Assembly (NCBI GenBank): GCA_963736075.1
Contig: CAVTNW010000013.1
Coordinates: 57,913-121,912 of the forward strand
Length of the DNA: 64,000 nt
DNA from: an uncultured Alphaproteobacteria bacterium
GTDB taxonomy: Bacteria; Pseudomonadota; Alphaproteobacteria; Rhizobiales; Xanthobacteraceae
Direction: 5' to 3'
Under the pieces are notes generated by a model. It searched no databases. It had not been told where the DNA came from and saw only the letters and a program-made list of their open reading frames with translations. Of the stretch, positions 1-64,000 are shown one piece after another (position 1 is the stretch's first letter; the number at the start of each line of letters is the position of its first letter). The position numbers and the translations under genes are program-made.

Positions 1-20
1 AAGACATCGAGCGGGTGTAG
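1..20 (+). CDS. 3' end of upstream ABC permease gene (LivH-like), partial
   Basis: Frame 3 reads DIERV then TAG at 18-20, 6 nt before the next permease start. An ...E(K/R)V C-terminus is typical of LivH-type permeases. Only 6 codons are visible. Confidence 0.3.
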
Positions 21-26
21 TCCATC

Positions 27-1100
27 ATGGCAGCTCCCTCGCAGATCCCGGCCGGCGACTTCCGCACCTCCTACGCGGCCGATACCACGATCTTTCCGAC
101 CGTGACCAGCCGCAACGCGGCCATCGCAGGCCTGGTGCTGATCTGTTTTGCGCCGCTGGTGCTGGCCGAATACTGGCTCAGCATCCTCATTCAAATCGGC
201 ATCTTTGCCATCGCAGCCCTTGGCCTGAACATTCTGGTCGGCTTCACGGGCCAGATTTCGATCGGCCACGCCGCGTTTTTCCTGTTCGGTGCCTTCACCT
301 CGGCCTATCTGTCGAACAATCTGCCGATCCCGGTATTCTTTGCCATCCCCTTGGCGGGCGTGGTGACGGCGCTGGTCGGGTTGATCTTTGGGGTGCCGGC
401 GGCACGGCTGAAGGGACTGTATCTCGTGATCGCGACGCTGGCGGCGCAATACATCCTGCTCGATTTCTTCTCGCGCGCCGACTGGTTCTCCGGCGGCTCG
501 GTGCCGGCCAGCGCCAATCCGTTCTCGATTCTGGGCTATGTCTTCCGCGGCGACCGGCAATATTTCTACGTCGTGTTGGCCTATGTCGTGCTCAGTTACC
601 TTTTGGTCACCAACCTGATGCGCAGCCGCGATGGCCGCGCGCTGGTGGCGATCCGCGACCACTACCTCTCCGCCGAGATCATGGGCATCAACCTGACGAA
701 ATACCGGACGCTCTCGTTCGGGCTGGCGGCCTTCTTTGCCGGCATCGCCGGGGCGCTTTACGCGCATTATCAGCTGGTGGTCTCCAATGAAGGGTTCGGG
801 ATCGAACGTTCGATCCTGTTTCTGGCCATGATCATTATCGGAGGCACCGGCTCGATCATGGGCACGCTGATGGGCACCGCCTTCGTGGTGCTGCTGCCGG
901 AGTCCATGGAGTGGATCAGCGCCGGCCTGAAAGGAAGCGCCATCGACAAGGCGCTGTCACTCAACAACAACATCACGTTCCTGCGAGAGATCGCGATCGG
1001 GCTGATCATCATCGCTTTCCTGATGTTCGAGCCGGACGGGCTGGCGCATCGCTGGCGGCAGATCAAGACCTACTGGAAACTCTACCCGTTTTCGCATTGA
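27..1100 (+). CDS. branched-chain amino acid-type ABC transporter permease (LivM family)
   Basis: 357-aa multi-TM ORF with ATG at 27. LivM-like motifs GQISIGHAAFFLFGAF and IIGGTGSIMG. Sits between a LivH-like stop and a binding-protein gene. Confidence 0.9.
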   Translation: MAAPSQIPAGDFRTSYAADTTIFPTVTSRNAAIAGLVLICFAPLVLAEYWLSILIQIGIFAIAALGLNILVGFTGQISIGHAAFFLFGAFTSAYLSNNLPIPVFFAIPLAGVVTALVGLIFGVPAARLKGLYLVIATLAAQYILLDFFSRADWFSGGSVPASANPFSILGYVFRGDRQYFYVVLAYVVLSYLLVTNLMRSRDGRALVAIRDHYLSAEIMGINLTKYRTLSFGLAAFFAGIAGALYAHYQLVVSNEGFGIERSILFLAMIIIGGTGSIMGTLMGTAFVVLLPESMEWISAGLKGSAIDKALSLNNNITFLREIAIGLIIIAFLMFEPDGLAHRWRQIKTYWKLYPFSH

Positions 1101-1153
1101 GGTTGGAACAAGACGGGCTACAATTGCTCCCAACAACCAAACGGAGGAAACAA

Positions 1154-2437
1154 ATGACGATAAAATCGCTGTTGAGTACGGTTTCGCTGACGCTGCTGAT
1201 CGGCGGCGTGGCAACGGCAACGCAGGCGCAGATCGCCATCGGCCATCTCGCGGATTATTCCGGCGGCACCTCGGACGTCGGCACGCCGTTTGGACAGGGC
1301 GTGGCGGATACCTTCGCCTGGGTCAACAAGAACGGCGGCATCGGCGGCAAGCAGCTCAACGTCGATACCAACGACTACGGTTATCAGGTGCCGCGCGCCA
1401 TCGCGCTGTACAAGAAATGGTCCGCCCCCGACGGCAAGGTCGCCGCCATCGTGGGCTGGGGCACCGCCGATACCGAGGCGCTGACCGGCTTTCTGGCGCA
1501 GGACAAGATCCCGGATATCTCCGGTTCCTACGCCGCGGCGCTGACCGATCCCGAGGGCACTAGCGGCAAGGCCAAGCCCGCGCCCTATAATTTCTTCTAC
1601 GGCCCCAGCTATTCCGACGCGTTACGCGCCGAATTGACCTGGGCGGCCGAAGACTGGAAAGCCAAGGGCAAACCGGGAAAACCGAAATTCGTGCATATGG
1701 GCGCCAACCATCCCTATCCCAACGCGCCAAAGGCCGCCGGCGAGGCGATCGCCACCGAACTCGGATTCGAAGTGCTGCCGCCCTTGGTTTTCGCGTTGGC
1801 GCCGGGTGACTACAGCGCCCAGTGCCTGAGCCTGAAGAGTTCTGGCGCCAATTACGCCTATCTCGGCAACACGGCGGCCTCCAACATCTCGGTCATGAAA
1901 GCCTGCAAGAGCGCCGGCGTCGACGTTCAGTTCCTGAGCAACGTGTGGGGCATGGATGAGAACGCGGCCAAGGCGGCGGGCGACGCCGCCGACGGCGTGA
2001 TCTTCCCGCTGCGCACCGCGGTCGGCTGGGGCGGCAACGCGCCGGGCATGAAGACCGTGATGGCGATCTCAGGGATGTCCGATCCGAGCGGCAAGGTCTA
2101 TCGGCCGGTGCACTATATCGCAGCGGTCTGCACCGCGCTGTACATGAAGGAAGCCATCGACTGGGCCGCCAACAATGGCGGCGCGACCGGCGAGAACGTC
2201 GCCAAAGGCTTCTATCAGAAGAAGGATTGGGTTCCGGCCGGCATGGAGGGCGTTTGCAATCCATCGACCTGGACCGAGAAGGACCACCGCGGCACCCTCA
2301 AGGTCGATCTCTACCGTGCCAGGATTTCCGGCCCGACCGATGGCGATCTCAACGATCTGATCGCCAAGGGCATCATCAAGCTGGAGAAGGTTAAGACGGT
2401 AGATCTGCCGCGTAAGCCGGAATGGTTTGGATGGTGA
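1154..2437 (+). CDS. ABC transporter periplasmic substrate-binding protein (Leu/Ile/Val-binding-protein family)
   Basis: ATG 1154 is preceded by GGAGG (1143-1147). Signal peptide MTIKSLLSTVSLTLLIGGVATATQAQ. The ORF-track start at 911 overlaps the permease and was rejected. Confidence 0.85.
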   Translation: MTIKSLLSTVSLTLLIGGVATATQAQIAIGHLADYSGGTSDVGTPFGQGVADTFAWVNKNGGIGGKQLNVDTNDYGYQVPRAIALYKKWSAPDGKVAAIVGWGTADTEALTGFLAQDKIPDISGSYAAALTDPEGTSGKAKPAPYNFFYGPSYSDALRAELTWAAEDWKAKGKPGKPKFVHMGANHPYPNAPKAAGEAIATELGFEVLPPLVFALAPGDYSAQCLSLKSSGANYAYLGNTAASNISVMKACKSAGVDVQFLSNVWGMDENAAKAAGDAADGVIFPLRTAVGWGGNAPGMKTVMAISGMSDPSGKVYRPVHYIAAVCTALYMKEAIDWAANNGGATGENVAKGFYQKKDWVPAGMEGVCNPSTWTEKDHRGTLKVDLYRARISGPTDGDLNDLIAKGIIKLEKVKTVDLPRKPEWFGW

Positions 2438-2494
2438 TTGCCAGATTACGGCATGATCCGTCAGGCTGACTCTCCGGACGATCCCACACTCAAT

Positions 2495-2604
2495 CGTCAT
2501 CCCCGCGAAAGCGACGCGGAGCGGGGATCCAGTACGCCGCGGCTTCTCGATCGGTCACAGGCGCCTCTGGAATACTGGATCACCCGCTTTCGCGGGTGAT
2601 GACG
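2495..2604. repeat. REP/MITE-like nested inverted-repeat element in intergenic spacer
   Basis: CGTCATCCCCGCGAAAGCG (2495-2513) pairs with CGCTTTCGCGGGTGATGACG (2585-2604). Inner GGGGATCCAGTA (2523-2534) pairs with TACTGGATCACCC (2573-2585). It resembles the palindromic intergenic repeats common in Bradyrhizobiaceae genomes. Confidence 0.5.
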
Positions 2605-2649
2605 GCGGAGAGCGCGATTGCGCCGGGCAGAAAAGGACGACAGATCTCC

Positions 2650-3492
2650 ATGGCTGCCGAATCAGAAACACGTCTCGCCGCGCCGGGCGGCATTGCCGCG
2701 CCCACCCCGCTGCTCAGCGTGCGCAACATCGAGGTGGTCTATGACGACGTCATCCTGGTGCTGCGGGGCTTGAGCCTCGAGGTACCGCAAGGCGCGATCG
2801 TCGCGCTGCTCGGCGCCAACGGCGCCGGCAAATCGACGACCCTGAAAGCCATTTCCGGACTGCTCAGGACCGAGGACGGCGAAGTCACCCGCGGCGAGAT
2901 CCTGTTCAACGGGGCGCGCATCGATGGCATCGATCCCGACCAGATCGTTCGGCGCGGCATCTTTCAGGTAATGGAAGGCCGCCGCATCATCGCCGACATG
3001 ACGTCGCTCGAAAACCTGCGGCTTGGGGCCTTTACCCGTAGCGACCGCCAGGTCGGCGCCGACATCGAGATGGTCTACGAGTACTTCCCGCGCCTGAAGG
3101 AGCGCACGGGGCTTGCCGGCTATCTCTCCGGCGGCGAACAGCAGATGCTGGCGATCGGCCGCGCCCTGATGGCACGCCCGAGGATGATCCTGATGGACGA
3201 GCCGTCGATGGGATTGTCGCCTTTGCTGGTCAAGGAAGTCTTCGCGATCATCCGCCAGATCAACCGCGACCTCGGCGTCACCATTCTGTTGGTTGAACAG
3301 AATGCCCGGGCCGCGCTCTCGGTCGCCAGCCACGGCTACATCATGGAACAGGGCAAGGTCGTACTTGAGGGCAGCGCTGACGCGCTGCGAGACAATGAGG
3401 ACGTCAAGGAATTTTATCTCGGCGGCGCAGGCGACCAGCGCAAGAGTTTCAAGAATCTGAAGAGTTTTAGACGCCGGAAACGGTGGCTATGA
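2650..3492 (+). CDS. ABC transporter ATP-binding protein (LivF-like)
   Basis: Walker A GANGAGKST, signature LSGGEQQML, Walker B ILMDEPS. ATG 2650 was chosen because the ORF-track start 2596 lies inside the repeat element. Confidence 0.85.
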   Translation: MAAESETRLAAPGGIAAPTPLLSVRNIEVVYDDVILVLRGLSLEVPQGAIVALLGANGAGKSTTLKAISGLLRTEDGEVTRGEILFNGARIDGIDPDQIVRRGIFQVMEGRRIIADMTSLENLRLGAFTRSDRQVGADIEMVYEYFPRLKERTGLAGYLSGGEQQMLAIGRALMARPRMILMDEPSMGLSPLLVKEVFAIIRQINRDLGVTILLVEQNARAALSVASHGYIMEQGKVVLEGSADALRDNEDVKEFYLGGAGDQRKSFKNLKSFRRRKRWL

Positions 3493-3528
3493 GCCCACTC
3501 TGCCCTCGTCGCCATTCCCCGATGCGGC

Positions 3529-4683
3529 TCAGCCCAGCACCCGCTCGGCTTCCGTGACGGCGGAAAGCACGTGATATAGCGAGGACGCCGGAATCGTCGC
3601 CACCAGCGAGCGGCCATCGCGATCGAATTGATCGTACCAGCCGCCGGCGACGGGATGCCGGAGATAGTGCCGTTCGAGCCGCGACAGCGCCGCGCGCGCT
3701 TCCTCGGCGGCTCCGGCTTCGCCTGACTCGGCTTGCGCGATCCAGGCCTTGACGATTTCAGTCTGCGGCCACAACCGCCGGCTATGCCTTCTGACCTGGC
3801 CTGAGGCGTCCCCCTGATCGACCAGGCACAGTGTTGCCTCATCGCGATAGCGCAGGGCTGCCGCCAGCAGTTCGGCGCGGTGCCGTCCGGTCGGACACCT
3901 GGTAATTCGTTCAAACCCTCGCAAAAGCCAAACCCACTCGGCCTGATGACCAGGCTCGACGCAGACCGGCTCGATGTTCGACCAGTCTTCCTCGAAATAT
4001 TCGCCAAGCACATGTTTCTGCTTGTCATACAGATTGGCCATGAACAGCGCGAAGAATTCTCCGGCGCGCTGTTGAAACGCCAGGTCGTGGGTCGCATCGA
4101 ACGCTGCGATCATGGCTTCGAACAGATGCATCTGCGGATTTTGCCGCCGCGGCATCGAGGCCGGAAAACCCTCCAGGAAGCCGCCGTGCGGCGAGCGCAG
4201 CCGGCTATCCAGGAACGACAGCAGTTCGTCGATTTCGGCGCGAACCTGCGCATCGCGGTCCAGCGCGTAGAGGCTCGCCAACGCCAAAAGCACAAAGGCG
4301 TGGTCATAGGTATCGCGCAGCGGATGCAGGACAGTGCCGTCAGGCGAAAGCGTATGGACAAAACCGGGCTGGCCGTCGGGGCCCTTGGCCTTGGCCAGGA
4401 GATAGTCGAGCCCCGTGCGCGCGATCTCACGGCCCTCGGGAAACCAGCCGATCCGCGCTGCCGTGGCGAAGCAGAAGATCTGCCGGGCCTGAACCATGAC
4501 CCGCCTGGGTGCGGCGCGATCGCCACGGCCTTGCGGATCGAGCCGATCGACAAAGCCGCCAAAGACCGGATCCCAGCCTTCGCGCGACCACAGTGGCAGC
4601 GAGTGGTCGATCATCAGGGTCTTCAGAACCGCGATGATATCATCCGGTCGATCGGCCGTGGCCGCAGGATCTGTTTTAGCCAT
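3529..4683 (-). CDS. AGE-family epimerase/isomerase (N-acylglucosamine 2-epimerase-like)
   Basis: 384-aa ORF starting at ATG 4683. AGE-like (alpha/alpha)6 motifs WDPVFGGFVDRLD and EPGHQAEWVWLL. Confidence 0.7.
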   Translation of the reverse strand: MAKTDPAATADRPDDIIAVLKTLMIDHSLPLWSREGWDPVFGGFVDRLDPQGRGDRAAPRRVMVQARQIFCFATAARIGWFPEGREIARTGLDYLLAKAKGPDGQPGFVHTLSPDGTVLHPLRDTYDHAFVLLALASLYALDRDAQVRAEIDELLSFLDSRLRSPHGGFLEGFPASMPRRQNPQMHLFEAMIAAFDATHDLAFQQRAGEFFALFMANLYDKQKHVLGEYFEEDWSNIEPVCVEPGHQAEWVWLLRGFERITRCPTGRHRAELLAAALRYRDEATLCLVDQGDASGQVRRHSRRLWPQTEIVKAWIAQAESGEAGAAEEARAALSRLERHYLRHPVAGGWYDQFDRDGRSLVATIPASSLYHVLSAVTEAERVLG

Positions 4684-4829
4684 TGTGTTTCCTGGAGGAT
4701 GCGCAGCATCATCAACTGCGTCTGGCAGGGCCGTCTGATATCATGCCAAAGGGGGTTGGTCCTATCACCACAGAGGACGATCGCTCCCTTGAACGCGCCG
4801 GCGATCAGCCCGGCCAAGCAGGATCTGCC

Positions 4830-6062
4830 ATGACCGACCACTACGATGCCCGCGAAACTCGCGCGCCCGCGACGCGCGAGGCGGATCTGTTCTCGCGGCT
4901 GCCGGACCTGCTGGCGCGGGCGATGGCCGCCCCCACCTATGCCGAACGCCTCAAGCACATCGATCCCGCCACCGTCACCAGCCGGACGGCGCTGGCGCGC
5001 CTGCCGCTGCTGCACAAGTCCGATCTTTCTGCCCTGCACAAGTCCGCGCCGCCATTCGGCGGCCTCTTCAGCGGGCCTCCTGGCTCGTTTGGCCGGCTGT
5101 TTACGTCGCCGGGTCCGATTTTCGAGCCGGAGCCAGCCCATGCCGACCCGTGGCGCGGAGCGCGGGCGCTGTTCGCGGCGGGATTCCGGCGCGGCGACGT
5201 GGTGCTGAACACCTTCAGTTATCACCTCACCCCCGGCGGCTTCATATTCGATACCTCGGCGCGCGCGCTCGGATGCGCGGTGATCCCGGCGGGTCCCGGC
5301 AACACCGATGCCCAGTTCGAGCTGATCGAGGCCTATCGCCCGGTCGGCTATAGCGGTACCCCGGATTTCCTCAAGATCCTGCTCGACGCCGCTGACAGCA
5401 AAGGGCGCGACCTCTCTTCGATCAAGCGCGCGCTGGTATCGGGTGCCGCCTTTCCGAAATCGCTGCAGGAAGAGATCAAATCGCGCGGCATTGACGCCTA
5501 CCAAGCCTATGGTACCGCCGATCTCGGCCTCATTGCCTTTGAAACCCTGGCTCGCGAGGGCATGGTGGTCAACGAGGACCTGATCTTCGAAATCGTGCGG
5601 CCCGGCAGCGGCGATCCCGCAGCCGAGGGCGAGGTCGGCGAGATCGTCGTCACCTCACTCGACCCCGATCATCCCTGGATTCGCCTCGCGCTCGGCGACC
5701 TGACCGCCGCCCTGCCCGGCGCGAGCCCGTGCGGCCGCACCAACATGCGCATCAAAGGCTGGATGGGCCGCGCCGACCAGACCACCAAGGTCAAGGGCAT
5801 GTTCGTGCGGCCCGAGCAGATCGCAGAGATCGCCAGGCGCCACCCCCAACTGGGGCGGCTGCGCCTGGTGGTGGGGCGCGAGGGCGAAACCGATGTCATG
5901 ACGCTATGGGCGGAATGCGCGGCACCGAATGAGGCCCTTCGCAGCGAGATGGTGGCCACGCTGCGCGCGGTGACAAAACTTCAAGGCGCCGTCGAACTGG
6001 TGCCGCCGGGGAGCCTCGCCAATGACGGCAAGGTGATCGTGGACGAGCGCAAGCCGGACTGA
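4830..6062 (+). CDS. phenylacetate-CoA ligase-like adenylate-forming enzyme (PaaK family)
   Basis: Starts at ATG 4830 (MTDHYDARETR...). PaaK-like features include GYSGTPDFL and a C-terminal KGWMGRADQTTKVKG. This family commonly accompanies Liv-type ABC operons in this clade. Confidence 0.7.
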   Translation: MTDHYDARETRAPATREADLFSRLPDLLARAMAAPTYAERLKHIDPATVTSRTALARLPLLHKSDLSALHKSAPPFGGLFSGPPGSFGRLFTSPGPIFEPEPAHADPWRGARALFAAGFRRGDVVLNTFSYHLTPGGFIFDTSARALGCAVIPAGPGNTDAQFELIEAYRPVGYSGTPDFLKILLDAADSKGRDLSSIKRALVSGAAFPKSLQEEIKSRGIDAYQAYGTADLGLIAFETLAREGMVVNEDLIFEIVRPGSGDPAAEGEVGEIVVTSLDPDHPWIRLALGDLTAALPGASPCGRTNMRIKGWMGRADQTTKVKGMFVRPEQIAEIARRHPQLGRLRLVVGREGETDVMTLWAECAAPNEALRSEMVATLRAVTKLQGAVELVPPGSLANDGKVIVDERKPD

Positions 6063-6070
6063 TCGGGCTG

Positions 6071-7183
6071 TCAGCGACCGCCAGCCTGAAAGGCCTGCAC
6101 CAGAGCGATGACCTGGTCCAGCTGCTCCCGTGTGATCTCGGCAAACATCGGTAACGACAGGATGGTGCTTTGCTGGCGATAGGCGTTGGGAAATTGTTCG
6201 GGACGATGATCGAGCCGGCTGTAGGCGGCGAGAAAAGGCAGGGCTGTCGGGTAGTTGACCGCGGTCTGCACCCCGTTGGCACCCAGATGCGCCGCCAACG
6301 CGTCACGTCGCGGATGCTTGATCGTATAGAGATGGTAGACGTGGCTGCGGCCGGCCCCGACCAAGGGGATCACGACTTCCTCGATCTGATTGAGGCCTGC
6401 ATCGTAGATCTTCGCGGCCGACTGGCGCGCCGCCGTCCACTTCGCCAGGTGAGGCAGTTTGGCCGACAGGATCGCCGCCTGCAGGCCGTCGAGCCGGCTG
6501 TTGATGCCCTCGATCTGATGCTGGTGCTTGGTGATACCGCCATGGCGAGCTAGCATGGTGATGCGCTCGGCCAGCGAGCTGTCGTTGGTGACGACAGCGC
6601 CGGCATCGCCCATCGCGCCCAGATTCTTGCCCGGATAAAACGAATAGGTCGCAGCCGCGCCGAAGGTGCCGACCTGCCGTCCCTTGTAACGCGCCAGATG
6701 GGCCTGCGCGCAATCTTCGACCACCCAGAGCTTGTGCCTGGCCGCGATCGCCATGATCGCGTCCATGTTGGCCGGCTGGCCGTAGAGATGAACCGGAATA
6801 ATGCCGACCGTCCGCGGCGTGATCGCCGCCTCGATCCCAACAGGGTCGATCGTGAAGGTGTCGGCGTCGGTGTCGCAGAACACGACATTGGCGCCGGCAT
6901 GAGTGATCATGGCCGAGGTACTGATCCACGAATGCGCCGTGGTGATCACTTCATCGCCGGGCTTTACCCCCAGCGCCGCCATTGCCAGGTAAAGCGCGTC
7001 GGTGCCGTTGGCGCAGGAGATGCAGTGTTTGATCTCCACCGCGGCGGCAAACTCCCGTTCGAACGCATCGACAAAGGGCCCGCGAATGAATGCGCTATCG
7101 CGAATCACGGCTGATATCGCTTCATCGATCTCGGCCTTGATGGACTGATATTGAAGCTGCAGATCCGCTGAAGGTACCGGCAT
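6071..7183 (-). CDS. DegT/DnrJ/EryC1/StrS-family sugar aminotransferase (WbpE/GnnB-like)
   Basis: Starts at ATG 7183 (MPVPSADLQLQY...). The Arg/Gly-rich 62-codon extension in the ORF track was rejected. PLP sugar-aminotransferase motifs SFYPGKNLGAMGDAG and CANGTDALYLA. Confidence 0.85.
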   Translation of the reverse strand: MPVPSADLQLQYQSIKAEIDEAISAVIRDSAFIRGPFVDAFEREFAAAVEIKHCISCANGTDALYLAMAALGVKPGDEVITTAHSWISTSAMITHAGANVVFCDTDADTFTIDPVGIEAAITPRTVGIIPVHLYGQPANMDAIMAIAARHKLWVVEDCAQAHLARYKGRQVGTFGAAATYSFYPGKNLGAMGDAGAVVTNDSSLAERITMLARHGGITKHQHQIEGINSRLDGLQAAILSAKLPHLAKWTAARQSAAKIYDAGLNQIEEVVIPLVGAGRSHVYHLYTIKHPRRDALAAHLGANGVQTAVNYPTALPFLAAYSRLDHRPEQFPNAYRQQSTILSLPMFAEITREQLDQVIALVQAFQAGGR

Positions 7184-7194
7184 CGATGGTCTTT

Positions 7195-7683
7195 CTATGA
7201 TCGCGAGGCAAGCCGGCGCGCCGGATTTCCCGCATAGGTGCCGGCCGCGGTGATGTCTCCCGTCACGACCGCGCCCGCGCCGATGACCACGTCGTCGACG
7301 ATGCGCACCGGCAGAATGGTGGCATTGGAACCGATCGAAACCCGGTTGCCGATCACGGTCTTGCCCCACAATTCCTTGCGTCCGCCGGCAGGGCCGCCGG
7401 TCGCAAAGGTGTCGTTGATGAACATCACGCCATGGCCGACAAAACAGTCGTCGCCGATTGTCACCAGTTCGCAGATGAAGGAATGCGACTGCACCCGGGT
7501 GCGGGCACCGATCATCGCGCCCTTTTGAATTTCCGTGAAAGGCCCAATGAAACAGTCATCGCCGATTTTGCAGCCGTAGAGATTGCACGGTTCGATCACC
7601 CTCACCCGAGCGCCGAATTCGACGTCTCGCAGGCTGACATGGTCGACATCGGGCTTATTCACGGCGTCACCCCGAGCCGGCAC
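7195..7683 (-). CDS. left-handed beta-helix (hexapeptide-repeat) sugar N-acetyltransferase (WbpD-like)
   Basis: Hexapeptide repeats (IGDDCFIGPFTEI, IGARTRV, IGSNATI, IGAGAVV). An alternative GTG start at 7662 forms a GTGA overlap with the upstream stop (7659-7661). Confidence 0.75.
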   Translation of the reverse strand: MPARGDAVNKPDVDHVSLRDVEFGARVRVIEPCNLYGCKIGDDCFIGPFTEIQKGAMIGARTRVQSHSFICELVTIGDDCFVGHGVMFINDTFATGGPAGGRKELWGKTVIGNRVSIGSNATILPVRIVDDVVIGAGAVVTGDITAAGTYAGNPARRLASRS

Positions 7684-8720
7684 AGGCGCGGAGTGAAGTG
7701 CAGGGGAACTTCCAGGCCCGTCTCGATCAATTCATACAGCGCGGAAATCAGTTCGAGGCTTTTGCGGCCTTCAAGTCCATCCACCAGCGCGGCGTGCTGG
7801 TGCACCAGACAATCGATCACATGCTGATAATACGCCTGATGGCCGAAGCCATAGACGTTCGGCGGGTTGACGGAAAACTTCTCCCGCACTTCCTTGTCGC
7901 TTGGAAGCTCGTCGACGAAGTTCCAGTGCCTGATCTCGTTGACCGCGAAGCCCGCGATTTCCACCATGCCCTTTTCTCCGAGGACCGACAGCGACCCCTC
8001 GACATCCCTCGGGCGCGCCGCCGTCGTCGCCTCGATGATGCCGAGCGCGCCGTTGCGAAATTTCAGGGTTGCCACCGCAGTATCCTCGGCTTCGATCCTC
8101 GCCAGTGCCGTGATGGCGCGGGCATGAACGCTGACGACGTCGCCGAAGAACCACTCCAGCATATCGACATGGTGGCTGGCCTGGTTGGAGAGCACGCCGC
8201 CATCATAGGCCCAGGTGCCGCGCCAGTCATCCTGATCGTAATAGGCCTGGTCCCGGCACCAGCGCACCCGAACGGTGCCGAGAATGAGACGGCCGAACCG
8301 GCCGGCTTCAAGAGCCTCGCGCGCCTTGACGACCGGAACGTTGAAGCGGTTCTGCTTGACCACGAACAGCTTGACGCCGGCCAGATCGCAGGCGCGCATC
8401 ATGTCGTCGGCATCCCCGAGCCGCAGCGCCATCGGCTTTTCGACCACGACGTGCTTGCCGGCCCGCGCGCAGGCAATGACGTGCTGCGGGTGCATGCCGC
8501 TCGGGGTCAGGACCGCGACGGCGTCGATGTCCTTGCGGGCCAGGAAATCGCCGATGTCGTCATGCGCGGCAACGCCGTATTTCGAGGCGATGGCATCGGC
8601 GCGCGAGCGGATGGGATCGCAGACCGCCGTGAGCCTAGCCCCGTCGATGTGGTTGCCGCCGAGCAAATCGGAATGCCGCTTCGCGATGCGCCCGCAGCCG
8701 AGCAGCCCAAATCTGATCAT
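7659..8720 (-). CDS. Gfo/Idh/MocA-family NAD-dependent sugar oxidoreductase (WbpB/GnnA-like)
   Basis: N-terminal Rossmann motif MIRFGLLGCGRIAKRH. 353 aa. Forms a trio with the acetyltransferase and DegT aminotransferase downstream. Confidence 0.8.
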   Translation of the reverse strand: MIRFGLLGCGRIAKRHSDLLGGNHIDGARLTAVCDPIRSRADAIASKYGVAAHDDIGDFLARKDIDAVAVLTPSGMHPQHVIACARAGKHVVVEKPMALRLGDADDMMRACDLAGVKLFVVKQNRFNVPVVKAREALEAGRFGRLILGTVRVRWCRDQAYYDQDDWRGTWAYDGGVLSNQASHHVDMLEWFFGDVVSVHARAITALARIEAEDTAVATLKFRNGALGIIEATTAARPRDVEGSLSVLGEKGMVEIAGFAVNEIRHWNFVDELPSDKEVREKFSVNPPNVYGFGHQAYYQHVIDCLVHQHAALVDGLEGRKSLELISALYELIETGLEVPLHFTPRLCRLGVTP

Positions 8721-8795
8721 CGGCGTCTTTCTTGTTGAACCATAAATAGGCTGTGAACGCGTGAGCTGGGCTCAAAGGCTTGCTGCGGTCGGATC

Positions 8796-8830
8796 GTGAC
8801 AGCCGTTCTATATTGAACAAAGGCTGTGCA
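8796..8830. promoter_or_regulatory. imperfect inverted repeat around an AT-rich core, upstream of the wbpB-like operon
   Basis: ACAGCCGTTC-tatatt-GAACAAAGGCTGT. A further direct copy TTGAAC-N7-AGGCTGTG lies at 8735-8755. The site is in the 180-bp gap between the glycosyltransferase stop and the oxidoreductase start. Confidence 0.25.
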
Positions 8831-8901
8831 AATCAAGGCGCATCCGGCATTTACCATCCGGTCGAGGTGCAATCCAGTTCGCTCCTGTCGGTGTGACGCC
8901 A

Positions 8902-10077
8902 TTATCGGCGCTGCGTCTCGATCGCGCGCGCGACGACGCGCGCAAAATCGGTGGCGAAGGCCGCGACACGCTGACCGAGATCCGGCAGCAGACCGCGGAT
9001 GGCCGGCGGCTCCGCGGCCTGAGCCGCCTCCCAGAGCAGATCGGCCAAGGTCGCGGCATCGTCGAGGCCGAAATAGCGCGCGCGACCCCCGGTCTGTTCG
9101 CGATGGACGTCGATATCGGAAAGGATCATGGGAACGCCGAACGACTTGGCCTCTTCCACAGTTGTGCTCCAGCCCTCGAAGCGAGAAGGATTAATGAGCG
9201 CCACCGAGGCCCGCAGCAGGGCGTAGACATGGTCCAGCGGAATCATGCCGAGATAGCGGAAATTCGACGCGACGCCGCGGTCTTCGAGCCGGCACATCAG
9301 ATGATCGAAATAGTCTGCTTCACGGGGATCTTGCGGGCTGCCGGAGGCCGCGACGACGACATCCTGCCCGCGTTGTTTCAGGATCGTCAGCGCCTCGACC
9401 ACGACCTGATGGTTCTTGTGCCGCCAGAACTGGTTCGGCAGATAGAAGTATCGCGCCGGCAAGCTGTATTTCGCCAAGACCTCGGCCGCATCCGCGGTCA
9501 GCAGTTCGGCCGCGGGCTGAGTGGCGAAGCGGACCACAGCGACGTCGTTGCAAAATCCCGGATAGAATCGTCGATAGTCGGCGAGAGCGCTTTCGCTGCT
9601 CAGCATGATCTGCCGGCCGGACATGATCTGGGCGCGAAAACCGAGATCGCGCCGCCAGCGCGCGATCGGCGAAAACAGCTGCGGCAGTCGGCGATGCTGA
9701 AAATCCGGAAACCATGCGATGGCCGGAAAAGGCAGGCGCCAGCCGAAAAAACGCGCGTTCTCGACCACCACGTCGATGCCTTTGGCCTGAAACTCGGCTG
9801 CCGCCGGCCGGTCAAGCCCAAACGCGATGGCACCGATCAGACCCGAACGCCGGCGATCAAAGGCCTGCGAGCGCGCAACTTCGACAGCGGGAATGTGCGA
9901 GAGCTCCGCAAGTTCGGCGGGATCGTCCGTCGTCCCGGCAAATACCACCGGCGCGAATTCGCCGGGACAGTAGCGGCCCAGCGCAGCAAACAGGTTGCGC
10001 TGGTAGTTGTAACCCCCGGCCCAAAGGCTTCGCGGTACCGCGGTGAATGCGACACGCAGCGGGAGTTGGGCCGTCAA
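8902..10077 (-). CDS. glycosyltransferase, GT-B fold (family 1/GT4-like)
   Basis: 391 aa. The C-terminal region has the EGWSTTVEEAKSFGVPMILSD motif typical of the EX7E region of GT4 enzymes. The TTG start at 10077 forms a TTGA overlap with the upstream stop. Confidence 0.8.
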   Translation of the reverse strand: MTAQLPLRVAFTAVPRSLWAGGYNYQRNLFAALGRYCPGEFAPVVFAGTTDDPAELAELSHIPAVEVARSQAFDRRRSGLIGAIAFGLDRPAAAEFQAKGIDVVVENARFFGWRLPFPAIAWFPDFQHRRLPQLFSPIARWRRDLGFRAQIMSGRQIMLSSESALADYRRFYPGFCNDVAVVRFATQPAAELLTADAAEVLAKYSLPARYFYLPNQFWRHKNHQVVVEALTILKQRGQDVVVAASGSPQDPREADYFDHLMCRLEDRGVASNFRYLGMIPLDHVYALLRASVALINPSRFEGWSTTVEEAKSFGVPMILSDIDVHREQTGGRARYFGLDDAATLADLLWEAAQAAEPPAIRGLLPDLGQRVAAFATDFARVVARAIETQRR

Positions 10078-11003
10078 CGAATGTGATCCTTGAACCAGCT
10101 GACATAATCAGCAACGCCCTGCTCGATCGGAATCCGCCATTCGAACGGCAGCTGCTGCAGTGTTGTGCCGTCGGCCAAGAGGCTGAACGGGTCCCCGGCC
10201 CGGACCAAACCTGAATAACGCACGGACGTTTCGGAGCCCCAGTGCTCGATCAGCAGGCTCGCGAATTCGGCCACACGGATGCCACGGCCCGATCCGCCAT
10301 TGATGACGCGAAACTTCTCCTCCGGCGGGAACTCCCCGATTGTGGTCAATAGCCGGACAGCATCGCGCACATCGGTCCAATCGCGTATTTCCTGGCCCGT
10401 CCCGCCCAGCACCAGCGTCGACTGGCCCTGCTTTAGCCTGCAACAGATGTCCCACGGCAGTTGCTTGCGAAGCTGCGGCCCGTAAACCGAGAACAATCGC
10501 GCCACCGTGCTGCGAAGGCCGAAGCTTACCGCATAGCTGCTGCACAGTTGCTCCATCATCAGCTTGTGCTGACCATATGGCGACATCGGCCTCGGTACCG
10601 CCTGCTCGGGAATGGGACCGCAATGATCCGCACCATAGACCGCCGCACTCGAAACCGCGATGACATGGCATTCCGGGGCCGCGCCGCGAAGCCATTCCAG
10701 CAATCGCGCCGTGCTGACGACCGTACGGGAAAAATCTTCCAACGGCTGCGCGATCGATAACCCGACCGAGGATCCGCCGGCGAGATGAAAGACCTTCGAC
10801 GGCAGCCCATGCGCGGCGGCCAACGCTTTCAGATTAGCCGCATCGATCTCGCCATTGAGCCAGGTTCTCAGGCCGAGACGCGGCCAATCAAAATCCGCAA
10901 TGGCACCATGCCCGATGCCGTGAACGACATGACCGGCATCCGCCAACTCGCGGGCGAGGTGATGGCCGATGAAACCATTGGCGCCGGTGATCCAAACGGT
11001 CAT
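10074..11003 (-). CDS. NAD-dependent nucleotide-sugar epimerase/dehydratase (extended SDR)
   Basis: Starts at ATG 11003 (MTVWITGANGFIGHHL, a GxxGxxG motif) in an ATGA overlap with the upstream stop. YGQHK provides the YxxxK motif. Confidence 0.85.
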   Translation of the reverse strand: MTVWITGANGFIGHHLARELADAGHVVHGIGHGAIADFDWPRLGLRTWLNGEIDAANLKALAAAHGLPSKVFHLAGGSSVGLSIAQPLEDFSRTVVSTARLLEWLRGAAPECHVIAVSSAAVYGADHCGPIPEQAVPRPMSPYGQHKLMMEQLCSSYAVSFGLRSTVARLFSVYGPQLRKQLPWDICCRLKQGQSTLVLGGTGQEIRDWTDVRDAVRLLTTIGEFPPEEKFRVINGGSGRGIRVAEFASLLIEHWGSETSVRYSGLVRAGDPFSLLADGTTLQQLPFEWRIPIEQGVADYVSWFKDHIR

Positions 11004-11857
11004 GACGCCGCCTTGCGGCCGACGAAGGAATAAAGTCTTCCCGGCCGGTTGTCGAAGTGGCCGGCCAGCGACAGCAGCGATTGAAACACCCGGTCGGAAC
11101 AAAGCGCAAGCCGCAGCAATGGCTTCGCAGGTATTCGTTGCGATACCTTTTCGATGATGGCGTCGCGCAGACTTTCGATGGTATAGGGAAACAGATTGAT
11201 CGGGCTCTGCAACGGCGGCAAAACTTCCAGGGAAGCAAAACCCGCGGCTTTCAGCGCGCCTATATAACGATCGAGCAGAAATGCATGCTCGCCGCCGTAC
11301 AGGTGATGCAATGGATGTCGATCAAGGAACCGGGAGAGATCGGCTTCCCTGCTGATCACATGCTCACGCGCCGCAACCAGTATGCCACCTGGTGCGAGCA
11401 CGCGATGCATCTCGCAACAAGCCCGATTTAGATCGCTCATGTGATGCAGGACCGCCCGGGCAAAGACGACATCGAACGCGCCGTCGGCAAACGGCAGCCG
11501 TTCGGAAACCTCCTCGACAACGCGAATAGGCAGCGCCGCTTCGGCCGCCAGCGCACGGATCGCGCCGGCGCCGACGATCGCACTTGGATCCGGCTCGAGC
11601 GCCGTCACCTGGAAGCCCTCCTGCGCCAGCGCATAGCTCGCAATGCCGCGCCCGGCCCCGACATCGAGCGCTTGGCCGGTCCGACCGCGAAGAAATTCGC
11701 AAATGGCCTGCCATTCGTCGCTACGGCGATACCGCTCGGCCGCTGCGATCAATGGATCATCATAAAACGCGTCGAGCACAAGCTGGCTGCGTGCTGGCTG
11801 ATTGCGAAGCCAGAGCACGGCATTTTCCCAGCTTTCAAAGTGCGCGGCTTCCACCAT
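11000..11857 (-). CDS. class I SAM-dependent methyltransferase
   Basis: SAM-binding motif I LDVGAGRGIAS and downstream FDVVFARAVLHH. 285 aa. Confidence 0.8.
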   Translation of the reverse strand: MVEAAHFESWENAVLWLRNQPARSQLVLDAFYDDPLIAAAERYRRSDEWQAICEFLRGRTGQALDVGAGRGIASYALAQEGFQVTALEPDPSAIVGAGAIRALAAEAALPIRVVEEVSERLPFADGAFDVVFARAVLHHMSDLNRACCEMHRVLAPGGILVAAREHVISREADLSRFLDRHPLHHLYGGEHAFLLDRYIGALKAAGFASLEVLPPLQSPINLFPYTIESLRDAIIEKVSQRIPAKPLLRLALCSDRVFQSLLSLAGHFDNRPGRLYSFVGRKAAS

Positions 11858-11887
11858 CGATATCCTTTAAACGGGAGGGAGAGCCCG

Positions 11888-12955
11888 TTAGGCCAGTTCC
11901 TGGAATCTCGCCCATTGCCGTTCCTTGCTATAGTGATCCTTCACCATGGCACGACCCGCTTTTGCGATGGACTCTGCCCAAGAAGCGTTTTTGACGAGGC
12001 GCTCGATCAATTCGGAGATCTGAGCAATAGACGAATATGTCACCATGGTCTCGCCATCGACGAACCCTTCGGGGTAGCGTCCGGCATCCGTCAGCAGAAC
12101 CGTGCCGCAACCAGTGGCTTCGAAGCATCGCATATTGCCGCGATCGAGCCCCGCCATATCCACCGCCCCGTTAAACGCGATACGCGCGCTTGACAAGGCG
12201 CTATATGCATCCCGGCCATAGATCGGTCCAGCCCGGACGGCACGGATTTCCCATGGATGCCGGTAAGCCCCAAGCCCCGGAACAAAGGGCAAAAAGTTAG
12301 CCAGTCGGGTCAGACGCGAATCCTCCAGATGAAAACGCATATCGATGCCGGACATTGATGCCACTGCCCTCAACGCCTCGGCACGCCTGGCGTGGTGACG
12401 TGAAAACCCGCCGATAAAAATCAGGTCAAGTTCATTGCCCCGCGACTCGGCGTAAGTATCCATCATTGGATCATGTGCCGGGAAAAAATACCCGGTCCGG
12501 CAGCCCTTTTGCCGCCAATCCTCGAGAATGGACGGAAAATTGCAGACGACCAGATCGTATCTCGATAGATCGGCGTTGCCCGAAGGGGCTGCACGCCAGC
12601 AGATCGTTCTCTTCACGCAACCCGGCAGCCTGGCCAAAAACGAGCTGCCATATCGCATTGGATCAAGATTATAAAACACCTCGCTGCGATGATGCTCTAT
12701 CTGCGCAAGCAGGATTGTTTCCAGACTGTCGGATTTCAGCCCCTGTTCGTGGGCCCAAAGCCCCTGCAGGTTTTCATCATCGCCATTGGTGTAGAATGCA
12801 TCCGGACTGTCAGACAGCACCGGAAGCAGGATATGCGATGCGGCAAACCGCGTAGCGAGAAACCTGGCGCGCTCACTGGCAAAGCTCTGGTGTTCGGCAC
12901 CGTAGCCGTGGGCACGGAAACCAAGCGACAGGCCGTTGTTTTGAAATACGCGCAA
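11888..12955 (-). CDS. putative glycosyltransferase (CgeB-like / Glyco_trans_1_2-type C-terminal domain)
   Basis: 355 aa with a TTG start. The C-terminal half (NMRCFEATGCGTVLLTD...YSS...ELIERL) resembles GT1-type C-terminal domains. It is the lowest-GC gene of the cluster. Confidence 0.45.
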   Translation of the reverse strand: MRVFQNNGLSLGFRAHGYGAEHQSFASERARFLATRFAASHILLPVLSDSPDAFYTNGDDENLQGLWAHEQGLKSDSLETILLAQIEHHRSEVFYNLDPMRYGSSFLARLPGCVKRTICWRAAPSGNADLSRYDLVVCNFPSILEDWRQKGCRTGYFFPAHDPMMDTYAESRGNELDLIFIGGFSRHHARRAEALRAVASMSGIDMRFHLEDSRLTRLANFLPFVPGLGAYRHPWEIRAVRAGPIYGRDAYSALSSARIAFNGAVDMAGLDRGNMRCFEATGCGTVLLTDAGRYPEGFVDGETMVTYSSIAQISELIERLVKNASWAESIAKAGRAMVKDHYSKERQWARFQELA

Positions 12956-12962
12956 CTGCGAT

Positions 12963-13556
12963 TCAGCCTGTTAGGTTGGCATCGGACGCCGGAAGCAGCG
13001 AGCGCACGACCGCCGCCGGATTGCCCACCGCCACCGTATATGGCGGTATATCACGCGTGACCACCGAGCATGCACCGATAACGGCTCCCTCGCCGATCGT
13101 AACTCCCTTCAGGATACTTGCGTTGAATCCAACCCAGGCCTTGTTTCCGATGACAACAGGCGCATGCGCGACGTGTTTCCAGTTTTTTCGCTTCTGATGC
13201 CAGTCCTGGACATCGGTGCAGCGCTCCGCCCATTCAATACTGTGGGAGTCGTGATCCACGACCGTGATGCCCCAGGACATGATGACGTCATCGCCGATAA
13301 CAATACTTCGGTAGCAGACGAGATCGCTGCGCCCGACGAAGGTGCGGCTGCCAATTTGGATTTTGCCGCCGCTCTCCTCAAAAGAGATATTCGCATGGAT
13401 GATGGAATCGTCCCCAACCGCGAGCAGATTGCTTGAAACCTGTTTCAGGCGCCGCCACGCGATGGTCGTCCCGCGACCAATCTGGACCGCCCCCGACCGC
13501 CGGGCGCGCCATCCGAGAATGACGTCGATCAGTGACATCGGGGTCTGTCTTGACAC
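12963..13556 (-). CDS. hexapeptide-repeat acyl/acetyltransferase
   Basis: LbH repeats ([39 protein letters not shown]). GTG start at 13556, with an alternative ATG at 13538. Confidence 0.75.
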
Positions 13557-13557
13557 G

Positions 13558-15393
13558 TCACAACCTCGCCAGCATCCATTTCATATTCAGATAGGGCCAT
13601 AGGCGCCCAACGGTTTCCCAGTCCCATCGCTTCGATGCGGTCAACCGCTCGACGGCCTTGCCCAGGCTCGCCTCGTCAACAAGTTCGGCGAAGGCCGGGA
13701 CATCGCGGTCCATCAGAACGGCCACCCAGCCGGCAAGCGGCCCATTCAGCCATTCCGGCATCGGCGAGTTAAGGCCGACCTTGCGGCGCCCCATGCGAAT
13801 CGCCTCGGGCATCCGCCCCTCCATCGCCCGCCGCGCGACCATCTTGGTATAGCCATCGGAGGACTTGCTGGTCTCCGGAAGCGCCATCGTATAGGTGACG
13901 AGGCGCCAGTCCATGAATGGCATCCGCACCTCCACGCCGTGAGCCATCGAAACCCGATCGAAGTTGCGCAGCAGGGTCGGCAGCACCGTGCCGTGAAACA
14001 TGCGATAGAGGCGCCGGTTCAGCCCGCCCCATTCGCCCGGCAGCGCATCGCCGTCACCAACCAGCTGAAATTCGGCCGGACTGGCGGACAGGCCGCCGCG
14101 GAGGAAATAATGGCCCTCACCCCTCACTGTCATGGCGCGCAGCAGGTCGACGCCTCGCTTCGCCAACGGCGAATTGGAGGCCGCTCCCGCCAGCATGTTT
14201 CGTAGGCGAAAGGCCAAGGATTGGCCTTGCTGACGATAGGCTCCCATCAACTCATCGGCGCCATGACCATCGAGCGAAACCAATACCTTGTTGCGCCTGA
14301 GATCGCGGTAGAGCTGCCACGCGGCGCTCGGCAGCGATATATAGACGTCGTCATTGTCTTGAAGGATCCGCTCAAGATCTGTCAGCGCATCGTTTGGGCC
14401 GATTTCGACGAAGGCCGGATCGACCTCCGCCCAGGCGGCGGCCTCCTCCGCCATCGGCCGCTCGTCGTTCGACGCCCCGGGGAAGGTGGCGACAAAGGCG
14501 TGGCGCCAGGCGGCGCTGTCGCGCGGACCCATCCCGGCCTTGGCGTGCGCCGCCATTTCACAGATCACGGCCGACGAATCGAAGCCCCCGGACAGGCAGG
14601 TTCCGATCGGCACGTCGCTGCGCATCCGCAAGGCGACCGCATCGCGGAACAGCTCACCGAAATGCTCGACCTGTTCGGCCTCGCTGTGAGGCACCTGCGG
14701 CAGATGGTCCAGGGTACACCACCAGCGCCGGATTTCGAGCCGGCCGCCCCGCAACCACATGCAATGGCCGCCCTGCAGCCTGCGCACCTCGCGGCACAGC
14801 GTGCGTTCGCTGCCTTCGACCCCGAAGGCATCGAGCATCAACCGGCGCGCCACATCGACATCGATCGATGGCCTGATCAATCCGCTCTGCATCAGAGCAC
14901 GCTGCTCCGAGGCAAACACCAGCCTCTGCGGCGACCACGCATAAAGCAGCGGCTTGATGCCGAACCGGTCCCGCGCCAGAAACAATTCCCCACTCTCGGT
15001 GTCGTAGATTGCCAGTGCCCACATGCCGTTGAAACGCGGCAACATTCCTTCCTGCCATATCCGCCAGGCCGCCAGAATGACCTCGGTATCGGATTGCGTC
15101 CTGAAGGTCGCACCCAGCGACTCGAGTTCACGGCGAAGTTCAAGGAAATTGTAGATTTCGCCATTGAAGACGATGACGTGACGGCCGTCGGCCGACATCA
15201 TGGGCTGGTGGCCACCCGGGCCTGGATCGATGATGGCGAGCCGGCGGTGCCCGAGGGCCACGTTCCCTTCCGGGCTGTACCAGTGTCCGGCACCGTCAGG
15301 GCCGCGATGCGCCAACAGATCCGTCAAGCGCTGGATATCAGCCGGCTCAGCGCTCGCGCCGGCAATGCTGACGATGCCTGCGATGCCGCACAT
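13558..15393 (-). CDS. asparagine synthase (glutamine-hydrolysing)-family amidotransferase (AsnB/WbpG/WbpS-like)
   Basis: Starts MCGIAGIV, with an N-terminal nucleophile Cys2. The synthetase domain has an SGGFDSS PP-loop. 611 aa, with zero gap to the flippase stop. Confidence 0.9.
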
Positions 15394-16944
15394 CTAAAGG
15401 ACCTTCCCGGGCAGGAAGCGTGCTGCGATCACCCGCATATCCCGCCAGCAGGTCCCGCCATAAGGCCCAATGCCAGAAACAGCGACGACCACGATGAAGA
15501 TGATGCCGGCTGACAGACCATAGGAGCCGACCACCAGCCACCAATGCGGCGCCTGGTCGAACAATCGCTCGCCGACGACGTGGCGCAAGGCGATCGCGGT
15601 GACGATGCCCGTGGCAAGCGGCAGCAGGACAAAATGGGCAACCCGCGGCCACATGTCCGCCAAGACAAAGCTTTGCCGCAGCAGCAACATGCTGACAATG
15701 ATTTGCGCGATCATGCCGAGACCGGCGCTCCAGCCCGCCGCCTGCCAGCCAAAGCGAGGCAGCGCCACGGCGCTGGTGGCAAGCGTGACGGCCGCGGTGA
15801 CCAGCGCGCTCAAGGCGGAGGAGCGTGACCGGCCGTTGGCCAGCAGGTAATACACCAGGACGTTCGAGGCACATCCAAGCATTCCTGCGACCGCCAGCAC
15901 GACCAGCAGCCCCTGGGTCTCGACGGCAACCTCCCTCCCGGTCCAAACCTGAAGCAGCGGGCCGGCGACGACGACGAGGGCACCCAGCGCGCTCGCTGCC
16001 ACGACGTTCAGCACCCAGGACGAGCGAAACAGCAGGTCGGCCAGCCGATCGCTGGGTTCCTTCTGCAGCGAACTGAAAAACGGAAACAGGATTTCGCCGA
16101 TCTTCAGGATGCCGATATACATGGCTTCTTCGAGCCGCTGGGCGATGGTGTAGTAGCCGACGAATTGCGGCGCGAGAAATGCGCCCAGCAGGTAGCGGTC
16201 GGCCTGGCCCGCGATCAGGCCGCCACCCTGAGCGGCGAACTGCCAAGCCCCCAGGCGGATCAGGCCACGAAGTGGCCCGCGGTGCAGCCAGGGCGGTGAC
16301 ATCCATTCACCGACGCGATGGCGCGAAAGCGCGAATGATACCAGGAGCCCTGCCGAAAGGCCCAGCGCCTGACAGCCCAGAAAGGTCGAAGCCTGTGGCC
16401 AACGCGGTATCAGGACGAGCATCGCCGACATTGAAATGATCGCGCTCACGATGCTGATCGAAGCCAACCGCGCATAGTCCTGGCGGGCGGCAAAAAGCGC
16501 CAGGAAGACCCCGGAGGTACATTGGCACAGCCATCCAACCGCGCCGAGAACAAACGCCAGGTCCAGATCCCCCGCCAGTTCGCCATCCAGGTTGAACACA
16601 TGTCGGGCAAGCGGCGGACCGGCAAGCGAAAGCAGCATGGCGATCGGCAGACCTCCCGCAACCGCCAGCAACAAAGCCGTCGCAAAGGTGCGGCGCGCTT
16701 CCTCTTGTTCATCCGGTGCCAGCCGGCAAGCGAGCTCCCGTGTCGCCGACAATCCGAGGGAGTTGCTGAACGCCAATGCGGGAGCAATACAGGCGGTCAC
16801 CAACCCGGCAATTCCGAACACGCCGGCCCCGAGCCGGAACAGCACGAAAGGAAGAATCAATACGTTCAATCCCACGCCGGCGAGAAAGGCGCTCGCATTC
16901 CATGCGGAGTTTGCCAGCAGATGACTGCTTTTTGCTTCTGCCAT
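15394..16944 (-). CDS. polysaccharide/O-antigen flippase (Wzx-like, MOP superfamily)
   Basis: 516-aa polytopic membrane protein with roughly 12-14 hydrophobic segments. First gene of the minus-strand cluster, starting at ATG 16944. Confidence 0.75.
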   Translation of the reverse strand: MAEAKSSHLLANSAWNASAFLAGVGLNVLILPFVLFRLGAGVFGIAGLVTACIAPALAFSNSLGLSATRELACRLAPDEQEEARRTFATALLLAVAGGLPIAMLLSLAGPPLARHVFNLDGELAGDLDLAFVLGAVGWLCQCTSGVFLALFAARQDYARLASISIVSAIISMSAMLVLIPRWPQASTFLGCQALGLSAGLLVSFALSRHRVGEWMSPPWLHRGPLRGLIRLGAWQFAAQGGGLIAGQADRYLLGAFLAPQFVGYYTIAQRLEEAMYIGILKIGEILFPFFSSLQKEPSDRLADLLFRSSWVLNVVAASALGALVVVAGPLLQVWTGREVAVETQGLLVVLAVAGMLGCASNVLVYYLLANGRSRSSALSALVTAAVTLATSAVALPRFGWQAAGWSAGLGMIAQIIVSMLLLRQSFVLADMWPRVAHFVLLPLATGIVTAIALRHVVGERLFDQAPHWWLVVGSYGLSAGIIFIVVVAVSGIGPYGGTCWRDMRVIAARFLPGKVL

Positions 16945-17188
16945 TCAACCAACAGATTGCATCACGGCCTGCCCCGACAAGGCTGCGAACGATAGCCCCC
17001 GTGCTCCGCCCGGCAGCATCCCGCCGGAAAGCTTGCGGCCACCGTGGCCTCAGGCAAACGCGGGCTGGATCCGATCATGAGTCCTTCCTACAACACCACG
17101 CGTTCGCACCTGCTGGACATGGGTCGTGGTGGCCAATACCCGTCACAGCCTTATTGCGCCGTGGCAGATCAGACAAGGGCCTCGATCC

Positions 17189-18632
17189 ATGCAATGGAAT
17201 CGCTTGCATTTGAGGGCTAATTTGACGAACTCAGGGCCCTTATTAACCATCAAGGACAGGCTGACCCACTTGCTCGCGCGCGCCGCCTCTTGCGACATTA
17301 CCCCGCGGGACCGTCCGGTCCGGCTGGCGGGCTATGCTTCGCGCCAAACCCCGGCTTCGATCGTGCTCGACCCGATCGAGATTTCGGTCGTTTGGCTGGA
17401 GTGCGCCGCGCAGCGATGCCTGATCTTCAGTTTCGATCTCATGATCGTGGGGAGCGAGCTTCAGACCATGATCATGACCAGGCTGCAACCGCTTGGGTTC
17501 GCAGCCGGAGAGATCGTTCTTCTGGCCTCGCATACCCACTACGCGCCAGCCACCGATCGGGCCTGCGCGCGTCTTGGGATCCCGGACGTTCAATTCGTTG
17601 ACCAGCTGGCCGCTGCCGCGGAAGATCTGGTGCGGCAAATGCTTGGGGCGCACCCCTTGGACATCAGTTGGGAAGTCTTTCAGGGCCATCTTGAAGCATT
17701 CCATCAACCGGCGCCGCAACTGGCCCTTTCCCACCATTGGACGCACCTATGGGTGGAGGCTCAGAAGCGTCAGCATGGCACCGAACCCTTCGGGCCCCCG
17801 GGACGAACTGGCAACCGTCGTGCTGTTACGTAAATTAGACGACGGGCAGGTACTCGCTGCGCTCTGGCATTACACCTGCCATCCGACCGCCGTTGTTCCG
17901 GAAAACGTCATCAGTGCCGATTACCCCGGCGCCGTGCGAGCTGCGATGCGCCAGCGATTTGGTGAAATTCCCTGCGTGTTCGTGCAGGGATTTTGCGGCG
18001 ATATCCGGCCCAACATCCGCGTTTCGCAGCCCATCGGTTGGCGCGAGCGTATGCGGAGAGCCTTTCGAACGATCGTCTCAGGTCCTTCCTTTGCAAGACC
18101 CTCGCCCGAGGACTGGATGCGCTGGAGCAAAGGTCTGGCGAGGGCGGTGTGCGACATCGCGCAGGGCAGCCCCCGCAGCGTGTTTTCGCCCAAAAGCCTT
18201 CGAACCGGCTCGGCCGCAACTGCTCTCAGCAGCTTCTTTGCCGGCGACACGCCAGACAAACCGCTGGCGGCAGTGGTCATTGCCATTGGCGAGGAGTTGG
18301 AAATCGTGGCGTTGTCAGCCGAAGCCTGCGTGGGATGGCAGGGTATCCTCGATCAAGCCGTCCCGGTCCGACCTGGAACGATCCGGCTTTATGCGGGCTA
18401 TCTGGGGGCGCTGTTCGGCTACCTGCCCACCGCCGCGCAGGTTCCGGAAGGCGGTTACGAAGTAGAGGGGTTTCAACCGTTGTTTGGCCTGTCGGGCCGC
18501 TTCCTCGGTGATCAGATTGGTCCCGCGATCGGGAAATGCGTCAGGAGCGCATTTGAGAATCCGCGGCAGGCCAGCGCGCACGATCGAACGGATTCCGTCG
18601 CCCGAGCCATGATGAGACAGCAGGATACCTGA
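17189..18632 (+). pseudogene. neutral-ceramidase-like amidohydrolase, apparent +1 frameshift near 17640-17700
   Basis: The N-terminal part is in frame 2 (…DITPRD…LASHTHYAP…). The remainder is in frame 0 (…HSINRR…HYTCHPT…DYPG…GFCGDIRPN…). The motifs resemble the neutral/alkaline ceramidase N-terminal domain. The true start is uncertain, because the first ~25 codons after ATG 17189 are AT-rich. Confidence 0.5.
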
Positions 18633-20077
18633 TGACCAGCACGCCGCTCGCGAGCCGTAGTTTTGGCGTGGACGACCAGATCGCATTTGCGCGGTTGTCG
18701 TTCGATTGGAATCCGATCCATCAGGATCCCCGCTTCGCACGGCGTACCCAGGTCGGATCGCCCATCGTGCATGGGATTCACGCCCTTGTCTGGGCGGCGA
18801 ACGCCGTGCTGCGGTCCCTTCCCTGCAAGGTCCTCCACATACGCGCCAGATTCCTGCAGCCGCTCTACCTCGACGAAACCGCATCCGTCAGGATTCGCAA
18901 GCGAACCGAGAACAGCATCGAACTCGATGTGGTCGCGGCAAATGTGGTGGTCGCACAGATCAGATTGTCCTGCGAACCCGGAACAGTCGTCGCGCCAGAC
19001 ATGCCGTTGGCGACGTCAACGCCGGTTCGACTGGTACAGCCCGCCGATCTGCGCTTCGAGCAGCTCGCGGGTCAGGCCGGCGCGGTTGCGACCACCGATG
19101 CGGATGTAACGTCGCTATTTCCGGCGCTCGCGGACACGATCGGTGCTTTCGCCGTCAAGGCGCTGCTGGCAACCTCTTACATCGTCGGCATGGCCTGCCC
19201 CGGGCTTCACTCGCTGTTTGCCGGTCTCGACATCCATTTCACCCCGGACAACGGTCGCAGCAATACGCTGACCTATGCGGTAACGAAGGTGGACCCGCGG
19301 TTTCGTTCCCTGCAGATCGCGGTTTTGGGCTCCGGCATCGCCGGAAAGCTTGAGGCTTTTGCACGTCCCGCCCCGCCGGCCCAGCCCGGGATGGCCGAAA
19401 TCGTTCCGCGCGTGGCAGCCCGCCCATTTGCCGGACAGAGATCACTCGTGATCGGCGGCTCGCGCGGCCTCGGCGAGGTCACGGCGAAGATCGTCGCCGC
19501 AGGCGGCGGAAGCGCGGTGATCACCTACCATGAAAGCGGCGATGACGCCGAGCGGGTCGCTCGCGATATCCGGCAGGCCGGCGGCCAATGCGAGATCCTG
19601 CGTTACGACGCGCTTAAGCCGGCCGCCGCGCAACTGCAGACCCTGGACGCGGTCGACTGCGCCTATTACTTCGCGACCCCCCGGATCTTTCAACGCAAGT
19701 CGATGCTGTATGAGCCTCAGGCGCTTCGCACTTTTCTTAGCTATTATGCGGACGGCTTCTACGAGCTGTGCACGGCGCTGCGCCGGGACGGCGCCGGTAA
19801 GCTCGCCGTGTTCTATCCTTCGACGATGGCGATCGAGGAAGGCGTCAGCGGCACGGCGGAATATGCCATGGCCAAGATGGCCGGCGAAATCCTGGCCAAT
19901 CACCTCAACGAATTCTCAAGCAACATCTTTGTCCTCTGCCGCCGCCTGCCCCGGATCCTGACCGATCAGACCGCGACCGTCGGTGTTGCCAGCGCCGCCA
20001 ACGCGTTGGACGTGATGCTGCCGATTGTATATGAGCTGCAGCAGTCGGCCCGGCCCAATCCGGAGCCACGCAGCTGA
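18632..20077 (+). CDS. MaoC-type (R)-hydratase/dehydratase double-hotdog fused to SDR ketoreductase-like domain
   Basis: Hydratase motif FDWNPIH (18701-18721). SDR glycine motif IGGSRGLGE and YAMAK YxxxK (19862-19876). The ATG overlaps the upstream stop (cctgATGAcc). Confidence 0.75.
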   Translation: MTSTPLASRSFGVDDQIAFARLSFDWNPIHQDPRFARRTQVGSPIVHGIHALVWAANAVLRSLPCKVLHIRARFLQPLYLDETASVRIRKRTENSIELDVVAANVVVAQIRLSCEPGTVVAPDMPLATSTPVRLVQPADLRFEQLAGQAGAVATTDADVTSLFPALADTIGAFAVKALLATSYIVGMACPGLHSLFAGLDIHFTPDNGRSNTLTYAVTKVDPRFRSLQIAVLGSGIAGKLEAFARPAPPAQPGMAEIVPRVAARPFAGQRSLVIGGSRGLGEVTAKIVAAGGGSAVITYHESGDDAERVARDIRQAGGQCEILRYDALKPAAAQLQTLDAVDCAYYFATPRIFQRKSMLYEPQALRTFLSYYADGFYELCTALRRDGAGKLAVFYPSTMAIEEGVSGTAEYAMAKMAGEILANHLNEFSSNIFVLCRRLPRILTDQTATVGVASAANALDVMLPIVYELQQSARPNPEPRS

Positions 20078-20127
20078 CCCGCCAGACCACTCATCCCCCA
20101 TCGATAGATTGGACTACATCACATATC

Positions 20128-21036
20128 ATGTCTCGCGCCGTCCGCAGCACTGTCAAGCGCCTCGCCCAGAAGCTGCTGGGGCAAAAGGACGTGCGCGGTT
20201 TGCTGCGCCGGCAAAAACTCAAGATTGCAAAAACCCTCTACCGGCGTCCGGTTGCGATCGCGGAGCTGCGCCAGCAGCTGATTGATTTGGGGGTAACGCG
20301 CGGGCGAACCCTCTGGGTCCAGTCGTCCTGGAATGAATTTTATAATGTCGGCTTGCGCCCCAGCGAAATGATCGACCTGCTGCGCGACTTGCTTGGTCCA
20401 GGCGGTACGCTGGCGATGCCGGCGTTTCCGATCGATGCAAATCCCGACAAGGTTTTCCTGGTCGACCGGGCGCCGGTATACACCGGCTTGCTGTGCGAGG
20501 TCTTTCGTCGCTCGCCCGAGATCCGCCGCAGCATCCACCTCAGTTCTTCGGTATGTGCGGTCGGTCCCGGCGCCGACTTCCTGGTCAGGGACCACCATCA
20601 CACCCTCATGCCCTGGGGGAGGGATAGCCCGTTCTGCCGGCTCGGCGAACTCGATGGGCGAATGCTCGGCCTTGGCGCCGGCTTCAATTTCATGACGCCG
20701 CTGCACGCCGCGGAATGTCTGCTTTATGATGAGGTGCCGTTCTTCCGGCAGGTGTTTGACGGCACCGTAAGATACCGCTGGAAAACCGCCGCCGGCGAGA
20801 CCGGAGAGCATGAATATAGGCGGCGGACAGGCGATATAAGACCGCAGCGGCTGCGACGCTATTTCGGTCCGGACATCTGCACCGATGCGAAATTATCGAA
20901 TCTGCGCATCCTGGCCGCGGATGCCAAGCCCTTCATCGAGCGCGCGGTCGAGCTTGGTCGCGGCGGCATTACCATGTATATCCAGCCGATTCCGAGGCCT
21001 GAGCTTTTCAACCCTTTCAATGGATCTGTCGACTGA
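20128..21036 (+). CDS. AAC(3)-family (aminoglycoside 3-N-acetyltransferase-like) N-acyltransferase
   Basis: 302 aa. The motif GRTLWVQSSWNEF...GPGGTLAMPAFP matches the AAC(3)/Antibiotic_NAT N-terminal signature as I remember it. Confidence 0.65.
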   Translation: MSRAVRSTVKRLAQKLLGQKDVRGLLRRQKLKIAKTLYRRPVAIAELRQQLIDLGVTRGRTLWVQSSWNEFYNVGLRPSEMIDLLRDLLGPGGTLAMPAFPIDANPDKVFLVDRAPVYTGLLCEVFRRSPEIRRSIHLSSSVCAVGPGADFLVRDHHHTLMPWGRDSPFCRLGELDGRMLGLGAGFNFMTPLHAAECLLYDEVPFFRQVFDGTVRYRWKTAAGETGEHEYRRRTGDIRPQRLRRYFGPDICTDAKLSNLRILAADAKPFIERAVELGRGGITMYIQPIPRPELFNPFNGSVD

Positions 21037-21302
21037 TGGCAAACGCGTCTGAAGCGCCGACCTCGCCCGATGGCGTGCTCGCCCGGGTACAGGAGGTTTT
21101 CCGCGCCGAGCTCGACGACCAAGACCTGGTGATTGCGCCTGAAACAAACCAGAAGAACCTCAGCGCCTGGGACAGCCTGGCCCATATCCGGCTGGTCAGC
21201 GGCATCGAGAATGAGTTCGATATTCAATTCAATCTCAGCGAAATCGAACGGATTACTTCGGTGCGCCAGTTCGTTCAGCTGATCGAGGAACGCGTGCGGT
21301 GA
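21036..21302 (+). CDS. free-standing acyl carrier protein
   Basis: 88 aa. Phosphopantetheine site WDSLAHIRLVSGIENEF, with Ser47 at 21174-21176. The start overlaps the upstream stop by 1 nt (TGATG). Confidence 0.8.
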   Translation: MANASEAPTSPDGVLARVQEVFRAELDDQDLVIAPETNQKNLSAWDSLAHIRLVSGIENEFDIQFNLSEIERITSVRQFVQLIEERVR

Positions 21303-23273
21303 GTGAGGCGCTGTCAGCGCTCGCGATGAGACCGCCCGTGCAAGCGCTGCCCTGGCTGCCCCGCCCGGCCGGAAAATTCCGCGACCACATCGCATCTCTG
21401 CCCTCAGAGCCTCTGCAAGCGCTGCTTGATCTGCAGTCGCTGGCGCAGGCGGCCTGGAGCGAAGTCGATCTTCGTCAGCTCGGACGAAAGATCAAAACTT
21501 TACTCACGTCGGCACCCGCGAGCCTGGCTGCGGAAGCCCGGCAGCGCGGGCTAACGCAGGTGCGGCTCCTGGTGGTGTCGGCGAGCACCGCCTCCCATCT
21601 TCCGGATGCCCTGATCGGTACCGCCCTCCGTTTCGGCTTTCTGCTCGACGTCACCGATCGCGGAGTACGAGGAGCCGGAGCCCTGGCTGGCGCGGAACCG
21701 CGATGCGCTTCAACAGAACCCTCCGGATTTCGTGCTGCTGGCTTCCGACCACCGCATGCTGACATTGAGATCGCCACTCGGAGACGCGGCCGCCGCCGAG
21801 CAGACCATCGAAGCCGCGATCGCCAGGGCCATGCGCCTCGCCGAGGTGGCGGGCGCAGCGAGCGGACATCAGGTCATTTTGCAGACGCTCGCCGATGACC
21901 CCGATCGCGTTCAGTTCAACATGGATCTTGGCCTGCCGGGCAGCCCGCGCTTTCTGATCCATGAGTTCAACGCCCGCCTCGCGCGGCGTGCGCAACAGCA
22001 GTCGCGGCTCGTGCTGGACGTCAACGCGCTGGCCAGTCTGGTCGGAACCGCCGCATGGTCGGCCGGCCGCTATGGGTACGCCGCGAAATACCCATTTTCG
22101 ACCGCCATGATCCCGCTCTATGCCGACCACGTCATGCGGATCGTCGCAGCCCAGATGGGCCGTTCGCGACGGGTGCTGGTGATGGACCTCGACAATACGA
22201 TATGGGGCGGCATCGTCGGCGACGACGGCATGGAAGGTCTTGTGCTCGGCAACGGCAGCCCGTTGGGCGAAGTTTATGCGGCGCTCCAGCGGATGGCCCT
22301 GTCGCTGAAGGAGCGCGGAATTATTCTGTGCGTGTCGTCGAAGAACGACGAGGCGATCGCGCTCGATGCATTTCGCAACCATCCCGAAATGATCCTTAAG
22401 GAAGAGGATATCGTCGCCTTCCGGGTCAACTGGGACGACAAGGCCGCCAACATCAAGGCGATCGCCGACGCCATCGGCCTCGGTCTCGATTCTTTTGTCT
22501 TCCTCGATGACAATCCCGCCGAACGCAAGCGCGTCCGCGAGGCGCTGCCCGCGGTGGCCGTTCCCGAACTGCCTGGGGATCCCAGCGACTGGCTCTCGGT
22601 GTTGCAGTCCGCGGGCTATTTCGAGCAGGCCGGCTTTTCGAAAGAGGACCAGCTCCGGGCCGGTTTCTACAAAGCCAACGCCCTGCGGGCCGCGCAGATG
22701 GAACGGATCGGCGATCATGACGATTATCTGCGCTCGCTGGCGATGACGCTGTCGATTGTCCCGTTCGACAGCGCCGGCCGCAAGCGGATCGCCCAATTGA
22801 TCTCCAAATCGAACCAGTTCAATCTGACGACCCGCCGCTACAGCGAAGCCGAGATCGCGGCGATGGAGTCCAATCCCGGTATTCTCGCCGTCCAGGGGCG
22901 ACTTCTGGATATCTTCGGCGATAACGGAATGATTTCGGCAGTGATCTGCCGTCAGGCCGGCCAACGCTGGGAGATCGATACCTGGATCATGTCTTGTCGC
23001 GTGCTTGGCCGGCGTGTGGAGGAGGCCATGCTGCAATACCTGGTCGAGCAGGCTCGCCGAAGGGGCATTACTACCCTGGTCGGCCGCTACATCCCGACCG
23101 CCAAGAATGGCCTGGTGCGCGATCACTTCAGCCGACTTGGCTTCGTCCAGACTGACAGTCAAAACGGCGAAACCACCTGGGAGCTTGCCGTCGGCGGCTA
23201 TGATGAAAAACAACTCCCAATGAAGGTGGAATCGCAAGCCCGCGGCAAACTTGCCGCTGCCGGCGGCGCCTGA
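21299..23273 (+). pseudogene. FkbH-like HAD-IIIC phosphatase/acyl-loader with C-terminal GNAT domain, apparent +1 frameshift at 21615-21665
   Basis: The N-terminal ~120 codons are in frame 2, starting at GTG 21299 in a GTGA overlap with the ACP stop. The rest is in frame 0. HAD motifs DLDNT (22185-22199), SSKND and FLDDNPAER. GNAT-like C-terminus (WIMSCRVLGRRVEEAML). Confidence 0.75.
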
Positions 23274-23311
23274 AGCGCGTGGGGCTGAGTTCGCTCGCCA
23301 AGGCACACCCG

Positions 23312-24106
23312 ATGTTTGATCGCTTCATCGGCATCGATTATTCGGGCGCAGAGACGCCCCGTTCGAGTTTGCCCGGTTTGCGCGTCTATCTCGCCGAAGC
23401 GGATGGAACGCCGGTCGAAGTGCCACCTCCGCCCTCGGCCCGCAAGTATTGGACACGACGCGGCATCGCCGAATGGCTGGTGAATAAGCTCAGCGAGAGC
23501 GCCACGACCCTGGTCGGCATCGACCATGGCTTCTCTTTTCCGCTGCGATATTTCGAAGTGCACTGGCTTGAGCCCGACTGGCCGGCTTTTCTCGACGATT
23601 TTCAGCACCATTGGCCAACCGACCAGGACATTTATGTCGATTTCGTCCGGGACGGCTTACATGGAAATGGTGCCGCGCGCATGGGCAACGCCCGCTGGCG
23701 TCGGCTGACCGAACAGCGCGCCGGCACCGCCAAGTCGGTTTTCCATTTCGACGTCCAGGGTCAGGTGGCCAAATCAACCCATGCCGGCATTCCCTGGCTG
23801 CGCTACATGCGCCAACGGCTCCGGGGACGAGTGCATTTCTGGCCCTTCGAAGGCTGGGACATTCCCAAGGGAACCTCTGCCATCGCCGAGGTCTATCCGG
23901 CGCTCTGGAATAAAGGTTTCGTCAATGAAGGCCGCACCAGCGACCAGCATGACGCTTTCAGCATCGCCGCGGGGCTGTCGCGCGCCGACCACGACGGCAC
24001 ATTGGCAGCGCTGCTGAGACCCGACCTGACGCCGCCAGAGCGGACGCTGGCGCAGCTCGAAGGTTGGATATTGGGCGTCCCGGGAAAGGCTCGGGTGAAA
24101 TCCTAA
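23312..24106 (+). CDS. hypothetical protein, DUF429-like (predicted RNase H-fold)
   Basis: Starts MFDRFIGIDYSGA. Later motifs AEVYPALW and DQHDAFSIAAGL match the pattern I associate with DUF429. An alternative GTG start lies at 23279. Confidence 0.4.
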   Translation: MFDRFIGIDYSGAETPRSSLPGLRVYLAEADGTPVEVPPPPSARKYWTRRGIAEWLVNKLSESATTLVGIDHGFSFPLRYFEVHWLEPDWPAFLDDFQHHWPTDQDIYVDFVRDGLHGNGAARMGNARWRRLTEQRAGTAKSVFHFDVQGQVAKSTHAGIPWLRYMRQRLRGRVHFWPFEGWDIPKGTSAIAEVYPALWNKGFVNEGRTSDQHDAFSIAAGLSRADHDGTLAALLRPDLTPPERTLAQLEGWILGVPGKARVKS

Positions 24107-24119
24107 GGGCGCGCCGGGA

Positions 24120-25064
24120 TCAGCCAGCGCCCTGCAGTGCGCGGATCTCGCTCAGAGTCGGCGCGGCCGCACCGGCGCGCGTGCAGGTGAGCGCGCCTGC
24201 GATGGTGGCGAAGCGCAGCGCCGCCTGCAGACGCTCACCCTCCCATCGCGCCATGGCGCCGCGACCCAAACCGCCTTCCGAGAAAGCGTGCGCCAGAAAA
24301 GCCGCCAGAAAAGCGTCGCCGGCGCCGATGGTATCGACCACGTCGATCTTAGGCGCCGGGCAGCTGACAAGGTCGTCATCTCGAAAAGCCGAAGCGCCGA
24401 GCGCGCCGCGCGTGAGCAGCACCACTCGACCGTCCCGAGCCCAACGCATGGCGACCGCATCAGGCGTTTCATCGGGATGTAGCCATCTGAGATCGTCGTC
24501 ACTTGCCTTGACAACGGAGGCGAGCGCAACCCTTTGCTCCACCAGCGCGGCCGCTTGCGCGCGCGGAGGCAACAGCGGTGCGCGGATATTGATATCGAAA
24601 CTGGATGAAATGCTGTGCCGCGCTTCGCGCAGGGCCGCCACCACCGCCTCGCCCCACGCGCCGCAGACGGCAGAAAACGACGAGACGTGCAGGTGCGCGG
24701 CCTCCGCCAACCAGTCGCCGGTGAGGTCGGGCGGCGCGTGGGCGGTTTCCGCCAGATAGATATTGTAGCGGACGTGGCCCGCCGCCGTCCCACGTTCGAT
24801 GAAGGACAAGGGGCTCGGACGCGCATCGCGTCGGACCAATGTCGCGTCGACCCCAGCCCGGGTCAGCGCGTCGAACATCAGCTGCCCGTTTTCGTCATTC
24901 GAAAGACGGCCGATGAAGCCAACGGGCGCTTCGAGGCGGGCAAGGGCGAGAGCGACGTTGTAGGATGACCCGCCAGGTGCCGGTCGCAGCAATCCGTCGT
25001 CGACCGGTAGCAGATCGACCAGCGCTTCCCCCATCGAAAAAACCAGGCGTCGTCCAGATTTCAT
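24120..25064 (-). CDS. PfkB-family carbohydrate kinase (fructokinase-like)
   Basis: 314 aa with a C-terminal DTIGAGDAF PfkB signature. ATGA overlap with the FGGY kinase stop. Confidence 0.85.
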   Translation of the reverse strand: MKSGRRLVFSMGEALVDLLPVDDGLLRPAPGGSSYNVALALARLEAPVGFIGRLSNDENGQLMFDALTRAGVDATLVRRDARPSPLSFIERGTAAGHVRYNIYLAETAHAPPDLTGDWLAEAAHLHVSSFSAVCGAWGEAVVAALREARHSISSSFDINIRAPLLPPRAQAAALVEQRVALASVVKASDDDLRWLHPDETPDAVAMRWARDGRVVLLTRGALGASAFRDDDLVSCPAPKIDVVDTIGAGDAFLAAFLAHAFSEGGLGRGAMARWEGERLQAALRFATIAGALTCTRAGAAAPTLSEIRALQGAG

Positions 25065-26644
25065 GGCAAGGCCTCGAGCGCGCGACGCTGTTCATGCATC
25101 TTGAGAAATACCCGGTAGTCGTGATCGAATCGCGTACGCGCTTGCAGATTCGGGTAACTTTTGCGGCTGCCGCGCTGCATCGCGGCGCAGGCTCCGACGA
25201 GGTCCTGATATAGCCCGGCCGCCGTGGCGGCGATCATCGCGGTGCCGAGCAGCATCGTATCCTCCGCCAGGGGCACTTCGAGCGTACAGCCGGTCGCGTC
25301 GGCATAGAGCTCCATCAGCAGCGGATTATTCACATGGCCGCCGCTGACGTGCAGCGTATCGATGGTGAAGCCGCTTTGGTTGAGGACATCGAGAATGTGA
25401 CGAACCCCGAGCGCGATGGCGACCGCCGTTCGCCAATAGAGCCTGCACAGACCATCGAACGAGGCATCGAGCGTAAGCCCGCTGATGACGCCGCGCGCAT
25501 GCGGATCGCCGAGCGGCGAACGATTGCCGTGAAAGTCGGGAAGCACATGCAGGCGGTCGGCAAAGTCCAGACCCTCGGCCGCCTGAAGTTGGCGAACGCG
25601 CGCGACCACGCGGGCGTGCATCGCGGCATTGGGTTCTCCGCCGGCGCCATGGCTGCGGATGACATGATCGAGGAGAGCGCCTGTGACCGACTGACCACCC
25701 TCATTGACCCACAGGCCAGGAAGAACAACGCCGTAATACGGGCCCCAGATGCCGGGAGTTGCGCGTTGCTGGGGCGACAGCGACATCACGCAGCTCGACG
25801 TTCCCCCGATCAGGCTCAGGTGGCGCTCCATCCCGGTGGGGTTATCGGCGAATCCCCCCAGCACAGCCAGGGTTCCCGCGTGCGCGTCGATGATGCCGGC
25901 GCCCACGCGGCAGGAGGTCGTTAGTCCGAGTTCGCGCGCCGCCTGCGGGGTCAGTGGGCCCAGATCCCTGCCGATGGGGCTCGCACGCGCCGGTAGATGG
26001 CCGCGATCGATCATGTCGGGGATACCGACAATCTCGAAAAAATCAGGGCGCCAGCCATGCTGCTGGTGGCCCATGAACGTCCACTTGCAGGTCAGCGTGC
26101 ATTGCGACCGCTCGGTGGACCCTGAAGCCTTCCATGTCAGGAAATCGGCCAGATCGAAGAAATGGCCGGCCGCGTTCCAGGTCTCGGGCATATGGCGCTT
26201 GAGCCACATCAGCTTCGGTGTTTCCATCTCCGGGGACATCACCCCGCCGATGAAGTCGAGCACGGCATGACCCGAGCGCGTGCATTCGTCGGCTTCCTTG
26301 AGCGCACGATGGTCCAGCCAGACGATCGTGTCCCAGCGAGCGTCTCCCCCCGGCGAAACCGGGAGCGGCTGACCGAGACGATCGCGCACCACCAGCGAGC
26401 AGGTGGCATCGAAACTGATGCCGGCGATATCGGCGGCATCAGCCGAAGCGGCCTTCAGTGCCCCGCGCACGGCCGCGCCGACCGCGTGCCAGACCTGTTC
26501 GGAATCATGTTCCGCAAAATCGCCTAACGGCCGGCGCATCTCGATCGGCTGTTCGTGGCGGCCGAGCAGCTTGCCTTTGGCGTCAAGGACGCCGGCGCGC
26601 GCGCTGCCAGTTCCAACATCCACCGCTGCAACCAGCCGATCCAT
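25061..26644 (-). CDS. FGGY-family pentulose/polyol-derived sugar kinase (ribulokinase-like)
   Basis: Starts at ATG 26644 (MDRLVAAVDVGTGSARAG, the FGGY N-terminal motif). The ORF-track TTG start is 6 nt upstream. About 527 aa. Confidence 0.9.
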   Translation of the reverse strand: MDRLVAAVDVGTGSARAGVLDAKGKLLGRHEQPIEMRRPLGDFAEHDSEQVWHAVGAAVRGALKAASADAADIAGISFDATCSLVVRDRLGQPLPVSPGGDARWDTIVWLDHRALKEADECTRSGHAVLDFIGGVMSPEMETPKLMWLKRHMPETWNAAGHFFDLADFLTWKASGSTERSQCTLTCKWTFMGHQQHGWRPDFFEIVGIPDMIDRGHLPARASPIGRDLGPLTPQAARELGLTTSCRVGAGIIDAHAGTLAVLGGFADNPTGMERHLSLIGGTSSCVMSLSPQQRATPGIWGPYYGVVLPGLWVNEGGQSVTGALLDHVIRSHGAGGEPNAAMHARVVARVRQLQAAEGLDFADRLHVLPDFHGNRSPLGDPHARGVISGLTLDASFDGLCRLYWRTAVAIALGVRHILDVLNQSGFTIDTLHVSGGHVNNPLLMELYADATGCTLEVPLAEDTMLLGTAMIAATAAGLYQDLVGACAAMQRGSRKSYPNLQARTRFDHDYRVFLKMHEQRRALEALP

Positions 26645-26671
26645 TGCCAAGACCTTATCCCAAGTCTGGGT

Positions 26672-27355
26672 TCAGCGTGCCAGCGATCCCACCGACAACG
26701 CCTCAAGCAGGGAAGAAAGTTCAACCATATCATCAAAGATCGCGGCCGGCATCATTTGCGCCAGTCCTGCTCGCAGCCCGGCGGTCTCGGCGTGACTGCC
26801 GCCGACAAAGCCGAAGGCTGTCATTGCAGCGGCTTGCGCGGCCGCAATTCCGGCCGGACTATCCTCGATGACGACGCAGTCTTCGGGAGCTACGCCAAGC
26901 GCGTGCGCCGCGTGCAGAAACAGGTCGGGCGCGGGTTTGCCCTTGGCCACCATGGTGGCGCTGAAAATATCGGGCTCAAAGCGGTCCAGCAAACCCGTAA
27001 GGCCGAGTGACAGCCGAATACGCTCGGGCTGGCTGGACGAAGCCACGCAGAAGGGAAGTGGGAGCGCATCGAGCGCACGGGCGACATGAGCGATGGGCTT
27101 CAGCTCGCGGCGGAACCGGCCGTAGAGCCGTTCGCGCATCGTCTCGACCGCCGCTTCGCCGGCGGCTTTTCCGAGCACGTCAGCCAGGATCGCCGTCATC
27201 GATTTGAGACTGCGTCCGAGAAATCGCGCAAAAACCTCCTCCCGGCTCATTACGATGCCCGCCTCGCGCAGCGTTTCGACGCAGACGTCCGCCGAAATCA
27301 GCTCGCTATCAACCAGCACGCCGTCGCAATCGAAGATGATCAATTTTGGCTTCAT
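26672..27355 (-). CDS. HAD-superfamily hydrolase (phosphatase / beta-phosphoglucomutase-like)
   Basis: Starts at ATG 27355 (MKPKLIIFDCDGVLVDSE, the DxDG motif). The ORF-track 5' extension to 27787 overlaps the next SDR gene and was rejected. Confidence 0.85.
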   Translation of the reverse strand: MKPKLIIFDCDGVLVDSELISADVCVETLREAGIVMSREEVFARFLGRSLKSMTAILADVLGKAAGEAAVETMRERLYGRFRRELKPIAHVARALDALPLPFCVASSSQPERIRLSLGLTGLLDRFEPDIFSATMVAKGKPAPDLFLHAAHALGVAPEDCVVIEDSPAGIAAAQAAAMTAFGFVGGSHAETAGLRAGLAQMMPAAIFDDMVELSSLLEALSVGSLAR

Positions 27356-27384
27356 GAAGATCCCGTGCCGGCCGGCGGCTGCGC

Positions 27385-28161
27385 TCACCAGCAGGTATAT
27401 CCCCCATCGACCGCCACGACCGCCCCCGTCATCAGGCTGGCGGCGTCGGAGGCGAGAAAATGAACGACCGAGGCAATCTCCTCCGGCTGCCCCACCCGCG
27501 CCATCGGCGTCATCTCGAGCCATACCTTGTACATGTCCGGATTTTCCTTGATGCCAAACGACGTCAGGGGCGTCTCGATATAGGTCGGGGCGACGGCGTT
27601 GACGCGCACGCCACGCTGACCCCACTCGGCGGCCAGCGATCGCGTCAGGTGATGGACCGCGGCCTTCGATGCGTTGTAAAAGGCTTGGGGTTGCGGCTTG
27701 TTGACGATGAATCCCGACATCGAGCCGATATTGACGATCGAACCCGCGCCTCTTTCGAGCATCTTTCGCCCAAAGGCCCGGCAGCACCAGAACAAACCGT
27801 CGAGATTGACGTCCATGTGGAAGCGCCAGTGTTCGTCGCTGGTATCTTCCGCGCGCACATCGCTTACCGCAACGCCGGCATTGTTGACGAGAATGTCGAT
27901 CCGTCCGTGGCGGCTGACGGTTTCATCGGCGACGCGATCGACATCGTTCGATTTTGTCACATCAAGCGTGATGCCGTGGGCGTCGATGGTCAGGCCGCGC
28001 AGCGCGGCAACGCTGGCCTCGGTCCGCTCCGGCTTGAGTTCGGCGATCAGGACCGTCGCGCCGGCTTCTCCGAGCGCGCGCGCGCAGGCGGCACCGATGC
28101 CCTGACCGCCGCCGGTCACCACGGCGATGCGACCATCGAGCCTCAGCTTTTCCAGATACAT
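27385..28161 (-). CDS. SDR-family oxidoreductase
   Basis: TGGGQGIG glycine motif, NNAG, and YNASK YxxxK. 258 aa. Confidence 0.9.
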   Translation of the reverse strand: MYLEKLRLDGRIAVVTGGGQGIGAACARALGEAGATVLIAELKPERTEASVAALRGLTIDAHGITLDVTKSNDVDRVADETVSRHGRIDILVNNAGVAVSDVRAEDTSDEHWRFHMDVNLDGLFWCCRAFGRKMLERGAGSIVNIGSMSGFIVNKPQPQAFYNASKAAVHHLTRSLAAEWGQRGVRVNAVAPTYIETPLTSFGIKENPDMYKVWLEMTPMARVGQPEEIASVVHFLASDAASLMTGAVVAVDGGYTCW

Positions 28162-28174
28162 GACTTTTATCCCT

Positions 28175-28944
28175 TCAGCTCATCCAATTTCCGCCGTCGA
28201 CATTGTAGGTCTGGGCAACGATGTAGTCGCTCTCGGCGCCGGCCAGGAAGATAGCCATGCCCACCAGATCTTCCGCGCGACCCATGCGCCCGTAGGGAAC
28301 GGCGTCGCCGACCATGCGCTTTTTCTCGCCGAGCGGGCGTTTCTCGTATTTGGCAAACAGCGCGTCGACCCCATCCCAGTGTTCGCCATCGACAACGCCG
28401 GGCGCAATGGCGTTGACATTGATGCGGTGGCGGATCAGGTCGAGCCCAGCGGATTGCGTGAGGCTGATGACGGCGGACTTGGTTGCGCAATAGACCGCGA
28501 CCAGCGCCTCGCCGCGGCGGCCGGCCTGGCTCGCCATGTTGATGATCTTGCCGCCCTTGCCGCGCGCGATCATCGATCTCGCCACCGCCTGCGAGGTGAA
28601 CAGCACCCCTCCGACATTGATCGCGAACAGCCTTTCGAAGCTCTCTCTGGAAATTTCGGCGATCGGGGCTGCGTCGAACACGCCGGCGTTGTTGACCAGA
28701 ATATCGATCCCTCCCGCCGCAGCTTCGACCTTTCCGACCGCAGCGTCGATCGAACCTTGGCTGGTGACGTCAAGATGCAGCGCATAGGCGGCGGGACCGA
28801 TGGCATCGGCGGCGGCCGTCGCACGCGCCAGATCGATGTCCGCGACCGCCACGGTTGCGCCCTCCCGCGCATAGGCCTCGGCGAAGGCGCGGCCGATGCC
28901 GCGCGCCGCGCCGGTGATCAGGGCAGACTTGCCTTTGAGACGTC

Positions 28945-28948
<4 letters not shown>
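28175..28948 (-). CDS. SDR-family polyol dehydrogenase (sorbitol/galactitol dehydrogenase-like)
   Basis: [12 protein letters not shown] and YCATK motifs. The N-terminus [26 protein letters not shown] resembles Rhodobacter-type sorbitol dehydrogenase. ATGA overlap with the ABC ATPase stop. Confidence 0.8.
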
Positions 28949-29946
<998 letters not shown>

Positions 29947-29958
29947 GCTCCCTCGCGG

Positions 29959-30786
29959 CTATTTCACGGCGCCAAAGGTCAGCCCGCGCACCAATTGGCG
30001 TTGCGAGAACCAGCCCAGTAGCAGGATGGGAGCAATGGCGAGGGTCGAGGCGGCCGAGAGTTTTGCCCAGAACAGCCCCTCGGGACTGGAATAGGAGGCG
30101 ATAAAGGCGGTAAGCGGCGCCGCGTTGGCGGCGGTCAGGTTGAGCGTCCAGAACGCCTCGTTCCAGGCGAGGATGATGTTGAGCAGCAACGTCGATGCAA
30201 TTCCAGGCACCGCCATGGGCGCCAGCACGTAGACGATCTCCTTGCCGAGCGAGGCGCCGTCCATCCGCGCCGCCTCAAGGATGTCGCCGGGAATTTCCCG
30301 GAAATAGGTGTAGAGCATCCAGACCACGATCGGCAGATTGATCAGCATCAATACGCCGATCAACCCGGAAAGCGTATCAAGCAGGCCCCAATCGCGAAAC
30401 AGCAGATAGATCGGGATCAGGGCGCCGACCGGCGGCATCATCTTGGTCGACAACATCCACATCAGGATGTCCCTGGTTCGCCTGGTCGGTGCGAACGCCA
30501 TGGCCCAGGCCGCGGGAACGGCTACCAGGATCGCGACCAATGTCGAGCCGAACGCGACCGCTACCGAATTGAAGAAATGTTTGAGATAGTCGGAACGGCT
30601 CTGCACTTCTACATAGTTCTCGATCGTCCAGTGGAAGAACAGGAACGTCGGGGGCGAGGCGATGGCATCGCCTTCGGACTTGAAGCTGGTCAGGAAGGTC
30701 CACAGGATCGGAAAGAAGATCAGGAGCCCGACGATCCAGCCGATCGTGGTGATGAGCGCGTGGTGACCTTTCGAGGACGTCCGCAT
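29959..30786 (-). CDS. carbohydrate ABC transporter permease (MalG/SmoG-like)
   Basis: 275 aa with 6 TM segments. EAA-loop region EAARMDGASLGKEIVYVLAP. Confidence 0.9.
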   Translation of the reverse strand: MRTSSKGHHALITTIGWIVGLLIFFPILWTFLTSFKSEGDAIASPPTFLFFHWTIENYVEVQSRSDYLKHFFNSVAVAFGSTLVAILVAVPAAWAMAFAPTRRTRDILMWMLSTKMMPPVGALIPIYLLFRDWGLLDTLSGLIGVLMLINLPIVVWMLYTYFREIPGDILEAARMDGASLGKEIVYVLAPMAVPGIASTLLLNIILAWNEAFWTLNLTAANAAPLTAFIASYSSPEGLFWAKLSAASTLAIAPILLLGWFSQRQLVRGLTFGAVK

Positions 30787-30789
30787 GTT

Positions 30790-31664
30790 TCAGGCGTCCA
30801 AATTCTTGCCGATGAGACGAACCAGGAATAACGCGACGACGTTGGCAAGCACGACGGCGACGATGCCTCCAGCGGACGCGCCGCCGATATCGTATTGCAG
30901 CAGCGCCTGCGCGTAGACGAGATAGGTGATGTTCGTGCTCTCGGTGCCCGGCCCGCCCCCGGTCGTGATCAGAATCTCGGCGAAAACCGACAGCAGGTAG
31001 ATCGTCTCGATGAGGATGACGACAGCGATGGCGCGCGCCAGATGCGGCAGGATGATGTACAGGAACAGGGAGATGGCGTGCGCGCCATCCATCTCCGCCG
31101 CCTCCTTCTGCTCCTGGTCGAGCGATTGCAGCGCGGTGAGAAGAATCAGGGTCGCAAACGGCAGCCACTGCCAGGCAACGATCAGAACGATCGAGAACAG
31201 CGGCAGCATGGGCGAACCAATCGATCGGCTGCAGCCCAAGCCCGCGCGCGATCCAGGCGAACAGGCCGTAGACCGGATGCATCATCATGTTCTTCCAGAC
31301 CAGGGCCGACACCGTCGGCATCACGAAGAATGGCGCAATCACCAGCAGCCGGACGATGCCCTGCCCCGCGATCGGCTGGTCCAGCAACAGCGCGAGAAGG
31401 ATGCCGCCCGTTACCGTGATCAGGAGCACGCCGCCGACCAAAAGCAGTGTGTTGCCGATGGCCTGCAGGAATGCCGGATCGGTGAGGAAGTAGGAATAGT
31501 TCAGGAGCCCGACGAAGGCCGCAGTCCCGGGCGTCAACAGATTGTAGTTGCAGAAGCGAAAAATACAGCGTCATCGCCAACGGCACGATCATCCATCCGA
31601 ACAGCAGGATAACCGAGGGCGCCATCATCAAACGCGCCGCGGAGCGGGTATGAAGTGTGGCCAT
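30790..31664 (-). pseudogene. carbohydrate ABC transporter permease (MalF/SmoF-like) with two apparent +1 frameshifts
   Basis: The protein is spread over three frames. 31664-~31550 reads MATLHTRSAARLMMAPSVILLFGWMIVPLAMTLYFS. ~31545-31225 reads NYNLLTPGTAAF...GLQPIDW. ~31225-30790 reads SPMLPLFSIVLIVAWQWLPF...EAAEMDGAH.... The span is 875 nt. Removing two single bases would give 873 nt, or 290 codons plus a stop. Confidence 0.8.
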
Positions 31665-31747
31665 GGCGTCGTCCCAGGAAAAACAACCCGCGTCAAACCG
31701 GCGGCGGCCGCGCGCGGGAAACAGGCGGCCGCCGACCTGCGCTGGGG

Positions 31748-33064
31748 CTACTTGATGTAGCCCGCCTTGGTCATCTCACGCAGCGTCAAGGCTTGCGCGT
31801 TCTTGAGCGCCTGATCCGCCGTCGAGGATCCGGCCAGCGCGGCCGCGAACTGTTGCCCGACCGCCGTGCCAATGCCCTGAAATTCGGGAATGGCGGCGAA
31901 CTGGACGCCGATATAGGGCTTCGGCTTGTCGTTGCCATCGAGGCCAGGATTGGCCGAGTCGATCGCCTGCAAGGTCATCGCGGCGAATGGCGCCGCCTTT
32001 TGATAATCCGGATTGGCGTAGAGCGATTTGCGGGTGCCAGGCGGCACGTTGGCCCAGCCATCCTTCGACGCAACCAGTTCGGCGTACGGCTTGCTGGTCG
32101 CCCAGGCGATGAATTTCTCCGCAGCCTCCACCTTCTTCGACCCGGCGGGAATGCCGAGCGACCAGGCCCAGAGCCAGTTGGCGTTCTTGCAGGTGGTGCC
32201 GCAAGGCGCCGGCGCATAGCCGACCTTGTCGGCAACCTTCGAGGCTTTGGGATCCGAGACGAAGGATGCCGCGACGGTGGCATCGATCCACATCCCGCAT
32301 TTGCCGGACTGGAACAAAGCCAGGTTCTCGTTGAACCCATTGGACGAAGCGCCCGGAGGTCCCGAAGTCTTCATGAGGTCCAGATAGGTATCGAGAGTCT
32401 TCTTCCATTCCGGCCCGTCGAATGTCGGATGCCATTTCTCGTCGAACCAGCGGCCGCTATAGGAATTCGCCATCGTGGTCAGGAACGCCATGTTCTCGCC
32501 CCAGCCTGGCTTGCCCCGCAGACAAATGCCGTAAATCTCCTTCGACTTGTCCGTGATCTTGGCGGCCGCGCTCTTGATGAAATCCCAATTGGGCTTGTCC
32601 GGCATTTTCAGCCCGGCCGCCTCGAACAGATCCTTGCGGTACATGATCATCGAGCTTTCGCCGTAGAACGGCGCGGCATAAAGTTTGCCGTCGACAGTCA
32701 GGCCGGCGCGGATCGGCGGCAACAGATCATCGACGTCGTAGCCGGCACCGAGGCCGGTCAGCGGCACGAGCCAGTCTTGCTTGGCCCAGATCGGAACCTC
32801 GTAGGTGCCGATCGTCAGCACATCGTACTGCCCTCCCTTGGTGGCGATGTCGGTAGTCACCTTCTGACGAAGCACGTTTTCTTCCAGCGTCACCCATTCC
32901 AGATCGATGCCGGGGTTCTTGGCCTTGAAGTCGTCGGTCAGCTTCTGCATCCGGATCATGTCGCCATTGTTGACCGTGGCGATCGTCAATTTGGTTTGGG
33001 CCGAGGCCGTAGCGGCCAAGACGGCCGTCGCACATGCGGCGATCAGAAACGATGCAAGCTTCAT
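31748..33064 (-). CDS. sugar/polyol ABC transporter periplasmic substrate-binding protein
   Basis: Signal peptide MKLASFLIAACATAVLAATASAQT. GGGAGA Shine-Dalgarno sequence 7 nt upstream of ATG 33064. 438 aa, family-1 extracellular solute-binding protein. Confidence 0.9.
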   Translation of the reverse strand: MKLASFLIAACATAVLAATASAQTKLTIATVNNGDMIRMQKLTDDFKAKNPGIDLEWVTLEENVLRQKVTTDIATKGGQYDVLTIGTYEVPIWAKQDWLVPLTGLGAGYDVDDLLPPIRAGLTVDGKLYAAPFYGESSMIMYRKDLFEAAGLKMPDKPNWDFIKSAAAKITDKSKEIYGICLRGKPGWGENMAFLTTMANSYSGRWFDEKWHPTFDGPEWKKTLDTYLDLMKTSGPPGASSNGFNENLALFQSGKCGMWIDATVAASFVSDPKASKVADKVGYAPAPCGTTCKNANWLWAWSLGIPAGSKKVEAAEKFIAWATSKPYAELVASKDGWANVPPGTRKSLYANPDYQKAAPFAAMTLQAIDSANPGLDGNDKPKPYIGVQFAAIPEFQGIGTAVGQQFAAALAGSSTADQALKNAQALTLREMTKAGYIK

Positions 33065-33167
33065 TCTTTTTCTCCCGCGTCAAGGTTATTGAGCATTTGC
33101 CTTGGTTGCGAGCAATTACTCGCCTGATAGGGATTTCTGTCAAGGGGTGTTCGATGTTGCAATGCAG

Positions 33168-33186
33168 CTAGAACACGATCTAGAAC
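33168..33186. promoter_or_regulatory. tandem CTAGAAC direct repeat (12-nt period), candidate SorC-type operator
   Basis: CTAGAAC occurs at 33168-33174 and 33180-33186, about 105-120 nt upstream of the binding-protein start and just downstream of the SorC-family regulator gene. Confidence 0.25.
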
Positions 33187-33312
33187 TATGGCTCGCCTGA
33201 ATCAACCTATGATTGAAGCTGATATTTGCTCAGGATGCCCGAAGCGTTGATCACGCTTGAATGCAAGGGACAGGATCGCGGCCCGCGGCCGCTAAAACCA
33301 TGTCGAACCCGG

Positions 33313-34338
33313 CTACTTGAGGCCGAGCACCGCCTGCGCCGTGGCTTCGTCGGTGATCAGGCCATTGATCAGCCGGCCTCGCAGCGCGGCCATGATGCCC
33401 GGCAATTTCAATTTCCCCTTGGCGCCGGCGATCACCAGGCACGCGTCACGCGATGGGATCTGCGCGCTCGCCACCCGATCATAGGTGATATCCGCCACCA
33501 TTTGGCCGCGCTGATCGAACGCCCAGCCGACGATTTCGCCGACGCCGCCGGCTTTCTGAAGCGCCCTCAGCTCCTGCCGGCTGATAAATCCATCGACGAA
33601 CAGCGGCGCAGCCGCACCGAGATCGCCGATACCAACGAAAGCGACGTTGGCTTTGGCCGCCAGTTTCAGCGTGGTTTGAAGCATCGGTTGTCGATGCAGC
33701 AGATCGCGTTCACGCTTCGAGGATGCGATGACCGGCAGCGGCATCGGGAACAACCGGCTGCGGACGGCGGACGCCATGTCGTAGATGACATTGTAGAAGG
33801 CGGCGGAGCCATCCGGCGTAATCGTCCCCGTCAGCGACACGATCTTGTGTTGCGAAGCATCGATGTCCGGCAACAGATCAACCGCGGCTTTCAAGGTCCG
33901 CCCAGTCCCCATCGCCATGACGATCGGCGCCGGCGACCTGAGCACACGTTCGATTTCGACCGCCAGGGCCTCCGCGACGCCCAGCGTCGTGGAGTCCGAC
34001 GCCGGATCGGTGGGCGCGACTTCAACCAGCTTCAGGGCGAAACGGTCTTGCAGCCGGGTCGCCAGATCGAGGCATTGCGTGATCGGGTGTTCGAGACGAA
34101 CCTTGACCAGTCCGGCCGCAACCGCGAGCGACACCAGCCTCTGCGCGGCTTGACGGGAAATGCCGAGCTTGGCGGCGACTTGGTCCTGGGTGTTGCCGGC
34201 GACGTAATATAACCAACCGGCGCGGGCCGCGTCATCGAGACGTCTGTCTTCGTCGTTTCCGCCTCGGGTCAAATGCGCCACGCGATGATTGTAGACCGCC
34301 GCAACCTCCTTAGCTTTTGAAGGCTCGCAATTCAACAT
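33313..34338 (-). CDS. SorC/DeoR-type sugar-binding transcriptional regulator
   Basis: Starts at ATG 34338. HTH region GNTQDQVAAKLGISRQAAQRLV, followed by a SorC-type sugar-binding domain (GIGDLG...). Confidence 0.85.
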   Translation of the reverse strand: MLNCEPSKAKEVAAVYNHRVAHLTRGGNDEDRRLDDAARAGWLYYVAGNTQDQVAAKLGISRQAAQRLVSLAVAAGLVKVRLEHPITQCLDLATRLQDRFALKLVEVAPTDPASDSTTLGVAEALAVEIERVLRSPAPIVMAMGTGRTLKAAVDLLPDIDASQHKIVSLTGTITPDGSAAFYNVIYDMASAVRSRLFPMPLPVIASSKRERDLLHRQPMLQTTLKLAAKANVAFVGIGDLGAAAPLFVDGFISRQELRALQKAGGVGEIVGWAFDQRGQMVADITYDRVASAQIPSRDACLVIAGAKGKLKLPGIMAALRGRLINGLITDEATAQAVLGLK

Positions 34339-34387
34339 GTCAGTCGCAGCGTCTTCGCTGCGGCGGAGGCGGCCGTCAATCGGCCGG

Positions 34388-34954
34388 CTATTTGCCGCCC
34401 TGCCATTGCCCGGAAACGCCAAGCACGACCCTGATCCGGCCCGAGCCGGTCTCGTTCAGCGACGTGGTCTGCGGCACCTGCACGTCAAGCTGCTCGACGA
34501 ACAGGAACGGCATGCCGGCCTCCAGATCATACAGCACCTTCTGCAGGCTTGGCTGATCCATTTCGCAACTGACAATGAGGCCCACCGAGCCGTCCTTGGC
34601 CTGGGTGCCGAGCACGTCGACCTGAGAAGACTGGATGGTGCCGCCGACACTGGCCACGGCGGCGGCAACCCGCTGCAGCAGCGTAGCGCCCGCAACCGTT
34701 ACGGTCGGTCCCTCGAGGAACGGCGTGCCCGGATGCTCGGACGCAAAAGACGAAGCCGCGTCGCCGCGCGACTTGCGTCCGCGCAACTGATCCAGCAGGT
34801 CGCTGGTTTGCTCCAGCGCGCGCTGGTGGTCGACGATATCGGACAGCGCCATGCCGGCGGTCGAAAGCAGCGCGCCTGCGACCGCGATGTAGAGCACGAC
34901 CGCGATCAATGGCGAGCGCGCCAGCAGCCGGGTGATGAAATTTGCGGAACTCAT
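34388..34954 (-). CDS. gspM: type II secretion system protein M (subtype-b-like)
   Basis: 188 aa with a single N-terminal TM segment. Last gene of the gsp operon, in an ATGA overlap with gspL. Assigned by position, size and topology. Confidence 0.55.
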   Translation of the reverse strand: MSSANFITRLLARSPLIAVVLYIAVAGALLSTAGMALSDIVDHQRALEQTSDLLDQLRGRKSRGDAASSFASEHPGTPFLEGPTVTVAGATLLQRVAAAVASVGGTIQSSQVDVLGTQAKDGSVGLIVSCEMDQPSLQKVLYDLEAGMPFLFVEQLDVQVPQTTSLNETGSGRIRVVLGVSGQWQGGK

Positions 34955-36006
34955 GGCGGCGCCGTGTTCTTCGGTTCGATCAGCGCCTCGATATGGAAAC
35001 GCTCGCCGGGATCGGCTTGGGAACGGGTGGTCGGAGCATAGAAGGTCGCGTGGGTAAAATGCGGGGATTGCTCGAGCAACGGGATCAGCGAGGGCGCATC
35101 GCGGGTGATGCCGACGACCTGAAGCTTGGCGCCGGCGAGATGCAGCTCGGTGACATAGGTGTGGTCCGGCAGCACCTCGCTCAACGCCTCGAGCACGATG
35201 ACGCTGGCCGGCGTCTCATTTTTGCGTCGCTCGAGTGCGGCGAGCGGCGAGCGGTCGCCGCCATCGCTGCCGGCAAGAATAGCGGCGCGCCGTTGCGAAA
35301 TCTGCCGCGCCAGTTCGCCCTGCTGCGTCCCGAGGCGATCGGCCATATAGGCCGCCGATATCACGGCGAGCATTGCGAGAACCGCGGTCACGCCAAGCCC
35401 AATCAAGAGCGCGCGGCTCAGGCGCGCGGCGTCCAGGTGGCCGCGCGCCTTCTGCTCGAACACCTTGACGCGGCCGGCGTTGCGCTCGGCAGCATCGGTG
35501 CAGACCGCGACGGCGGCCGGGTGGAACCGGGATACCGCCTCCACATACGTCATCGCCATCTTGCGGGTGGTGGCGGCAATCACCGTGACGATGCTCTCGG
35601 CGCTGCTCTCGACCGGGGCGCTGCAACCGAATACGGCCTCGTTCGCGCTCCATGGCGTCAGGCGGTCGATCTGCGCGCGCACGATGCCATCGAGGAAATC
35701 CGCCGCCCGCGCCGGCAACTCTAGTGGACGAAAAAGGAAGCGATCGGGCCGCAGCACGATCTCGACCCGGCTTCCACGCAGCAGCGGCGCAAGACCCGGC
35801 GCGGCCAGTGCTCCGCCGGCAAAAGCGACGCGCGCCGGAAGGTTGTCCGGCTTAAGCGCGCTTTCGACGGAAAATTCGCTTCTCTCATCCTCGATCAACC
35901 GGATCACGCGCGGCGACACGACGCGATCCAGTCCGGCAATGATCGCGGCGGCCACGCTCGCTGTCCAGGCGTTGAGAATCGCGCCGATGGTTTCAACGAG
36001 ATTCAT
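34951..36006 (-). CDS. gspL: type II secretion system protein L
   Basis: Starts at ATG 36006 in an ATGA overlap with the gspK stop. About 351 aa, bitopic (TM segment LLIGLGVTAVLAMLAVISAAY). The ORF-track extension to 36405 overlaps gspK and was rejected. Confidence 0.6.
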   Translation of the reverse strand: MNLVETIGAILNAWTASVAAAIIAGLDRVVSPRVIRLIEDERSEFSVESALKPDNLPARVAFAGGALAAPGLAPLLRGSRVEIVLRPDRFLFRPLELPARAADFLDGIVRAQIDRLTPWSANEAVFGCSAPVESSAESIVTVIAATTRKMAMTYVEAVSRFHPAAVAVCTDAAERNAGRVKVFEQKARGHLDAARLSRALLIGLGVTAVLAMLAVISAAYMADRLGTQQGELARQISQRRAAILAGSDGGDRSPLAALERRKNETPASVIVLEALSEVLPDHTYVTELHLAGAKLQVVGITRDAPSLIPLLEQSPHFTHATFYAPTTRSQADPGERFHIEALIEPKNTAPP

Positions 36007-37037
36007 TCTGCAAAGCCTTTCTGCGATCCGGTGCCACCGTCGGAGCCGTTGCGCCAGGACAGGACGCGGTAAGGCTCCTCGCCGCCATCGAGCAGGAGAA
36101 TCACGACCTCCGCCTTGCTCTGCCGGCCACGGCCGGTATCGACGCCGATTGTCAAGCGGTAGGCCTTGGAGCCGGCCAGGGTCGCCCCCTGGCCTCCGGT
36201 CAACCCGAGCAGGGACCGCGGATCCTGCGCCGGATCGGCGCGCTCCGCGAGCACCTCCTGCAGTCGTTCCGGCGCCATGCCGGGTAGCGCCGCCAGCACC
36301 TGCGGCGCGGCGTCGACAATGTTGACCGAATCCGTATTGCTGAACACCGTGACGAACGGCAGCATGCGTTCGATTACAAGCGGCGGAATTCCCTGCACCA
36401 GCCACAGTTCGTCCGGATGCGGGAACGGCGCATGTCGTGGCAGGTAGGCTACGCCGGAGGCGCGGTAGAAGGCGTTTTCCGGATCGTCCTCGCCCGACTG
36501 CGCCGCCGTGCGCCAGGCAACGATATGGTCGGCATAGAGCGGAGCATTCGACGGAGCTACGCCCAGTCCGGTGATCAGGCCGGTAAGCAGGTTTTTGGGC
36601 GCGGTATTGAGATCGATGCGGGCGGCCTCGGTTAGAAAGGTCACCGCGACCTTGCCGACGCCGACCCGGGCATTGAACGCGCCGCTGGTCGGGCGAACGT
36701 CATCCTTGGCGCCCGTCAACCGGTAAGCGGTGAGTTCGACGGCTGCGGTCTCCAATGCTTCGGCCTGGACCCGATCGCTGCTCCCGGCCGCCACCATCGC
36801 GGTGTTGGTGACGTAAGTCAGGTAGATCAGCACCAGCGCCGACAGCGCTGCAAGAATCCACAGCACCGCGACGACGATGAAGCCACGCGGATGTTGCGGG
36901 CCGCAGCCGTCGGCTGCCGTTTGAGGTTCGCAGCTGTCAGGTTTCGCCGTCAGAGTTGCTGGTCCTTTTTCTGATTCTGATCTTCCGGTTTGGTGCCGCC
37001 GCCCAGGCAGGCCGAGGCATCCTTTGCCTGCGCGCAT
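36003..37037 (-). CDS. gspK: type II secretion minor pseudopilin K
   Basis: Has a hydrophobic N-terminal segment RGFIVVAVLWILAALSALVL but lacks Glu+5, as GspK proteins do. About 340 aa. ATG 37037 overlaps gspJ by 88 nt, so the start is uncertain. Confidence 0.7.
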   Translation of the reverse strand: MRAGKGCLGLPGRRHQTGRSESEKGPATLTAKPDSCEPQTAADGCGPQHPRGFIVVAVLWILAALSALVLIYLTYVTNTAMVAAGSSDRVQAEALETAAVELTAYRLTGAKDDVRPTSGAFNARVGVGKVAVTFLTEAARIDLNTAPKNLLTGLITGLGVAPSNAPLYADHIVAWRTAAQSGEDDPENAFYRASGVAYLPRHAPFPHPDELWLVQGIPPLVIERMLPFVTVFSNTDSVNIVDAAPQVLAALPGMAPERLQEVLAERADPAQDPRSLLGLTGGQGATLAGSKAYRLTIGVDTGRGRQSKAEVVILLLDGGEEPYRVLSWRNGSDGGTGSQKGFAE

Positions 37038-37729
37038 TCGATCCCGGCATTGACATGAACAATGGCCGCGCCGGAGACGCTAAGCAATTGCCCGGTCGTA
37101 CTATCGCGTACCGCGACACGGACCATGTCCGGAAGCCGCGCCTGGCCGCGCCAGGTCGGCTGCCAGACCTGATCCGGCCCGGCATAGGAGAAGGTCACGC
37201 GAAACGGCTGCCGTATCAGCACCACCTGATCGGCGAACCGGATCTGCGCCTCCGACGGCATCGGCGCGAACAGCGCGCGCTCGCGTACCATCGCCAGACC
37301 CTGACTGTCGGCCTTCTCGACGAACCTGACGAATTCGAGGCCGGGATGGGCGTTGGGACCCACCGCGCTGCGCACGAAGGTGACGGCCAGTTCGCTGCCC
37401 TCGAACACCGGCGACTTGGTCGCGCCGTTGAGCGGCACCATCTCGGCTACCGATAGGTCGGCCACGATCCGATCGAGCCCCAGCGTCAGCCGCTCGGCGC
37501 GCTGGACGTGCGCCATCCCCCTGTTCCAGTTCGGCAGCCATTGCGCCGTCACCGTCGCCAACGCCGCGAGGATCACCGTCATCAACAGCGTCGCCACCAG
37601 CACTTCGATCAGCGTGAAGCCCGCCTCGCTGGATAGGCGGCCAGCGCGCGGCGCGTGCACCACGCTGGGAGACATTGGGGACAGTCGTCCCCAATGTCTC
37701 GGGAGGGCGCGAGGCGCTGGTGCATTCAT
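36950..37729 (-). CDS. gspJ: type II secretion minor pseudopilin J
   Basis: Prepilin cleavage/methylation motif G|FTLIEVLVA. ATG 37729 forms an ATGA overlap with the gspI stop. An alternative ATG at 37675 gives a shorter leader. Confidence 0.7.
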   Translation of the reverse strand: MNAPAPRALPRHWGRLSPMSPSVVHAPRAGRLSSEAGFTLIEVLVATLLMTVILAALATVTAQWLPNWNRGMAHVQRAERLTLGLDRIVADLSVAEMVPLNGATKSPVFEGSELAVTFVRSAVGPNAHPGLEFVRFVEKADSQGLAMVRERALFAPMPSEAQIRFADQVVLIRQPFRVTFSYAGPDQVWQPTWRGQARLPDMVRVAVRDSTTGQLLSVSGAAIVHVNAGIECAQAKDASACLGGGTKPEDQNQKKDQQL

Positions 37730-38139
37730 CGGTCGAGCCTTGGCGCCAGCCGCACCGTGGTGAATTGCAGCGCGGGGCCATCCGGCGCCTCCAGCCACAT
37801 GTTGACGGTGAGCGGAACGAAATTCTGGGTTTGCGGCGCTCCGCTCGCGTCGGCCAGATGCATCGGCGCGACATCGATCCGCCAGCGATGGCCAGCCAGT
37901 TCGCCCGACTGCCGGCCGGGCTTCAGCAGATTGCGCGCCGGCAACGCGGCGAGCAGGCTTTCGGCGGCGCCGGTCAAGGCCAGGCGCCGGTCGATCGATT
38001 TCGACCCTCTGACCGTCGTTGCGATCACCGTGCCGATCGATGACAGTACCGCGGCGACGATGGCCAGCGCCACCAGCGCCTCGATCAGGGTGAAGCCTGC
38101 AACCCCCCTAGAGCAGATTTTGCGGGACAATGTCGACAC
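37726..38139 (-). CDS. gspI: type II secretion minor pseudopilin I
   Basis: Prepilin motif AG|FTLIEALVA. About 137 aa. GTG start at 38139, with an alternative TTG at 38130. Confidence 0.75.
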   Translation of the reverse strand: MSTLSRKICSRGVAGFTLIEALVALAIVAAVLSSIGTVIATTVRGSKSIDRRLALTGAAESLLAALPARNLLKPGRQSGELAGHRWRIDVAPMHLADASGAPQTQNFVPLTVNMWLEAPDGPALQFTTVRLAPRLDR

Positions 38140-38587
38140 CTCCCGTCAGCCAGTTGACGCGGACCTCATATCCCATCCCTGGACGCGCCAGCGTGATCAC
38201 GCCGCCGCATGACATTCCTGACGGAAAGAAATCGATCGATCTGCCGACGTTCCGGTCCGCGCATTTGGCCGCCAGCATCGCCTGCAACGAAACGTCGCCG
38301 GGGATCCGGATCGTGCGGCCGGTCACGCCGGAGCGGATCAATCGTCCTGCCGCATCGATACGCGTCGTCACCTGGATCTGCCGGCGCAGCGCCGCATTGC
38401 GATCCGCCTTCAGCAGCGCCGCGGTTTCCACTGCATAGCTCTCGAGTTTGGCGCGGGTGGTGGCCCGCGGTATGGCCGGCAGGATGATAGCCGCGAGCAG
38501 GCCGATGATGGCGAGCACGCACAGGATCTCGATCAGCGCGAAACCCCGCTCGGCGGCATCGGGCTCAGCGCGTGCCACTGGCCACAT
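38108..38587 (-). CDS. gspH: type II secretion minor pseudopilin H
   Basis: Starts at ATG 38587 (MWPVARAEPDAAERG|FALIEILCV). The ORF-track start at 38674 overlaps gspG. Confidence 0.7.
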   Translation of the reverse strand: MWPVARAEPDAAERGFALIEILCVLAIIGLLAAIILPAIPRATTRAKLESYAVETAALLKADRNAALRRQIQVTTRIDAAGRLIRSGVTGRTIRIPGDVSLQAMLAAKCADRNVGRSIDFFPSGMSCGGVITLARPGMGYEVRVNWLTGGVDIVPQNLL

Positions 38588-39044
38588 CGCTGGAACCACT
38601 GACAATATCGGCTGCCGTCCCACTGCCGCCCTCCTGACCGTCCGAGCCCAGCGATATGATTTCGTAAGGCGCATGCTCGGCCGGCGAACGATAGATATAG
38701 CTGTGTCCCCAGGGATCGTTGGGCACCACGCCGCCGCGAAGATAGGGGCCGTTCCAGCCGGGTAGATTGTTGCTGTGGGTCAGAGCGGGAAGACCTTCAT
38801 TGCTGTTGGGATAATGCCCGAGATCGAGGTAATAGAGATCGAGCGCGCTGGCGAAACTCTCGATCTGGATTTTCGCGGCCTTGGCCTTGGATTCGCCGAG
38901 ATAGCCGAGCACCCGCGGGCCGACCAGCGCCATGATCAATCCGATGATGGTGATCACTACGAGAATTTCGACCAGCGTAAAGCCGGCCTGCCCGCGAAAT
39001 CTGCGCCGCCGCCTCGCTGCCGAAGCCAGAACATTTCGATCCAT
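38565..39044 (-). CDS. gspG: type II secretion major pseudopilin G
   Basis: Prepilin motif QAG|FTLVEILVVITIIG, followed by canonical GspG core motifs (AKIQIESFASALDLYYLD, NDPWGHSY.Y, LGSDGQEGG). Confidence 0.95.
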   Translation of the reverse strand: MDRNVLASAARRRRRFRGQAGFTLVEILVVITIIGLIMALVGPRVLGYLGESKAKAAKIQIESFASALDLYYLDLGHYPNSNEGLPALTHSNNLPGWNGPYLRGGVVPNDPWGHSYIYRSPAEHAPYEIISLGSDGQEGGSGTAADIVSGSSDVASGTR

Positions 39045-39080
39045 CTTGGTTGCCTCCCGAGCTTGGCTTGTATGGATGGG

Positions 39081-40295
39081 CTAGCCGACTATCTGGCTGA
39101 CGGATAGCAACGCGGTCATGACGGACACGATCAAACCGCCGACGACGATGCTGATCACGATGATCGCCGCCGGTCCGGCAATCCCGACCACGCGATCGAG
39201 CGTGCGCTGCAGCTTGGCTTCGTAGAATTCGGCGACGCGCCCCGCCAGCATCGGCAACTGGCCGGTCTCGTCGCCCAGCCGCAGCATCCGCACCGCCATC
39301 GCCGGGAGCGCCTTGGTGTCGGATAGCGCATCCGAGAGCTTCGCGCCATGGCGGACGCGGTCGGCGGCGTCAGTCCACATCGCCGCCGGTCCTGCCGAAC
39401 TCATCATGTCGACCAGGATGCGCAGCGTGGTGGTGAGATTGACCCCACTGCCAAGCAACAGCCCGAGATTTCGACAAAACAGCGCCGTCCGATACGACAT
39501 CATCACTGTCCGTATCGCCGGTAATTGGACCAGCGCGTTGAAGAGGCCGCGGCGAACGCCCGGCCGGCGCAGCAACAGCCAGCTTGCAGCAATCAAAGCC
39601 GCCCCCGCCGCCAATGCCACGTCGGAATTTGCCCGCAGCACCGCCGAGAGGTTCAGAAAGGTGAGAATGATGGGATCGACCTTGGCGCCGAAATCCTGCA
39701 GCACCCCGGCAAATTGCGGCAGCACGAATGTCAGGAAGAACACCAGCACGCCCCCGGCCGCGCTGAGCACGAACAGCGGATAACGAATGGCGTCCGAGAG
39801 ACGGCGTTTCAGCGCCTCGGTGCGGCTGCGTTCGTCGGCGAGCACCTCGAGCACCTGGTCCAGCGAGCCTGACGCCTCGCCGACACGGATCAGCGCCACG
39901 TACATCGAGGGAAACAGGGCTTCGTGACGCGACAGGGCCTCCGCGAAGCTTTCGCCGGCGACGACGTGCGACCTGATGTCGGCGACGACCGGCCGTAGCC
40001 GGCCGAAATCGCGGTCGTCGGCAAGCAATTCCAGGGCGTCATTGATCCGCGCGCCGGCGCGCAGCAAAAGCGCGAGATCGCGGGTGAAAATCGTGACATC
40101 TTCCGCCTTCGGCTTGTTGAAGATGCTGAGAAGGCTTGCCGTCGGGCTGCCGCCTTGCTCGAGCGTGACGTTATCGACCAAAACCAAGCCGAGCCGCTCG
40201 ACGCGGGCCGCGACATCGCCGGGTGCCGCCGCGGCGACAGCGCCGGAGACCAATTCGCCCTGGCTGTTGAGCGCGCGATAACGATAGTTCGGCAT
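39081..40295 (-). CDS. gspF: type II secretion inner-membrane platform protein F
   Basis: Starts at ATG 40295 with GAGG 5 nt upstream. About 404 aa, with the duplicated T2SSF domain architecture and 3 TM segments. Confidence 0.95.
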   Translation of the reverse strand: MPNYRYRALNSQGELVSGAVAAAAPGDVAARVERLGLVLVDNVTLEQGGSPTASLLSIFNKPKAEDVTIFTRDLALLLRAGARINDALELLADDRDFGRLRPVVADIRSHVVAGESFAEALSRHEALFPSMYVALIRVGEASGSLDQVLEVLADERSRTEALKRRLSDAIRYPLFVLSAAGGVLVFFLTFVLPQFAGVLQDFGAKVDPIILTFLNLSAVLRANSDVALAAGAALIAASWLLLRRPGVRRGLFNALVQLPAIRTVMMSYRTALFCRNLGLLLGSGVNLTTTLRILVDMMSSAGPAAMWTDAADRVRHGAKLSDALSDTKALPAMAVRMLRLGDETGQLPMLAGRVAEFYEAKLQRTLDRVVGIAGPAAIIVISIVVGGLIVSVMTALLSVSQIVG

Positions 40296-40382
40296 CACCG
40301 CCTCATGCTCCCTTCCGTCTCAGGTGGGGAGAAAAACCGAGCCATGGCTCATTGGCTTGGCGTTCCATCGGTTGGCTCCTGG

Positions 40383-42071
40383 TCACCGGATGGTCGTGAC
40401 GCGGAAAACTTCGGGCACGGTGGTCAGTCCGGCGCGGCATTTGGCGACGGCGTCCGCCAGCATCGTGGTCATGCCGCCGCGCATCGCGGCCGTGTCGATG
40501 GTATGTGAATCCGTCTGCGGCCCGATCAGCCTGCGAACTTCCTCGGACATTTCGAGGATCTCGAACACGCCGTTGCGGCCGCGATAGCCGGTACCGCCGC
40601 AGCGCTCGCAGCCGACCGCTTCCTGGATGATTTCGCCCGCCTCAAAGCCGATCACGGCGAAGCGCGGATCCTTGTCCATGTCCGCCGCCGTCAATGGCCG
40701 CGGCACCTTGCAGCGATCGCACAGCATCCGCACCAGACGCTGCGCCACCACGGCCCTCAGCGTCGACTTCAAGAGAAAGCCTTCGATCCCCAGGTCGATC
40801 AGCCGCGGCACCGCTGCCGCCGCGGTCTCGGTGTGCAGCGTGGTCAGCACGAGATGGCCGGTCAACGCCGCATGAATAGCGATATGGGCGGTTTCGGCGT
40901 CGCGGATTTCGCCGACCATGATCACATCGGGGTCCTGGCGCACGAAGGCACGCATCGCCGATGCAAATGTCAGACCGATCGACGGCTTGACCTGGGACTG
41001 GTTGATCCCGGGAATTTCATATTCGACGGGGTCTTCGATCGTGAGGATCTTGCGGGTTGGTTCGTTCAGGATCGACAGCATGGTGGCAAGCGTGGTGGTC
41101 TTGCCGCTGCCGGTCGGTCCGGTCACCACCACCATGCCGTGCGGCAACGCCAATAGCCGGGTCATGATCGCTTCGTCGCGGGTAGACAGCCCAAGCTTGC
41201 CCATCTCGAGCAGCCCGCGATCGCGCGGCAGCAACCGGATCACGGCGCTCTCGCTGTGCTGGGTCGGCATGGTCGCGACGCGGACATCGAGTTCGGAACG
41301 GCTGACGCGCACCCGTGCGGCGCCGTCCTGCGGCAGGCGGCGTTCGGCAATGTTGAGGCCGGCCAGTATTTTCACGCGCGAGATCAGCGCCTGGGGCGAA
41401 ATCCCCGATGGCGCCGGCATGGTTCGCAACAGACCATCGACGCGCATGCGCACCACAAGACCAGTACGGAACGGCTCAATGTGAATATCGCTGGCGCGCA
41501 GCTCAACGGCGCGCTCCAAGAGATCGTTGAGCCCGCGCACCACGGGAGCGCCGCTGGCCAGATCGCGCAGGCTCTCGATGTCATCGTCGGATTGCTGCGT
41601 GGATCGGGTCGTACCCCCATCCGGTTGCGCGCCCTCCGTATCGGCGCGCTGATCGAGCAACGTGGTGATGTCCTCGAACGACGCCACCACGATTTCCACC
41701 GGCGCACCGAACACGATCTCGGCGGCGCGAATGGCAGCCTTGTCCGAGGGGTCGGCGACCGCCAGCCGATAGGTTCCATTCGGCGCACGGATTGGAAAGA
41801 TCGTGGATTCACGCAGAAATCGCCGCGAAAACCCCTCTAAGCAGGGTGTGCTGGCGAGCAATTGCGGAAGATTGAGCCTGGCGCATCCCCAATATTCCGA
41901 GACTTCGTCAGCGAATTCGGCGGCAGTGAGATCAGTGGCGTCCCACAGTTCCCGCAACGCCCGCGCCAGCGTCGCTGTGCCGGGATTTTCGACGCGGGCC
42001 CGCGCCTTCGGCGGCAGCGAATATTTTTCCAAAAGATGTTGCCGAAACGTTTCCGCGGAAAGGTCCTGCAT
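40383..42071 (-). CDS. gspE: type II secretion ATPase E
   Basis: Starts at ATG 42071 (MQDLSAETF...). Walker A GPTGSGKTT, Asp/His boxes, and a tetracysteine motif CDRC...CERCGGTGYRGR. The ORF-track extension to 42284 crosses the divergent promoter region. Confidence 0.95.
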   Translation of the reverse strand: MQDLSAETFRQHLLEKYSLPPKARARVENPGTATLARALRELWDATDLTAAEFADEVSEYWGCARLNLPQLLASTPCLEGFSRRFLRESTIFPIRAPNGTYRLAVADPSDKAAIRAAEIVFGAPVEIVVASFEDITTLLDQRADTEGAQPDGGTTRSTQQSDDDIESLRDLASGAPVVRGLNDLLERAVELRASDIHIEPFRTGLVVRMRVDGLLRTMPAPSGISPQALISRVKILAGLNIAERRLPQDGAARVRVSRSELDVRVATMPTQHSESAVIRLLPRDRGLLEMGKLGLSTRDEAIMTRLLALPHGMVVVTGPTGSGKTTTLATMLSILNEPTRKILTIEDPVEYEIPGINQSQVKPSIGLTFASAMRAFVRQDPDVIMVGEIRDAETAHIAIHAALTGHLVLTTLHTETAAAAVPRLIDLGIEGFLLKSTLRAVVAQRLVRMLCDRCKVPRPLTAADMDKDPRFAVIGFEAGEIIQEAVGCERCGGTGYRGRNGVFEILEMSEEVRRLIGPQTDSHTIDTAAMRGGMTTMLADAVAKCRAGLTTVPEVFRVTTIR

Positions 42072-42244
42072 CGAATTCACAACGCTAACCTTATGACAGA
42101 AAGACGACAGCCCTTGCGTGCAGCAAGAGCTGTTTGCCCTTGACTTATCCCCTAGCAAAAACATAATTGCAATGCAACTTGTGGGCGACCGACCACGGAT
42201 GTGGGATCGGTCGCTTTTCTCCTGTTGATCCAGGTAGGCGTCTA

Positions 42245-44635
42245 TTGTCCAAAGTGGTCGACCCGCTTTCGCGCCTGCGTTCATGGTTGGCTGGAACGCT
42301 CATCCTGTTTTTGTCCGGATTTCTTCTGACCGCTTGCATTCTGACGGCCGACCAGTCCGTCGAAAGCAACCCCAAAGACCCCCGCGCCCAGGATATCGTC
42401 GACAGGATCCGCTCGATGGATCTGCAGCCGCGGCAGACCACCGACGCTGGCCCTACCGGGATCAGGCAGCAGAATTCGCAGCGGCCTGCGATCTATCTCA
42501 GCGACGGCACCACGCCCCAGGGCGCCAGCCTAGTCGAATCGGAAGACGCAGGTTCGGGTGGCGGCTACGACCTGAACTTCGAGAACGCGCCGGTCGCTGC
42601 GGTGGCAAAGGTCATCCTTGGTGACATACTTGGCGTCGGCTACACCATCGATCCCCGCGTCCAGGGCACGGTGACGCTGGCTTCAGTTCGGCCGGTGCCG
42701 AAGACGGACGCGCTTTATGTGCTCGAAAACGCCCTGCGGATGTCCGGCGTGGCGCTGTTGCGCGATCGCAGCGGCGGATATCGGCTGCTGCCCACCAACG
42801 AAGCCGGCCCCGGCGGCATCGACAGGACGGCGTCCGGCGAAGCCGGCCAAGGCATCAGCGTGGTGCCGCTGCGCTACGTCTCGGCGCAGACCATCTTCAA
42901 GCTGCTCGACGGGTTCGGGGTCAAGGCGGCGACGCTGCGTCCGGATAACGCGCGCAATACCCTGATCATCATCGGCAGCGGCACGGACCGGGCCGCGGCG
43001 ATTGACACCATTCTCAGCTTCGATGCCGACTGGATGCGTGGCCAATCGGTCGGCATTTTCCCGGTGCATAACAGCGCGCCGGAACCGGTCATCACCGAGA
43101 TCGGCAAGATCATGGATTCCGCCGAAGGGGGCCTCGGCCAGAACATGATCAAGTTCGAGCCGATCGGCCGGCTCAACGCCATTCTCGTCGTCAGCAAGAA
43201 GCCGGAATATCTCAAGCGGGCTGCAACCTGGATCGCGCGGCTTGACCAGTCCGACACCGCGGGCGTCAATCTGAAAGCCTATCCGCTGCGCTATGGCAGC
43301 GCCAAGCTGATCACGGCGCTGCTCAACGAGATGCTGACCGGAAAGGGTGCCGGCACCGGCAACCTCGACAACGAAGCCAGCCAGCTCTCACCCGGCGGCG
43401 GCATCGCCACGTCGTCGTCCTCGCTGGGAAGCAACCCGGTGGCGTCGTTGAGCGCGGTGCCGACCGCCGCCTCGGGAGCCTCGCCCCCCGCCGCAGCCGC
43501 TGCTCCGACGTTGAATATTCGCGGCGCCTCCCCTGCCAGCAGTGCAGGGGGGCAGGACAACGCGGCTCTTGGCGGCCAAGGCGAGGGTGGCAAGCCGGCG
43601 GGCGGCAACATCTTGCTGCAGAATATCCGGATCACCGCTGACATCACCAACAACGCCGTCCTGGTCTACGGCAATCAGGAATCGCAGCGCATCGTCGAAC
43701 AGACCATCCGCCAGATCGACCGGCCGCAGCGCCAGATTGCGATCGAGGCGACCATTGCCGAGGTGACGCTGAACGACACCTTGAATTATGGCGTGCAATT
43801 CTTTCTCGCCAGCCAGAAGGGCTCGGTAGTCAACACCGTCGCCACCGCCCCCGCCGCCACCACGAGCACGGCCAGCACCACCACTACAAGCGGCACCACC
43901 ACCAGCGGCATCCCCAATTCCATCGCCAGCAACGCCGTCAACGCCGCCGCCGGCGCCCTGCTCAGCCGCACGCTTCCCGGATTCAATTTCCTGATCGGAT
44001 CGGAGAATTCGCCACGCGTCATTCTCGACGCCCTCCACAACGTCACCGACGTCAAAGTGCTTTCGAACCCTTCACTGGTCGTGCTGGACAACCAGGCGGC
44101 GACGCTGGTAGTCGGAGATCAGGTGCCGTTCTCGACCGGCAGCGCGACCGTGCTGACCGCCAACAATACCGTGGTCAACACCATCGATTACAAGAATACG
44201 GGCATCATTCTTCGCGTGCTGCCGCGCGCCAATGCCAATGGCAACGTCGTGCTCCAAATCGAGCAGGAAATCAGCGCCGTTGAGGCGGGAAGCACGCCGC
44301 TGCAGCCGACGATATCGCAACGCCAGGTAAAGAGTTCGATTTCGGTGGCCAGCGGCCAGACCGTGCTGCTGGCGGGCCTCATCACCGAGACCGAGAACAA
44401 GCAGCGGCAAGGCATCCCGGGGCTGGATGCCATTCCGGTCCTCGGCGATGCGTTTTCGCATGCGGACACATCGCGGTTACGTACCGAATTGATCCTGTTC
44501 ATTCGCCCGACCGTGATCAAGGACGCCCTTGATGCCCACGTCATCGCTGAGGAAATGCGCAGCAAGATGAACAGCCGGCTGGTCGGCACCACCCTGCCGG
44601 TGGTCACGGTCGACCCGCCCAAGAACACACGCTGA
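42245..44635 (+). CDS. gspD: type II secretion secretin, with predicted lipoprotein signal peptide
   Basis: N0/N1-N3 domains and a C-terminal secretin domain (VGDQVPF...TGIILRV.P...VLLAGL...IPGLDAIPVLG). The start is uncertain: TTG 42245 (AGGTAGG 6 nt upstream), GTG 42254 or TTG 42167. Lipobox L-T-A-C at 42326-42337. Confidence 0.9.
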   Translation: MSKVVDPLSRLRSWLAGTLILFLSGFLLTACILTADQSVESNPKDPRAQDIVDRIRSMDLQPRQTTDAGPTGIRQQNSQRPAIYLSDGTTPQGASLVESEDAGSGGGYDLNFENAPVAAVAKVILGDILGVGYTIDPRVQGTVTLASVRPVPKTDALYVLENALRMSGVALLRDRSGGYRLLPTNEAGPGGIDRTASGEAGQGISVVPLRYVSAQTIFKLLDGFGVKAATLRPDNARNTLIIIGSGTDRAAAIDTILSFDADWMRGQSVGIFPVHNSAPEPVITEIGKIMDSAEGGLGQNMIKFEPIGRLNAILVVSKKPEYLKRAATWIARLDQSDTAGVNLKAYPLRYGSAKLITALLNEMLTGKGAGTGNLDNEASQLSPGGGIATSSSSLGSNPVASLSAVPTAASGASPPAAAAAPTLNIRGASPASSAGGQDNAALGGQGEGGKPAGGNILLQNIRITADITNNAVLVYGNQESQRIVEQTIRQIDRPQRQIAIEATIAEVTLNDTLNYGVQFFLASQKGSVVNTVATAPAATTSTASTTTTSGTTTSGIPNSIASNAVNAAAGALLSRTLPGFNFLIGSENSPRVILDALHNVTDVKVLSNPSLVVLDNQAATLVVGDQVPFSTGSATVLTANNTVVNTIDYKNTGIILRVLPRANANGNVVLQIEQEISAVEAGSTPLQPTISQRQVKSSISVASGQTVLLAGLITETENKQRQGIPGLDAIPVLGDAFSHADTSRLRTELILFIRPTVIKDALDAHVIAEEMRSKMNSRLVGTTLPVVTVDPPKNTR

Positions 44636-44637
44636 GC

Positions 44638-45255
44638 GTGCATTCCCCAAAGGTGGGTTCCAGTCTCGCGACGCCAGCGCAGGCGGTCTCAAGCCCGCTG
44701 ATGAGCAAGCCCAGGCGGACTCTCCTGCTCAGCCTTGCGCTGCTCTCCGCCGTCGGTTTCAGTCTCTTGGCCGCGCCTGGTCTGGAAGGATTGTTCGGCG
44801 CCTTCCTTGGCGGTCTGATGCTCGCGATCGCCGTCATCGATGCCGACCGCTACATCATTCCGAATGAACTGACCGGCGCGGCGGTCGCGCTGGCGTTGCT
44901 CCGCGCCGGCGTCGTGGGGGCGGACGCGGACTGGTACGCCGTGTTGTGGGCGGCGTTTCGCGCGACAGCCGTCACGGTTCCGCTGCTGGCGCTGATGATC
45001 TTATACCGGCGCTGGCGCGGCCGCGATGGACTTGGGCTCGGCGATATCAAGCTCGCCGCGGTCGCCGGCAGCTGGCTCGGCATGGTCACGATCTTTGCGG
45101 TGATCGAGTTTGCCGCGCTTGCCGCCCTCGCCGCCTACGGCATCAACGCCACCTTGCGCAAAAGGCCGCTGCGGGCAAGCGCCTTTCTTCCATTCGGACT
45201 GTTCCTGGCGCCGGCAATCTGGATAGGCTGGCTGGTGGAGGCTCGCTGGAATTAA
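44638..45255 (+). CDS. A24-family prepilin peptidase, short form (GspO/TadV-like, no N-terminal methyltransferase domain)
   Basis: Both catalytic Asp contexts are present (VIDADRYIIPNE and GLGLGDIKLAA). Only 185-205 aa, depending on the start (GTG 44638 or ATG 44701). Begins 3 nt after the gspD stop. Confidence 0.8.
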   Translation: MHSPKVGSSLATPAQAVSSPLMSKPRRTLLLSLALLSAVGFSLLAAPGLEGLFGAFLGGLMLAIAVIDADRYIIPNELTGAAVALALLRAGVVGADADWYAVLWAAFRATAVTVPLLALMILYRRWRGRDGLGLGDIKLAAVAGSWLGMVTIFAVIEFAALAALAAYGINATLRKRPLRASAFLPFGLFLAPAIWIGWLVEARWN

Positions 45256-45259
45256 ATTT

Positions 45260-45775
45260 TCAATGCTCGCGGCTCGGCGCCCATTCCAGCGCGCGCAGCC
45301 GGGCGCGCGCGATTTCGCCGCGCGTCATCTTGGTGGTCACGGCATCGCGAATCCGGGCGCGAGCTTCCCGGGCGCTGGGGGGGGCCGCCGCGGTCGAGAG
45401 ATTAAGCCATTTGCTGGCTTCAACAATGTCCCGTGGCACGCCCTCGCCCTTGTCATAGAGCAGGCCGAGGGAATATTGCGCGAGGCTGTCGCCCTGCTCG
45501 GCGGCGCGGCGGTACCACATCGCGGCTTCCGTATAATCCTGCGGAACGCCACGTCCGGTCTCGAACATGAAACCGAGATAGGACTGGGCGGCGGCGGCGC
45601 CGTGCTCAGCCAGCGGAATGAAAATCCGCGCCGCGGAACCATAATCCTGCCGGTTGAAGGCCGAAACGCCTCGCTGGAAGGATTGAGCCTGGGCAAACTG
45701 CGCGGTCGAGAGTAGCAGGCCTGCGGCGGCAATGATGGCGAGGAGAAAGCTTCTGATACCCCAAACATTGCTCAT
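45260..45775 (-). CDS. secreted Sel1-repeat (TPR-like) protein
   Basis: Signal peptide ...AAGLLLSTAQFAQA|QS. Three or four Sel1 repeats (AAQSYLGFMFETGRGVPQDYTEAAMWYRRAAEQG...). Confidence 0.85.
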   Translation of the reverse strand: MSNVWGIRSFLLAIIAAAGLLLSTAQFAQAQSFQRGVSAFNRQDYGSAARIFIPLAEHGAAAAQSYLGFMFETGRGVPQDYTEAAMWYRRAAEQGDSLAQYSLGLLYDKGEGVPRDIVEASKWLNLSTAAAPPSAREARARIRDAVTTKMTRGEIARARLRALEWAPSREH

Positions 45776-45996
45776 AGCTACTCTCGCCGTGTCTCATCGG
45801 TCATCGCCGCAGACTAAGCTTTGGACCGGCAGAAATCTACAGCCGCACGCTGCGGACAGAGGCAGCAACAACGCCCGCGAAGCCACCCGGAAAAATTCTC
45901 CAGGTCATCGCGACGATATTTCCGCTATTGAATTCATGGCCGATCTGACCGATCAACGGAGGCACCCTTCCCTGCTGTTCCGGTCAGGAGTTCCGA

Positions 45997-47190
45997 ATGC
46001 CCTTTCCGCGCGCTTCGCAAGCCTTGTCCCGCTTTACCGTGCTCGACCTCACCCGGGTACGCTCCGGGCCGACCTGCGTGCGGCAGCTCGCGGATTGGGG
46101 GGCCAATGTCATCAAGATAGACGCCCTGTTGGAGGATGCCGCCGGCGAGCAGCCCGGCGGTCCGCGCCACGGTTCCGACTTCCAGAATTTGCACCGCAAT
46201 AAGCGCGCGATGACGCTCAACCTGAAGGACGCGAGAGGACTGGAGGTATTCCGGCGGCTGGCGAAGCAGGCCGATGTCGTGGTCGAGAACTTCCGCCCCG
46301 ACGTCAAGGCCCGCCTCGGCATCGACTACGATGCGCTTCGCAAGATCAACCCCCGCATCGTCTATGGCAGCATTTCGGGATTCGGCCAGGATGGCCCCTA
46401 TCACAAGCGTCCGGGCTTCGACCAGATCGCGCAGGGCATGGGCGGACTGATGTCGATCACCGGGGCGCCTGGCCAGGGCCCGATGCGGGTCGGCATTCCC
46501 GTGGCGGATTTGACCGCGGGGCTGTTCTGCGCGATCGGTATTCTGACGGCGCTTCTGGAGCGCGATGTTTCCGGCGAAGGCCAGTGGGTTCAGACCTCGC
46601 TGTTGCAGGCGCAGATCTTCATGTTGGATTTCCAGGCCGCGCGCTGGCTGATGGAGAAGGATGTAGCCGGGCAGGCCGGCAACAACCATCCGACCAGCAT
46701 TCCGACCGGCGTGTTCAAGACTTCCGACGGCTACATCAACATCGCCACGACTGGAGGGCGGATCTGGGAGCGCTGCGCGCAGGCGCTCGGCGCGCCCGAA
46801 CTCGTCACTGATCCCGACTACGCCACCGCGCCGGCGCGCTCGAAAAACCGCGACGCGCTCAATGCCGCGATCAACCGAAAGACGGAAAAGAAATCAACCG
46901 ATAGCTGGGTAGCCGAGCTCAACGCCGCCGGCGTGCCCTGCGGGCCGATCTATGCGATCGACCAGATGTTCGAAGACGCCCAAGTAAGGCATCTCGGCAT
47001 CGCCCAGGATGTGCCGAACGAGGAGGGCCGCCCTATCCGCTTGGTCGGCCAACCGGTCACGCTGTCACGGACGCCGAGCCGGATGGCGGCGCGCCCTCCG
47101 GAGTTCGGCGAACAGACCGACGAAGTGCTCGCTGAGTTCGGCTTCGATGCCCAAGAGATCGTGGCGCTGAGGCAGAGCAAAGTGGTGTGA
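45997..47190 (+). CDS. family III CoA-transferase (CaiB/BaiF)
   Basis: N-terminal VLDLTRVRSGPTCVRQLADWGANVIKID motif. 397 aa. AGGAG Shine-Dalgarno sequence upstream. Confidence 0.9.
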   Translation: MPFPRASQALSRFTVLDLTRVRSGPTCVRQLADWGANVIKIDALLEDAAGEQPGGPRHGSDFQNLHRNKRAMTLNLKDARGLEVFRRLAKQADVVVENFRPDVKARLGIDYDALRKINPRIVYGSISGFGQDGPYHKRPGFDQIAQGMGGLMSITGAPGQGPMRVGIPVADLTAGLFCAIGILTALLERDVSGEGQWVQTSLLQAQIFMLDFQAARWLMEKDVAGQAGNNHPTSIPTGVFKTSDGYINIATTGGRIWERCAQALGAPELVTDPDYATAPARSKNRDALNAAINRKTEKKSTDSWVAELNAAGVPCGPIYAIDQMFEDAQVRHLGIAQDVPNEEGRPIRLVGQPVTLSRTPSRMAARPPEFGEQTDEVLAEFGFDAQEIVALRQSKVV

Positions 47191-47483
47191 GCAAACATCC
47201 ACCAAGACGTACGCGCACACAAACGCGGATATCCAAGTGGAGCGCGGCGGTGGCCCGGTCGCAACGGTCGTCCAAGGCGTAGTCCTCGACCACCATCTGT
47301 CGCGACCCTGCATTTTGCTGCAACGCAAACCTCGATCGATTTCTCACACGCGGAAGCTGCAGCGTCTCACTTTTAATGTCGGAAACCGGACATTTATGAT
47401 ATCGTGGATTCCATCATCGGACCGACCCCGGCAGTTACCGGTGACTGAGAGCAAATGGCTCCCGCCTTCTTGAGGAGGAGCAT

Positions 47484-47663
47484 ATGGCCACGTCCCAATA
47501 TTTCAGAGAGCAAGCTGCCCGCGCCCAACGACTTGCTCACGATAGCGCTGATCCGATGCTGCAGATCAGCCTGCGCAGGTTGGCCGACAATTACAAAACA
47601 CGTGCGGATGAACTTGAGGACGAGGAAATGTCGGTGACGGGACTCGACCCAGACCCGGAGTGA
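47484..47663 (+). CDS. small hypothetical protein (59 aa), below the ORF-track length cutoff
   Basis: ATG 47484 is preceded by GAGGAGGAG (47472-47480). The product is MATSQYFREQAARAQRLAHDSADPMLQISLRRLADNYKTRADELEDEEMSVTGLDPDPE. GC3 is only 37/59, weaker than in neighbouring genes. Confidence 0.35.
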   Translation: MATSQYFREQAARAQRLAHDSADPMLQISLRRLADNYKTRADELEDEEMSVTGLDPDPE

Positions 47664-47845
47664 TCGGCTTTTGGCCGGTCAATGTCAGCTTTGCAAATAA
47701 ACCTTGGCTTGGCCGCTTCGGCGTAAGCCGAGGGCGTTGCAGGTATAATCGCCGCTTTCAACCAACCGAACGCGCCCTCGGCGGCCGCTATGACGGGTAG
47801 CTGACCGACAAAGCGTGCCGCTATCGCCTATATCTAAGCCAACCG

Positions 47846-48634
47846 TTGGACGTCCTCTCGGAACGTCAATCTCACCCCTGCGGAAAACAGACCCGACCGA
47901 CCGGGCGGAATACCGCAGTGCCCCATTCAAAAACCAGACCTCCGTTGGACAACAAATTGTTGGCGGCTCTGCCGCGCCATCATTTCGAATTGCTGGTGCC
48001 CTCAATGGCGACGGTCGCTTTCGCGCAGGGAGCCGTGTTGTCGGAACCCGGTGATGAGATTGCCGACGTGTACTTTCCGCACGACGGCATGATCTCCATG
48101 CTCGCGGTGATGCGGGATGGCAAGGCCATTGAAACTGCGACGGTGGGGCGCGAAGGCGTGGTTGGCGCAATGGCTGGATTGGGCTTGTACAAATCGCTGG
48201 TGCGCATGGTCGTGCAGCTTCCCATGAGCGCCACCAAACTTTCCGCGGCCAGTTTCAGGAAGGGGGTTCAAAAAAGCGATGTCATTCGTGATCTTTGCAT
48301 CGACTTCAACGAGGTTCTGCTGTCGCAGGCGCGGGTGACGGCGGCGTGCAATGCGCTGCACCCGATCGAACAGCGTTTCTGTCGTTGGCTGTTGCAATCG
48401 GCTGATCGGGCCGGTGGCGACAAGATCGCGCTGACCCAGGAGTTCTTGGCTGAAATGCTCGGCGTACGGCGGACGTCGGTGACGGAAATCGCCAGCAAGA
48501 TCCAGGCGCAAGGCCTCATTTCCTATTCCAGGGGCCTGATTACGATATTGGATCGAAAAAGCCTTGAGAACTTATCGTGCGAGTGTTTCCAGACTCTGCT
48601 GGACCAGTCCGCCATGTTGCCGACCATCCGCTAG
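47846..48634 (+). CDS. Crp/Fnr-family transcriptional regulator
   Basis: cNMP-binding-like beta-barrel (FPHDGMISMLAVMRDGKAIETATVGREGVVG) and a C-terminal HTH (LTQEFLAEMLGVRRTSVTEIASKIQ). The true start is probably the in-frame GTG at 47918. Confidence 0.85.
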   Translation: MDVLSERQSHPCGKQTRPTGRNTAVPHSKTRPPLDNKLLAALPRHHFELLVPSMATVAFAQGAVLSEPGDEIADVYFPHDGMISMLAVMRDGKAIETATVGREGVVGAMAGLGLYKSLVRMVVQLPMSATKLSAASFRKGVQKSDVIRDLCIDFNEVLLSQARVTAACNALHPIEQRFCRWLLQSADRAGGDKIALTQEFLAEMLGVRRTSVTEIASKIQAQGLISYSRGLITILDRKSLENLSCECFQTLLDQSAMLPTIR

Positions 48635-48858
48635 TCTCCCGAGGGCAGGACGTTCCGGCCGATCAGGGCTTGGGGCGCGAATATTTCGCCCGCGCCTGGG
48701 CATCCCGCTTTCCCTATATTGAAGCGCGGGGAACGCCATGGCGCGATCGTGCCGCGACCCTTGCCAGGGAACGCGAAACCGTCCTCGGACTTTACCTGAA
48801 GCGAAAATCGGAACCGACGCGAAAGCCACGCCCAACGGCAAGCCACGGAGGCGTTCCC

Positions 48859-50337
48859 TTGCAGAGCAGTATCAGTGCGCGAACGTCGGACGCGCGTTCA
48901 ACGCCGCGCGACGACGCCCCGGTAAAGACGAACATCCCGGCGCGGCTCGACCGGCTGCCCTGGAGCCGATTTCATTTGCTCATTGTCATTGGGCTCGGGG
49001 TCACCTGGATCTTGGACGGGCTGGAAGTCACGATCGTCGGCGCGCTCGGGCCGGCGTTGCAGAGCGCTCAGACGTTACACCTCTCGAGCACGAATTTAGG
49101 TGCGGTGGCATCGCTTTATGTGGTCGGAGCGGTGTCCGGCGCGCTGGTTTCCGGTTGGGTCACCGACCGCTTCGGCCGTCGTCTGGTGTTCTACGCGACC
49201 CTGATCGTCTACCTGGCGGGCGTATTGCTGAGCGCGTTGGCCTGGAATTTTTTAAGTTTTGCCCTGTTCCGGATGCTGACCGGCATGGGGATCGGCGGCG
49301 AATATTCCGCCGTCAACTCGGCGATCGACGAACTCATCCCCGCGAAATATCGCGGGCGCGTCGACCTCATTGTCAATGGCAGCTTCTGGCTAGGAGCGGC
49401 CGCAGGAGCGGCGGTGACGCCGCTGTTGCTCGATCAGAACCTGTTTCCGGTCGATGTCGGCTGGCGGCTTGGCTTCGGGATCGGCGGCGTGCTGGGGCTG
49501 TCGATCCTGCTGCTGCGCCGCTTCGTGCCGGAAAGTCCGCGCTGGCTGGTGACGCATTGCCGGACCGCGGAAGCCGAGCAGACCGTCGATGACATCGAGA
49601 AACACGTTACGTCATCGACGGGAACCGAGCTGGCGCCGCCGCAAGGCAGCCTGACCGTGCATCCCCGAAAATCCTTCGGACTGGGGATCATCTTTGCCTC
49701 CATGCTGGGAGAGCATCGCGCCCGCAGCGCGCTGGCACTGGTTCTGATGGTGGCGCAATCATTTCTCTATAATTCGGTGTTCTTCAGCTACGGCCTGATC
49801 CTGTCGCACTTTTATGGCGTGCCGGAACAGCACGTTGGCTATTACATCCTGCCGATGGCGCTCGGCAATTTTTGCGGGCCGCTGTTCCTGGGGACGTTGT
49901 TCGACACCGTCGGCCGCCGCAAGATGATCGGCGGCACGTTCCTGGTCAGCGGCATTCTTCTGCTCCTCACGGCTTTATTGTTCGGAGCGGGCTGGCTCAG
50001 CGCCGTGACCCAGACCGCGGCATGGCTGGTGATCTTCTTCTTCGCATCGGCCGCGGCCAGTTCAGCCTATCTCACCGCCAGCGAGATATTTCCGCTGGAG
50101 ACCAGGGCGCTTGCCATCGCGTGCTTCTATGCCCTCGGCACCGCGATCGGCGGCAGCCTGTCGCCGCTGCTGTTCGGCTGGCTGATCGGTTTCGGATCAA
50201 GCTGGATGGTCAGTATCGGTTACACGATCGCGGCGCTGTTACTCTTGATTGCAGCCATCACGGAATGGAAGCTCGGGATCGACGCCGAGGGCAAGTCGCT
50301 CGAAAGCATCGCGAGACCGCTTTCGAGCCATGGATGA
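48859..50337 (+). CDS. MFS transporter (sugar-porter/metabolite:H+ symporter-like)
   Basis: The TTG start at 48859 is preceded by GGAGG (48847-48851). 12 TM segments, with motif DRFGRR in loop 2-3. The ORF-track start at 48577 overlaps the Crp gene. Confidence 0.8.
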   Translation: MQSSISARTSDARSTPRDDAPVKTNIPARLDRLPWSRFHLLIVIGLGVTWILDGLEVTIVGALGPALQSAQTLHLSSTNLGAVASLYVVGAVSGALVSGWVTDRFGRRLVFYATLIVYLAGVLLSALAWNFLSFALFRMLTGMGIGGEYSAVNSAIDELIPAKYRGRVDLIVNGSFWLGAAAGAAVTPLLLDQNLFPVDVGWRLGFGIGGVLGLSILLLRRFVPESPRWLVTHCRTAEAEQTVDDIEKHVTSSTGTELAPPQGSLTVHPRKSFGLGIIFASMLGEHRARSALALVLMVAQSFLYNSVFFSYGLILSHFYGVPEQHVGYYILPMALGNFCGPLFLGTLFDTVGRRKMIGGTFLVSGILLLLTALLFGAGWLSAVTQTAAWLVIFFFASAAASSAYLTASEIFPLETRALAIACFYALGTAIGGSLSPLLFGWLIGFGSSWMVSIGYTIAALLLLIAAITEWKLGIDAEGKSLESIARPLSSHG

Positions 50338-50570
50338 GCCTTTCGCGGCTATCTTTCGGGAGGACGCGGCTCCTCAGGGGACGCTGAATTTCATGACGGC
50401 GGAACATAGCCGTTCTGAACTCAGTGGCGGAGACGGCCCGACCAACCGCCTGCCGTCAGATCCGGTTGAACGGCGCGAAAGCCCTCGGAACTACTCTCCC
50501 AAGGAAATTGTGCGCTGATGTCCGGAAATATCAATTGCAGACACAGGAAGTCATCATTGCCATAGAACCA

Positions 50571-50939
50571 TCAACTCCATCCGAGATGTTCTCGGTAGTA
50601 TTGCGGTGCAACGGGCAGCAGAACCGCGGGCAAATTTTGAAAAATATCACCCTCACGTATCCCAATGCCGAAGCGCTTACCGGCCTGCAGCTCCTGATAC
50701 ATGTGCCAATAAGTATCGTGCGCCACACGGCTTTGGAGGCCAAACACGATCAGCTCTGGAAACTCGAACCTCAGCCAGAATCCGGTCGTGTAGCTGAACG
50801 CGGGCTTTCCCTGCTCGGCTCCAACGTGCGTTGTGAACCAGCCATGCTCGCGGATGTTCGCCACGAAATTCCGTTCATGGGCATCCAGCAAGGCCGGATC
50901 GGTATCAAGCGCGGTGAAAATTGGCAATCGCGATCTCAC
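50571..50939 (-). CDS. DUF4262-like small protein
   Basis: 122 aa with a GTG start. The pattern HGW....V......P.F.YT.G....FE.PELIVFGL matches my recollection of DUF4262. Lower GC than the flanking genes. Confidence 0.5.
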   Translation of the reverse strand: MRSRLPIFTALDTDPALLDAHERNFVANIREHGWFTTHVGAEQGKPAFSYTTGFWLRFEFPELIVFGLQSRVAHDTYWHMYQELQAGKRFGIGIREGDIFQNLPAVLLPVAPQYYREHLGWS

Positions 50940-50976
50940 ATCCTACTGCCAGCACATCGGGACCTGACAGCGTCCG

Positions 50977-52005
50977 CTATTTCGCGACAAATCCCGCTTC
51001 CATCATCAGCGATCTGTTCAGCGCGTCATCTTCCTCGAGGAATTTCAACATATCTTTGCCGGTCAGGAAGATCGGCTTCAGCGCCTGCTCTTCCATGTAA
51101 TCCCTGTATTCCGGCGTCTGCGTCACCTTCTGGAACAAATTGACGTAGAATGCCTTTTGCTCCTCCGTCACCTTGCCCGGCAGGAACATGGCGCGCAGCA
51201 TCAGGTACTGGATGTCGAGGCCCTCCTCCCTGCAGGTCGGGATGTCGTTCCACGACTTCGTACCGGTCACCCTGGTGGTGTAGCTGATCCGCTCCCGGTC
51301 GAACACGCAGAGCGGGCGGACCTGGCCGGCGCGCCAGACTTCCAGATTTTCGGATGGATTATTGACGTTGGATTCGGTGTGGTTGCCGACCAGCTGCGTC
51401 GCCGCCTCGCCGCCGGACTTGTAGGGTAGATAGGCAAATTTCGCGCCGGTCTTTTCTTCGAGGAACACGGTGAGGACATTGTCCTCGCGCTTCGATCCGG
51501 TGCCGCCCATCTTGAAGGGCGGATTGGCGGCCTTGGCGGCTTCGATGAAATCCTTCAGGCTCTTCGGCCCGGCGATATTGTCCCACAGCACGAACTGATC
51601 GAGGGCGACCACCGAAACCGCCGTCAGCTCGCGCCAGTTGAAGGGGATTTTCGCCGACAGCGGCAGCATGTAGATCACCGAATTGGCAATCAGCACCTTG
51701 TTGGGATCGCCTTCGCTCGATTTCATGTACATCAGCGCTTCGGCTCCCGATGCACCGCCCTTCAGCGACACCACCATCGGCGCCTTCATCAGATTGTTTC
51801 TCTGGATCGCCTGCTGCATCATTCGCGCCATCTGGTCGGAGGCGCCAGCGGCACCCGCCGCCACCACAATTTCAACGGGTTTGGTGGGCTCCCAGCCAGC
51901 CACGGCCGGCGCACCCGCCATCATGGCAGCCATCACGGCCAGGGCTTTGATGGAATGTCGCAAGGTTTCTTCCCGGTAGCTGTTGCGCCCGCGAGTTCCG
52001 GGCAT
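50977..52005 (-). CDS. tripartite tricarboxylate transporter substrate-binding protein (Bug/TctC family)
   Basis: Signal peptide and Bug-family core (PVEIVVAAGAAGASDQMARMM...). About 330-342 aa, with an alternative TTG start at 51963. Confidence 0.9.
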   Translation of the reverse strand: MPGTRGRNSYREETLRHSIKALAVMAAMMAGAPAVAGWEPTKPVEIVVAAGAAGASDQMARMMQQAIQRNNLMKAPMVVSLKGGASGAEALMYMKSSEGDPNKVLIANSVIYMLPLSAKIPFNWRELTAVSVVALDQFVLWDNIAGPKSLKDFIEAAKAANPPFKMGGTGSKREDNVLTVFLEEKTGAKFAYLPYKSGGEAATQLVGNHTESNVNNPSENLEVWRAGQVRPLCVFDRERISYTTRVTGTKSWNDIPTCREEGLDIQYLMLRAMFLPGKVTEEQKAFYVNLFQKVTQTPEYRDYMEEQALKPIFLTGKDMLKFLEEDDALNRSLMMEAGFVAK

Positions 52006-52192
52006 TGTTCGTTTGTCGCATTGTGCGGGCTTATGCCTTTGACTTCAAGCCGGCCCGCTGTTCCCGGCCATGATGTTCGCGTGAGATCGCAGTCGCTTGG
52101 ACGCGATTGTTAACCATTGCCCGTGGGGCCTGGCGCAGACATCGCATCTGCTGCTGGCTTGGGACGCCCGCCTTGATGGATCAATCCGAACG

Positions 52193-52218
52193 GGCGGAAC
52201 AGGCATCGCCGTTCCGCC
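52193..52218 (-). terminator. stem-loop downstream of the hydrolase gene (candidate intrinsic terminator)
   Basis: Perfect 8-bp stem GGCGGAAC/GTTCCGCC with a 10-nt loop, 10 nt past the stop codon on the minus strand. It is followed by CGTTCGGATTGAT, which is only a weak U-tract. Confidence 0.35.
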
Positions 52219-52227
52219 ACGATCAAG

Positions 52228-53325
52228 CTATTTCGCCAGGTATTGATCGAAGAACGCGGTGATCTCGCCGAACGCCTCTTTGGTCTCGGGAGCCATGGGA
52301 TCGAACAGGTATTGCGCATGCGAAAGCCCCTCGAACACCTGCAGATCCGCCCTCACACCGGCTTCGCGCAACTTTCGATGGGTGCGGACGGTGTTTGACA
52401 GAAACAGGTCCCGCGTTCCCGTGGTCAGGATCGTCGGCGGGAAGCCATGAAAGTCGCCATAGATCGGCGACAGCTGCGGATCCTTCAGATCGTGACCGTT
52501 GGCATAGAGTGCCGCCGCGCGGCTCAGATAGCCACTGTAGCTGACGAGAACGTTGTCCAACCACTCATTGGTCTTGTAACTGTCTCCGGTCTCCGTCAGA
52601 TCGGCCCAAGGCGTACCGGGTGCGATGGCTGCCGGCAAAGCCAGCCCTTCCTGCTTGGCGCGCAGGATCATCGCCAGCGTCATGCCGCCGCCGGTCGAAG
52701 TTCCGACGATAGCCATGCGGCTCGGGTCCTGCATGGCGAGCGCCGCCTTCCACACCGCCATGGCATCGTCCATCGCGGCCGGATAGGGCGCATCGGGCGG
52801 CATGCGGTAGTCGAATTCGATCACCTTGTAGCCGCCGTAGGCAGCCATCAGCATGGCCTCGCCCGTGCCCGCCTCGCCGGGGCCGTAGACGTAGCCGCCG
52901 CCGTGAACGTTGATGATGAGCTGATTGCGGTGGGCGTCGGGCATGGCCTTGGGCGTGAAGATGAACCCCTTGACGCCCCCGATCACCGTCGGCTCCATGC
53001 TGACCCCGAGCATCTCCCGCGCCTTTGCCAGTCCGGGAAGCGAGGCATCGGCGAGCTTCTTGACCAGCGCGCGCCATTCGTCTGCCGAGGCGGGGTAGGC
53101 GTTCCAGGCCGGCACACGGTAGGGCGCGGCAATCAGCGCCTGCGCCGCCGCGTCGACGTCCTGCGGCACGGGTACGATCCTGGCGGGCAAGCTGCGCGGA
53201 CCAGCCACGGCATTGGCGGCATTCTGTGAGGATTCAAGGGCGGAAAAATCGGGCGCCTGGGCAACGGCAGCTGTCGTTATCGTGCAGGCCAGGGCCACCG
53301 TCACCAAACGGGCAGTTATTAACAT
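52228..53325 (-). CDS. secreted alpha/beta hydrolase (esterase/lipase, HSL-like fold-3 family)
   Basis: Starts at ATG 53325 with GGGAGGAG upstream. Signal peptide MLITARLVTVALACTITTAAVAQA. HGGG oxyanion motif (NVHGGGY) and a GTSTGG nucleophile elbow. Confidence 0.85.
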   Translation of the reverse strand: MLITARLVTVALACTITTAAVAQAPDFSALESSQNAANAVAGPRSLPARIVPVPQDVDAAAQALIAAPYRVPAWNAYPASADEWRALVKKLADASLPGLAKAREMLGVSMEPTVIGGVKGFIFTPKAMPDAHRNQLIINVHGGGYVYGPGEAGTGEAMLMAAYGGYKVIEFDYRMPPDAPYPAAMDDAMAVWKAALAMQDPSRMAIVGTSTGGGMTLAMILRAKQEGLALPAAIAPGTPWADLTETGDSYKTNEWLDNVLVSYSGYLSRAAALYANGHDLKDPQLSPIYGDFHGFPPTILTTGTRDLFLSNTVRTHRKLREAGVRADLQVFEGLSHAQYLFDPMAPETKEAFGEITAFFDQYLAK

Positions 53326-53399
53326 CGGCTCCTCCCAACCTTTCCTTGAACCCCTTTCGCTCGGCTGCGGGAGCCAGAGCAATACCCTCGTGAAACCCC

Positions 53400-54206
53400 C
53401 TATTTCCCCTTCCACTGCGGCGTGCGCTTGTTGAGAAAGGCGTCCATGCCCTCGCGAAAATCCTCGCTCATATAGGCGCGCAGGATCAGATCTTCGCCCT
53501 CATCGCGCGACAGCGTGCGGCGGATGCGGCGTACCGCTTCCTTGGTCACCTCCAGGGTGATCGGGGCGTGGCCTTTGACCAGTTCCGCGGTCTCGCTGGC
53601 GCGGCGCTGCAGCATGGCGACGTCGGGCACCACTTCGTTGAGCAGGCCGAGCGCCAGCGCCTCGTCGGCTTCGACCAGCCTCGCCTTGAAAATAAGATCC
53701 TTGGTCCGGGCCGGGCCGATCAAGGACACCAGCCTGGAGATGTTGGACATCGACAGGCAATTGCCGAGCGTACGCGCGATCGGAAAGCCGATCCGGGTAG
53801 CTGACGTGCCGATACGGATATCGCAGCACGCGGCAATCCCTGCGCCGCCGCCGGTGCAGGCTCCGGCAATGGCCGCAATGGTCGGGACACGGACCTGTTC
53901 GAGCGCGCCCAGCACGCGATCGATCCGCCCTTCGTAATCGAGCGCATCCTGCGCGGTCTTGAAGGCGCGGAATTGCGAGATGTCGGTGCCCGAGGCAAAC
54001 GCCTTGTCGCCGGCACCGGTCAGGATCATGGCTTTGATCGAGCGGTCGGCATTGACCTCTTCGCAGATCGCTGCCATCCGCTCGTACATCGCAAAAGTCA
54101 GCGCATTGCGCGCCTGCGGCCGGTTGAAGGTCAGCCGGGCAATGCCGTCATCGACGACATAAAGCAGGTCGTCATTGGCTCCCACTGGGGCATTCATGAC
54201 CGTCAA
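53400..54206 (-). CDS. enoyl-CoA hydratase/isomerase (crotonase) family protein
   Basis: Crotonase motif LTGAGDKAFASGTDISQF. The TTG start at 54206 is in a TTGA overlap, with an alternative ATG at 54197. Confidence 0.9.
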   Translation of the reverse strand: MTVMNAPVGANDDLLYVVDDGIARLTFNRPQARNALTFAMYERMAAICEEVNADRSIKAMILTGAGDKAFASGTDISQFRAFKTAQDALDYEGRIDRVLGALEQVRVPTIAAIAGACTGGGAGIAACCDIRIGTSATRIGFPIARTLGNCLSMSNISRLVSLIGPARTKDLIFKARLVEADEALALGLLNEVVPDVAMLQRRASETAELVKGHAPITLEVTKEAVRRIRRTLSRDEGEDLILRAYMSEDFREGMDAFLNKRTPQWKGK

Positions 54207-55408
54207 GCCACCGCGGCCTTGGGCTTCGCCGCTGGCGCCGTCTCGCGGGATTTCAGCACGTCCATGGCGGCGAGCACGCCGCCGGCTCGGTGCGGCACCT
54301 TGGCGAGATCGAGGCCCATTTCAACGCCCGACAGCGTTCCCATCAGCATCAGGTCGTTGAAATGGCCGAGGTGGCCGATCCGGAAGGCCCGGCCCTTGAG
54401 CTTTCCTAATCCGGTACCGAGCGACATGTCGAAGTTTTCCAGCACCACCTTGCGGAAGGCGTCGGCGTCATGGCCGTCGGGTACCATGACCGCGGTCAGG
54501 GCCGGCGAATAGCTGTGCGGATCGAGGCAGACGAGGTCGAGGCCCCAGGCTTTGACCGCCGCGCGGGTCGCCGCGCCATGGCGAAGGTGCCGCGCGAACA
54601 CATGGTCGAGGCTTTCCTCTTCCAGCATCGCGATCGCTTCCTTCAGCGCGAACAACAGATTGGTCGCCGGCGTATAGGGGAAGGTGCCCTGCTTGTTCAT
54701 CGCGATCATGTCGTGCCAATCCCAATAGGACCGCAACGAGCTGTTGGCCTTGGAGACCGCCAGCGCCTTTTCCGAGAGCGCGTTAAAACTCAGCCCGGGC
54801 GGCAGCATCATGCCCTTCTGCGAGCCGGCCACCGAGATGTCGATGCCCCAGGCGTCGTGCTCATATTCCAGCGCGGCGAGGCCCGAGATGGTGTCGACCA
54901 TCAAGAGCGCCGGGTGCCTGGTTCGATTGAGAGCCTTGCGGACTTCCAGCGGATGGGTGACGCAGCCGGTCGAGGTCTCGTTATGCACCACGCAGACGGC
55001 CTTGATCTTGTGCCCACGGTCGGCGGCGAGTTTCGATTCTATCTCCTCGACATTGGCGCCGCGGCGCCAATCGGTGGGCATGAAGTCGACGTCGAGCTTG
55101 AACTTTTCGGCAATGCCACGCCACAGCACCGCGAACTGGCCGGTCTCCGCCATCAAGACCTTGTCGCCGGGGGACAGGGTATTGACGATGGCCGCCTCCC
55201 AGGCGCCAGTCCCCGAGGAGGGAAAGATGATGACCGGCTGCTCGGTGCGAAAGATGCGCTGCATCCCGGCCAGGACGGCATGACCGAGCTCGGCGAATTC
55301 GGGACCGCGATGGTCGAGCGTCGGCATGTCCATGGCCCGCAGCACCCGGTCGGGCACGTTGGTCGGACCTGGAATCTGGAGAAAATGCCTGCCAGTGTGC
55401 AAGGTCAT
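54203..55408 (-). CDS. class V aminotransferase (serine/alanine-glyoxylate aminotransferase-like)
   Basis: 401 aa. PLP-lysine context VAGSQKGMMLPPGLSF, typical of SGAT/AGXT enzymes. Confidence 0.85.
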   Translation of the reverse strand: MTLHTGRHFLQIPGPTNVPDRVLRAMDMPTLDHRGPEFAELGHAVLAGMQRIFRTEQPVIIFPSSGTGAWEAAIVNTLSPGDKVLMAETGQFAVLWRGIAEKFKLDVDFMPTDWRRGANVEEIESKLAADRGHKIKAVCVVHNETSTGCVTHPLEVRKALNRTRHPALLMVDTISGLAALEYEHDAWGIDISVAGSQKGMMLPPGLSFNALSEKALAVSKANSSLRSYWDWHDMIAMNKQGTFPYTPATNLLFALKEAIAMLEEESLDHVFARHLRHGAATRAAVKAWGLDLVCLDPHSYSPALTAVMVPDGHDADAFRKVVLENFDMSLGTGLGKLKGRAFRIGHLGHFNDLMLMGTLSGVEMGLDLAKVPHRAGGVLAAMDVLKSRETAPAAKPKAAVA

Positions 55409-55530
55409 GAGGGCGTCCTTCCCGGGGAATCCTTAGGGTTCTGCGAGCGCTCGAATAACACGATCGATCCGGCTTGTCCCCTGCCCGGTCGGCGCCGTCA
55501 ATCCCCGGAAATGCCGGCTTTGGCCGGCCT

Positions 55531-56814
55531 TCAGGCCGCCGGCAACGGACGTCCCGCGGAAGGCCTGACCCCGACCTCCTGAAAGGGCGTCTCCGGATGC
55601 ATCAAGAGGGCGCAGAAACCGCCCAGCAGCAACAGACCCATCGACATCAGGAACGGCAGATACCAGTTGCCGGTGATGTCGATCACGTAACCGGCGACCA
55701 GCGGCGACACGATCGCCGCCAGCGCCGAGCCGGTATTCATCAGGCCGGCGGCAGTGCCCGAATATTTCGGGGCAATGTCCATCGGCACCGACCACATCGG
55801 GCCGATCACGAGTTCGGCAAAGAAAAACCCACTGGAGAGGCACAGTGCGACCACCGTGATGTCGTGGAGGAACAGGATCGGCAGCAGCGAGACCAACGCG
55901 CCGGCAAAGCCGGTGATGGTGACGCTGAGGCGCGCAAAGCGGACGTTGCCAGTGATCTTGAGGATGCGGTCGGAGAGGATGCCGCCCAGGCTGTCGCCGA
56001 CGACGCCGGCAAAGAATACCCCGGAAGCGAACAGGGCCGAATTCTTGATATCCAGGCTGTAGTTGTTCTTGAAGAAAAGCGGCAGCCAGTTGAGGTACAG
56101 CCACAGCGTCCAGCCATAGCAAAAATAGGTCAGCGTGACCGGCCACATCCGGCGCAACAGCGCACCCCAGGGCACCTCGGGCCGCTTGTTGAGCGGGCGC
56201 GGCGGCAGCGTCGCCAATTCGGCATCGCTGATGGCGGGATGATCCTTGGGCTCATTGCGGAAATACAGCGCCCAGACCACGCCCCAGACGAGGCTGACCA
56301 GCCCCAGCGCCACAAAGGATCCGCGCCAGGTCAGCCAGAACATCAACGCGGCAATCAGCGGCGGCGTGATCGCGTTGCCGAGCCGGGCAAACGCGTGGGT
56401 CAGCCCTTGCGCGAAACCGCGCTGCACCGCCGGCGTCCAGTATTGCATCGCGCGCGTGGCGGTCGGGAAGGTGGCGCCTTCGCCAAAACCCAGCGCAACG
56501 CGCGCCATGAACAGGGTCGGCAGGCTGTTGACAAAGCCGGTCATGATGGTCGAAGCCGCCCAGATCATGCCGCACCAGAACAGGGTCTTGCGCGGCCCGA
56601 AGCGATCCCCGACCCAGCCGCCGATCACCTGGAACAGCAGATAGGGATAGGCAAAGGCCGAGAACGCAAAGCCAAGCTGGGTATTGCTGAGCCGGAGCTC
56701 TTTCTGAATTTCGCTGGCCGCAGTCGAGATGTTGACCCGGTCGATATAGGTGATGAAGTACATGATGCACAGCATCGCCAGCACGACATGGGTGGCCTTG
56801 AACCGAAGCCGCAT
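55531..56814 (-). CDS. MFS transporter (anion:cation symporter/ACS-like)
   Basis: 427 aa with 12 TM segments. N-terminus FITYIDRVNISTA and a GDRFGPRK loop motif. Confidence 0.9.
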   Translation of the reverse strand: MRLRFKATHVVLAMLCIMYFITYIDRVNISTAASEIQKELRLSNTQLGFAFSAFAYPYLLFQVIGGWVGDRFGPRKTLFWCGMIWAASTIMTGFVNSLPTLFMARVALGFGEGATFPTATRAMQYWTPAVQRGFAQGLTHAFARLGNAITPPLIAALMFWLTWRGSFVALGLVSLVWGVVWALYFRNEPKDHPAISDAELATLPPRPLNKRPEVPWGALLRRMWPVTLTYFCYGWTLWLYLNWLPLFFKNNYSLDIKNSALFASGVFFAGVVGDSLGGILSDRILKITGNVRFARLSVTITGFAGALVSLLPILFLHDITVVALCLSSGFFFAELVIGPMWSVPMDIAPKYSGTAAGLMNTGSALAAIVSPLVAGYVIDITGNWYLPFLMSMGLLLLGGFCALLMHPETPFQEVGVRPSAGRPLPAA

Positions 56815-56902
56815 TTGTTTCCTCCGCTTGTTCTTGTCATCGCCGCGGCGCCCCTACAGGACGCTTGGCTTGTTGGCTGCTCAATGAGCAGCTTTTGGTT
56901 GT

Positions 56903-56916
56903 AAGATTATAATCTT
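56903..56916. promoter_or_regulatory. perfect 14-bp palindrome AAGATTATAATCTT in AT-rich divergent intergenic region
   Basis: The palindrome is self-complementary (verified by hand) and contains TATAAT on both strands. TTGACA abuts it at 56915-56920. It lies between the divergent MFS gene and the FAD/Fe-S oxidase gene. Confidence 0.3.
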
Positions 56917-57198
56917 GACATCTTTAGATGCGGCGCGGGATTGCATTCCATTCACCACCCTATTGCATTCAGTTTCATTCACATCAACCAGGATTCTGTT
57001 TACAATACTGCAACGACTTCCCCGCCAAGGCACAGGTTCCGGCCATGAAGCTGATGGTTCCAAATGACGCCACTTGGATCTCGGTCGCGGCCGGCGCAGC
57101 TTGCGACCGGGAGGCGACATGGCATCCGGCGGCCGGGTCCCCAAGCGCCAGCTATGCGAAATGCCCGCCATCTCGCGCGCGGGACCGGCGGGAGCGGG

Positions 57199-60183
57199 AT
57201 GTCCAACAAGGGCTCAATGACGCAGCTTGAAGAGCGCCTGGCGCGCGAGACCAAAGCCGAGCTCCTGTTCGATTCCTTCAGCCGCGGGCGCTATGCCACC
57301 GACGCGTCGTTTTATCAGATCATGCCGGCCGGCGTGGTGGTGCCGCGCAGCATCGACGACGCCCTGAGCACGCTCGCGATCTGCCGCGAGGCGGGCCGCA
57401 TTGTCACCCCGCGCGGCGGCGGCACCTCGCAATGCGGCCAGACCATCAATGATGGCATCATCATCGATGTCTCCAAACACCTGAACCGCCTGCTTTCGCT
57501 CGATGTCGAAAACCGCAGCTGCGTGGTCGAGCCGGGGACCGTGCTCGACGATCTCAACCGCCAACTGAAGCCGCACGGCCTGTGGTTCCCAGTCGACGTA
57601 TCCACCGCCTCGCGCGCCACCATCGGCGGCATGGCCGGCAACAATTCCTGCGGCGGCCGCTCGCTGCGCTATGGCACCATGCGCGACAACACGCTGTCGA
57701 TCGATGCCGCGCTGGCCGACGGCACGCGGCTCCATTTCGGCGAACTGCCAAGCCAGCTTTCGCCCGAGAATGCGGATGCCCCCGGCGGGAAACTGTTTTC
57801 CGACCTGCTGGCGCTTGGCGCCCGCGAGGCGGCCGAGATCGCCGAACGATTTCCGAAAGTGCAGCGCCGCGTCGGCGGCTACAATCTCGATGCGCTGGTG
57901 CCGCGCAATGCGGCCAACAACATGGCCCATCTCCTGGTCGGCTCCGAGGGCACGCTCGCCTTCACCACCGCGGTCGAATTGAAACTGTGGCCGGTGATCC
58001 GCAACAAGGTGCTCGGCGTCTGCCACTTCGGCAGTTTCTACCAAGCGATGGACACCGCTCAGCATCTGGTCAAGCTGCGTCCGATCGCGGTCGAACTGGT
58101 CGACCGCACCATGATTGCGCTCGGCCGCGAGATCGCGATGTTTGAGCCCATCATCGCCGAAGCCGTGCGCGGCGATCCCGATGCGGTGCTGATCGTCGAG
58201 TTTGCCTGCGAAGACCAGGCGGAAAACCTGCAAAAGCTGAAGGAACTCGGCGAATTAATGGCCGATCTCGGCTTCGGCTGGGACCGACCCAAAGCCAAAT
58301 GGGGCGGCGTGGTCGACATCACCGCGCCCGGCCTGCAGACCGCCGTCGCGGAGTTTCGCGCCGCCGGCCTCAATGTGATGATGTCAATGAAACAGGAAGG
58401 CAAGCCGGTCTCCTTCGTCGAGGACTGCGCGGTGCCGCTGGCCCATCTCGCCGATTACACCGCGCGGCTCAATGCCATCTTTGAAAGACACGGCACCAGC
58501 GGCACCATGTATGCGCACGCCTCGGAGGGCTGCCTGCATGTGCGGCCGGTCCTGAACCTGAAACTCGAAAAGGACGTCAAGGCGATGCGCGCCATCGCCG
58601 AGGAAACCTTTGCGATGGTCCGGGAATACAAGGGATCGCATTCCGGCGAGCACGGCGACGGCATCCTGCGATCGGAATTTCATCAGGCCATGTTCGGCGA
58701 GCGCATCACCGCCGATTTCAGGGAGATCAAACACCGCTTCGATCCGGACAATCTGCTCAATCCCGGCAAGATCGTCGATGCGCCCCAAATGGACGATCGC
58801 TCGCGCTTTCGTTACCCGCCGGATTACCGCATCGGTGCGTTGCGGACCAAGCTGGACTGGTCGGCCTATCCCGGCGCTGGCGGCGGGTTCCAGGGCGCGA
58901 TCGAAATGTGCAACAACAATGGCGCCTGCCGCAAGCTCGAGGGCGGCGTGATGTGCCCGTCCTACCGGATCACCCGCGACGAGAAGGATGTCACGCGCGG
59001 CCGCGCCAACACGCTGCGGCTGGCGATCTCCGGCCAGCTCGGCCCCGATGCGCTGGCCTCGGACGACATGGCGGAGACCATGAAACTTTGCGTGTCCTGC
59101 AAAGCCTGCCGCCACGAATGCCCGACCGGCGTCGACATGGCCAGGATGAAGATCGAGGTGCTGGCGGCGCGGGCGGCGCGACAGGGACTTTCGCTGCGGG
59201 ATCGCATGGTCGGCTTCCTGCCGCGTTATGCCCATCTGGCTGCGCGTTTTGCCGGGATCGCCAACTGGCGCAATAACAGTCCCCTGTTGCGGCGGCTGTT
59301 CGAAAAATTCGCTGGCATCAGCGCGCAGCGCTCTTTGCCGGCGTGGCGGCGCGACGTGTTCAGCGCCGGCGCCGAGGCGATGGGCCCGCCCGATGGCCGC
59401 GAGGTCGTGCTGTTCGCCGACACCTTCAATCGCGCGTTCGAGCGCGAAAACCTCACCGCCGCGCTGCATGTGCTGGTCGCGGCCGGCTACCGTGTTCATC
59501 TGCCCAAGCCCGACGATGGCGGCCGGCCGCTGTGCTGCGGGCGGACCTTTTTTTCAGCAGGTCTGGTCGATCACGCCCGCGCCGAACTCGACCGGCTGGT
59601 CGCAACCTTGGCGCCGTTCGCCGCGCGCGGCGTGCCCATCATCGGCCTGGAGCCGAGTTGCCTGTTAACGCTGCGCGACGAACTGCTCGCGCTGCGATCT
59701 GACTCCATGGCCAAAACCATCAGCGCCCAGGCGCTGATGTTCGAGGAGTTCATCGCCCGCGAGGCCGCGGCCGGCCGGCTGCGGCTGCCGCTTGGACGCC
59801 TGCCCCGCACTGCCCTGGTGCACGGCCACTGCCACCAGAAATCGTTCGGCGCCTTCACGGCGGTGGAACAGGTGCTGCGGCTCGTTCCGGAGCTGAAGGT
59901 CGAGATCATCTCTTCGAGCTGCTGCGGCATGGCCGGCGCCTTCGGCTACGGCACCGAGACTTTTCAGGCCTCGATCGAAATGGCCGAACTGTCGCTTTTG
60001 CCGGCGGTGCGGCGCGCCGATGCCGCCACGCTGATCGTCGCCGACGGAACCTCGTGTCGGCACCAGATTGCCGATGGCACCCACCGTGCAGCCCTCCACG
60101 TCGCCCGCGTGCTGGCGATGAGCCTTCGCGCGCCATCCAGTGAACCCGCCTCCCCTGCCACAAAGGAACCGATCCATGGCTGA
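57199..60183 (+). CDS. FAD-linked oxidase fused to Fe-S/CCG-domain subunit (GlcD-GlcF-like 2-hydroxyacid dehydrogenase)
   Basis: Starts at ATG 57199 (MSNKGSMTQLEERL). FAD-binding PCMH domain (PRGGGTSQCGQ). 4Fe-4S motifs CNNNGACRK and CVSCKACRHECP. C-terminal CCG cysteine-rich domains. Confidence 0.9.
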   Translation: MSNKGSMTQLEERLARETKAELLFDSFSRGRYATDASFYQIMPAGVVVPRSIDDALSTLAICREAGRIVTPRGGGTSQCGQTINDGIIIDVSKHLNRLLSLDVENRSCVVEPGTVLDDLNRQLKPHGLWFPVDVSTASRATIGGMAGNNSCGGRSLRYGTMRDNTLSIDAALADGTRLHFGELPSQLSPENADAPGGKLFSDLLALGAREAAEIAERFPKVQRRVGGYNLDALVPRNAANNMAHLLVGSEGTLAFTTAVELKLWPVIRNKVLGVCHFGSFYQAMDTAQHLVKLRPIAVELVDRTMIALGREIAMFEPIIAEAVRGDPDAVLIVEFACEDQAENLQKLKELGELMADLGFGWDRPKAKWGGVVDITAPGLQTAVAEFRAAGLNVMMSMKQEGKPVSFVEDCAVPLAHLADYTARLNAIFERHGTSGTMYAHASEGCLHVRPVLNLKLEKDVKAMRAIAEETFAMVREYKGSHSGEHGDGILRSEFHQAMFGERITADFREIKHRFDPDNLLNPGKIVDAPQMDDRSRFRYPPDYRIGALRTKLDWSAYPGAGGGFQGAIEMCNNNGACRKLEGGVMCPSYRITRDEKDVTRGRANTLRLAISGQLGPDALASDDMAETMKLCVSCKACRHECPTGVDMARMKIEVLAARAARQGLSLRDRMVGFLPRYAHLAARFAGIANWRNNSPLLRRLFEKFAGISAQRSLPAWRRDVFSAGAEAMGPPDGREVVLFADTFNRAFERENLTAALHVLVAAGYRVHLPKPDDGGRPLCCGRTFFSAGLVDHARAELDRLVATLAPFAARGVPIIGLEPSCLLTLRDELLALRSDSMAKTISAQALMFEEFIAREAAAGRLRLPLGRLPRTALVHGHCHQKSFGAFTAVEQVLRLVPELKVEIISSSCCGMAGAFGYGTETFQASIEMAELSLLPAVRRADAATLIVADGTSCRHQIADGTHRAALHVARVLAMSLRAPSSEPASPATKEPIHG

Positions 60184-60604
60184 ACTGACCCTCGACGTCG
60201 CCCGCAAGATCCTCGATGCCGCCTTGGCCAAGGCAACCGAGAAGAAACTGAAGCCGCTGGTGGTGATGGTCCTCGACGCGCGCGGCTGCATCAAGGCTGC
60301 CGCGGCGCAGGACGGCACCAGCCTGCTGCGCGGCGAGGTCGCCCATGGCAAGGCCTACGGCGCGCTGGCGATGGGCATGGGATCGCGGGCGCTGTTCCAG
60401 CGCGCCCACGAGCAGGCCTATTTTGTCAGCGCGGTGAACACGCTGGCCCAGGGGCGGCTGGTGCCGGTCCCCGGCGGCGTCTTGATCCAGCAAGAGGGCG
60501 CGCTGCTCGGCGCCGTCGGCGTCAGCGGCGACAGCTCGGACAATGACGAGATCTGCGCCATCGCCGGCATCGAGGCCGCCGGGTTGAAGGCAAATCCAGG
60601 GTAG
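60176..60604 (+). CDS. GlcG/HbpS-like haem-binding protein (DUF336)
   Basis: Starts at ATG 60176, overlapping the upstream stop (ATGGCTGA). Motif GAVGVSGDSSDNDEICAIAG. Confidence 0.8.
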   Translation: MAELTLDVARKILDAALAKATEKKLKPLVVMVLDARGCIKAAAAQDGTSLLRGEVAHGKAYGALAMGMGSRALFQRAHEQAYFVSAVNTLAQGRLVPVPGGVLIQQEGALLGAVGVSGDSSDNDEICAIAGIEAAGLKANPG

Positions 60605-60613
60605 GCCACCGTC

Positions 60614-60676
60614 ATGGCCGGGCTTCGTCCCGCCTGCGGGGCCGAAGCTCCTTCGGCGCGGCGAAGGTTCGGCCAT
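60614..60676. terminator. GC-rich nested inverted repeat between convergent genes (bidirectional terminator or REP-like element)
   Basis: Outer arms ATGGCCGggCTTCG (60614-60627) and CGAAGgttCGGCCAT (60662-60676). The inner hairpin is perfect: GCCGAAG-ctc-CTTCGGC (60641-60657). Confidence 0.35.
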
Positions 60677-60703
60677 CCCTGTCTTTGTTACGACCCGCAA
60701 GCT

Positions 60704-62011
60704 TCAACTGGCTGACGCCAGCGCGGGGTCGGCCGTCACCATCGATTCCCTGGAGCGCGGCAGGACGAAGTGGATGATCGCCGTTGCGATCACGTAGACA
60801 CTGGCGCAGGCGAAGAACACGACGGTGTAGTTGTTGCCGGTTGCATCGAGCACCCGGCCGATGGCCGCAGCGGAAAAGGCTCCCGCCAAGGAGCTGATAC
60901 CGCCACCCAGCCCAACCGCCGACGCCACCGCGCCGCGCGGCATGGTGTCCGATACCAGCGTGAACAGATTGGCGGAAAATCCCTGATGCGCGGCCATGGC
61001 AATGCCGATCAGAACCACCGCGGCCCACATGCTCTGCAACTGCGGCGCCAGGAACACCGGCAGGGTGCAGGCTGCACAGACCAAAAGCGTGATCTTGCGG
61101 GCGGGGAAAACGTCCATGCCGCGCTTGATCAGGGTCGAAGAGACCCAACCGCCCGCGATCGAGCCGACATCGGTAAGCAGATAGATCACCACCAGCGGCA
61201 ACCCGACGGCAAACAGCGACACATGAAACTTGCTATTGAGGAAGCTCGGCACCCAATTGTTGTAGAACCACCAGGCCGGATTGGTGAGCACGGCGCCGAT
61301 GATGTAGACCCAGGTGCCGGGATAGGTCAGTAACCGGCCCCAGGGGACTTGTTTGGCCGCGGGTTCCGGGTCGCGGTTGATATAAGCGAGTTCGCTCGCC
61401 GAGACGCGCGGGTGTTCGGCGGGGCTGCGGTAACTCATCAGCCAGTACACCACCCACAACAGACCGATCGCACCCGTGACGTAGAAGGCGGCTTGCCAGC
61501 CGGACAGGCTGACAACGAGCGCGCCGATCAGCGGCGCCAGCATCGCGCCGATGTTGCTGCCGCTGTTGAAAATGCCGGTAGCCAGCGCGCGATCGCGCAC
61601 GGGAAACCAGGTGGCGATGGTCTTGATGCAGGTCGGGAAGTTGCCGCCTTCGCCAAGGCCGAGCACGATACGGGCAACGATGAAGCCGGTGACCGAGGCC
61701 ACCATGCCGTGCGCGGCGGAGGCCAGGCACCACAGGATCGCGGCGGCGGCAAGGCCTAGGCGAATGCCGATCTTGTCGGTCAGCCAGCCCATGCCGGCGT
61801 AGCCGATCGCATAGGCAATCGAAAAGAAGAAGATGATGTTGCCGAAATCGGTCTCGCTGAAATGCAGGTCGTTCTGTATCGTCGGCTTGAGCACGCCGAG
61901 GATGTTGCGGTCCATATAGTTGATGGTGGTGATCAGGAACAACAGGGCGCAAACGATCCAGCGATAATGCGTGGCAGCCTTGGTGAAGGCCAACAGGTTC
62001 GACTCTTTCAT
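60704..62011 (-). CDS. MFS transporter (ACS/hexuronate-type)
   Basis: 435 aa with 12 TM segments. GGGAGGA Shine-Dalgarno sequence upstream of ATG 62011. Motif INYMDRNILGV. Paralogous in type to the transporter at 55531-56814. Confidence 0.9.
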   Translation of the reverse strand: MKESNLLAFTKAATHYRWIVCALLFLITTINYMDRNILGVLKPTIQNDLHFSETDFGNIIFFFSIAYAIGYAGMGWLTDKIGIRLGLAAAAILWCLASAAHGMVASVTGFIVARIVLGLGEGGNFPTCIKTIATWFPVRDRALATGIFNSGSNIGAMLAPLIGALVVSLSGWQAAFYVTGAIGLLWVVYWLMSYRSPAEHPRVSASELAYINRDPEPAAKQVPWGRLLTYPGTWVYIIGAVLTNPAWWFYNNWVPSFLNSKFHVSLFAVGLPLVVIYLLTDVGSIAGGWVSSTLIKRGMDVFPARKITLLVCAACTLPVFLAPQLQSMWAAVVLIGIAMAAHQGFSANLFTLVSDTMPRGAVASAVGLGGGISSLAGAFSAAAIGRVLDATGNNYTVVFFACASVYVIATAIIHFVLPRSRESMVTADPALASAS

Positions 62012-62288
62012 CTGGATCCTCCCGGCGGTTGGTTTTTGAATGTTGGCGCGCCGCCGGCTGCTGCAGGGAGGCGGCTGGATGGGATGTTCTAGAAGAAGTA
62101 CCGGGTACGGATCGATACCCTATTAAGCATGGATCAATTCATTTTCGGCATCGATTGAGGGAGCGTCGGCGCGAGGCTGCCGACCGCATCGTCGAAATGA
62201 CAGAGCCCCCACTTGCGGGCTGCCTTCTTGGCGTCGCTGCGTGGGGACCACGGGCGAAAATCGGAAGCTTCTTCCAACAGAGCTTGCT

Positions 62289-63071
<783 letters not shown>

Positions 63072-63139
63072 GGACCCTCCTGCTCCATCTGCTGCTGGCA
63101 GACATTAACGGCAGGTCGGCGTCCCGCGGCAAGTCCGAT

Positions 63140-64000
63140 TCACGGCTTTGGATAGGCCGCCGGCATCGCCTTCCTGACCCAGACCTTGTTGTCATGGAAG
63201 GCCGCTCCGCCGATCGGCGCGACGGCCTCGGCTCCGGTCAGCGTATTGATGCCGCGGCCGCCGATATGGGCCTTGTTCGGCTGGATCGATTCCGCGATCA
63301 GCACGCCGCGGCGCACGCCGTCGAACAGTCTGGCGGTCAGCGTGGTCTCGCCCCTGGTATTGCCGAGCGTGACGGCGTCGCCGTCGGCGATATCAAGCAA
63401 GCCGGCATCATCGGGATGGATCATCACGCTGGGCGCGCCCTCGCGCGCCTGCGATGAGGGCGTTTCATTAAAACTGGTATTGAGGAAACTGCGCGACGGG
63501 CTGGTGGCGAGCCGGAACGGATGGGCCTCATCCGCCTCCTCGATGGAGGCCCAGTGATCGGGCAGTGAAGGCATCTGGTCCCAGGCACCCATCAGGCCGG
63601 CACTGCCGATCGGCGGATGGGCCCAATCGGCCTTGAAATGGAACTTGCCGTCGGCATGGGCGAAGCCATCGAGGTAGTGCGAGGTGCGGAAATCCGGCTG
63701 CAGGTCGCGCCACAGATCAGCTTCCAGCGCCTCGATACCGCCATGACCGCTCTTTTTGAGCGTCACGTCGATCAATTCGCGCGGCGACATGTCGAACCCG
63801 GGATGGACCGCCCCGAGGCGACGGGCGATGCCCTGCAGCACCTCGTGATTACTGCGGCATTCGCCGGGCGGATCGATCAGCTTGGCGCCGACCGAAATAT
63901 GCTGATGCCCACCGCCATAATAGAGATCGTCATGCTCCATGAACATGGTCGCCGGCAGCACCAGGTCGGCCATGGCGGCGGTCTCGGTCATGAACTGCTC
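63140..64000 (-). CDS. molybdopterin-dependent oxidoreductase, C-terminal part (5' end beyond window)
   Basis: The frame stays open to the window edge. The internal motif TETAAMADLVLPATMFMEHDD and the C-terminal molybdopterin-dinucleotide-binding barrel (IHPDDAGLLDIADGDAVTLGNTRG) are typical of the family. Confidence 0.85.
   Translation of the reverse strand, partial: EQFMTETAAMADLVLPATMFMEHDDLYYGGGHQHISVGAKLIDPPGECRSNHEVLQGIARRLGAVHPGFDMSPRELIDVTLKKSGHGGIEALEADLWRDLQPDFRTSHYLDGFAHADGKFHFKADWAHPPIGSAGLMGAWDQMPSLPDHWASIEEADEAHPFRLATSPSRSFLNTSFNETPSSQAREGAPSVMIHPDDAGLLDIADGDAVTLGNTRGETTLTARLFDGVRRGVLIAESIQPNKAHIGGRGINTLTGAEAVAPIGGAAFHDNKVWVRKAMPAAYPKP

Follow-up and report, generated by a model that had tools for sequence, protein, structure and literature searches.

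Enzymes of the FkbH type are mainly known from secondary metabolism. The mechanism by which OzmB forms glyceryl-ACP has been described (PMC9057759), as have 1,3-bisphosphoglycerate as the source of lactoyl- or pyruvoyl-ACP starters (PMC6162330) and D-lactyl-ACP as the product of FkbH-type loaders (PMC7901079). On the glycan side, a C. jejuni strain without cj1302, a gene with an fkbH domain, lacks glycans of the Pse5(2,3-di-O-methylglyceroyl)7Ac type (PMC7099621), and the aminopeptidase-like Cj1295 was hypothesised to take off the 5-N-acetyl group for this sugar (PMC3068675).

Here, we describe five plus-strand genes, g1 to g5, which form one unit at positions 17270-23273 of the window, i.e., the whole stretch of 64,000 nucleotides that was analysed; in the ORF calls, g1 and g5 each appear as two pieces in different frames. 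We propose with moderate confidence that they represent a conserved glycan-tailoring cassette, which would place a C3 hydroxyacyl unit (lactyl or glyceroyl) on an acyl carrier protein (ACP) and pass it on to an amino sugar of the neighbouring O-antigen or exopolysaccharide. If this is true, the hydroxyacyl donor for a glycan would come straight from glycolysis.

Stop and start codons overlap as TGATG at 18630-18634 (g1/g2) and again at 21034-21038 (g3/g4), and as GTGA at 21299-21302 (g4/g5), exactly as given in the initial annotation. The same annotation had assumed six genes starting at 17189. We find that g1 begins at TTG 17270, as set by the equivalent codon of an intact 453-aa orthologue in contig L001, and that the unit comprises five genes: g6, a plus-strand ORF ending at 24106, is absent from the syntenic loci, and its former label "DUF429-like" is unsupported, as a Pfam search gave no match even at E<=10. 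The divergent neighbour is indeed a flippase gene (Wzx-type, 15394-16944, minus strand, Pfam Polysacc_synt), and a flippase-sized membrane-protein gene is also located divergently upstream of g1 in L001, L002, L083, L084 and L085. The intergenic region read from the sequence between flippase gene and g1 (16945-17269) presumably carries promoters in both directions; a simple sigma-70 scan of this region yielded nothing above shuffle expectation. The flippase gene is the first of a polysaccharide cluster which runs down to approximately 3.5 kb and further encodes an AsnB-like protein (13558-15393), a hexapeptide N-acetyltransferase (12963-13556), a glycosyltransferase (11888-12955), a methyltransferase (11000-11857), an epimerase/dehydratase (10074-11102), a second glycosyltransferase (8902-10077), a GFO oxidoreductase (7659-8720), a DegT aminotransferase (6071-7369), a PaaK-like AMP-binding, adenylate-forming protein (4683-6062) and an AGE-type epimerase (3529-4683). 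The hexapeptide N-acetyltransferase and the PaaK-like enzyme are left without an assigned role in our pathway, which speaks against it.

The order of g1 to g5 recurs in six more loci of the Bradyrhizobium type, and glycan genes of varying kind are always next to it; L001-L004 and L083-L085 share order and stop/start overlaps and differ in the flanking glycan genes. Beyond this group, the association was assessed in a sample of 80 loci. An FkbH gene lies within 10 kb of a full-length MaoC-SDR homologue in 41 of 52 loci (within 3 kb in 34), compared to 1 out of 20 MaoC-only control loci. An ACP was detected by HMM in 34 of the 52, and FkbH, ACP and MaoC-SDR fusion occur together in 32. The source taxa are Alpha-, Beta- and Gammaproteobacteria, Acidobacteriota, Verrucomicrobiota, Planctomycetota, Nitrospirota, Desulfobacterota, Gemmatimonadota, Omnitrophota and Actinomycetota, and the spread of the core is put at more than 10 phyla. 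With the order kept in Bradyrhizobium-type loci and the core kept across phyla, the synteny check suggested earlier gives a clear answer: the arrangement exceeds chance. This core of three genes occurs widely among bacteria and is hitherto uncharacterised. It is found next to glycosyltransferases, Wzx, DegT, AsnB, MBOAT, Acyl_transf_3 and PF01522 deacetylases, and the transferase that goes with it differs between loci: AAC(3)-like in 13, MBOAT in 12, Acyl_transf_3 in 5 and a GNAT-like protein in 4.

Within the core, g5 (21299-23273, plus strand) encodes an FkbH-like HAD-IIIC enzyme, which has 657 aa after deletion of the additional C at 21654. It matches TIGR01686 (FkbH) with 283 bits (cutoff 146.65) and the PDB entry BF1531 (3slr) at 1.7e-53, and has an intact 657-aa counterpart, P0001, with 99% identity. 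D296, D298 and T300 (DxDxT; DLDNT at 22185-22199), S347-K348-N349, K381, D403-D404 and S565-C566-R567 are each shared by at least 40 of 42 sequences, a set that includes a PKS-embedded FkbH copy. The "GNAT tail" initially assigned to g5 finds no support: TIGR01686 spans most of this C-terminal region, reaching about residue 617 of 657. The adjacent g4 (21036-21302, plus strand) is a free-standing, dedicated ACP of 88 aa, as proposed before, with 27 bits to PP-binding (cutoff 20.8) and the phosphopantetheine serine in a DSL motif (21174-21176). It stays under the cutoffs of the housekeeping AcpP equivalogs (33 bits vs 70). From what is known of FkbH chemistry, g5 very likely loads g4: it would dephosphorylate 1,3-bisphosphoglycerate and transfer the glyceryl unit to the ACP via the conserved cysteine. 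The initial annotation arrived at the same loader because it saw neither a ketosynthase nor an adenylate-forming gene in the window. The former is correct, as no ketosynthase or condensation domain was found there, while the latter overlooks the PaaK-like ORF at 4683-6062; the assignment of g5 as loader stands on synteny instead.

The third member of the core, g2 (18632-20077, plus strand, 481 aa), combines a double hot-dog MaoC dehydratase and an SDR reductase in one polypeptide. The MaoC part is recognised by Pfam (MaoC_dehydratas, 54 bits, 1.4e-14). Sequence matches to SDR are weak, and this part was confirmed by the fold: the model (pLDDT 90) shows two helix-in-sheet units, at residues 1-113 and 149-244, ahead of a Rossmann domain. 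This is in good agreement with the initial reading and its motifs FDWNPIH and YAMAK, both of which are present. Full-length relatives at E<1e-30 fill 1625 clusters (50% identity), and D25, N27, P28, H30, the GGSRGLG motif, S397, Y411 and K415 are invariant in the family. Glyceryl-ACP is a beta-hydroxyacyl thioester and could be a substrate of the MaoC half, which would dehydrate it via enol-pyruvoyl-ACP to pyruvoyl-ACP; the SDR half would then reduce this to lactyl-ACP. Both steps are argued for by the invariance of both active sites. A short hydroxyacyl unit was also expected earlier, from general 3-hydroxyacyl chemistry; such chemistry is not needed if glyceryl-ACP itself is dehydrated and reduced, in an operon without a chain-building enzyme, and we regard this as the better reading. 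The lactyl product is a tentative assignment, made by analogy with PKS loaders.

As lactyl is assigned by analogy, the same cassette and target might come with another acyl group, although we regard this as unlikely: g2 could invert or oxidise C2, giving L-glyceroyl or hydroxypyruvoyl, could halt at pyruvoyl, or could work on another ACP-bound hydroxyacyl group. The sole glycan tied genetically to an FkbH gene does bear a glyceroyl derivative (PMC3068675, PMC7099621). Furthermore, a FAAL takes the place of FkbH beside the g2 homologue in L038, FAAL genes without an FkbH in reach accompany it in L012, and several further g2-homologue loci contain FAAL genes, so that the substrate of g2 need not always be glyceryl. 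The C. jejuni locus, however, has a methyltransferase and is not known to carry a MaoC-SDR, which fits a glyceroyl unit that is kept there and changed in the cassette studied here. Dehydration and reduction are also favoured by the invariant active sites of g2 and by a Paenibacillus PKS (L053), where the domains are fused as MaoC-SDR-FkbH-KS directly ahead of the ketosynthase, matching the logic described for lactyl or pyruvoyl starters (PMC6162330, PMC7901079).

Transfer of the unit is assigned to g3 (20128-21036, plus strand, 302 aa), whose AAC(3)-like nature was recognised correctly (PF02522, Antibiotic_NAT, 102 bits, 6e-29). It remains far under the cutoff of the NCBIfam resistance AAC(3) subfamilies (85 bits vs 420), and its PDB sequence matches include AAC(3)-IVa (2.7e-20) and FrbF. 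TPLHAAE of g3 aligns with TTLHLAE of AAC(3)-IVa, and the catalytic His-Glu motif of the family is kept; the mutant structures 6mn4 and 6mn5 have Ala at the position of the motif His. We slightly favour g3 as an acyl-ACP-dependent N-acyltransferase, which would move the acyl group from the ACP onto a sugar amine, either made by the DegT pathway or exposed by deacetylation; the acyl-ACP donor is purely our inference. To our knowledge, acetyl-CoA is the donor for every Antibiotic_NAT enzyme characterised, FrbF among them, and none is known to work with acyl-ACP. In addition, most loci pair the core with other transferases (MBOAT, Acyl_transf_3, GNAT-like), so an AAC(3)-like enzyme is not required for the use of acyl-ACP. 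Hence, g3 might be an ordinary acetyl-CoA sugar N-acetyltransferase, with the ACP-bound unit delivered by g1 in the synthetic direction (a reverse ceramidase-type condensation) or by an O-acyltransferase encoded elsewhere. This is rather improbable. At least eight loci of several lineages (L003, L004, L026, L032, L034, L083-L085) have the AAC(3)-like gene immediately beside that of the ACP, even where the gene order is reversed (L026, L032, L034), and both genes are translationally coupled in Bradyrhizobium. The hexapeptide enzyme of the window is already available for plain acetylation, and no other protein of the operon is as well conserved as g3 (79-84% identity vs 66-72% for g1). In L028 and L038, a DegT aminotransferase gene immediately precedes the AAC(3)-like one.

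The first gene, g1 (17270-18632, plus strand), encodes a predicted cytoplasmic zinc amidohydrolase, which has 453 aa after deletion of the additional T at 17691. Its ceramidase-like identity, proposed initially, is borne out by the model (pLDDT 71.5, pTM 0.79), which matches the neutral ceramidase structures 2zws and 4wgk with E about 1e-17 and a TM of about 0.6, and by the zinc-site residues. The family profile aligns with 2zws at E 3e-4, including SHTHxAP with THTHSGP, LSAE with APAE and a Tyr-rich C-terminal segment; H88, H90, H204, E351 and Y396 are invariant among 23 aligned homologues. As a candidate N-deacylase, g1 may strip an N-acetyl group from the acceptor and thereby expose the sugar amine, a role we suggest with some reserve. 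Where DegT would provide a new amine, it is not obvious why a deacylase should be required. Cassette-associated g1 is restricted to Bradyrhizobium-type loci and L046; a PF01522 deacetylase accompanies the cassette in eight loci (among them L026, L028 and L032, which are of the AAC(3) type) and stands in for g1 in other lineages.

The frameshifts in g1 and g5 had raised the question of a dead remnant, in which both would be true pseudogenes of a decaying operon and no acyl unit would be made in the source strain. Both insertions are present in the window (CTG to CTTG in g1, CACG to CACCG in g5), and neither lies in a long homopolymer. However, both genes are intact in L001, which is 99.1% identical, and no other damage (stops, deletions) was found in g1-g5. 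A 22-kb comparison with L001 revealed two further single-base insertions, both in one ABC permease gene. Four frame-breaking insertions in approximately 19 kb of coding sequence fit assembly error better than biology; the frameshifts are thus probably assembly errors, and decay is very unlikely.

The ACP-borne unit likely ends on a glycan, with an amino sugar as the putative acceptor. Alternatively, the cassette could make a diffusible small molecule or a lipid, for instance an N-lactyl amine or a lipid head group that is acylated. This would suit the main setting of FkbH enzymes, the kinship of g1 to a lipid amidase and some related loci (L053, L062, L064) that have ABC transporters and FAAL or PKS genes nearby, but is highly improbable: wherever the flanks of a Bradyrhizobium-type locus are annotated (L001, L002, L083-L085), the operon sits among glycan genes and diverges from the flippase-sized gene, most other loci contain glycosyltransferases, DegT, MBOAT or polysaccharide deacetylases, and the window is free of ketosynthase and condensation domains. 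Reports of Bradyrhizobium polysaccharides with N-lactyl or N-glyceroyl sugars did not turn up in the literature search, which was not targeted at them. From a biological point of view, the route first outlined, from FkbH via ACP and a hydroxyacyl unit to the AAC(3)-like enzyme and an amino sugar, assisted by an amidase, holds in its overall logic, with changes in the gene count and in the chemistry of g2.

The initial annotation knew of no characterised pathway with this gene combination. This holds for the core, but in concept C. jejuni offers a close precedent (PMC3068675, PMC7099621). The dimethylglyceroyl-pseudaminic acid locus of this organism, known only genetically, is the closest one, and the likeness lies in the logic of an acyl swap. 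The FkbH-type PKS loaders (L053; PMC6162330, PMC7901079), in turn, follow the same MaoC-SDR/FkbH domain logic as the cassette.

The plus-strand cassette consists of g1 to g5, which encode a ceramidase-fold putative amidase, a MaoC-SDR fusion, an AAC(3)-like acyltransferase, an ACP and an FkbH-like protein, respectively. Uninterrupted ORFs were found for g2 (18632-20077, 481 aa), g3 (20128-21036, 302 aa) and g4 (21036-21302, 88 aa), and two genes, g1 (17126-17833 and 17493-18632) and g5 (21299-21898 and 21732-23273), are split over two reading frames of the plus strand. Read from the sequence, the gene junctions are TGATG at 18630-18634 and at 21034-21038, and GTGA at 21299-21302. The initial annotation had named these overlaps as well as the motifs FDWNPIH and YAMAK in g2, DSL in g4 (Ser codon at 21174-21176) and DLDNT in g5 (22185-22199), all of which were recovered here. 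The start of g1 had been placed at 17189 and has to be revised, as the intact orthologue in L001, a closely related metagenome contig, puts it at the TTG equivalent to 17270. A scan for promoters and terminators gave nothing above shuffle expectation.

The two frameshifts noticed earlier are present in the window sequence. In both g1 and g5, skipping one base joins the two frames into a full-length protein. L001 shares 99.1% identity with the window along 22 kb and carries both genes intact, with 453 aa for g1 and 657 aa for g5; relative to it, the window has one extra base in each gene, a T at 17691 and a C at 21654. Further single-base insertions occur at 31208 and 31550, both in one ABC permease gene. 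Approximately 19 kb of coding DNA thus holds four frame-breaking insertions and is otherwise undamaged, which suggests assembly error rather than decay.

A check of synteny located the order g1-g2-g3-g4-g5 in other Bradyrhizobium-type genomes, namely in the loci L002 (Bradyrhizobium, LT670817), L003, L004, L083 (B. lablabi), L084 (Bradyrhizobium sp. 44) and L085, and the overlapping stops and starts are likewise kept there where gene calls exist. The flanks of the cassette vary by locus and hold glycan genes wherever they are annotated (L001, L002 and L083-L085); a flippase-sized membrane-protein gene lies divergently upstream of g1 in 5 out of 5 of these annotated loci, and a DegT aminotransferase gene is found within the 10-kb flanks of L083-L085. 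The downstream ORF g6 (23312-24106, plus strand) occurs in none of the syntenic loci L002-L004 and L083-L085, and the unit therefore comprises five genes instead of the six proposed at first. The product of g6, which had been labelled DUF429-like, matches no Pfam family at E<=0.01 or even at E<=10. Its sole match is a weak NCBIfam hit to the unknown C-terminal part of PRK14495 (38.7 bits, cutoff 596). Given this absence from the syntenic loci and the lack of a family match, g6 was rejected as a sixth member.

On its 3' side, the cassette borders on a variable junction. In L002 it is followed by ERF/YqaJ prophage-like genes, and in L083 directly by a CoA-transferase gene. The CoA-transferase gene of the window is located at 45997-47190, approximately 22 kb beyond the cassette, and the intervening stretch holds sugar kinases, an ABC transporter and T2SS-like genes. 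The latter belong to a type II secretion or type IV pilus-like set at 34951-44635 with a PilN-domain protein, a T2SSF protein, a T2SSE ATPase with an MshEN domain and a secretin, for which we see no relation to the cassette. On the opposite side, a Wzx-type flippase gene (15394-16944) is divergent from the cassette, and beyond it a polysaccharide cluster reaches down to about 3.5 kb of the window. This cluster encodes an AsnB-like amidotransferase, a hexapeptide acetyltransferase, glycosyltransferases, a methyltransferase, an epimerase/dehydratase, a GFO oxidoreductase, a DegT aminotransferase (6071-7369, minus strand) and an AGE-type epimerase. It also holds a PaaK/F390-synthetase-like AMP-binding ORF (4683-6062, plus strand), which adjoins the DegT gene. 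Two further loci, L026 and L032, have weakly similar PaaK-like genes at a distance of 6-8 kb from the cassette; the Bradyrhizobium loci L083-L085 have none.

The product of g5 reaches 283 bits against TIGR01686 (cutoff 146.65), covering profile positions 4-321 of 323, and 62 bits against the HAD-IIIC model (cutoff 35.75). At least 40 of 42 homologues conserve the residues D296, D298 and T300 (DxDxT), S347-K348-N349, K381 and D403-D404, which make up the HAD catalytic motifs (DxDxT, S/T, K, DD), as well as the C-terminal S565-C566-R567. In OzmB, the C-terminal cysteine carries the glyceryl intermediate (PMC9057759). By curated score and catalytic motifs, g5 is a member of the FkbH family; the only solved relative is the uncharacterised BF1531. 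In addition, g5 carries an N-terminal FkbH_N domain of approximately 290 aa. The preceding gene g4 matches PP-binding (PF00550) with 27 bits (gathering threshold 20.8) and has the DSL serine. It scores 33 bits against TIGR00517 of the housekeeping AcpP (cutoff 70.45) and stays below the cutoffs of all other AcpP models as well, and therefore represents a dedicated rather than a housekeeping ACP.

The double-hotdog MaoC hydratase fused to an SDR, as first read from g2, is supported on both sides. The MaoC_dehydratas family (PF01575) is matched with 54.2 bits against a threshold of 27 (E 1.4e-14). Among 33 diverse homologues, D25, N27, P28 and H30 of the D-x-N-P-x-H motif are invariant on the MaoC side, as are GGSRGLG, S397, Y411 and K415 on the SDR side. 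The Pfam family adh_short scores 23.2, below its cutoff of 26.6. The structure model (pLDDT 90) comprises two hot-dog units and a Rossmann domain, and its C-terminal half superposes on FabG-type SDRs with a TM-score of approximately 0.7 relative to the targets. On the predicted fold, the Gly-rich motif and the Ser-Tyr-Lys triad, we assign this half to the SDRs.

For g3, the AAC(3)-like label is upheld by a score of 101.7 bits against Antibiotic_NAT (PF02522; gathering threshold 25, 6e-29) and by the catalytic His-Glu motif: TPLHAAE aligns with TTLHLAE of AAC(3)-IVa (T-x-L-H-x-A-E), and mutant structures of the latter have Ala at the position of this His. An aminoglycoside resistance gene was considered and dismissed, because g3 does not come near the cutoff of any resistance subfamily (best AAC_3_IV, 85 bits, cutoff 420; AAC_3, 80 bits, cutoff 270).

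For g1, the score against PF04734, the family of neutral/alkaline ceramidases, is sub-threshold (15.5 bits, threshold 32.1) and the match lies in the first half of the protein. In Foldseek, the only matches of the structure model (pLDDT 71.5) are neutral ceramidases (2zws, 2zxc and 4wgk, E 8e-18 to 7e-17). With 453 aa compared to approximately 650 aa of a ceramidase, only the catalytic domain is matched (TM normalised to the target approximately 0.43), and the C-terminal domain is missing. The family profile of g1 reaches 2zws, with the HTH (H-x-H), AE (Glu) and Tyr segments aligned. The residues H-x-H, His, Glu and Tyr are invariant within the g1 family; we take them to be the zinc site, presumably with the same ligands as in the ceramidase structures. 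The earlier description as ceramidase-like is hence valid for the modelled catalytic-domain fold and the zinc-site residues, but neither for the PF04734 score nor for the two-domain architecture: g1 is a distant relative of the ceramidases and should not be filed as a ceramidase. No signal sequence was seen by eye, and g1 would therefore be a cytoplasmic zinc amidase.

The MaoC-SDR fusion family is large: its full-length relatives at E<1e-30 fall into 1625 clusters at 50% identity. Sampling one genome per species gave 80 loci from many phyla, 52 of which carry a full-length g2 homologue. Neighbours were defined by family clustering with an overlap filter and by called genes, as picking the longest ORF in high-GC loci had given shadow ORFs. 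An FkbH gene is located within 10 kb in 41 out of these 52 loci and within 3 kb in 34, an ACP was detected by HMM in 34, and all three genes occur together in 32. The flanks are truncated in 6 of the 11 loci without FkbH. As a control, loci that match the MaoC part alone were inspected, and only 1 out of 20 has an FkbH gene.

The partners of this core vary. We counted AAC(3)-like genes in 13 loci, MBOAT genes in 12, AsnB-like amidotransferases in 11, PF01522 polysaccharide deacetylases and FAAL genes in 8 each, Acyl_transf_3 in 5 and a GNAT-like protein in 4, together with glycosyltransferases in many loci. The AAC(3)-like group consists of seven Bradyrhizobium-type loci and L019, L026, L028, L032, L034 and L038. 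The AAC(3)-like gene adjoins the ACP gene also in L026, L032 and L034, despite the reversed gene order of these loci, and directly follows DegT in L028 and L038. Apart from the Bradyrhizobium-type loci, g1 was found in one further locus only (L046). The deacetylase function appears to be a recurring need, as suggested by other lineages that have a PF01522 deacetylase in place of g1.

Several of these loci show architectures of their own. In L005, L006, L008, L013, L020, L023, L035, L036, L047, L049, L051 and L052, which belong to several phyla, the core is paired with a DltB/AlgI-like MBOAT and an AAC(3)-like gene is absent. This arrangement suggests a Dlt-like route by which the same C3 unit is O-linked to a polymer outside the cytoplasm. 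A Pirellulales MAG (L038, 2400-8436) has the order DegT, AAC(3)-like, MaoC/SDR, ACP and FAAL; with FAAL in the usual place of FkbH, enzymes of the g2 type may act on other ACP-bound acyl groups, too. A cassette sub-type in L022, L025, L028 and L033 consists of FkbH, a GNAT-like protein, MaoC/SDR and a PF01522 deacetylase. In three of these four loci (L025, L028 and L033) the HMM search detected no ACP, and transfer of the acyl group may follow a different route in these.

A different situation was found in Paenibacillus sp. S150 (L053, 9959-19420). A single PKS ORF of 3153 aa starts with MaoC, SDR and FkbH, followed by its first ketosynthase, in the order MaoC(10-98)-SDR(285-464)-FkbH(688-1019)-KS(1225-1595)-DH-KR-MT-ACP. 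The loading part is a fusion of g2 and g5 homologues, and probably acts as the lactyl-starter loader of an uncharacterised polyketide. The PKS-embedded copy retains the C-terminal Ser-Cys-Arg and the HAD motifs of g5 and lacks the FkbH_N domain.

From these findings a reaction sequence can be proposed. In FkbH enzymes, 1,3-bisphosphoglycerate gives rise to a phosphoglyceryl-S-enzyme, and after dephosphorylation the glyceryl group is transferred to an ACP (PMC9057759). As judged from its family, g5 would load glyceryl from 1,3-bisphosphoglycerate onto g4. Glyceryl-ACP is a 2,3-dihydroxyacyl thioester, i.e., it would offer a beta-hydroxyacyl substrate, so that the MaoC dehydratase could act without a chain-building enzyme. 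Dehydration would give an enol-pyruvoyl and, from it, a pyruvoyl-ACP, which the fused reductase of g2 would turn into lactyl-ACP. Finally, g3 would move the acyl group from the ACP onto a sugar amine that g1 would have exposed by stripping an acetyl group. For PKS loaders of the FkbH type, the product has been described as D-lactate-ACP (PMC7901079) and as pyruvoyl- or lactoyl-ACP derived from 1,3-bisphosphoglycerate (PMC6162330), and the L053 fusion would, by analogy, tie g2 and g5 to such a lactyl-type loader. Chlorosphaerolactylate was discarded as a lactyl precedent, since its adenylation route from pyruvate is not relevant here.

The reaction sequence makes FkbH the loader. The initial annotation had come to this choice on the premise that the window holds neither a ketosynthase nor an adenylation enzyme; a tblastn search with a ketosynthase query indeed found nothing in the window, but the PaaK-like ORF at 4683-6062 contradicts the second half of the premise. 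We considered this ORF as a rival loader and rejected it: it is located 15 kb off the ACP gene and has no counterpart in the syntenic Bradyrhizobium loci L083-L085, and FkbH-ACP adjacency recurs in more than 30 loci. For loading by FkbH and the steps after it, some caution is due: FAAL replaces FkbH in L038, FAAL genes occur in several loci, and the window has its own hexapeptide acetyltransferase besides the PaaK-like enzyme. What we infer is that the end product is lactyl, that g3 draws on acyl-ACP, and which molecules serve as the substrate for g1 and as the accepting sugar. Taken as a whole, the observations of the initial annotation largely stood. Its interpretation, a short hydroxyacyl or glyceroyl unit built on the ACP and transferred to an amino sugar freed by deacylation, was retained in part and refined.

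Tentatively, and with less than even confidence, we propose that the trio of FkbH, ACP and MaoC/SDR serves as a "glycolysis-to-glycan" acyl-donor cassette, widespread and as yet unrecognised. It would convert 1,3-bisphosphoglycerate to lactyl-ACP (or pyruvoyl- or glyceroyl-ACP) for surface polysaccharides in more than 10 phyla and serve transferases that can replace one another, with AAC(3)-like enzymes N-acylating inside the cell and MBOATs O-acylating outside. The trio would be a free-standing sibling or ancestor of the trans-AT PKS lactyl starter modules, and g3 the first Antibiotic_NAT protein to use acyl-ACP. O-antigens, capsules and flagellar glycans carry non-acetyl N- and O-acyl groups that influence serotype, phage recognition and host/symbiont interaction, and an acyl-group source is known for only a minority of these decorations. 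If the proposal is true, FkbH, ACP and MaoC-SDR together form a compact signature that predicts C3 hydroxyacyl decorations from genomes, made without fatty-acid or polyketide machinery. The origin of PKS lactyl starter modules would be linked to glycan tailoring, and the donor range of the aminoglycoside-acetyltransferase fold would be wider. Furthermore, there would be a testable biochemical model for the dimethylglyceroyl-pseudaminic acid problem in C. jejuni, and an undescribed LPS/EPS modification in Bradyrhizobium that could matter in symbiosis.

The nearest precedent, likened by description, is a locus of C. jejuni in which a C3 glycerate-type acyl group replaces the N-acetyl group of an amino sugar and an FkbH-domain gene is present. 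We take this locus to include the AAC(3)-like protein Cj1296/7 and the ACPs Cj1299 and Cj1304, and we know of no MaoC-SDR protein in it. The flagellin glycan of strain NCTC 11168 contains 5-N-(2,3-di-O-methylglyceroyl)-pseudaminic acid, for which the aminopeptidase-like Cj1295 is required; this zinc-hydrolase-like protein was proposed to remove the 5-N-acetyl group first (PMC3068675), a further likeness. A strain without the fkbH-domain gene cj1302 lacks dimethylglyceroyl-pseudaminic acid glycans (PMC7099621). The differences are that the hydrolase is aminopeptidase-like, in contrast to the ceramidase-fold g1, that the product keeps the glyceroyl skeleton and is O-methylated, and that the target is a nonulosonic acid on flagellin instead of an O-antigen or EPS sugar. 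The Campylobacter pathway is known from genetics and mass spectrometry only. A literature search on FkbH and polysaccharides or glycans returned one relevant paper, on C. jejuni FlaGrab, among otherwise unrelated natural-product papers. The tetronate/ACP system of V. cholerae O1 was looked for as a further precedent, and no paper on it turned up in the literature searched.

The FkbH loaders of trans-AT PKSs, e.g., as discussed for lankacidin, share dehydratase, reductase, FkbH and ACP with the cassette, and the L053 fusion places such a set before a ketosynthase. The cassette, in contrast, consists of separate proteins with no ketosynthase after them, and its acyl group would go to a transferase in a glycan locus. 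It would work like a PKS lactyl/pyruvoyl loader, but is not a PKS because it has no ketosynthase. The methoxymalonyl-ACP loci (FkbG-K; OzmB, D, E, F, G) likewise combine an FkbH-type glyceryl transferase/phosphatase and a dedicated ACP in one small co-transcribed operon, and need a 3-hydroxyacyl-CoA dehydrogenase, an acyl-CoA dehydrogenase and an O-methyltransferase (PMC9057759). A methoxymalonyl-ACP locus was rejected, as none of these three families is found among g1-g6; the product there is a PKS extender unit.

In the N-acylation of rhizobial Nod factors, NodB acts as deacetylase, NodA as N-acyltransferase and NodF as ACP. As proposed for the cassette, an N-acetyl amino sugar is deacetylated and the free amine is re-acylated from a dedicated ACP, but all protein families differ, the acyl group is a long fatty acid made via a ketosynthase, and the acceptor is a chitin oligomer. 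The Dlt system comprises DltA, DltC and the MBOAT protein DltB, and its carrier protein delivers an acyl group to a cell-envelope polymer. It shares the small carrier protein, and the core is paired with an MBOAT in the 12 related loci, whereas the window lacks an MBOAT, FkbH is the proposed loader in place of an adenylating enzyme, and transfer is predicted to be cytoplasmic and onto nitrogen. The AAC(3) enzymes and FrbF resemble g3 in the Antibiotic_NAT fold family and the catalytic His-Glu motif, and the amine that they N-acylate belongs to a sugar-like or nucleotide-linked substrate. Unlike these, g3 adjoins an ACP in a glycan locus, and an acyl-ACP donor, as proposed for it, would be a novelty among Antibiotic_NAT enzymes. 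The system as a whole builds on known kinds, FkbH/ACP loading and carrier-protein-dependent glycan acylation; what is added here is a three-gene core that is widespread and modular, and that links glycan tailoring with PKS lactyl loaders.
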